The position numbers and the translations under genes were made by a program. This document shows, piece by piece, positions 1-32,000 of a DNA stretch of 32,000 nt (position 1 is the first letter of the stretch; every line of letters begins with the position of its first letter). The stretch lies in the NCBI RefSeq assembly GCF_000734015.1, contig NZ_CP008796.1, positions 1,710,001-1,742,000 on the forward strand. The letters run 5' to 3'. The notes beneath the pieces were generated by a model, which saw nothing but the letters and a program-made list of their open reading frames with translations, was not told the DNA's origin and searched no databases. This stretch comes from Thermodesulfobacterium commune DSM 2178 (lineage in GTDB: Bacteria > Desulfobacterota > Thermodesulfobacteria > Thermodesulfobacteriales > Thermodesulfobacteriaceae).

Positions 1-3000
1 GTGAGGCTCGCAGAAAGAAACTTGGTAAAAGACTTCAGATAGCTAGAGCATTTAAACAGTCAGGTAATAGGCCTGAATGGATGATTTTAAAGGTTATACC
101 AGTTATTCCACCTGAGTTGAGGCCTTTAGTACCTTTAGAGGGAGGTAGATTTGCTACCTCAGACTTAAACGACCTTTACAGAAGGGTTATCAACCGTAAC
201 GTGAGACTTAAAAAGTTGATAGACCTTGATGCTCCTGAAATAATTTTGAAAAACGAAAAGAGGATGTTACAAGAGGCTGTTGATGCCCTTTTTGATAACG
301 GAAGAAGAGGACGTCCTGTGATGGGGCCTAATAGAAGGCCTTTAAAAAGTCTTTCTGATATTCTTAAGGGTAAACAAGGCAGATTTAGACAGAATCTTTT
401 AGGTAAAAGAGTGGATTTTTCAGGTAGGTCTGTTATTACCGCAGGTCCTGAGTTACGAATGTATCAGTGTGGTTTGCCTAAGAAGATGGCTTTAGAACTT
501 TTTAAACCCTATATTTATGGTTGGTTAGAAAAGCATGGATATGCTACCAACATCAAAACCGCTAAAAGGTTGGTGGAAGAGGAACATCCTGCAGTTTGGG
601 ATGCCCTTGATGAGATCGTAAAAGAATATCCGGTAATGTTAAACCGTGCTCCTACTTTGCATAGGTTAGGTATTCAGGCCTTTGAACCAGTGTTGATAGA
701 CACAAAGGCCATCCAGCTACATCCACTGGTCTGTGTAGCTTATAACGCTGACTTTGACGGAGACCAGATGGCTGTGCATGTTCCGCTTTCGGTAGAGGCG
801 CAGATAGAAAATAGAGTTCTTATTCTTTCAACCAACAACATCCTTCTTCCTGCAAACGGTATTCCTGTAGTTTATCCTACCCAAGATATGGTTTTAGGAA
901 TTTACTACATGACGTTAGAACGTCCTTTTGCGAAGGGAGAAGGTAAAGTTTTTAGAGATAAAGATGAGGTGATCCTTGCATATCAGACAGGAGCTGTCCA
1001 TCTACAAGCGAAGATAAAGGTAAGGATTGATGGTAAACTTTTAGATACAACGGTAGGTAGAGTCCTGTTTTCGACCATCGTTCCCGAAGAGATTCCTTTT
1101 GAAGAGTATAATAAACCATTGACCAAAAAAGAGCTTCAAAAGTTGATAGACATTTCTTATCGTAGAGCAGGTATTAAGAAAACAGTAATTTTTGCGGATA
1201 AATTAAAAGATTTGGGGTTTGCACAAGCTACTGAAGCTGCTCTTTCTATTTCTGTGGATTATCTTACCATTCCTAAGAAAAAAGCGGAAATTTTGGCTGA
1301 GGCAGATAGAAAGATTGCAGAGATCTGGGAGCAGTATAGAGAAGGTTTGATCACCGAGAGTGAAAGGTATAACAAAGCAATAGATATATGGTCTAATGCT
1401 ACTGAGCGTGTTACTGAAGAGATGATTAAAGAAATGGAAACCAAGGAATATATCGGGCCTAACGGAGAGAAAGTGATAGGTCCCAGCTTTAACCCAGTCT
1501 ACATCATGGCCTTTTCTGGAGCTCGTGGTTCTAAAGATCAGATAAGGCAGCTTGCTGGTATGAGAGGTTTGATGGCTAAACCCTCTGGAGAAATTATTGA
1601 AACACCGATTAAAAGTAATTTCAGAGAAGGGCTTTCAGTTTTGGAATACTTTGTGTCTACCCATGGAGCCCGTAAAGGACTTGCAGACACAGCTTTAAAA
1701 ACCGCTAATGCCGGATATTTAACAAGAAAATTAGTAGATGTTGCTCAAGACTGTGTGGTAACTGAAGAAGATTGTGGAACCATAGATGGTATAGAGGTAG
1801 GTCATCTTATTGAGGCAGGTGAGATTATCGAACCTGTTTGGGATAGAGTGTTGGGAAGGGTTGCCTTAGAAGATATTTTAGACCCTATTACAGGAGAGGT
1901 ATTGATCGAAGCTAATCAAGAAATAGATGAAGAAGGGGTTAAAAAGCTTAAAGAAGCAGGAATAGAGAAGGTCATGATAAGGTCTGTGCTTACCTGTGAG
2001 GCAAAGCATGGAGTTTGTAGAAAGTGTTATGGAAGAGACCTTGCTACTGGAAAGTTGGTGGAAATAGGAGAAGCCGTAGGGATTATTGCCGCTCAGTCTA
2101 TTGGAGAACCTGGAACTCAGCTTACGATGAGAACCTTCCACATCGGAGGTGCGGTAGGTAAGGCTTTAGAACAAAGCGAACACAGAGCTCAGTCAAGAGG
2201 TTTGATAAAGTTTCTTAATTTAAGACTGGTTAGAAGGGAAGATGGTACTTTAGTGGCTTTAAACAGACAAGGAGAGATTGCTATCGTGTCTCCTGACGGT
2301 AGGATTTTAGAAAAATATCCAGTCACCTATGGTGCTAAGATTAAAGTAGAAGAAGGTCAAGAGGTAAAACCTGGAGACCTCTTGGTAGAATGGGATCCTT
2401 ATACCACACCTATCATCGCCGAAGTTTCTGGAAGGGTAAAGTTTGGAGATATCATAGACGGGGTAACGGTTGATGAAAAGATAGACGTAACCACCGGTAG
2501 AGCAAGTATTATCGTAAGAGACTACAAACTTACCGACTATAGACCAAGGATTTCTATCAAAGATGAGAAAGGAAGAACCATCGACCTTCCAGACGGAAGA
2601 GGTAAAGCCAGATATGAGCTACCGGTAGGAGCTATCATCAGCGTTCAAGAAGGAGAGATGGTAAAGGCAGGAGATATCATCGCAAGAATTCCTCGAGAAA
2701 CTTTGAAAGCTAAAGACATTACCGGAGGTCTTCCTAAGGTTACCGATTTATTTGAAGCACGTAAACCTAAAGAGTATGCTACTATCACTGAGATCGATGG
2801 AACGGTAGTGTTTGAAAAAGAAGCCAGAGGTAAGAAAAAGATAGTTATTCAACCTGAGGTAGGAGAGCCTTTAGAGTACTATATCTCTAAAGGTAAACAT
2901 ATTTTGGTAAGAGAAGGCGATGTGGTTAAAGCTGGAGATCCTTTGGTGGAAGGTTCTCCTAACCCTCACGATATCCTAAAAGTTAAAGGAGTTAAAGGGG

Positions 3001-3434
3001 TTGCAAGGTTTTTGGTTGAAGAGATTCAGGAAGTTTACAGACTTCAAGGTGTTAAGATAAACGACAAACACTTTGAGGTTATCGTAAAACAGATGCTTAA
3101 AAAAGTGAAAATAAAAGACCCAGGCGATACCAATTTTATGATCGGTGAGTATGTGGATAAGGTTAAGTTTGAAGAGGAAAACGAAAAAATCATAGCTACT
3201 GGAGGTAAACCAGCAGTAGCCGAACCTGTAATCCTTGGTATAACAAAAGCAGCCTTGCTTACTGATTCCTGGTTGTCTGCTGCCTCCTTCCAGGAAACTA
3301 CGAGAGTTCTTACCGAGGCCTCTATTGCCGGTAAGGTAGACTATCTAAAGGGACTAAAAGAAAACGTAATCATTGGAAGGTTAATTCCTGCAGGGACAGG
3401 AAGGATTGTTTACGAAGAAAAAGGATGGCTGTAA
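1..3434 (+). CDS. rpoC: DNA-directed RNA polymerase subunit beta' (5' end cut by window edge)
   Basis: ORF 81..3434 stays open in the same frame back to position 3 ([27 protein letters not shown]...), so the gene starts upstream of the window. Hallmark beta' motifs are present: NADFDGDQM (catalytic Mg site), [16 protein letters not shown] (trigger-loop region) and [12 protein letters not shown] near the C-terminus. A long insertion after the trigger loop resembles the SI3-type insert of diderm beta' subunits. Confidence 0.97.
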
Positions 3435-3451
3435 GACCAAATAGACTTTAA

Positions 3452-3490
3452 ATAAAAAAGGGAGGGTTTCAAAAACCCTCCCTTTTTTAT
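3452..3490. terminator. Bidirectional rho-independent terminator between convergent rpoC and rpsO
   Basis: Perfect 10-bp stem GGGAGGGTTT (3460-3469) / AAACCCTCCC (3473-3482) with a 3-nt loop. An A-run lies upstream (3454-3459) and a T-run downstream (3483-3488), so it reads as hairpin plus U-tract on both strands. Confidence 0.8.
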
Positions 3491-3518
3491 TTGTTTTTAA
3501 AGGATTGAATTTTTGAGC

Positions 3519-3788
3519 TTACTTTTTAAGTCCTATTTTCTGAAGCAAAATCTGATATCTGTTAAAATCTGTTCTTTTAAGATAGTTTAAAAGAGCCCTT
3601 CTCTGACCGATCAACTTCATAAGACCTCTTCTTGAATGAAAGTCTTTGCGATGAGTTTTTAGGTGTTCCTCCAGTTGTTTTATCCTTGCGGTTAGCAAGG
3701 CAATCTGAACCTCTGGAGAACCTGTGTCGTTGGGGTGACGCTGGAAAGTTTGGATGATCTCTTGCTTTAACTCCGGGTCTAAAGGCAT
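3519..3788 (-). CDS. rpsO: 30S ribosomal protein S15
   Basis: 89 aa with typical S15 sequence ([48 protein letters not shown]). GGAGG (complement of 3797-3801) lies 8 nt upstream of the ATG. Confidence 0.95.
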
Positions 3789-4040
3789 ACACTCAACCTC
3801 CTTTTTGTATTTTTAAGCCTGGGGAAGGCTTATTCCACCCCCAAGCAGTTATCTTAAATATAACTGATTTTTGAAAAAATACAAACCTAAGTTTGGCCTA
3901 TCGCCCTCTTGTCTAAAATTTTTTTAGCAGTAATGTTAATTTAATGTTGAAAAAATTTTTTAATGATATTTTATGAGGTTTTTATTTTGATATTTCAATT
4001 CTGTTTGTTATGGTTTTTATTAAAATAGAGAGGTGCAAAG

Positions 4041-7000
4041 ATGTTTAAAAGAGGAATCTGGGTTTTGGTTCTTCTAATCTTGATAAACTTGATTTTTGTA
4101 TCATGGGCTCTTGCTAAGAGGGAGGTAAGGTCAGAATTGTTAAAAACTGAAGGAGTTTATGTAATCAACGTGGTAACGGGATCTCCAGCCGCTAAAGCAG
4201 GATTAAACCCAGGAGATATCATTTTAACGATTAACAACCAGCCGGTTTCTGTAGAAAACATAAAAACTCTTGTCTTATCAGGGACTCTCAGTGGGAACAA
4301 CCCCAACATCGTGATGTCAGTTTTAAGAAACGGCAAGATTTTTAATGTTTCTACCCATGTACACCCGGAAAATCCAAACTTAGGGGTTGTGGTTAGAGCT
4401 CCTCAGGAAATAAAAAGAGTTTCTTCTGATAGTTATTCAGGGCAGAGGTTGATAGAAAAGGCAAACAAAAAAGTGGAGGTTTATGAAGTTTCTGAAAAAG
4501 ATAGTTTATTTACCAAAGTTTCTTCTATCAACGTTTTAGACGCAGTTTTCATAGATAAAAACACCGGAGAGATTACGTTTGTTGGACATTATGATGACAG
4601 GTATAAAACTGGTCCTCTACCTTATTTTCAGATATTAGACGAGGCTTTGAAATATCCCTATCCATCTTTTTCTTTAGACCCAACCCCAAACACAGAAAGG
4701 GCGTTAAAAGAGATAAAAAATATTTTTGATAAAGAGATCTCAAGGGTTAGTAGAGACCCAAGTTATGGGACTAACTGGTTGTCAAGTATTTTTAAAGAGA
4801 TTTTATATTCTGATAACCAGCTGCCAGAAAAACAGATACTTTTAGCAAGGCTTAAGAAATTTTCTATAACCCCAGAGGAATTTAATGCTTATCTTAGGTG
4901 GGATCCAAAATCAAAAAATTGGAGGTTTGACAGCAAAGAGCAGCTTGAGATGTATTTTAATCTGCAAAGTTTTTTCATTAAAGTCTTTAAGGCGTTAGGA
5001 TTTGAGGGTAAGTATGGGCAGGCTGTGGTGGAATGGTGGGGATTTCAGAAGTTTGCAGAAGCGTATGGTATGGAAAATGCGGGACACTGGTTTAGACAAG
5101 TTTACGAAACAATGGGACTTATAGAGGATTTTGAAAAAATAAGGACTTTGTTTAATACCGGTCAGATAGATAATTGGGAAGCCACTCGGAGATTACTATT
5201 TCTTTTTTACGTAAACCTTTTTAAAGGTATTGGGGTAGACGAACATACCATAAATGATCTATTAAGAAGAGCCCCAAAAACAGGCAAAATAGACTTAGAA
5301 CTAAGCGAATTTGCTAATAAAAGAGTAGAAAAAATCCAATCAGAGTTCCTTATAGATTTTTTAATAAATAACCTTGTTTTAAGTGATACTTTTCTAAAAA
5401 AGCGTTTTAGACTGCCGGCGATTGAAGTTAAGCCTACTTACTATAACCTTCCCTCGGATACATATATGGCTAAAATTTTCTTTTATGCAGACTATACTTT
5501 AAAATACTTAACCACAATAAACCCTGAGACAGCGACTCTTAAAGATTTTGATCCTTTTGTGGCTTACCTCAGTAAAAAAGCTGAGGAAAAGGGAAAAGGC
5601 AAAGAGTTTCAGATGATGCAAAGTGGTTTTGATAGATACTGGCTTTTTCCTGGGAGAGTTGAGTTAAAGGTTAGTCAAGATAAATCAGCGATTTATTTTG
5701 GGAAATCTGAGGTTAAAATTGGTAGTGAAAGTCTATCTTCAGGTATGCCTTCTTGGTATAATGAGATCTTAAAAGAATATTCACAAACATTAACAGAAAG
5801 ATACGAAGAATTTGCTCAGATATTTCCTTCTCTTCATACTATGCGAGAGGTTCAGAAGATAATAGCTTTAGCCAGATGGATTCATGTCAATGGTCTTAAG
5901 GTAACCTTGCCGCATTACCAAAAAGTAGAGTTAGAAAGCCTTGATGGGGTTACTGGAACTACAGTAGCCGCCTTTTATTCTTCAAAAACAAGAGATACCT
6001 TTTCCTTTTTTGTTGAAAACCATGGAGGAGGTATAGACTATACTGAAAAAAGTAATGCTTGGATACAGGGAAAGTATATAGAAACCAAAGATGCACTTCA
6101 TCAGCTTGCAGCAAGCTCAGCTTTAGCTGAAAAGGCTGTAGCTTCAGCCCTTGCAGGCGACCTTGAGGCTGCCAGAGCCCTTGCTGAAAAAAGTGCTCAA
6201 GCTATGGTTGGTCATATCGACCTTGGGAGCTTAGGGATTAAAATACCTCCTACAGTTAGTCCTAAACTTAGTTCTTTACCAGTAGGCTCTCAAGGAGTTT
6301 TTACTCAAAAAACTTTAGAAGTCGTCGGGGCTAATCTTGATGAATATGTGAAATTGAAAAAAGATTTAAAGGTAGCAGAAGGTTATAAAGATGTTGACCC
6401 AGAAAAGTACCAGCAAATTTTAACTGAGGCTAAGGTTAAAGAAGCTAAGATAAAAGAGTCCTTGCAAAAACTTAACGAACTTTTAAACAGTTATAGAAAT
6501 AACCCGTTAGATTACAAGAGAATAGAACAGGAATTGGTTCAATTAAACCCCAAAAAACCTTCTTTCATAGATGTAGCAGCTTTAAAGCCTAAACCTGAAG
6601 ATTTAAAACCTAAGACTGAAAAGGATAAACAAATCAAGAAAGAAAGACTTTTGCCTGATGAGCGTAAACTTAGAGAAGAGTTGGCAGACCTAAGACATAA
6701 ACTTGAGCTTGCGAAAACCAACTTAGACCAGTTAACCAAGATTATCATGGAAAATACTAAAGAGTTTGAAAGGTGGAGGGAAAAGACTGAAAGGGCTATT
6801 TCAAGCAGTGAAGCCAGATTTAAAGAAGTTATGTTAGATATGATCCAGGAAAACATTTTTGAAAATATAAAATATGAATTTTCTAAATATCCAAATAGGG
6901 TAAAAGAAATTGAAAAATTTCAACAACTTTTGGATACTAAAGATTTTACAGATTGGGCCTCGATGGATCCCAAAACCTGGGAAGATATAGCAGAAGGATT

Positions 7001-7268
7001 GGTTAAAGCAGTAAATGCCCTCCCTGGTATAGGAGATTACACCAAGAAATTGACCAAAACTTTATATCATTTGGTTAATACTGGGTATGATGTAACCACG
7101 ATCTTTATCCATTGGAAGAAGATGAAAGAGTTTGAAAAGAACTTAGATCTATACTTTAAGGCTGTAGCTACACAAAAAGAATATATGGCTAAGACTATAA
7201 AGCGTATAAAGGAAATAGAAGAGGAGTTGGAAAAACTTGCTAAAGCTAAAGAAAACCCTCAGCTATAA
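4041..7268 (+). CDS. Large membrane-anchored PDZ-domain / coiled-coil protein of unknown function
   Basis: 1075-aa uninterrupted ORF with GAGAGGTG 5 nt before the ATG. It has an N-terminal hydrophobic anchor (IWVLVLLILINLIFVSWALA) and a PDZ-like segment (GVYVINVVTGSPAAKAGLNPGDIILTINNQPV, nt ~4146-4356). About 550 aa follow with no motif I recognise. Then come an Ala-rich helix (nt ~6090-6215) and a ~300-aa K/E-rich heptad-like tail. Confidence 0.8.
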   Translation: MFKRGIWVLVLLILINLIFVSWALAKREVRSELLKTEGVYVINVVTGSPAAKAGLNPGDIILTINNQPVSVENIKTLVLSGTLSGNNPNIVMSVLRNGKIFNVSTHVHPENPNLGVVVRAPQEIKRVSSDSYSGQRLIEKANKKVEVYEVSEKDSLFTKVSSINVLDAVFIDKNTGEITFVGHYDDRYKTGPLPYFQILDEALKYPYPSFSLDPTPNTERALKEIKNIFDKEISRVSRDPSYGTNWLSSIFKEILYSDNQLPEKQILLARLKKFSITPEEFNAYLRWDPKSKNWRFDSKEQLEMYFNLQSFFIKVFKALGFEGKYGQAVVEWWGFQKFAEAYGMENAGHWFRQVYETMGLIEDFEKIRTLFNTGQIDNWEATRRLLFLFYVNLFKGIGVDEHTINDLLRRAPKTGKIDLELSEFANKRVEKIQSEFLIDFLINNLVLSDTFLKKRFRLPAIEVKPTYYNLPSDTYMAKIFFYADYTLKYLTTINPETATLKDFDPFVAYLSKKAEEKGKGKEFQMMQSGFDRYWLFPGRVELKVSQDKSAIYFGKSEVKIGSESLSSGMPSWYNEILKEYSQTLTERYEEFAQIFPSLHTMREVQKIIALARWIHVNGLKVTLPHYQKVELESLDGVTGTTVAAFYSSKTRDTFSFFVENHGGGIDYTEKSNAWIQGKYIETKDALHQLAASSALAEKAVASALAGDLEAARALAEKSAQAMVGHIDLGSLGIKIPPTVSPKLSSLPVGSQGVFTQKTLEVVGANLDEYVKLKKDLKVAEGYKDVDPEKYQQILTEAKVKEAKIKESLQKLNELLNSYRNNPLDYKRIEQELVQLNPKKPSFIDVAALKPKPEDLKPKTEKDKQIKKERLLPDERKLREELADLRHKLELAKTNLDQLTKIIMENTKEFERWREKTERAISSSEARFKEVMLDMIQENIFENIKYEFSKYPNRVKEIEKFQQLLDTKDFTDWASMDPKTWEDIAEGLVKAVNALPGIGDYTKKLTKTLYHLVNTGYDVTTIFIHWKKMKEFEKNLDLYFKAVATQKEYMAKTIKRIKEIEEELEKLAKAKENPQL

Positions 7269-7297
7269 GTTAGATTATGCGAAAGCCCACTTTAGCC

Positions 7298-7325
7298 TTG
7301 ACTTTTGTTGAAGGTTTATTATACT
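7298..7325 (+). promoter_or_regulatory. Candidate sigma-70-type promoter for the acyP operon
   Basis: TTGACT (7298-7303), 16-nt spacer, TATACT (7320-7325), about 40 nt upstream of the acyP ATG. Confidence 0.35.
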
Positions 7326-7366
7326 TCTAAACATAGCTTATAACTAAAGATCGATGGGGAGCCCTT

Positions 7367-7639
7367 ATGAAAAGGGTACATGTTTATATCTCTGGTAAGG
7401 TACAAGGAGTTTATTTTAGAGCTTATACAGAAGAAGAAGCTTTAAGACTTGGGGTAAAAGGTTGGGTGAGAAACCTTCCTGACGGAAGGGTTGAGGCGGT
7501 ATTTGAAGGCGAAGACGAGGCAGTCGATCAGATGGTAGCCTGGTGTCATCGAGGCTCTCCTTATGCTAAGGTGACTCACGTAGAGGTGATAGAAGAGCCT
7601 TATAAAGGTGAATTTACTGATTTTAGGATAAGACGTTAA
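7367..7639 (+). CDS. acyP: Acylphosphatase
   Basis: 90 aa with the canonical acylphosphatase signature VxGxVQGVxFR (VYISGKVQGVYFRAYT) and GWVRNLPDGRVE. Confidence 0.9.
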   Translation: MKRVHVYISGKVQGVYFRAYTEEEALRLGVKGWVRNLPDGRVEAVFEGEDEAVDQMVAWCHRGSPYAKVTHVEVIEEPYKGEFTDFRIRR

Positions 7640-8778
7640 TGATCGATGTAGACAGATTAGTTTTAGAATTTCAAACCCTTCTTTCTATAGAAAGTCCTTC
7701 GAAAAAAGAAGGAAAACTTGCTCATTATCTGGCAGACATCTTTGAGGCTCTTGGATATCGTTGTTTTTTTGATAAGTCTGCAGAAAATACCGGTTCAGAG
7801 GTAGGAAATCTTATCGTTAAAATCCCTGGAATGATCCCAGCTCCTCCTATATTTTTTTGTGCTCACCTTGATACAGTAGGTCCTTGTGAAAATCCTAAGA
7901 TTATTTTTGAAAACGGGGTTTTTAAAACTGACGGGAGGACCATCCTCGGGGCTGACGATAAATCAGGTATAGCTATCTTGATAGAATTAGCCAGAGTTCT
8001 TAGAGAAAACCGATTCCCCCATCCGCCTTTAGAGTTTATTTTTACCACCTGCGAAGAGATAGGGTTGTTAGGTGCTAAGTTTCTTGATTTAGAATTGATA
8101 GATGCTAAAGAAGGATATGTTTTAGACAGTGAAAATCCAGAGGTAGTAACCATCGGCGCCCCATCTTCCTATAAATTTAAGATTAAGGTTAAAGGAAAAG
8201 CTGCCCATGCAGGTCTTGAACCAGAAAAAGGGGTAAATGCTATTCACGTGTTATCAAAACTGATAGCTGAGTTAAATCCCGGGAGAATAGACCAAGAAAG
8301 TACGATGAACATAGGTATTATCTCAGGGGGTAAATACGTTAACATAGTGCCAGAAACTGCAGAGGCAGAAGGAGAGATAAGAAGTCATAACGCAAAGACC
8401 TTAGAAAGTATGATTCAACAGATAGAAGACCTTTGTGCAAAGGTAGAAAAAGGTTATCAACCTAAAATAGATGATTTACCTAAGGTTTCTGTAAGGTTTG
8501 AAAAACTATATCAAGCTTTTTTAATCCTTCCTGATGACCCTATTTTACAACCTATAAAACAAGCCGGGGAAAAGTTAGGAATAAGTCTCTCCTTTATAAA
8601 GAAGGAGGGAGGGTCAGACGCTAACATTTTTAACGAGAGAGGGAAAAAAGCGGTAATTTTAGGCACAGGGATGCAAAAGGTTCATACCACAGAAGAGTTC
8701 ATCAGGGTAAAAGACCTGGTAAAAGCCACCCAAATTGTTGTTGAGATCGTAAAGGCCAAGGGTGAGTCTTTTAAATAA
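7639..8778 (+). CDS. M20-family metallopeptidase (peptidase T / tripeptidase-like)
   Basis: 379 aa with M20 metal-ligand and catalytic motifs AHLDTV, GADDKSGIA and CEEIGLLGA. The start overlaps the acyP stop (TAATG). Confidence 0.75.
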   Translation: MIDVDRLVLEFQTLLSIESPSKKEGKLAHYLADIFEALGYRCFFDKSAENTGSEVGNLIVKIPGMIPAPPIFFCAHLDTVGPCENPKIIFENGVFKTDGRTILGADDKSGIAILIELARVLRENRFPHPPLEFIFTTCEEIGLLGAKFLDLELIDAKEGYVLDSENPEVVTIGAPSSYKFKIKVKGKAAHAGLEPEKGVNAIHVLSKLIAELNPGRIDQESTMNIGIISGGKYVNIVPETAEAEGEIRSHNAKTLESMIQQIEDLCAKVEKGYQPKIDDLPKVSVRFEKLYQAFLILPDDPILQPIKQAGEKLGISLSFIKKEGGSDANIFNERGKKAVILGTGMQKVHTTEEFIRVKDLVKATQIVVEIVKAKGESFK

Positions 8779-9475
8779 AGTTCTCGATTTTTTCTTTCCA
8801 GAGTTTTGTGAAGTCTGCAACCATCATCTTAAACCTCAAGAAGTATTTGTTTGTAGGCGATGTTTAAACACACTACCTTTTTTAAAGCTTTATTGCCAAA
8901 GATGTGGAAGTTTGGTATCTGAAAGCCTGCTTGAAAAAGGTATAGATAGGATAGAATATTGCTCCTATTGTTCCCAAAAAAACTTTTATTTTGATAGAGT
9001 TTTTGCCCTTTTTCAGTATAAGGAACCTGTTTCTGAGTGGCTGGTGAGGATAAAGTTTGCTCAAGATTTTAGGTTGGCTTTTGCCCTGGGAAAACTGATA
9101 AGGGGATTTTTTTCTTTCTTACTTAGCGATGTTGATATGATCCTCCCTGTTCCTCTTTCTATTGAGCGGTTAAGAGAACGAGGGTTCAACCAAAGTGCTC
9201 TTTTAGCCTGGGGTTTCCTTGGAAGAAAACCCTTTTCAGAAGCTATATTCAGGGTTAAATGTACCAAACCTCAAACCGAGCTTACCGGTAAAGAACGTTG
9301 GGAAAACGTAAAAGGAGCCTTTTTAGCCAAAGATTGGATAAAAGAGAAAAAGGTTCTTCTTATAGACGATGTAATGACTACAGGTGCTACGGTAAACGAA
9401 GCAGCTAAAGCTTTAAAGATGAAAGGAGCAAAAGAGGTATACGTGTTGGTGGTAGCAAGAAATCAGTTGCTGTAA
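8762..9475 (+). CDS. ComF-family protein (phosphoribosyltransferase-like, ComFC type)
   Basis: N-terminal paired Cys motifs (CEVC...CRRC, CQRCG...CSYC) and a C-terminal PRTase loop VLLIDDVMTTGATVNEA. GTG start overlaps the preceding gene by 17 nt. Confidence 0.75.
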   Translation: MSLLNKVLDFFFPEFCEVCNHHLKPQEVFVCRRCLNTLPFLKLYCQRCGSLVSESLLEKGIDRIEYCSYCSQKNFYFDRVFALFQYKEPVSEWLVRIKFAQDFRLAFALGKLIRGFFSFLLSDVDMILPVPLSIERLRERGFNQSALLAWGFLGRKPFSEAIFRVKCTKPQTELTGKERWENVKGAFLAKDWIKEKKVLLIDDVMTTGATVNEAAKALKMKGAKEVYVLVVARNQLL

Positions 9476-9485
9476 AGGGGAAAAG

Positions 9486-10667
9486 ATGCTAAACATTTCT
9501 TTAGTTCAAATAAAACCAACCTCCGATTTAAAACAAAACGTAGAGACCATTAAAGAGCTTTTAACCAAGGCTAAAGGAAATTTAGTGGTTTTTCCTGAAT
9601 TAGCCCTTACTGGATATGATGTAGATTTAAAAAGTTTAAACCAAGAAAAAGTTTTATCTTTTCTCTTAGAAATAACACAGGTTTTATCAAACGATAAGGT
9701 AGTTCTCCTTGGAGCTCCTTGGTATGATGAAGATAGAATTTTTAATGCAGTTTATCGTTTAACTAGAGATAAGGTAGAACCTTTAGCCCAAAAATTCCTT
9801 CTTTTCCCAGGATTAGACGAGCCTTTTACCCCTGGTGTAGGTACGAGAATTTTTGAATTAGCAGGTTTTTCTTTAGGGGTGTTGATTTGTTTTGAACTTA
9901 GGTCTCCTGAGTTTGCCAGAGACCTTATAAAGGCAGGTGCAGACATTCTTTTGGTGTTTGCTCTTTGGCCTGTAGAAAGGATGAAACACTGGTTGAATCT
10001 AAGCTGGGCAAGGGCTGTTGAAAATCAAACTTATCTGGTTGGGGTCAACGGATGTGGGTTTTCTTTGGTGGTTTCTCCTGAAGGGGAGGTTTTAACTCAG
10101 CTTACGGATAAACAACCAGAGGTCTTTGAGTTTGTGTTGCCAGAAAGGTTTAATCCTCTTATCTATCCGCTTAAAACCCCATTTTTCCCCCAAAAAAACA
10201 AGCTTAAAACCCTTGAAGAACTGAAAAGACATGTGGCTAAAAGAAGGGCTAAGGGTCAAAAGATGGTTTTTACCAACGGATGTTTTGACCTTCTTCATGC
10301 CGGCCATGTAGACTATCTCGAAAAGGCACGGTCTTTAGGAGATTTTTTAGTCATAGGGTTAAACAGCGACCTTTCAGTAAGAAAAATTAAAGGACCAGAA
10401 AGACCAGTTAACCCTCAGGAATTTAGAGCCAGGGTCCTCTCTGGTCTTGAATGTGTGGATTATATAGTTCTCTTTGATGAAGAAACCCCAGAAAGGCTTA
10501 TAAAGGAGCTAAAACCCGATTTTTTAGTAAAAGGATCAGACTGGAAAGAAGACCAGATTGTAGGTGCAGATTTTGTGAAAAGTTATGGAGGAAAAGTTAT
10601 ACGTATCGATTTTTCTTATCAAGTTTCTACTACAGGATTAATAGGTAAGATTAAGCAATCTCATTAA
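9486..10667 (+). CDS. Fusion protein: carbon-nitrogen hydrolase (nitrilase superfamily) domain + RfaE/HldE domain-II-like cytidylyltransferase (heptose-1-phosphate adenylyltransferase type)
   Basis: The N-terminal ~225 aa carry the E-K-C triad context of the nitrilase superfamily (VVFPELALTGY; AQKFLLFP; GVLICFELRSPE). The C-terminal ~150 aa carry the nucleotidyltransferase motif FTNGCFDLLHAGHVDYL and the RfaE-II-like tail (LVKGSDW...GGKV). It is one uninterrupted 393-aa ORF. Confidence 0.75.
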   Translation: MLNISLVQIKPTSDLKQNVETIKELLTKAKGNLVVFPELALTGYDVDLKSLNQEKVLSFLLEITQVLSNDKVVLLGAPWYDEDRIFNAVYRLTRDKVEPLAQKFLLFPGLDEPFTPGVGTRIFELAGFSLGVLICFELRSPEFARDLIKAGADILLVFALWPVERMKHWLNLSWARAVENQTYLVGVNGCGFSLVVSPEGEVLTQLTDKQPEVFEFVLPERFNPLIYPLKTPFFPQKNKLKTLEELKRHVAKRRAKGQKMVFTNGCFDLLHAGHVDYLEKARSLGDFLVIGLNSDLSVRKIKGPERPVNPQEFRARVLSGLECVDYIVLFDEETPERLIKELKPDFLVKGSDWKEDQIVGADFVKSYGGKVIRIDFSYQVSTTGLIGKIKQSH

Positions 10668-10971
10668 GGAGAGTACCTACCATAGCTCTTGCGATCTCTC
10701 TGTTAGAGACGTTATAAGTCCCGGCCTCGATTTGAGCTTTAATTTGAGCAACCTTTTCTTCTCTTATCTCAGGAAGTTGAGAAGCCCTTTTAACAGCTTT
10801 TTCTATTAAGTTTTGAGAAGAAAGCTCTACCACCGCAGGAGAAGCCTCCTTAGCCTTTGCTTCGCCTTCCTTTGGTTTAACCTCTGAAGAAACTACCTCT
10901 TCTCTTTTTTTAGCCTCTTTTAAGTTCTTAAGATTTTCAACGTTTACCCCTAAAAAGTCGTTGATTTTCAT
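10651..10971 (-). CDS. flgM: Anti-sigma-28 factor FlgM
   Basis: 106 aa. The N-terminal part is low-complexity and probably disordered. The C-terminus is FlgM-like: KVAQIKAQIEAGTYNVSNREIARAMV. A sigma-28-type promoter lies upstream. Confidence 0.7.
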   Translation of the reverse strand: MKINDFLGVNVENLKNLKEAKKREEVVSSEVKPKEGEAKAKEASPAVVELSSQNLIEKAVKRASQLPEIREEKVAQIKAQIEAGTYNVSNREIARAMVGTLLNEIA

Positions 10972-11005
10972 TAAATATCACCTCGCTTTTTACGGTTTAT
11001 ATTTT

Positions 11006-11032
11006 ATATCGGAACAAGTTGGTATTTCTTTA
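11006..11032 (-). promoter_or_regulatory. Sigma-28 (FliA/SigD)-type promoter upstream of flgM
   Basis: The minus strand reads TAAA (11032-11029), N15, TCCGATAT (11013-11006). The textbook sigma-D/sigma-28 consensus is TAAA-N15-GCCGATAT/AA, giving 11 of 12 matches. It ends 34 nt upstream of the flgM ATG, with GAGGTG as the SD. Confidence 0.5.
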
Positions 11033-11131
11033 GTCATTTTTTATTATATAATAAACATAAAAAATTTTTTGTCAAACTTTTTAACTAAAAATCTTTTGGG
11101 CTCTGATAAACACCTCAATTTTTTAAAAGTT

Positions 11132-12007
11132 ATGGACAAAAAAACTTTTAGTTTGAAGATAAAAAACAGGTTTTTAAAAGTTTTTTTATTTTTGTTGATA
11201 ACCTTATTGATGACAAGCTCAGGTTACGCTTTAACACTTTTGATAGACAAGGGAGAAAGAACCTTAAAGGTTTTAGAGAATCAGAAAATACAAAAAGTTT
11301 ATCCTGTAGGGTTGGGGTTAGAGAGCCTACTTCCTAAGGAAAAAAGGGGGGACTTTTTAACCCCAGAAGGCCTTTATAAGATAACTGACATAAGACCTTC
11401 TAAAAGCTTTGGTTATTTTATAGAAATAAACTATCCTAACTTAAACGACCTTGGATGGGCATATTACAAAGGGTTTATTTCTAAAGAACAGTTGGTCGTG
11501 TATTTGGAAACCTTTTTAGCTAATGGTAAAGTAGAACATACGCCTTTAGGAAGTAAGATAGGAATACATGGGGGTGGTGTTTATAAGAAAGAAAAGGGGA
11601 AGAAGGATTATTTTTGGACTCAAGGGTGTATTGCTTTGGAGGATAGAGATCTGAGGGACCTTTTAACTAGGATTTCTGAAGGGCAAAAGGTAGTTATCTT
11701 AAACTCACGAAAGCCTCTTTATGAAATATTAAAGAAACTAATTTATCCTGTTAGGATTAAGCCTTTGGATTTTTTGGAAGGTGAGTTATATTTAAAATTA
11801 AATGATTATGTATTTTTAACCTTTGCCCTTAGAGAAACCTATCAAGGAGCTCGGTATTTAGAGATAAAAAAATGGGTGCAAGGGGAACTTAAAGAACAGA
11901 TAAGGAGTGACGAGTTTGGTAAGGTTAATCGAGAAGCCCAACTTAAAAACATCCTTTTAGAAAATTTAGAAAATTTATTAAATCCTTATAAAAATCTGGA
12001 GTTTTAG
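11132..12007 (+). CDS. L,D-transpeptidase-fold protein, YafK(DpaA)-like, with an extra C-terminal domain
   Basis: Start moved to ATG 11132 (MDKKTF...), which yields a signal peptide (FLFLLITLLMTSSGYA). YafK-like motifs are present: GDFLTPEGLYKI, INYPNLND, IGIHGGG and TQGCIAL (catalytic His/Cys). About 110 aa after the catalytic domain are unassigned. Confidence 0.7.
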   Translation: MDKKTFSLKIKNRFLKVFLFLLITLLMTSSGYALTLLIDKGERTLKVLENQKIQKVYPVGLGLESLLPKEKRGDFLTPEGLYKITDIRPSKSFGYFIEINYPNLNDLGWAYYKGFISKEQLVVYLETFLANGKVEHTPLGSKIGIHGGGVYKKEKGKKDYFWTQGCIALEDRDLRDLLTRISEGQKVVILNSRKPLYEILKKLIYPVRIKPLDFLEGELYLKLNDYVFLTFALRETYQGARYLEIKKWVQGELKEQIRSDEFGKVNREAQLKNILLENLENLLNPYKNLEF

Positions 12008-12009
12008 CT

Positions 12010-12858
12010 ATGGTTGAGGTAATAAAAACCATCCCTGAGATGAAGGCCAAGGTTAAAGAGCTAAAAAAACAAGGGTATAAAATAGGTTTTGTACCTACGA
12101 TGGGTTATCTGCATGAAGGCCATCTTTCTTTGGTAAGAAAGGCCAAATCCCTTGCGGATAAAGTAGTAGTAAGCATTTTTGTTAATCCTTTACAGTTTGG
12201 CCCAAGAGAAGATTTTAGAGAATATCCAAGGGATTTAGAACGCGATTTAAGCTTGTTAGAAAAGGAAAATGTAGACGTGGTTTTTGTACCTTCAGAAGAA
12301 GAAATGTATCCCTCGGATTATCAAACCTATGTAGAGGTAGTAAACCTGACTGATAAGTTGTGTGGAGCTTTTAGACCAGGACATTTTAAAGGAGTTACCA
12401 CGGTTGTGTTAAAGCTTTTTAACATCATACAGCCTGATATAGCCGTTTTTGGAGAAAAGGATTATCAACAACTTTTGGTTATAAAACAGATGGTAAAAGA
12501 CTTAAACCTTGATATAGAAATTGTTGGTAGCCCTACTGTAAGAGAGCCAGATGGACTTGCGATGAGTTCAAGAAACATTTATCTATCTCCTAAGGAAAGA
12601 GAATCTGCGGTAAGTTTAAACCGGGCGCTTGAACTTGCTGAAAAATTAGTAAAAGAAGGAGAAAAAAATCCTGAGAAAATAAAGAAAACCCTTTTTGAAT
12701 TCTTAAGAATGCATCCTTACTTAATAGTTCAGTATATAGAGATCGTAGACCCAGAGACTTTGGACCCGGTAGAAGTAATAGAAAAACCTGTGGTTTGTGC
12801 GATCGCTGCTTATGTAGGGAAGGCAAGACTTATAGATAATAGATTGATAAAACCTTAA
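12010..12858 (+). CDS. panC: Pantoate--beta-alanine ligase
   Basis: 282 aa with FVPTMGYLHEGHLSL (HIGH-like motif), FVNPLQFGP and GEKDYQQ. Confidence 0.93.
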   Translation: MVEVIKTIPEMKAKVKELKKQGYKIGFVPTMGYLHEGHLSLVRKAKSLADKVVVSIFVNPLQFGPREDFREYPRDLERDLSLLEKENVDVVFVPSEEEMYPSDYQTYVEVVNLTDKLCGAFRPGHFKGVTTVVLKLFNIIQPDIAVFGEKDYQQLLVIKQMVKDLNLDIEIVGSPTVREPDGLAMSSRNIYLSPKERESAVSLNRALELAEKLVKEGEKNPEKIKKTLFEFLRMHPYLIVQYIEIVDPETLDPVEVIEKPVVCAIAAYVGKARLIDNRLIKP

Positions 12859-12870
12859 ATCCGAGGATAG

Positions 12871-13239
12871 GTGATGCTGATAAAACTGCTAAAAAGTAAA
12901 ATTCATTTAGCCACGATAACTGATAAAAATTTGCTATATGAAGGTTCGTTAACCTTAGATAAAGAACTTATCAAAAAAGCTAATCTTAGACCTTTTGAAG
13001 CTGTATGGATTTACAATATTAACAACGGGATCAGGTTTGAAACCTATCTTATAGAGGGAGAAAAAGGCGAGGTGGTTTTAAACGGAGCAGCCGCAAGGTT
13101 AGGCGAGATCGGAGATAGGATTATCATAGCCTCTTATGCTTGGGTCCCTGAAAATGAGTTAGAAAGCTTTTATACCACTTTAGTTTATTTAGACGAAAAA
13201 AATCAGGTCTTAAATCTTAAAAAGGTTTCTTCTTATTGA
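12871..13239 (+). CDS. panD: Aspartate 1-decarboxylase proenzyme
   Basis: 122 aa with KSKIHLATITDKNLLYEGSLTLD, which contains the G-S self-processing site, and VVLNGAAARLGEIGD. The start is GTG 12871 or ATG 12874. Confidence 0.93.
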   Translation: MMLIKLLKSKIHLATITDKNLLYEGSLTLDKELIKKANLRPFEAVWIYNINNGIRFETYLIEGEKGEVVLNGAAARLGEIGDRIIIASYAWVPENELESFYTTLVYLDEKNQVLNLKKVSSY

Positions 13240-14531
13240 AACTCGTGAGTGAAAAAAGACTGAGGATCTATCCTGTAAGCCTTGGTTGTGCCAAAAACAA
13301 GGCTGATTTTGAAAAGTTACTTGCCCTGTTGATTAAACAAGGGGCAGAAATAGTTCTTGTTCCTGAAGAAGCAACCCACTTTTGGGTTAATACCTGTGCT
13401 TTTATTAAACCGGCGGTAGAAGAATCGTTAGAACATATTTTTGATTTAGGGGAGATTAAAAAACAAGGGCAAGCCCTTATAGTTTCTGGTTGTCTAACAG
13501 GAAGATACGGGGCAGAAAAGTTAAAAGAACTTTTACCTGAGGTAGACGAATTTTACGGGATAGAACCTTATCAGTATTTTGCTAAACAAGAGCCGTATGA
13601 AAGAATACTAACAGAAAATCCCTTTTATGCCTTTTTAAAGATCTCAGAAGGTTGTAATAGAAACTGTGCTTATTGTACCATCCCTCAGATAAGAGGGCGT
13701 CTAAAAAGTAAGCCTGTAGATTTATTGCTAAAGGAAGCCGAGTTTTTACTTACCCTTGGGGTAAAGGAACTTATCTTGGTAGCTCAGGACATAACTTCTT
13801 ATGGTTTAGACCTAAAACCAAAAGTAGATTTAGTAAATCTGGTTAAAACCCTGAGTAAACTTCCTTTTGAGTTTAGGATAAGGTTACTTTATCTTTATCC
13901 TGTGCCTAACCTAAAAAGATTGCTAGAAGATCTTTTATCCATACCTAAGGTAGTTCCTTATTTTGACCTCCCTATCCAGCATGCTCATCCAGAGATTTTA
14001 AAAGCCATGAGAAGGCCTAATCACATAGAGTCTTTGGCAGAAACTATATTTTATCTTAGAACGGTAATCCCAGAGGTTGCGTTCAGGACTACGGTGATGG
14101 TTGGTTTTCCTGGGGAAGGAGAAAAAGAGTTTGAGTTCCTTTGTAATTTTTTACAAGAGATTGAGTTTGATTACTTAGGGGTATTCCCTTTTTATCCTGA
14201 AGAAGGTACCTTAGCTGAAAAACTTCCAGCTAAGGTCCCTTACAGAGAAAGGTTAAGAAGAAGACGGGAAGTTTTGAGACTACAGAAAGAGATTTCTAAA
14301 AAAAGGTTAAAGTTAAGAAAAGGGAAGGAAGAAGAGGTGCTTTTGTTAGGGGAAGATGAAAAAGGAAGATTTTGGGGGATATCTAAAGCTCAAGCCCCTG
14401 AGGTAGACGGTATCACTTATCTTCTTTTGCCTAAAGGCTCAAAACTTAATTTAACTCCAGGAGAATTAATCAAAGGAAAGGTAAAAAAGTCAACCACCTA
14501 TGATTTATATGTTGAGCCTATTATAAAATAA
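13236..14531 (+). CDS. rimO: Ribosomal protein S12 methylthiotransferase RimO (radical-SAM MTTase)
   Basis: 431 aa. It has an N-terminal MTTase domain ([13 protein letters not shown]), the radical-SAM CxxxCxxC motif (CNRNCAYC) and a C-terminal TRAM-like domain. Length and N-terminus fit RimO better than MiaB. The start is TTG 13236 or GTG 13245. Confidence 0.8.
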
Positions 14532-15849
14532 ACTTTGCCAACTCTTGATCTTGTATAATATTTTCTAATTTTTCTCTTACATATTCTGGGGTGATTACTA
14601 CTCTAGTAGGTGCGATATCTGGGGCCTCAAAAGAAATGTCTTCTAAAACTTTTTCCATTACGGTATAAAGTCTTCTTGCACCGATGTTTTCCATCTTTTG
14701 ATTAAGTTCAAAGGCAACTTTAGCAATTTCTTCTATAGCTTCTGGAGTAAAATCTATCTCTACTTGTTCAGTAGCTAACAGGGCTTTGTATTGTTTGATG
14801 ATAGCATTTTCAGTTTCAGTAAGGATTCGGATAAAATCTTCTTTGGTTAAAGGATCCAATTCTACTCTAATAGGAAACCTACCCTGAAGTTCTGGTATCA
14901 AATCCGAAGGTTTAGCGATATGGAAGGCTCCACTTCCGATGAAGAGAATGTAATCTGTTCTTACCATTCCATACTTGGTGTTAACCGTGGTTCCTTCTAC
15001 GATGGGGAGTAAGTCTCTTTGAACCCCTTCCCTTGAAACATCAGGGCCATGCCCTTCTCCTCGACTTGCAATCTTGTCTATTTCATCTATAAAGATGATG
15101 CCGTTTGTCTCCGTCCTTCTTATGGCTTCCTTTATTACCTTGTCCATGTCTATAAGCTTAGCTGCTTCTTCTTTGGTTAAAATCTCTAAGGCTTCTTTCA
15201 CCTTTACTTTTCTTTTTTTAGGTTTAAACGGTAAAATGGTAGAAAGCATATCTCTAAGTTGCATTTCTATTTCTTCTAACCCTGAGGCTGCAAAGATTTC
15301 TATGGTAGGAGGTTTTTGGGAGGCCTCAACTTCAATTTCTACATACCTGTCATTTAAAACCCCATCTCTTAGCATTTTAAGAAATTTTTCCCTGGTGAGA
15401 GGGTCATATTCTACCTTTGAAGAAATAGGAGGTATAAGAAGATCTACCAACCTTTCTTCTGCTAAAGTTTTTGCCTTTTCTAAAACCTTTTTCTCTTCCT
15501 CTTCTCTTACCATTTTAACAGCTATATGGACTAAATCTCTTATCATCGATTCTACGTCTCTACCTACATAACCTACTTCAGTAAACTTGGTGGCCTCTAC
15601 TTTTAGAAAGGGAGCGTTAGAAAGTTTGGCTAACCTTCTTGCTATCTCTGTTTTTCCAACCCCTGTAGGCCCGATCATCAAGATATTTTTAGGATAGATC
15701 TCTTCTTTTAAATCTTCCTTTAACTGTTGTCTTCTCCAGCGGTTACGCATAGCTATGGCAACAGCCTTTTTTGCCCTATCTTGTCCTACGATATACCTGT
15801 TAAGCTCTGCTACGATTTCTCTTGGAGTAAACTCTTTTGGCTCATTCAT
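14521..15849 (-). CDS. hslU: ATP-dependent protease ATPase subunit HslU
   Basis: 442 aa with [19 protein letters not shown], Walker [16 protein letters not shown] and Walker [10 protein letters not shown]. The start overlaps the hslV stop (ATGA). Confidence 0.95.
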
Positions 15850-16373
15850 AGCTCTTCAACCGTTATTTCTGAATTGGTGTAGATACAGATTTCTCCTGCG
15901 ATTTTGATGGCTGTTTCTGCAATTTCTTTGGCAGAAAGCTCAGAATATCTTAGCAAGGCTTTGGCTGCTGCTAAGGCCATCGGACCACCTGAACCTATGG
16001 CAACCACCTCTTCGTCTGGCTCTACCACATCTCCTGCCCCTGAGATGAGGAGGATGTGCTCTTTATCGCAAGCTATAAGAAAGGCTTCAAGCCTTCTTAA
16101 AATTTTATCTGTCCTCCAATCTTTAGCAAGCTCAACCGCAGCTCTTAAAAGCTGTCCTCCATAAGCTTCAAGCTTTTTTTCTAACCTCTCAAACAGGGTT
16201 AAAGCATCTGCCGTAGACCCCGCAAAACCAACCACCACGTTACCTTTATAGAGTTTTCTTATTTTTTTGGCCTTGTGCTTTAAGATGGTATTGCCAAAAG
16301 TGACCTGACCGTCCCCTGCTATGGCTACTTTGCCGTCTTTTTTTACCGCTATCACAGTTGTCCCATGAAACAT
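15846..16373 (-). CDS. hslV: ATP-dependent protease subunit HslV
   Basis: 175 aa with an N-terminal MFHG|[21 protein letters not shown] (catalytic Thr after a short propeptide) and GSGG near the C-terminus. Confidence 0.95.
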
Positions 16374-16380
16374 GTATCTA

Positions 16381-16389
16381 TTTATACCA
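16381..16389 (-). promoter_or_regulatory. Candidate extended -10 promoter element directly upstream of hslV
   Basis: The minus strand reads TGgTATAAA (complement of 16381-16389). Only 7 nt separate it from the hslV ATG, and no SD is visible in between. Confidence 0.3.
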
Positions 16390-16495
16390 CAAAAACTAAA
16401 ATTAAAAAGTCCTTATATAAATTATAGTTTGTTTGCCTTTAAACTTCTAAGGTTTCAAAGTTAGGTTACATAAAAGGGTTAAGGGGGTATAGTGA

Positions 16496-17554
16496 TTATA
16501 TGACAAAAGGGTCTTCTATCACTAAGACCTTAGCTCCTTTTATCTTACCTTCTTTAAGTTCAAAAAGGGCCTTGGGAGCTTCATAAAAAGGATAACCTAT
16601 AACGTCTGGCTTAAGTTTTAACCTTTTAGCAAGAGACAAAAACTCTTCAAGGTCTTGACAGGTGATGTTAGCCACAGACTTTATCTCTTTTTCAAGCCAC
16701 AGGTCTCTTCCATAATCAAGAAAAAGAAGTTTTTCTTTGTCTTGCTCTTCCTTGCGGATGGCATTTATGATAAACCTTCCGTTTGGTTTTAGATGCTTGA
16801 GGAGAAGTAAAGGGCGCCAGACTGGAGTGGTATCGATTATGGCTTTAAGACCTTCAGGTGGAGTATCTTCAAAGTCTCCTGCCCAATCTGCACCAAGACT
16901 CAGTGCATGTTCTCTTTGTTTAGGGTTTCTGGCAAATACATAGGTTTTGACTTTAGGAAATAGGGCTTTTACCAGTTTTAGGACTAAATGGTTTGAGGCT
17001 CCAAAACCAGAAAGCCCTAAGGTTTCTCCTTCTTCACCTTTTAGCTGAGTAAGCTTTAGAGCTCTATATCCGATAGCCCCTGCACAAAATAAAGGTGCAG
17101 CTTCCATAAGTGTTAACCCCTCAGGGATGGCGAAGGCAAAAGTTTCTTTTATCTTAAAATATTCTGCATACCCTCCATTAACGTCTTTACCTGTAGCTTT
17201 GAATTCTTGACAAAGGTTCTCTAAGCCTCTTTCACAATATTCACACCTTTGGCAAGAACTATAAATCCAACCAGCTCCTACTTTATCTCCTATCTTAAAT
17301 TTTTCCACTTTTGGCCCTACCTCAACTACCTCTCCCACTATTTGGTGCCCTGGAACAACAGGTAAAATGTCTGGTGTGGCTCGCCCTTCAATTTCGTCAA
17401 GCTCTGTATGGCAAATCCCACAAAAGTAGACCTTAACCAAAATTTCGTCCTCCTCAACCTCTGGAACAGGAAGTTCAACCAGCTTTAAAGAATCGGGTGA
17501 GAGGAGCCCAACCTTATCGATTACCCAGGCCTTCATCTTTTTTCCCTTCTCCAT
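16496..17554 (-). CDS. Zinc-dependent alcohol dehydrogenase (MDR family)
   Basis: Catalytic Zn motif CGICHTELDE...GHQIVGEVVEVG, structural Zn motif CQRCEYCERGLENLC and Rossmann motif GLSGFGASNH. The ORF track starts at TTG 17560, but GGAGG (complement of 17561-17565) abuts that TTG and lies 6 nt from ATG 17554. I therefore prefer 17554 as the start. Confidence 0.85.
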   Translation of the reverse strand: MEKGKKMKAWVIDKVGLLSPDSLKLVELPVPEVEEDEILVKVYFCGICHTELDEIEGRATPDILPVVPGHQIVGEVVEVGPKVEKFKIGDKVGAGWIYSSCQRCEYCERGLENLCQEFKATGKDVNGGYAEYFKIKETFAFAIPEGLTLMEAAPLFCAGAIGYRALKLTQLKGEEGETLGLSGFGASNHLVLKLVKALFPKVKTYVFARNPKQREHALSLGADWAGDFEDTPPEGLKAIIDTTPVWRPLLLLKHLKPNGRFIINAIRKEEQDKEKLLFLDYGRDLWLEKEIKSVANITCQDLEEFLSLAKRLKLKPDVIGYPFYEAPKALFELKEGKIKGAKVLVIEDPFVI

Positions 17555-17672
17555 ATCCAACCTCCGTAATCTATGCGTTGTTTTTAAGAATAATATGAAA
17601 ACTTAGATAATAAAGAGAAGAAAAATCCTTTAAAACAAACATAAAATTATAGTTTTTTTAATCTCATTAAAC

Positions 17673-17700
17673 TTGACAAGGTAATATTTTATGTTATACA
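17673..17700 (+). promoter_or_regulatory. Candidate sigma-70-type promoter of the receptor/ABC/chelatase operon
   Basis: TTGACA (17673-17678), 16-nt spacer, TATACA (17695-17700) preceded by TG at 17692-17693 (extended -10). It lies ~118 nt upstream of ATG 17818. The whole region is very AT-rich, so chance matches are likely. Confidence 0.4.
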
Positions 17701-17817
17701 AATTTTAAAAATAAACATTTTTACAAAAACTTTTAAAACACATATAAAATAATTTGTGAAAATTTTAAGATTATTTTAAAAAATAGCTATAAAATAAAAG
17801 TTTTAGGAGGTAGAGAC

Positions 17818-20034
17818 ATGATTTTTCGATTTTGTGTTAAGTTTTTATTTGTTTTGATGTGGATTTTAACAGCTTTTATTCCTTCTTTTGCTGAAGAAAA
17901 AGAGACAAAGCTTGAGGAGATTGTGGTAACTGCAACGAGAACTGAGAAAGAGGTGGGATCTGCTCCAGCTTCTGTAAATGTTGTTACAAAGGAAAAGATC
18001 GAGCTTAAAGCTCCAAAAACAATTGATCAAACACTTAATGATATCCCTGGGGTCATGGTAAGAAGGGGCAAGGGCTTGATGGATACACTTTCTTTTATTA
18101 CTCTAAGAGGAATTCCTGAACAAAAAAGAACTTTGATTATGATTGATGGAGTTGTTCTAAATAATCCCTATACTGGAAATGTAAAAATGGGCGGATACTT
18201 TCCTGAAGACCTTGAAAGAGTTGAGGTTGTAAAAGGACCTTTTTCCTCTCTATATGGTGGTTATGCGATGGGTGGTGTTGTAAACTTTATCACAAAGATG
18301 CCTGAAAAGAGAGAATTTACCTTTAAAACAGGATATGGCTCAAGCTGGGACCGCGGAGAGGCAATGGATGACTTAAGAAGAGTTTATATTTCTTATGGAG
18401 ATAAACTTTGGGGCAAATTTAGCATATTTTTAAGCTATGGCTGGCAGGGAACAAATGGATATCCCACTGATTTGAATGTCCAGACAACAAAGCCACCAGT
18501 AGGAATTACCGGATATGAGGTAACCTCCACGAAAGAGGGTAAAACTGCCTATTTAATTGGTGATAAGGGAGATAATAGGTGGTGGGATGATGGAATAACA
18601 ATTAAGGCACAGTATGAGTTTACAAAGGATACGAAGATAAATATTTCATTTATGAGAAATCGTTATGAGTATAACTACGATGATCCTCATACTTACTTGA
18701 GAAATGCCGCAGGAAATCCAGTTTGGTCTTACGGATCTGTTACAGAAAACTCATTCCTTAATGGTGCTGGAGGAAGAATTCAGAATACCTATGCCCTGAG
18801 TTTTGAGACCTCTCTTTTTAAAGACTTAAAGATGAAGCTAAATCTTTCATACCTTGACACAGAAAAAGATTGGTATGTAACAACAAGTTCTGGTGCAAAG
18901 TTGGATGGTAGCTGTACTTCAACTTCATGCTATGTATCAAATACTCCAGCAAAAGCTTACATGGCAGACCTGCAGTTTAGTGTTCCACTATTCAACAATC
19001 AGATTCTTACCTTTGGTGGTTCTTTCAGACACGGATATGCAAATACAAAAGAAAAATATCTCAAAAACTGGAAGGACGAAAACTTAACAACAACCTTAAA
19101 ATATGAATCAAAGGGGAAGGATAAGACCTACTCTTTCTTCATTCAGGATGAGATAATGCTTCTTAATAATCTTACTGCTTATATTGGATTCAGGCAGGAT
19201 TGGTGGAAAACCTATGATGGATATGCTAATGATGTTGGTAAAGCTGGATATCCAAAGGAGTATCCATCAAAGACCGCTTCTTCTTTTAGTCCGAAATTTG
19301 CTCTTGTTTATAAACCCTTTGCTATTACAACCCTTCGTGGCTCGATTGGAAAGGCATTTAGACCACCAACAGTATATGAGCTTTACAGAACATGGACTTC
19401 TGGGTCAACCATCTACGTTTCCAATCCTGATTTAGACCCTGAAAAAGTTACCTCATGGGATATTGGAGTTGAGCAGAAACTCTGGAAAGGTGCAAAGGTA
19501 TCCCTGATATATTTTGAAAACTACATGAAAGACTTAATTTATCGTAAAACTGTTAAAATTGGATCATATACCCGGCAGGAGTATGTCAATGTTGGAAAAG
19601 CTGAATCTCGTGGAGTTGAGTTTGAGCTTGAGCAGAAATTTGAAAATTGGTTTAGAGTTTTCGTAAATTTCACCTATACAGATTCTGAGATCAAAGAAAA
19701 TGAGGCAAAGCCAGAAACTGTAGGTTGCAGATTGACATATACTCCATTATGGAAGGCAAATATAGGAGCTGAGTTTGAGAAATCCGGTTTTCAAGTATTT
19801 ATCATTGGTAGATATGTTGATAAGTGGTATGGTAATGATGACAATTCAGACAAAGAAAAAAATGTTTATGGTTCCTATGATCCATACTTTGTCGTTGATG
19901 GAAGAATTGCATATCAGATAACTAAGTTTGCAAAGCTTAGCTTCTCAGTTGATAACATATTTGACAGAAAATACTATCAATACTACAGAGCACCGGGAAG
20001 GTCATGGTTCGCCGAGCTTACTTTAAAGTTTTAG
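17818..20034 (+). CDS. TonB-dependent outer-membrane receptor
   Basis: 738 aa with AGGAGG 7 nt upstream. It has a signal peptide, a TonB-box/plug start (LEEIVVTATRTEKEV), the plug motif LRGIPEQKRTLIMIDGV, a long beta-barrel and a terminal aromatic residue (AELTLKF). Confidence 0.9.
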   Translation: MIFRFCVKFLFVLMWILTAFIPSFAEEKETKLEEIVVTATRTEKEVGSAPASVNVVTKEKIELKAPKTIDQTLNDIPGVMVRRGKGLMDTLSFITLRGIPEQKRTLIMIDGVVLNNPYTGNVKMGGYFPEDLERVEVVKGPFSSLYGGYAMGGVVNFITKMPEKREFTFKTGYGSSWDRGEAMDDLRRVYISYGDKLWGKFSIFLSYGWQGTNGYPTDLNVQTTKPPVGITGYEVTSTKEGKTAYLIGDKGDNRWWDDGITIKAQYEFTKDTKINISFMRNRYEYNYDDPHTYLRNAAGNPVWSYGSVTENSFLNGAGGRIQNTYALSFETSLFKDLKMKLNLSYLDTEKDWYVTTSSGAKLDGSCTSTSCYVSNTPAKAYMADLQFSVPLFNNQILTFGGSFRHGYANTKEKYLKNWKDENLTTTLKYESKGKDKTYSFFIQDEIMLLNNLTAYIGFRQDWWKTYDGYANDVGKAGYPKEYPSKTASSFSPKFALVYKPFAITTLRGSIGKAFRPPTVYELYRTWTSGSTIYVSNPDLDPEKVTSWDIGVEQKLWKGAKVSLIYFENYMKDLIYRKTVKIGSYTRQEYVNVGKAESRGVEFELEQKFENWFRVFVNFTYTDSEIKENEAKPETVGCRLTYTPLWKANIGAEFEKSGFQVFIIGRYVDKWYGNDDNSDKEKNVYGSYDPYFVVDGRIAYQITKFAKLSFSVDNIFDRKYYQYYRAPGRSWFAELTLKF

Positions 20035-20999
20035 TAATATTAACAACATTTTTAATGGTAGGGGTAGTTCATGCCTCTACCATAACTATAACTGACAAGC
20101 TTGGAAGAAAGGTAAGTCTTAAAGTCCCTGTTAAAAGAGCAGTAGTTGTCATTTCATATGAGCTTATACCTGCATTGAATTTATGGGATCAGGTTGTAGG
20201 TGTGTCTCGCTGGGCAGAGGAAAACTGCGGTTTGTATAAAGCATTTGTAAATGAGAATCCTGCACTTAAGAAACCTTTAGTTGGTGCTGGAAGTGATGTA
20301 AATGTGGAGGCTGTGTTGAAACTTAATCCTGATGTAGTAATTACATGGACATACAATCCTAATACAATAAGATTTCTTGAACAAAAGGGAATAAAAGTAA
20401 TTGGAATATATCCTGAAAGTCTTACAGAGCTTTACCGGGATATGAGAATGCACGGAAAGATTTTCGGTAAAGAAAAGAAAACAGAAGAAGTAATAAAAGA
20501 AATGAACAGAATATTCAAACTTATTGAAGACAGAGTAAGTAAAATACCCTCAGATAAGAGAAAAAAGGTAATCCATCTTGGAGGAACTCCAACAAGGGTT
20601 TCAGGAGTATTGGGAGTTATTAATGATTTAATAAAAATTGCAGGAGCAATTAATCCTGCAGGCACAATCATGCAAAGAAATGTTGATGTTTCAGTAGAAA
20701 AAATAATTGAGTGGAATCCGGATGTAATATTCATCTGGGGTTCTGCAGGATATGATGAATCCTGGCTCTACCATAATTCCCAGTGGAGGTTCATAAAGGC
20801 AGTAAAAAACCGTAAAGTCTACAAGCTTCCAAGGTGGTCAACATGGTCGCCAAGACTAGCACCAATTGCTCTTTACATGGCTATGAAGATTTATCCTGAG
20901 TATTTTAGGGACATTAACTTTGAAAAGATAGCTGATGATTTTTACAAAAAAGTGTTTGGAATATCTTACTATAAAGTGAAGCGGTATGAAGGGTATTAA
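20004..20999 (+). CDS. Periplasmic substrate-binding protein of an Fe-siderophore/haem/cobalamin-type ABC importer (Peripla_BP_2-like)
   Basis: 331 aa with a signal peptide (MVRRAYFKVLVILTTFLMVGVVHA). The two-lobe motifs LNPDVVITW and WNPDVIFIW are typical of the BtuF/FhuD/HmuT class. It overlaps the receptor gene by 31 nt. Confidence 0.8.
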   Translation: MVRRAYFKVLVILTTFLMVGVVHASTITITDKLGRKVSLKVPVKRAVVVISYELIPALNLWDQVVGVSRWAEENCGLYKAFVNENPALKKPLVGAGSDVNVEAVLKLNPDVVITWTYNPNTIRFLEQKGIKVIGIYPESLTELYRDMRMHGKIFGKEKKTEEVIKEMNRIFKLIEDRVSKIPSDKRKKVIHLGGTPTRVSGVLGVINDLIKIAGAINPAGTIMQRNVDVSVEKIIEWNPDVIFIWGSAGYDESWLYHNSQWRFIKAVKNRKVYKLPRWSTWSPRLAPIALYMAMKIYPEYFRDINFEKIADDFYKKVFGISYYKVKRYEGY

Positions 21000-21987
21000 A
21001 GCGATAATGATAATTTTTTCTCCTTTACTTGTCTCTTGGATTGCTCTTTTTCTTGGTGCCTACGAGATTACGCCATTCATGGTTTTAAAGATTCTTTTGA
21101 ATGAGACATTTCATATCTTTGAAATCGGAGATATACCTGAAAAGGCAATAATTATTGACATAAGACTTCCGAGAGTGATCCTTGCCGGATGTGTAGGTGC
21201 CTCACTTTCAGTTTCAGGAGTAACCCTTCAGGGTATATTCAGAAATCCTCTGGTTGATCCATTTATCCTCGGGATTTCAGCAGGTGCTGCCTTTGGATGT
21301 GCCCTGACTATCGGATTTTTGAGTGTGCTTCCTGTTCAGATTATGGCTTTTTTATTTGCCGTGCTTGCCGTAGTCATTGCTTATACAGTTGCGAGGGTGC
21401 AGGGGGAGGTGTCCCGTCTCCCTCTTATTCTTTCTGGAGTGATAGTTTCAGCCTTTTTTACAGCAATGGTTTCAATAGTCAAATTTCTTGTTGACCCTCA
21501 CAAACTTCAGAGCATCGTTTACTGGCTTATGGGAAGTTTCTCTCTTGCCGACTGGAAAGCTGTAAAAATTGGAGCAGCTGGAGTTTTTTTTGGAGTTTTG
21601 CCTATTTTTTTAATGCGATGGAGGCTTAATGTAATGAGTATGGGAGAAGAGGAGGCTAAGGCACTGGGAGTAAACATAAAGAGGGAGAGACTACTTTTCA
21701 TAGGCTTTTCAACTTTTGCTGTAGCTGTGGCTACATCTCTTTGTGGGATCATAGGATGGGTTGGTCTTATCGTGCCTCATCTGGTAAGAATGCTTACAGG
21801 GCCTGACCATAGAAGCCTTGTTCCACTTTCTCTTTGTGCAGGTGCTGCCTTCATGATTGCTGCCGATACTATTTCAAGAACTCTTACAAGTTTTGACATA
21901 CCTGTAGGAATAGTAACAGCCCTTACTGGTGCACCATTTTTCCTATACCTTATGAAACATGGGGGTCAAGAAGCCTGGGGTAAGTGA
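20986..21987 (+). CDS. FecCD/BtuC-family ABC importer permease
   Basis: 333 aa, polytopic and hydrophobic. It has FecCD-like motifs (RLPRVILAGCVGASLSVSGVTLQGIFRNPLVDPFILGISAGA; GIVTALTGAPFFLYLM). It overlaps the upstream gene by 14 nt. Confidence 0.88.
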   Translation: MKGIKAIMIIFSPLLVSWIALFLGAYEITPFMVLKILLNETFHIFEIGDIPEKAIIIDIRLPRVILAGCVGASLSVSGVTLQGIFRNPLVDPFILGISAGAAFGCALTIGFLSVLPVQIMAFLFAVLAVVIAYTVARVQGEVSRLPLILSGVIVSAFFTAMVSIVKFLVDPHKLQSIVYWLMGSFSLADWKAVKIGAAGVFFGVLPIFLMRWRLNVMSMGEEEAKALGVNIKRERLLFIGFSTFAVAVATSLCGIIGWVGLIVPHLVRMLTGPDHRSLVPLSLCAGAAFMIAADTISRTLTSFDIPVGIVTALTGAPFFLYLMKHGGQEAWGK

Positions 21988-22757
21988 TGCTTAGCGTAAA
22001 AAATATTTATTTCAAGCATAAAACAACCGGAAGGGAAGTTTTAAAGGGTGTAAGTTTTGATGCTCTGGATGGTAGCATTACCACAATTCTTGGCCCAAAT
22101 GGTTCAGGGAAAACCACACTTTTTAAATGCATAATCGGACTGTGGAAACCTCATAAAGGCGAGGTTATGGTTGATGGTGTTTCTGTAGATAAGCTTTCTT
22201 TCAGAAAAAGGGCAAGGATTTTTTCGGTGGTTCCTCAGGAGCATGAACCTCCTTTTCCCTATTCAGTTTTTGATGTGGTTTTGATGGGCAGAGCAAGCTA
22301 TGTTGGAGTTTTTTCATCTCCTGGTAAAAGAGATTATGAAATGGCTGAAGAGGCTTTAAAAATAGCTGGAATTGAACATTTAAGAGATGTGCCCTACACA
22401 AAAATAAGTGGTGGAGAGAGACAGCTTACCTTGATTGCAAGAGCTCTTTGCCAGAATGCTCCTGTGATGTTACTTGATGAGCCGACCTCACATCTTGATT
22501 TTAGAAATCAGATAACTCTGCTTAAAAAAATCAAGGAAATTGCAGGACAGAGAAAATTGACTGTTGTTATGACCCTACACGATCCAAATCTGGCAGGTAT
22601 TTTTTCTGATAAGGTGGTTGTAATTAACTCAGGAACCAAGGTAGCAGAAGGAAGTCCTGAAGAAGTTCTTACAGAGGATTTGATTAAAAGAGTTTATGAT
22701 GTTGAGGTAAGAAAAACTCAGATTAACGGACGAAGTATAATATGTCCTGTTTTGTAG
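21984..22757 (+). CDS. ABC importer ATP-binding protein (FecE/BtuD/HmuV-like)
   Basis: Walker A GPNGSGKTT, signature ISGGERQ, Walker B MLLDEPTSHLD and an H-loop (TLHD). A 4-nt overlap links it to the permease gene. Confidence 0.9.
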   Translation: MMLSVKNIYFKHKTTGREVLKGVSFDALDGSITTILGPNGSGKTTLFKCIIGLWKPHKGEVMVDGVSVDKLSFRKRARIFSVVPQEHEPPFPYSVFDVVLMGRASYVGVFSSPGKRDYEMAEEALKIAGIEHLRDVPYTKISGGERQLTLIARALCQNAPVMLLDEPTSHLDFRNQITLLKKIKEIAGQRKLTVVMTLHDPNLAGIFSDKVVVINSGTKVAEGSPEEVLTEDLIKRVYDVEVRKTQINGRSIICPVL

Positions 22758-22767
22758 GAGGATTAAA

Positions 22768-25173
22768 ATGCTCAAAATAGTTTCCATCGTTTGGCAGAGC
22801 TATTACAATGCAGTTTTAAGAGCATCAAAAAGTATTAAAGAGTTTAAGATAAAAGTCTACTCAGCAAGAGTCCTTGACTCAAAACCTGAGAGGCTTGATG
22901 AAGTCTTGAAAGAGATTAAAGATGCTGATATTTTATTTCTTTATCGTTCAACAGAACCAGTTTGGGAAGAGATAGAAAAAACAATAAAGAAAGAGGGTTT
23001 AAAAGCAAAAATAGTATGCCTTGGGCATGATCCTTCTTACTGGATGCTTTCCAATGTAGACCATAAGATTGTGCATAAAGCATATAAATATCTCGTGATA
23101 AATGGGGAAAAAAATATTAAAAATCTATTTCTCTTTCTTGCTAATGAGCTCACCGGTTTAAATATTCTTTATGATGAACCCGAAGAAATTCCATGGGAAG
23201 GGCTATATCACCCAAGGGCAGAAATCATTTTTACTGATGTTGAGGAATATCTCAGCTGGTATCAAAGATACAAACCTCATACATACGGAAAAAATCCCAC
23301 AGTTGGAATACTTTTTTCGAGGCATTACTGGATAAACGGTAATACCGAGGTTGAGGATTTGCTTATTGAAGAGCTTGAGGCAAAGGGATTTAATGTAATC
23401 TCAGCGTTTGCCTATTCTGTAAAGGATAATGCTTTAGGAACAAAGGGTAGCGGAGAGGTAATATTAGATTGGTTCTTTGATGAGCATGGTACACCAAGAA
23501 TTGATATTATGGTGAAGCTTATCTCCTTTTTCTTGGGAACTAACAGAGAAAAGACAATAGATAACACTGAAGTAGCCGCAGATGGAGTTGAGATTCTGAA
23601 AAGGCTTAATGTGCCGGTTATTTCACCCGTCTCTTCTTATTATAAAACAATTGAAGAATGGGAAAAGGAAGATTTAAATCTTGATATTGGTTGGTCTATT
23701 GCGCTTCCTGAGTTTGAAGGAGTCATTGAGCCAGTTATTATTTCTGCGCAAAAAGAAGGCTCTGAAGATGAAAGGATAAAAGTCCCAATAAGAGAAAGGG
23801 TGAAAAAACTTGTAGAAAGGATTTCTCGATGGGTTGAGCTTAAAAAAACTCCTGCCCATGAAAGAAGGGTTGCCTTTATACTTCACAACAACCCATGTGC
23901 CTCTGTTGAAGCAACGGTTGGCTCAGCTGCTTATCTTGACAGCATTGAAAGTGTAGTTGAGATTATGAAAAAGATGAAAGAATCTGGCTACAATGTTGAT
24001 CCACCTGAGAACGGAAAAGCCTTGATAGATGAGATAATGAGTAAAAAGGCAATTTCAGAGTTCAGATGGACAACTGTTGAAGAAATCGTTGAAAAAGGTG
24101 GTGTTATTGCTTTAGTTGATAAGGAAAAATATCTTGAATGGTTCAATGAACTTCCTCCCAAGACCCGTTTAAAAATGATTGAGGCATGGGGAGAGCCTCC
24201 AGGGGAACACAAAAATGAAATACCTCCTGCAATGGTTTACGATGGAAAAATCGTAATCACAGGGCTTAGATTTGGAAATGTTTTGGTTATGGTTCAACCA
24301 AAAAGAGGATGTGCAGGAGCAAGATGCGATGGACAGGTCTGTAGAATACTTCACGATCCCGATACACCACCACCTCATCAGTATGTGGCAACGTATAAGT
24401 GGCTTTCCCGTGAGTTTAAAGCTCATGCAGTAGTTCATGTAGGCACTCATGGAAATCTTGAATTTTTGCCAGGTAAAGGGGTTGCCCTTTCTCAAGCCTG
24501 TTTTCCTGACATTGGTATTGATACAATGCCTCACCTTTATATTTACAATGCCGACAATCCACCTGAGGGTACCATCGCCAAGAGACGCTCTCTGGCAGTT
24601 CTTGTTGATCACATGCAGACTGTCCTTACGGAAGGAGGACTTTACGATGAACTTTTAGAGCTTGACAGACTCCTTGGTGAGTATGAAGAGGCAAAGAAAA
24701 AAGAACCTGCAAGGCTTCATGTTCTTGAACACTTGATAATACATGCGATTACCAAATCAAAGCTTGACAGAGAGATAAAAGTTTTATGGCAGGGCAAGAA
24801 GATTTCACTTTCAGAGTTAAGCCATGATGAGCTGCATCAGATACCCTTTGAGAAAATTGTGGAAGAAGCGCATGCAAAGCTTTCGCTTATTAGAAATACC
24901 CAGATCCAGGATGGTATGCATGTTTTTGGCAGGGTTCCAGAGGCAGAAAGAAGGATTGATTTTATTTATTCAATTCTAAGATACGATGCAGGAAGTGAAG
25001 TTTCACTGAGAAAAGAGATCGCAAAATTACTTGGATACGAGCTTTCAGATCTTGTTTCGAATCCTCAGGGTTTTGATCCTGAAAAAGGCAAATCCTACGG
25101 TGCAATTTTAGAAGAGATAGACAGGATAGGCAAAGAAGTGATAAAAAAAGTTTTGTTTCAGGAGGTTAACTGA
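22768..25173 (+). CDS. cobN: CobN/ChlH-family chelatase large subunit, N-terminal two-thirds (split gene, part 1)
   Basis: 801 aa with AGGAGG 6 nt upstream. CobN-like motifs include RVAFILHNNPC, GNVLVMVQPKRG, HQYVATYKWL, VVHVGTHGNLEFLPGK and PHLYIYNADNPPEGTIAKRR. It ends at a TGA that overlaps the next ATG. Confidence 0.85.
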   Translation: MLKIVSIVWQSYYNAVLRASKSIKEFKIKVYSARVLDSKPERLDEVLKEIKDADILFLYRSTEPVWEEIEKTIKKEGLKAKIVCLGHDPSYWMLSNVDHKIVHKAYKYLVINGEKNIKNLFLFLANELTGLNILYDEPEEIPWEGLYHPRAEIIFTDVEEYLSWYQRYKPHTYGKNPTVGILFSRHYWINGNTEVEDLLIEELEAKGFNVISAFAYSVKDNALGTKGSGEVILDWFFDEHGTPRIDIMVKLISFFLGTNREKTIDNTEVAADGVEILKRLNVPVISPVSSYYKTIEEWEKEDLNLDIGWSIALPEFEGVIEPVIISAQKEGSEDERIKVPIRERVKKLVERISRWVELKKTPAHERRVAFILHNNPCASVEATVGSAAYLDSIESVVEIMKKMKESGYNVDPPENGKALIDEIMSKKAISEFRWTTVEEIVEKGGVIALVDKEKYLEWFNELPPKTRLKMIEAWGEPPGEHKNEIPPAMVYDGKIVITGLRFGNVLVMVQPKRGCAGARCDGQVCRILHDPDTPPPHQYVATYKWLSREFKAHAVVHVGTHGNLEFLPGKGVALSQACFPDIGIDTMPHLYIYNADNPPEGTIAKRRSLAVLVDHMQTVLTEGGLYDELLELDRLLGEYEEAKKKEPARLHVLEHLIIHAITKSKLDREIKVLWQGKKISLSELSHDELHQIPFEKIVEEAHAKLSLIRNTQIQDGMHVFGRVPEAERRIDFIYSILRYDAGSEVSLRKEIAKLLGYELSDLVSNPQGFDPEKGKSYGAILEEIDRIGKEVIKKVLFQEVN

Positions 25174-26642
25174 TGGAAATTTTAAAGAAGATTGACTGGC
25201 AAAGACCAGAATGGAAGGCAATAAAGGAAAAAATTCTTGAAATTAACAGAAAGATTGAGGAATCACGTGAGATAGAATCTTTACTTCATGGACTTTCTGG
25301 AGGGTATATTCCTCCAGGTCCTTCAGGATTGATAGCCCGTGGAAGGGATGATGTTTTACCTACAGGGAGAAACTTTTACAGCCTTGATCCCCACAGAGTT
25401 CCTACAAAAACTGCCTTTGAGATTGGTAAAAGACTTACTGAAAAACTTATTGAAAAGCATGTTACTGAAGAGGGGAGATATCCAGAAAATGTTGCTATTT
25501 ATTGGCAGTGCTCAGACATCATGTGGGCAGATGGAGAGGGTATGGGTCAGATTATGTATCTTTTAGGAGTAAAGCCTATATGGCTTTCCAATGGAAGGGT
25601 CAAAGGGTTTGAAATAATTCCTTTAAATGAGCTTGGTAGACCCCGCATTGATGTCACCATCAGGGTCTCAGGTATTACAAGAGACAATTTCCCGATGTGC
25701 ATCGAACTTATAGATGAGGCCATACAAGTAGTTGCCTCTTTAGATGAGCCATTGGATATGAATTTTGTTCGCAAGCATACTTTAGAGTTAATTGCTCAAA
25801 ATGAAGTTGACTTTCGTTCAGCAACATTAAGAGTTTTCTGCTCAATGCCTGGTACCTATCAAGCAGGGACTCAGCTTGCTGTTTATGCTTCGGCATGGAA
25901 AGAAGAAAAAGACCTTGCGGAAGTATTTCTTTACTGGAATGGATATGCCTACGGAAAGGGAATCTGGGGTGAAAGCAAGCATAAAGAGTTTGCCCAGATT
26001 TTAAAAAGCGTTGATATTACTTACAATAAAGTAGTATCAGACGAGTACGATCTTTTGGGATGTTGCAGTTATTTTGGAACTTATGGAGGAATGACAGCTG
26101 CAGCAAGGCATTTAAGTGGTAAGGAGGTAAAAACCTACTATGGAGATACAAGAAATCCTGACCATGTAGAGGTAAGAACACTTTCTGATGAGATAAGACG
26201 TGTGGTAAGGACAAAGCTTCTAAATCCAAAATGGATTGAGGGAATGAAGAGACACGGATATAAAGGTGCTGGGGATATTTCAAAAAGAATAGGAAGAGTC
26301 TATGGTTGGGAAGCAACAACTAAAGAAGTTGATGACTGGATATTTGATGACATAGCAAGAACATTTATCATGAACGAGGAAAATAGAAAATTTTTTGAGG
26401 AACATAATCCATGGGCGATGGAAGAGATTGCCAGAAGACTTATTGAGGCGATGGAGCGCGGATTGTGGAATCCTTCCGAGGATGTAAAAGAGGTCTTGAA
26501 GGTATTTTATCTTGAAATTGAAGGCTGGATAGAAGAAAAAATGGGAGATATTAAAGGGGATTTTCAAGGAGGTTCAATTGATGTTATAACAGCAGAAGAG
26601 GTAGAGTTCTGGAAAAATAAAATGAGAGAGGTAATAAAATGA
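25173..26642 (+). CDS. cobN: CobN/ChlH-family chelatase large subunit, C-terminal third (split gene, part 2)
   Basis: 489 aa. It begins just before the conserved [37 protein letters not shown] block. Further on come [20 protein letters not shown] and [10 protein letters not shown]. 801 + 489 = 1290 aa, which is a typical full CobN length. Confidence 0.88.
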
Positions 26643-27649
26643 TATTTCCATTTACTGCTATTGTCGATCAGGAAGAGATGAAGCTTGCATTAATTCTTAA
26701 TGTGATCGACCCAAGCATCGGTGGAGTACTTATTATGGGTGAAAAAGGAACTGCTAAATCAACAACTGTTCGTGCTTTGGCTGATTTACTTCCTGAGATA
26801 GAAGTGGTTAAGGGTTGTAGATTCAACTGTTCCCCGGAAGGGCCTTTTTGCAGTGATTGTTTAGAAAAAATTAAAAATAACGAAACATTAGAGTTTGAAA
26901 AAAAGAAGATGAGAGTGGTTGAGCTTCCACTTGGAGTAACCGAAGACAGGGTTGTTGGGAGCCTTGATATTGAGCATGCAATAAAAAAAGGCGAAAAACG
27001 CTTTGAGCCAGGTATTCTTGCAGAGGCCAACAGAAACTTTCTTTATATTGATGAAGTGAATCTTTTAGAAGATCACATTGTGGATTTACTCTTGGATTCT
27101 GCAGCGATGGGAGTAAACACGGTCGAAAGGGAGGGGATCTCCTTTGTTCATCCTGCAAGATTTATTCTTGTTGGAACCATGAACCCTGAAGAAGGAGAAC
27201 TCCGTCCACAACTTCTCGACAGATTTGGACTGTGTGTTTTTGTTAATTCATTAAAAGAAAAGAGTTTAAGAGTTGAAGTACTTAAAAGAAAAGCCGAATT
27301 TGATGATGATCCTGAAGGTTTTTTAAAAAAATGGGAACCTCATCAACAAAGCCTTGCCGCAAGGATCATAAAGGCAAAAGAGAATCTTAAAAACGTAAAA
27401 ATTACTGAAGACGCTCTCTCTAAAGTTGTTGAGATTACTTCTCAATTAAATCTTGATGGTCATAGAGCAGACATAGTGATGTTAAAAGCTGCCCGTGCTC
27501 ATGCAGCGTATAATGAAAGAAAAGAGATTATTCCAGATGATATTAAAAAAATTGCGCCTTTAGCTTTAAAACACAGGCTTAAAAGACTACCTTTTGAAGA
27601 AATCTCAACAGAACTGGAAAAGCTTAACGAAGTTATTACACGAATATAG
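26639..27649 (+). CDS. ChlI/BchI-like AAA+ chelatase ATPase subunit
   Basis: 336 aa with [40 protein letters not shown] (Walker A), LYIDEVNLL (Walker B), [36 protein letters not shown] and [19 protein letters not shown]. An ATGA overlap links it to cobN part 2. Confidence 0.9.
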
Positions 27650-27650
27650 A

Positions 27651-29465
27651 ATGACTTTTTCAGATTTTGTAGACCAAGAACAGGCAAAACTTGCTCTGAT
27701 TTTAAATGCAATACTGCCAGACTGTGGTGGACTTCTATTAGTTGGTAAGAGAGGAACAGGCAAGTCCACCCTCTTAAAAGCTTTCAAAAATATTGTTCAG
27801 GCTCTTAATATTCCTTTTGTTGAACTTCCCATGAATTCTACTGAAGAGGCAGTTTTAGGCGGAATTGATATTGAAGAGACAGTTAAGCAAGGTAGAAGAA
27901 TTTATCAAAAAGGACTTGTTTCAAAGGCACACGGGGGATTTCTTATGATTGAAGATATAAACCTTTTCCCTAATGATATACTCTCCCTGATTTTTGAAGT
28001 CCAATCAAGAGGGGAAAATATCATTGAAAGAGAAGGAATTACACTAAAAGAGCCAGCTAAATTTCAGATTCTTGCAACGATGAACCCAGAGGAAGGAGAT
28101 TTTTCAGCTCATTTTCTTGATAGATTTGGTATGTGCGTGATTATGGATGAAATTAAAGATAAAAATAAAAGGATAGAGATCGTAAAACTTAATCTCGACT
28201 GTGCAGATCAAAATAAGGATTTTCAGTTAATAGAAAGAATTTTAAAGTCAAAGGAATTTATCAAACAACTCAGACTTTCAGATGAAATAAAAGAATACAT
28301 AGCCGAATTAACGCTAAAAGAAGCTGTTTCAGGACATAGGGCTGATATATTTTTAATGTATGCCTCAAAGGCCTATGCAGCTTATAAGGAAGAAAAAGAA
28401 ATCCGAAAAGAACATGTTGATAGGGTTGCTCCTCTTGTTTTTATTCACAGAAAAAGGCAGGTTGAGAATCCTCAAACAGAAGAGAAAGAACAAGAGCAGA
28501 AAAGAAAGGAAAATACAGAGGAAAGAGGAAACAAAGAAAATAAACCAAAACATACTTCATCAACTCAATTTTCCGAGCAAGGAAGTCCTCAGGAAAGGCC
28601 ATCAAGTGAAAAAGAGGAAGTTTTTCCAGTTGGTGACAGCTTTAAAGTAAAAAGAATTTTATTAAAAAAGGATAGAATTTTGAGAGAAGTTTTTGGAAGA
28701 AGAACAAAAACAAAAATAAAAGGTAGAGGAGGAAGATTTGTTAGAAGTTTAATGCAAAAAAGAGAGGATATTGCCATTTCTGCAACACTTAGAGCAGCAG
28801 CCCCATTTCAAAAAGTAAGAGGTAGAAAAGATAAGCTTATCATAAAAGATCAGGATCTAAGATATAAAGAAAAAGAGAGAAAGATGAGCCATATTGTTAT
28901 ATTTGTTGTGGATGCTTCTGGTTCTATGGGTGTTGAGCAAAGGATGATACAAACAAAAGGAGCAATACTGTCTCTTCTTATGGATTGCTATCAGAAAAGA
29001 GATAAAGTTGCGATGATTGTTTTCAGAAAAGACCGTGCAGAGGTAGTTCTCCCCCCAACCTCTTCTCATGACCTTGCTTTAAAAAGACTAAAACAAATTC
29101 CCACAGGAGGTAAAACACCACTTTCAGCAGGGCTTATGGAAGCATATAAGTTGATAAAAAGAACATCTTTAAAAGAACCAGAAGCCCGTTTTTTGATGAT
29201 TCTCGTCACAGATGGCAAAGCTAACGTTCCTATCGCTGAAAAATCCTCTATCACTTTATTTGAAGAAGTCAGGAAAATCTGTTCTACACTGAAAAATATA
29301 CCTAAAGTCGATTTTGTAGTCGTTGATACAGAAAAGAAAAATAAATTTATAAAAATAGATATGGCACTAAAAATTGCAGAATGGCTTTCTGGTAAATATT
29401 TTAAAATAAATACTCTTACATCTGAAAATCTTGTAGAAATTGTAAAGTTCTATAAGATAGATTAA
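27651..29465 (+). CDS. ChlD/BchD-like chelatase subunit (AAA+-like N-domain, charged linker, C-terminal vWA/MIDAS domain)
   Basis: Start moved from 27594 to ATG 27651, 1 nt after the chlI-like stop, so the N-terminus (MTFSDFVDQEQAKLALILNA...) aligns with the ChlI paralogue. It has Walker A VGKRGTGKST, a K/E-rich linker (nt ~28449-28620) and a vWA domain with MIDAS VIFVVDASGSMG...TGGKTPL...VTDGKAN. Confidence 0.85.
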   Translation: MTFSDFVDQEQAKLALILNAILPDCGGLLLVGKRGTGKSTLLKAFKNIVQALNIPFVELPMNSTEEAVLGGIDIEETVKQGRRIYQKGLVSKAHGGFLMIEDINLFPNDILSLIFEVQSRGENIIEREGITLKEPAKFQILATMNPEEGDFSAHFLDRFGMCVIMDEIKDKNKRIEIVKLNLDCADQNKDFQLIERILKSKEFIKQLRLSDEIKEYIAELTLKEAVSGHRADIFLMYASKAYAAYKEEKEIRKEHVDRVAPLVFIHRKRQVENPQTEEKEQEQKRKENTEERGNKENKPKHTSSTQFSEQGSPQERPSSEKEEVFPVGDSFKVKRILLKKDRILREVFGRRTKTKIKGRGGRFVRSLMQKREDIAISATLRAAAPFQKVRGRKDKLIIKDQDLRYKEKERKMSHIVIFVVDASGSMGVEQRMIQTKGAILSLLMDCYQKRDKVAMIVFRKDRAEVVLPPTSSHDLALKRLKQIPTGGKTPLSAGLMEAYKLIKRTSLKEPEARFLMILVTDGKANVPIAEKSSITLFEEVRKICSTLKNIPKVDFVVVDTEKKNKFIKIDMALKIAEWLSGKYFKINTLTSENLVEIVKFYKID

Positions 29466-29636
29466 AGATTGTTTTGGTAGAAAATCTACAGTTATTAATT
29501 GTATCTATCCCTGCAAAGTAAGAACCTTCTTACTAGAGATACCGCTTTGTGAACCAAATTCATCTTAGTATTCAAAAAGAAGAAATTTTTCATAGGTTGT
29601 AAATTTTTATCGGCAAATTAGGGCTAATGCGTGTGC

Positions 29637-29665
29637 TTGACTTTTATACCGGTAAGTTTTAAAAT
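29637..29665 (+). promoter_or_regulatory. Candidate sigma-70-type promoter of rtcB
   Basis: TTGACT (29637-29642), 17-nt spacer, TAAAAT (29660-29665), 50 nt upstream of the rtcB ATG. Confidence 0.4.
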
Positions 29666-29715
29666 AAAAATAGTTTAAATATTAATACGAAATTTACTTT
29701 TGGTAGTTAGGGACT

Positions 29716-31146
29716 ATGGAGCTTAAGAAATTAAAAAGAATTTCAGAATACGAGTGGGAAATTTCTCCTGTAGGTGATATGAAAGTTCCTGGAAAAATTT
29801 TTGCCAGTCAGAAGTTAGTTGAAGAAATGGATGAAAAGGTCTATGAGCAGGTCTGTAATGTAGCAAGTCTTCCTGGTATTGTGAAGGCTTCTATCGCCAT
29901 GCCAGATGCTCATTGGGGATATGGGTTCCCTATCGGAGGGGTTGCTGCCTTTGACCCTGAAGAAGGAGGTATCATCTCTGTCGGTGGGGTGGGATACGAT
30001 ATCTCCTGTGGGGTTAGAACTCTTCTTACTCCCTTAGAAAAAAACGAAGTAATTCCTCATTTAGAAACTTTGGTAAAGATGCTTTTTGAAACCGTTCCTT
30101 CAGGGGTAGGCTCGGAGGGAACTATAAAGCTTTCCCCCTCTCAATTAGATGAGGTCTTAGTTGAAGGGGCTAAGTGGGCGGTAAAAAAGGGGTATGGGAT
30201 TCCAGAAGATTTGGAGTATATAGAGGAAAAAGGTTGTATGCCTGGAGCTGACCCCAGCTTTGTGTCTATGGAAGCCAAAAAGAGACAACACAGACAAATA
30301 GGGACCTTAGGCTCAGGGAACCATTACTTAGAAATTCAATATGTCTCAGAGATCTATAATCAGGAAGTAGCTGAGGTGTTTGGTCTTTTTAAAAACCAGG
30401 TGGTAGTTACCTTTCATTGTGGTTCTCGGGCTTTGGGGCATCAAATCGCTACCGATTATCTTCCTGTTTTAGCCAAGGCTGCAAGGAAATATGGTATCCC
30501 TATCAAAGAAAAAGAGTTGGTTTGTGCCCCTATCGACTCTCCTGAAGGAGAAAGTTATTTTAAAGCCATGGTTTGTGGGATAAACTGTGCTTTAGCCAAC
30601 CGCCAGGTGATTACCCATTTAGTAAGAGAGGTTTTTCAAGAGATATTCCCAGGGATATTCCTTAAAGTACTTTATGATGTTAGTCATAATACCTGTAAAG
30701 TGGAACATCACTTAATAAACGGTAAACTAAAAAAGCTTTATGTCCATCGTAAAGGAGCTACGAGAGCTTGGGGTCCCGGGAGAAAAGAGTTGCCTAAGGA
30801 GTATCAAAAGGTAGGTCAGCCTGTTATCATCGGTGGTTCTATGGGGACAGCCTCTTACATTTTGGTCGGCACCGAAGAAGGAGAAGAAAAAGCCTTTGGT
30901 TCTGCCTGTCACGGAGCAGGAAGGACGATGAGTAGAAATCAAGCTATTAAAACTTTTAGGGCAGACCAAATAATAGAAAATCTAAGGAAAAAGGGTATCA
31001 TAGTAATGGCTAAATCTAAAAAAGGGTTATGTGAGGAAGCACCAGAGGCTTATAAGGATGTTAACGAGGTAATCGAGGCTACCTGCAAGGCAGGTCTTAC
31101 CAAAAAGGTAGCTAAGTTAATACCTATAGGTTGTATTAAAGGCTAA
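29716..31146 (+). CDS. rtcB: RNA-splicing ligase RtcB (3'-phosphate/5'-hydroxyl RNA ligase)
   Basis: 476 aa with MPDAHWGYGFPIGGV, GYDISCGVR, GSGNHYLEIQ, SHNTCKVE and CHGAGR. There is no intein-like interruption. Confidence 0.95.
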   Translation: MELKKLKRISEYEWEISPVGDMKVPGKIFASQKLVEEMDEKVYEQVCNVASLPGIVKASIAMPDAHWGYGFPIGGVAAFDPEEGGIISVGGVGYDISCGVRTLLTPLEKNEVIPHLETLVKMLFETVPSGVGSEGTIKLSPSQLDEVLVEGAKWAVKKGYGIPEDLEYIEEKGCMPGADPSFVSMEAKKRQHRQIGTLGSGNHYLEIQYVSEIYNQEVAEVFGLFKNQVVVTFHCGSRALGHQIATDYLPVLAKAARKYGIPIKEKELVCAPIDSPEGESYFKAMVCGINCALANRQVITHLVREVFQEIFPGIFLKVLYDVSHNTCKVEHHLINGKLKKLYVHRKGATRAWGPGRKELPKEYQKVGQPVIIGGSMGTASYILVGTEEGEEKAFGSACHGAGRTMSRNQAIKTFRADQIIENLRKKGIIVMAKSKKGLCEEAPEAYKDVNEVIEATCKAGLTKKVAKLIPIGCIKG

Positions 31147-31168
31147 AATCTCGTTAAAAAGGGGGTAG

Positions 31169-31519
31169 GTGATGAAAAAGAGATGGGTTAAGTTTTTAGG
31201 TATCGTTTCTGCTGGGTTGTTAGCTTTTGGTTGTAGCTGCCCTATCGAAGCTCCAGAGAAGGCAGTAGCTCAACCTGCACCACAACCACCAGCTTGTCCA
31301 GAGTGTGTAAAGAAGGTAGAGGATGAGTTAAAAGCTTTAAAGCTTCAGGTAGAAAGTCTTAAGTCTCAAGTTGACAACCTCAAGGTTGATACAGCAGAGG
31401 CCAAGCAAGCTTCTCAAAAAGCAATAGAAGCGGCAAACAAAGCTGAAGAAGCTGCACAAAAGGCAGAGGCAGCTGCCAAAAAATGCGAAAGAGTTTTTGA
31501 AAAAGGATTAAAAAAGTAA
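31169..31519 (+). CDS. Lpp/OprI-like alanine-zipper lipoprotein
   Basis: 116 aa. It has a signal peptide ending in a lipobox-like LLAFGC, a Pro-rich spacer and then a heptad Ala/Lys/Glu helix (AEAKQASQKAIEAANKAEEAAQKAEAAAKK...EKGLKK) ending in Lys, as in OprI/Lpp. The start is GTG 31169 or ATG 31172. Confidence 0.6.
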   Translation: MMKKRWVKFLGIVSAGLLAFGCSCPIEAPEKAVAQPAPQPPACPECVKKVEDELKALKLQVESLKSQVDNLKVDTAEAKQASQKAIEAANKAEEAAQKAEAAAKKCERVFEKGLKK

Positions 31520-31523
31520 GGTT

Positions 31524-32000
31524 ATGCAGCGTCCTTTTGAAGCACTCGGGGAATACTTTGGTATAAGTATTCCCCGAAAAAAGTTAAAGTTAAACGATCC
31601 CTTGCTTTTGGAAAAACCCTCTTTTTGCGAGGAAAAGGACTGGTCTGAGGTGGTTAGCAGGGCCAAACCTCTTAAGGAAAAAAACTTTCTTTGGTTTTTT
31701 ACCCCTAAAAAACCATTCTGGGACCTTAAAAAGGATTGGCCTCCTAAAAGAATAGACCTTAAGGTTTGGCTCACTTCAGAATACATAGAAGGTGGTTTTT
31801 CCAAGACTTACAAAAGTTTAGTGTATGAATTAAGAGAAGGAAGGTTTTCTGTTAAAAAAACCTTAAACTTGAGAGGGATGTTTGTAGAGGAGGCCAAAAT
31901 CGCGTTCGAAGAGTTTTTGAGGGAGGCCATTATAAACGGTGATAATTGCGTGCTTATCATCCACGGAAGAGGCCTTTCTTCTAAAAAAGAGCCGGTGCTT
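31524..32000 (+). CDS. Smr-domain protein (3' end cut by window edge)
   Basis: This gene is absent from the ORF track because it has no stop inside the window. My own translation from ATG 31524 stays open for 159 codons to position 32000. It ends in a clear Smr motif: LNLRGMFVEEAKIAFEEFLREAIINGDNCVLIIHGRGLSSKKEPVL. It starts 4 nt after the lipoprotein stop. Confidence 0.7.
   Translation, partial: MQRPFEALGEYFGISIPRKKLKLNDPLLLEKPSFCEEKDWSEVVSRAKPLKEKNFLWFFTPKKPFWDLKKDWPPKRIDLKVWLTSEYIEGGFSKTYKSLVYELREGRFSVKKTLNLRGMFVEEAKIAFEEFLREAIINGDNCVLIIHGRGLSSKKEPVL

Follow-up and report, generated by a model that had tools for sequence, protein, structure and literature searches.

A transporter and chelatase operon

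The window analysed here is a 32,000-nucleotide stretch of the Thermodesulfobacterium commune genome. ORF calls place eight co-directional, overlapping genes on its + strand at 17818-29465, with seven junctions of -31, -14, -4, +10, -1, -4 and +1 nt (Table 1), exactly as a sequence-only reading had laid them out. The domain labels of that reading were all confirmed by Pfam profiles, and NCBIfam agrees with them. Because of these junctions, and since no internal terminator above chance was found in the operon, the eight genes are probably co-transcribed. Window-wide gene annotation also bore out the claim that no cob/cbi, bch/chl or hem genes lie elsewhere in the 32-kb window. The neighbours are rpoC, rpsO, panC, panD, hslUV, ADH, rtcB, YkuD and genes for a PDZ protein, an acylphosphatase, an M20 peptidase, a ComF-like protein, a CN-hydrolase/cytidylyltransferase fusion, a MiaB-like protein and a lipoprotein.

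Table 1 Features of the T. commune operon and its leader (positions in the window)
Feature	Position	Strand	Product or size	Basis
AT-rich promoter/leader region	17561..17817	+		read from sequence
Perfect 9-nt inverted repeat TAAAATAAT-N16-ATTATTTTA	17745..17778	.		repeat search
TonB-dependent outer-membrane receptor	17818..20034	+	738 aa, signal peptide	Plug + TonB_dep_Rec_b-barrel (Pfam)
Type II ABC importer periplasmic binding protein	20004..20999	+	331 aa, signal peptide	Peripla_BP_2 (Pfam)
FecCD-family permease	20986..21987	+	333 aa	FecCD, 313 bits (Pfam)
Importer ABC ATPase	21984..22757	+	256-257 aa	ABC_tran (Pfam)
CobN-type large chelatase subunit, N-terminal polypeptide	22768..25173	+	801 aa	CobN-Mg_chel (Pfam)
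CobN-type large subunit, C-terminal polypeptide	25173..26642	+	489 aa	CobN-Mg_chel (Pfam)
ChlI-type AAA+ motor	26639..27649	+	336 aa	AAA_lid_2 / AAA_5 / Mg_chelatase (Pfam)
ChlD-type adaptor	27651(ATG)/27594(TTG)-29465	+	604 aa from ATG	ChlI-type AAA+ domains + VWA (Pfam)

The leader holds a putative promoter, picked by eye, of TTGACA (17673-17678) and TATACA (17695-17700) with a 16-nt spacer. The inverted repeat sits between it and the start codon and may be an operator, a candidate whose significance is unproven in such AT-rich DNA. No riboswitch was matched by Rfam in the leader, no canonical Fur box was found there (best match 12/19), and a motif search gave no copy at this operon of the SYCANGRARGYY hairpin motif seen in relatives.

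The transport proteins resemble several known families. The receptor has a hydrophobic N-terminus and reaches 240 bits with TonB-hemin, its top NCBIfam model, short of the 317 cut-off, so that no specific receptor family is assigned. Among solved structures, the binding protein scores highest with H. pylori CeuE/NiuB (4INO/4INP, 141 bits), a Ni(II)-(His)2 binding protein, followed by MolA (101), IsdE (46), ShuT/PhuT (45) and BtuF (26 bits); the identity to CeuE/NiuB is ~30%, a level that would not fix the ligand. The closest NCBIfam models for the permease and the ATPase are archaeal BtuC (267 bits, under its 461 cut-off) and the F420-0-type and haem-type ATPases (both under cut-off), respectively.

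The large chelatase subunit is encoded in two parts, of which the first covers positions 1-655 and the second 676-1088 of the CobN-Mg_chel profile (1090 positions). The best NCBIfam match, the CobN model NF004646, gives 1036 bits for the first part and 875 bits for the second, with a cut-off of 1468. The parts meet at TGATG, through which the second polypeptide is predicted to be translationally coupled to the first, and an AGGAGG Shine-Dalgarno sequence lies 8 nt before the second ATG. A sequencing frameshift was ruled out as the cause of the split by this arrangement and by ~800-aa homologues in Thermodesulfovibrio, Thermodesulfobacteriaceae, Thermodesulforhabdus and Dissulfurimicrobium; remoter homologues are fused, at ~1300 aa. 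The split point lies before the C-terminal region known from crystals of that region alone, represented by 5EWU, 9FPC and 6YS9, whose alignments start at residue ~861-877 when the two parts are joined end to end. A conserved HVGTHGNLEFLPGK motif at residue 556 of the N-terminal polypeptide is identical in 60/71 relatives, and HxGxHGxxExxPGK, the motif of the active-site region, is kept. The N-terminal polypeptide shows neither a TM segment nor a Met-rich insert, and the split CobN is predicted to be cytoplasmic.

ChlI carries the P-loop variant GEKGTAKS, present in 40/49 family members, and the Walker B motif DE (47/49), and scores 452 bits with TIGR02030 BchI-ChlI, just below the 467 cut-off. 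ChlD has GKRGTGKS as Walker A and ED as Walker B in its AAA+ domain, besides an acidic linker and a VWA domain (VWA_2 in Pfam) with the MIDAS DASGS; DxSGS is found in 40/40 relatives. Its scores are 429 bits with TIGR02031 (cut-off 500) and 530 bits with TIGR02442 (cut-off 779). Since CobN keeps its motif, ChlI its Walker motifs and ChlD its MIDAS, the chelatase machine looks functional.

Linkage in relatives and a hairpin at nickel-uptake loci

Of 45 related loci that are 12 kb or longer, 42 place this CobN clade next to an importer or a receptor, and they come from three phyla or more. Nitrospirota, Thermodesulfobacteriota and Desulfobacterota have loci in the order receptor - binding protein - permease - ATPase - CobN - ChlI - ChlD, and in Firmicutes the order is ChlD-ChlI-CobN-binding protein-permease-ATPase, so that the suggestion of a conserved functional unit held up. 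The T. commune operon is 63-87% identical throughout to that of Thermodesulfovibrio, which belongs to a different phylum, but only 51-80% to that of the congeneric T. hydrogeniphilum, and one identity pattern across loci is common to all eight genes. Such higher identity to another phylum than to a congener suggests that the operon was inherited as a unit.

The importer type differs between loci. Most have the FecCD type, whereas L032, L033, L051, L053 and L054 have an ECF type made up of CbiQ, a fused ATPase and a novel 544-aa S-like component. The linkage to CobN persists whichever type is present, which favours a cargo that CobN uses as substrate over a mere free metal ion. A DrrAB/NodIJ-like exporter pair (ABC-2) occurs in 19/70 loci, several paralogous CobN-receptor-binding protein sets can share one genome (e.g., L029, L035 and L069), and DUF4198 adjoins CobN in L029. 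Consistent with the earlier reading, we saw no B12 link of the system: neither the window nor 14 loci, Firmicutes included, have a B12 riboswitch ahead of the cluster, and no cob/cbi gene is a recurrent neighbour of CobN in ~70 neighbourhoods.

A hairpin-terminator, GGCCAYGAAGGYC...CUUCRUGGC-U5+, which is absent from Rfam, has 35 matches in 1.07 Mb of related loci versus 0-3 in shuffles. Most are found 20-250 nt ahead of a receptor, CobN or FecCD gene, and the orthologous Thermodesulfovibrio operon (L007) has one. The stem covaries, with one pair never unpaired (CG 57, UA 16, GC 4, UG 3) and 88.6% of cells paired overall, versus 33-48% with partners slid. In metagenomes, we considered a set of at least 120 loci selected with a pattern derived from the related operon loci. 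Among the matches listed, the hairpin lies upstream of CbiM/NikM 25 times, PDGLE 14 times, DUF4198 seven times and a TonB-receptor Plug five times, with no iron-uptake family among the families reported downstream. A HIPDG start is present in 20/24 of the hairpin-linked CbiM/NikM proteins among these matches: 18 begin MHIPDG, and two have an N-terminal extension before LHIPDG or VHIPDG. We take MHIPDG proteins to be NikM and DUF4198 to be NikK. In at least 25 metagenomic loci, a CooT gene (PF10133) lies before the hairpin.

Known systems with similar parts

The proposal, mentioned in the sequence-only reading, that HmuS (PDB 9D26), encoded in the hmu operon of Bacteroidota, takes iron from haem has become fact: HmuS is a demonstrated haem dechelatase, a superfamily precedent showing that the fold can strip metal from a tetrapyrrole (PMC12583661). 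Both systems set a CobN/ChlH-superfamily large subunit beside a TonB-dependent receptor, with a role in metal acquisition rather than cofactor biosynthesis. However, HmuS exceeds 1400 aa, sits on the periplasmic side of the membrane with an anchor at each end, has a Met-rich insertion and Met79/His254 as haem ligands, requires NADH and the membrane fraction rather than ATP (PMC12583661), and has neither ChlI/ChlD partners nor an ABC importer. In contrast, the T. commune CobN is split, appears soluble and cytoplasmic, and almost always comes with ChlI, ChlD and an inner-membrane importer. An identity with Hmu/HmuS was therefore rejected, given a predicted cytoplasmic CobN that still has its AAA+ motor but neither membrane anchors nor the Met-rich insert.

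With CobN-ChlID and CobNST of late-cobalt-insertion B12 synthesis, the operon has in common a large subunit, an AAA+ motor and a VWA adaptor. It differs in having no nearby cob genes or B12 riboswitch, a split large subunit, an importer that is almost always linked, and strict anaerobes as hosts. The sequence-only reading had made its case depend in part on CobN not nesting within the characterised cobaltochelatases, and by its scores against PDB entries it does not: it has 571 bits with ChlH, 561 with M. tuberculosis CobN, 508 with CobN 9UK9 and 381 with HmuS, about equally far from characterised CobN and ChlH. The I and D subunits are likewise of the Mg-chelatase (BchHID/ChlHID) type, but both fall under the curated cut-offs, and the host is a non-phototroph without bch/chl genes.

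On the transport side, one of the closest known systems is H. pylori FrpB4 with NiuBDE (CeuE/FecDE), which also joins a TonB-dependent receptor to a Peripla_BP_2 / FecCD / ATPase importer and imports Ni and Co (PMC5140060). This Helicobacter system has no chelatase partner and is controlled by NikR rather than by an RNA hairpin, and the likeness of the binding proteins is one of overall similarity score. The surveys of transporter-linked CobN mentioned in the sequence-only reading also exist. Rodionov 2003, as cited in PMC6460266, describes a class labelled in SEED 'CobN-like chelatase BtuS for metalloporphyrine salvage', defined from genome context alone, that is not B12-regulated, clusters with receptor/transporter genes and has salvage, not biosynthesis, as its predicted role. 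By that description the T. commune operon would belong to it, although the characterised Bacteroides BtuS2 (HmuS) and BtuS1 are periplasmic.

What the operon may do

We tentatively suggest that the operon is a nickel/cobalt acquisition module, in which a metal-loaded, tetrapyrrole-like cargo is processed by CobN-ChlI-ChlD at the expense of ATP, probably with release of the metal. The receptor would carry a tightly chelated metal complex over the outer membrane and the NiuBDE-like importer would move it through the inner membrane. In the cytoplasm, the class-I chelatase-type machine would then act on this complex, with the split CobN as catalytic subunit, ChlI as AAA+ motor and ChlD as adaptor. 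As the cargo would be the machine's own substrate, we infer from synteny a tetrapyrrole with its metal bound or a tetrapyrrole-like metallophore, from which the machine would most likely extract the metal for the cell. Relatives with the DrrAB-like exporter would use it to discharge the ligand once freed of its metal. Nickel or cobalt is a likelier metal here than iron, judging from the CeuE/NiuB-like binding protein, the hairpin shared with NikM and CooT loci, the lack of a canonical Fur box and the missing HmuS features.

Alternatively, although we consider it somewhat less likely, the importer would supply a small Co(II) or Ni(II) chelate and CobN-ChlI-ChlD would insert the metal into an endogenous tetrapyrrole. 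It would be a cobaltochelatase (or nickel chelatase) of high affinity, driven by ATP, and might stand in for CbiK/CbiX in corrinoid synthesis at low cobalt. The scores with the NF004646 equivalog, the public annotation of the large subunit as a cobaltochelatase, the retention of the motor, as in all known inserting enzymes, and the corrinoid-dependent anaerobic lifestyle of the hosts are consistent with this, as are the nearness of the binding protein to a small-complex binder whose importer carries cobalt too (PMC5140060) and the acceptance of ChlID with CobN as a cobaltochelatase combination (PMC6593275, PMC9227772). Yet neither B12 riboswitches (in the window and 14 loci) nor recurrent cob/cbi neighbours (in ~70 neighbourhoods) accompany the cluster, the paralogous sets within one genome speak against it, the recurrent exporter would go unexplained, and a cytosolic metal pool would make strict linkage to a dedicated, architecture-changing importer needless.

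The sequence-only reading had offered two options, of which import of haem, with CobN-ChlID taking out its iron in the cytoplasm, now seems improbable. The sub-cut-off TonB-hemin and haem-ATPase matches point this way, HmuS proves the superfamily capable of the reaction, and the Fe/S source affects CobN-like 'BtuS' proteins in Methanosarcina (PMC10846266). Nonetheless, the binding protein is much nearer the nickel binder than IsdE, ShuT or PhuT, the hairpin of relatives goes with NikM, DUF4198 and CooT, and neither a canonical Fur box nor the HmuS-defining features are present. The conserved unit of that reading stands, whereas its HmuS-like route to haem iron is not supported. Its other option, that a cobalt-free corrinoid or free porphyrin is imported and then metallated, is improbable as well. 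It would keep the intact motor in its usual forward direction and suit a transporter class that moves corrinoids and haem, with a permease nearest BtuC; it leaves co-regulation with nickel importers unexplained, provides no by-product for the exporter, and is at odds with the absence of a B12 riboswitch and a binding protein far from BtuF. Incidental linkage of a siderophore or metallophore importer to an unrelated chelatase, already disfavoured and with nothing specific in its favour, is very improbable given gene order and overlapping junctions kept across phyla, a single identity pattern over eight genes and a hairpin ahead of transporter and CobN genes alike.

Several points also weigh against the nickel/cobalt acquisition module. 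The T. commune leader has no hairpin, so its membership of the regulon would be transferred from orthologues; what CeuE/NiuB binds is no tetrapyrrole but a small Ni-(His)2 complex; and we identified no Ni-tetrapyrrole source or product. To our knowledge, every known ChlI/ChlD- or CobS/CobT-dependent enzyme inserts metal. HmuS, the sole known dechelatase, needs no ATP (PMC12583661). Our combined findings nevertheless suggest that this operon may serve to harvest nickel, rather than to obtain haem iron or to make vitamin B12.

Composition of the operon and relationship of its chelatase to characterized enzymes

The operon comprises eight open reading frames on one strand, with junctions of -31, -14, -4, +10, -1, -4 and +1 nt. 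Profile searches of the window proteins against Pfam and NCBIfam confirmed the content proposed in the sequence-only reading, namely a TonB-dependent receptor, a Peripla_BP_2 binding protein, a FecCD permease, an ABC ATPase, CobN in two parts, a ChlI-like AAA+ protein and a ChlD-like AAA+/VWA protein. They carry public annotation labels such as “cobaltochelatase subunit CobN”, “magnesium chelatase” and “iron complex” transporter. That reading had also noted the absence of tetrapyrrole genes elsewhere in the window, and our gene survey of the window agreed with this, finding no tetrapyrrole-pathway gene outside the operon, with the remainder consisting of housekeeping genes. Outside the operon, a 1075-aa protein has an N-terminal PDZ domain (residues 36-105) as its sole recognizable domain, the remaining ~970 residues having no Pfam match. 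A terminator scan of the operon yielded 17 internal candidates versus 12.8 ± 3.8 expected, which is no excess, and co-transcription of the eight genes appears likely.

The CobN/Mg-chelatase profile (1090 positions) is divided between the two CobN polypeptides, with positions 1-655 on the first and 676-1088 on the second, and the junction consists of a TGATG overlap together with an AGGAGG ribosome-binding site. The two-part form is kept in this clade across several phyla, more distant homologues being fused, and the split point lies just N-terminal to the region that was crystallized alone from ChlH and CobN. Since the split is conserved, is provided with a ribosome-binding site and precedes a separately crystallized region, CobN can be considered a natural two-gene arrangement. 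A frameshift or pseudogene was ruled out by the junction sequence and by conservation of the split among homologues.

Functional motifs are largely retained: the CobN motif HVGTHGNLEFLPGK is present in 60 of 71 relatives, the ChlI P-loop GEKGTAKS in 40 of 49 family members and its Walker B DE in 47 of 49, and the ChlD MIDAS DxSGS in all 40 relatives. The ChlI P-loop, in the window and in the relatives, is non-canonical, with Ala at the position of the Walker A Gly, and the ChlD of the window has a canonical P-loop with ED instead of the Walker B DE. The N-terminal part of CobN also carries a cysteine cluster, CAGARCDGQVC, ~25 residues before the catalytic-region motif, which may be a metal or Fe-S site.

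Compared with solved structures, the concatenated CobN scored 571 bits to ChlH, 561 to CobN of M. tuberculosis, 508 to CobN 9UK9 and 381 to HmuS. By this measure, which rests on PDB bit scores rather than on a tree, the window CobN is a separate branch, outside every characterized enzyme and equidistant from the solved CobN and ChlH. Its best NCBIfam model is the “CobN equivalog” NF004646 (1036 + 875 bits on the two halves, cut-off 1468), which is passed only by the sum of the halves. TIGR02257 gave 357 + 456 bits against a cut-off of 822, and when summed the BchH model TIGR02025 is passed about equally well (430 + 460 bits, cut-off 829). Both remaining subunits fall below the curated Mg-chelatase cut-offs (ChlI, TIGR02030, 452 versus 467 bits; ChlD, TIGR02031, 429 versus 500), and, unlike the context of BchHID/ChlHID, the window contains no bch or chl genes.

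The sequence-only reading had raised a likeness to HmuS, the demonstrated haem dechelatase of Bacteroidota (PMC12583661), which did not stand up to comparison. HmuS is a periplasm-facing protein of more than 1400 aa with membrane anchors at its N- and C-terminus and a Met-rich insertion. Its activity requires NADH and the membrane fraction but not ATP, and it has no ChlI/ChlD partners; it belongs to an operon with HmuY, HmuR and HmuTUV, and Met79 and His254 are the axial haem ligands at its head/neck interface (PMC12583661). In contrast, the window CobN consists of 801 + 489 aa with peak 19-residue hydropathies of 1.22 and 1.07, and therefore has neither a transmembrane segment nor a signal peptide in either half. 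It has at most 6 Met per 120-residue window (1.5% and 2.9% Met overall), and in place of the hmu set it has ChlI, ChlD and a type II ABC importer as partners. Identity with HmuS was thus ruled out by size, anchors, Met insertion, operon content and the bit score.

No link to B12 emerged either. Rfam at the gathering threshold gave no match in the window, and neither the window nor 14 related loci, Firmicutes included, has a cobalamin riboswitch ahead of the cluster. The two such riboswitches found among these loci point away from the cluster or lie downstream of it. Riboswitch control was thus rejected, and no cob/cbi neighbours recur in a census of about 70 loci, which sets the system apart from the class-I cobaltochelatases of B12 synthesis (CobNST/CobN-ChlID). 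As far as these searches reach, nothing ties the window CobN system to B12, and on the comparisons of sequence and gene context made here it appears to be neither HmuS, a pathway cobaltochelatase nor a Mg-chelatase. Class-I chelatase homologues outside the chlorophyll and B12 pathways are listed as unexplained in the HmuS paper, whose authors state that annotation is not possible for homologues lacking a cob, chl or hmu context (PMC12583661). The window operon does fit the context-defined “BtuS” class of Rodionov, which comprises CobN-like proteins that are not B12-regulated and are clustered with receptor and transporter genes (PMC6460266).

Transport components and conservation of the cluster

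The best solved relative of the window binding protein is CeuE/NiuB of H. pylori (4INO/4INP; 141 bits, E = 5e-40, residues 29-325), followed by MolA (101 bits) and structural-genomics proteins, with IsdE (46), ShuT/PhuT (45) and BtuF (26) far lower. CeuE/NiuB binds Ni(II)-(His)2, and NiuBDE imports nickel and cobalt together with a TonB-dependent receptor (PMC5140060). The operon holds the component set of such NiuBDE/FrpB4-type Ni(Co) uptake, with a CeuE/NiuB homologue, a FecCD permease, an ATPase and a TonB-dependent receptor. The components all fall under the curated cut-offs for the corrinoid (BtuBFCD) and haem (HmuRTUV/Isd) transporters (TonB-B12, 170 versus 600; TonB-hemin, 240 versus 317; BtuF, 35 versus 234; IsdE, 59 versus 299; BtuC, 267 versus 461; haem ATPase, 216 versus 261).

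Scanning a genome collection with the N-terminal part of CobN produced 74 loci, and the gene order was found to be conserved across several phyla. The order receptor, binding protein, permease, ATPase, CobN, ChlI, ChlD occurs in Thermodesulfovibrio, Thermodesulfobacteriaceae, Thermodesulfatator, Dissulfuribacterales and other Desulfobacterota, and Firmicutes (Acetobacterium, Syntrophaceticus, Lachnospiraceae, Ruminococcaceae) have ChlD, ChlI, CobN, binding protein, permease, ATPase. Among the 45 loci of at least 12 kb, 39 carry an inner-membrane importer, 42 an importer or a receptor and 35 ChlI/ChlD. The eight window proteins are 63-87% identical to those of the orthologous operon of Thermodesulfovibrio (Nitrospirota; locus L007), versus only 51-80% for the congeneric Thermodesulfobacterium hydrogeniphilum (L015). 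The operon therefore moves as a unit, and its pattern of identities suggests inter-phylum transfer of the whole T. commune operon with replacement of the leader.

The importer itself varies. In five loci an ECF-type importer takes the place of the FecCD type; it combines a CbiQ-like T component and a fused double ATPase with a novel S-like protein of ~540-544 aa. This protein, which has no Pfam or NCBIfam match, comprises a signal sequence, a ~300-aa extracytoplasmic domain and ~6 C-terminal helices. These loci also encode a ~550-aa beta-propeller protein between receptor and CobN. A DrrAB/NodIJ-like ABC-2 exporter pair lies inside the cluster in 19 related loci, Firmicutes among them, and is absent from the window operon; it may export the metal-free ligand. 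Single genomes can hold several CobN paralogues, each with its own receptor and binding-protein genes, as in one Desulfobacterium (L029, L035, L069) and in Desulfosarcina (L046, L080). L035 has three CobN genes in 22 kb, and two of these belong to a subfamily of 1261 aa that is ~32% identical. In Desulfosarcina variabilis (L046), a nitrogenase-like trio directly follows a set of CobN, receptor and binding protein, with one NifH/CfbC-like member (352 and 348 bits to two models) and two distant NifD/K- or BchB-like members. To our knowledge, all tetrapyrrole-reducing enzymes of this superfamily (DPOR, COR, CfbCD) have the same make-up.

Coordinates of features in the window and in related loci (L handles; L081-L200 are metagenome loci)
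Feature	Locus	Position
Eight-gene operon	window, + strand	17818-29465
Cysteine cluster, CobN N-part residues ~522-532	window	24331-24363
ChlI	window	26639-27649
1075-aa PDZ protein	window	4041-7268
Cobalamin riboswitch, pointing away from cluster	L017	1-178
Cobalamin riboswitch, downstream of cluster	L043	21153-21399
Hairpin, orthologous Thermodesulfovibrio operon	L007	4617-4663
Hairpin	L007	861-907
Hairpin	L016	4800-4846
Hairpin	L017	1175-1228
Hairpin	L031	1955-2006, 8708-8753
Hairpin	L038	484-529, 3154-3209, 6217-6262, 6387-6442
Second leader element	L025	6385-6525
Second leader element	L028	1215-1320
Second leader element	L050	3195-3325
Second leader element	L066	5655-5738
CooT	L111	1562-1750
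CooT	L128	720-905
CooT	L105	688-879
CooT	L053, - strand	4261-4443
ECF-type importer	L051	14076-18273
ECF-type importer	L053	14523-19059
ECF-type importer	L033	46-4224
ECF-type importer	L032	8881-10314
ECF-type importer	L054	5476-8606
ABC-2 exporter pair	L050	8366-9954
ABC-2 exporter pair	L070	4899-6490
ABC-2 exporter pair	L028	6551-8249
Nitrogenase-like trio	L046	17521-20984

Leader elements of related operons

The window leader is AT-rich and contains a perfect inverted repeat, TAAAATAAT-N16-ATTATTTTA. Its best match to a Fur box is 12/19, within the background of AT-rich DNA, and neither a GTGTTAC-N13/14-GTAACAC nor an enterobacterial-type NikR box was seen in it by eye.

Leaders of related operons carry a GC-rich hairpin-terminator with a conserved lower stem, consisting of GGCCAYGAAGGYC, a variable inner hairpin, often with a CAGAAGU loop, then CUUCRUGGC and U5+. 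A regular expression for this pattern matched 35 times in 1.07 Mb of related loci versus 0-3 times in shuffles, ahead of receptors (13), FecCD genes (6), CobN (5) and an ABC-2 permease (1), at times in tandem. It occurs in Nitrospirota, Thermodesulfobacteriota, Desulfobacterota and Firmicutes, including the orthologous Thermodesulfovibrio operon and an adjoining second receptor-binding protein pair; the window lacks it. Pairing in the lower stem amounts to 88.6%, versus 33-48% with slid partners, and one stem position whose 3' side was free in the search pattern is CG 57, UA 16, GC 4 and UG 3 times and never unpaired. A leader peptide was ruled out, as CCATGAAGG can have CAC, CAA or CAG in place of its ATG, and an HGFFY “peptide” proved to be encoded by the 3' strand of the terminator and its T run. 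Rfam 15 has no family for the hairpin or the GC-rich leaders, with permissive scans of L028:1000-1400, L016:4700-4935 and ten NikM loci returning noise.

Scanning metagenome contigs with the pattern gave at least 120 hairpin loci. Among the matches listed, the genes downstream encode CbiM/NikM (25), PDGLE (14), DUF4198 (7), DUF3842 (6), an outer-membrane channel family (6), TonB-receptor Plug (5) and FmdE (3) proteins; DUF4198 also directly follows CobN in L029. Of 24 CbiM-family proteins among the matches listed, 20 start with HIPDG (18 as MHIPDG, two as LHIPDG or VHIPDG after an N-terminal extension); MHIPDG we take to be the NikM form and MHIMEG the CbiM form. The N-terminus is important for metal binding in these proteins (PMC3945884). 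Among the matches listed, 25 of 120 loci have a gene for CooT (PF10133, 61-63 aa, N-terminal Met-Cys) 50-230 nt ahead of the hairpin, some in the order CooT, hairpin, NikM, and in L053 the CobN cluster has a CooT gene 2 kb away. Members of this family were formerly annotated as predicted RNA-binding proteins, and CooT might therefore be a nickel-sensing factor that reads the hairpin. The hairpin looks like a new nickel/cobalt-regulon attenuator, and we read the receptor-importer-CobN operons of the relatives as belonging to a nickel, or nickel/cobalt, uptake regulon. For the window itself the nickel link is indirect, running through the hairpin that relatives share with NikM/CooT loci. The literature searched contained no earlier description of this link or of the hairpin, both of which come from comparative evidence.

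In some loci the receptor gene is preceded by a second, longer GC-rich element, located downstream of the promoter or hairpin. Its 5' hairpin covaries, reading GGGCAGGG...CCCTGCCC in one locus and GGAGCAGGGAA...TTCCCCGCTCC in another; the element also has a conserved CTTTGGnGnGGA loop, ends in a CACCCC...CAGAAnGGGGGGTGA tail and has no Rfam match.

A possible role in metal acquisition

Since CobN stays welded to an importer of changing architecture, and NikMNQO for free nickel is in the regulon, the imported cargo would itself be the substrate of CobN. The only substrates we know of for the CobN/ChlH fold are tetrapyrroles and their metals, and thus the cargo is probably a metal-loaded tetrapyrrole or a tetrapyrrole-like metallophore. 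We tentatively favour a metal-acquisition model in which CobN-ChlI-ChlD would process this cargo with ATP and extract its metal. The acquisition regulon, the recurrent exporter and the paralogous sets of the Desulfobacterium genome seem to fit extraction better than cofactor biosynthesis. The system resembles a FrpB4/NiuBDE-type metal importer joined to a class-I chelatase; its parts are of known kinds, and their combination has had no assigned function so far.

The strongest rival, rather unlikely in our estimate, is that the enzyme works in the forward direction, as a cobalt (or nickel) chelatase whose metal arrives through a small-chelate importer. The resemblance of the binding protein to CeuE/NiuB and the retained AAA+ motor speak for it, and we know of no ATP-driven dechelatase. 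A distinctly unlikely scenario is that anaerobes pirate nickel from environmental nickel tetrapyrroles (e.g., methanogen coenzyme F430 or nickel porphyrins) taken up through the receptor and ABC importer, with the split CobN-ChlI-ChlD as an ATP-driven “nickel dechelatase” and, in relatives, joint control with NikMNQO via the hairpin, whose reader might be the small nickel-binding protein CooT. The sequence-only reading had offered the harvesting of haem iron, which we judge highly unlikely, as two independent clues, the binding protein and the leader element of the relatives, point away from iron. Its other option, salvage of a metal-free tetrapyrrole, seems just as improbable.

Anaerobic bacteria and archaea contain abundant class-I chelatase homologues outside the chlorophyll and B12 pathways, and this operon is a compact, widely transferred representative of them. 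The shared leader hairpin provides a direct experimental handle, as its response to Ni, Co, Fe and B12 can be followed with reporter fusions, and it may represent a new class of attenuators that respond to metal. Were the metal-acquisition model to hold for nickel or cobalt, the “reverse chelatase” idea would apply to metals other than haem iron, a role for the AAA+ motor in such a reaction would be shown, and the metal supply of organisms living in sulfide, where metals are almost insoluble, would be explained.
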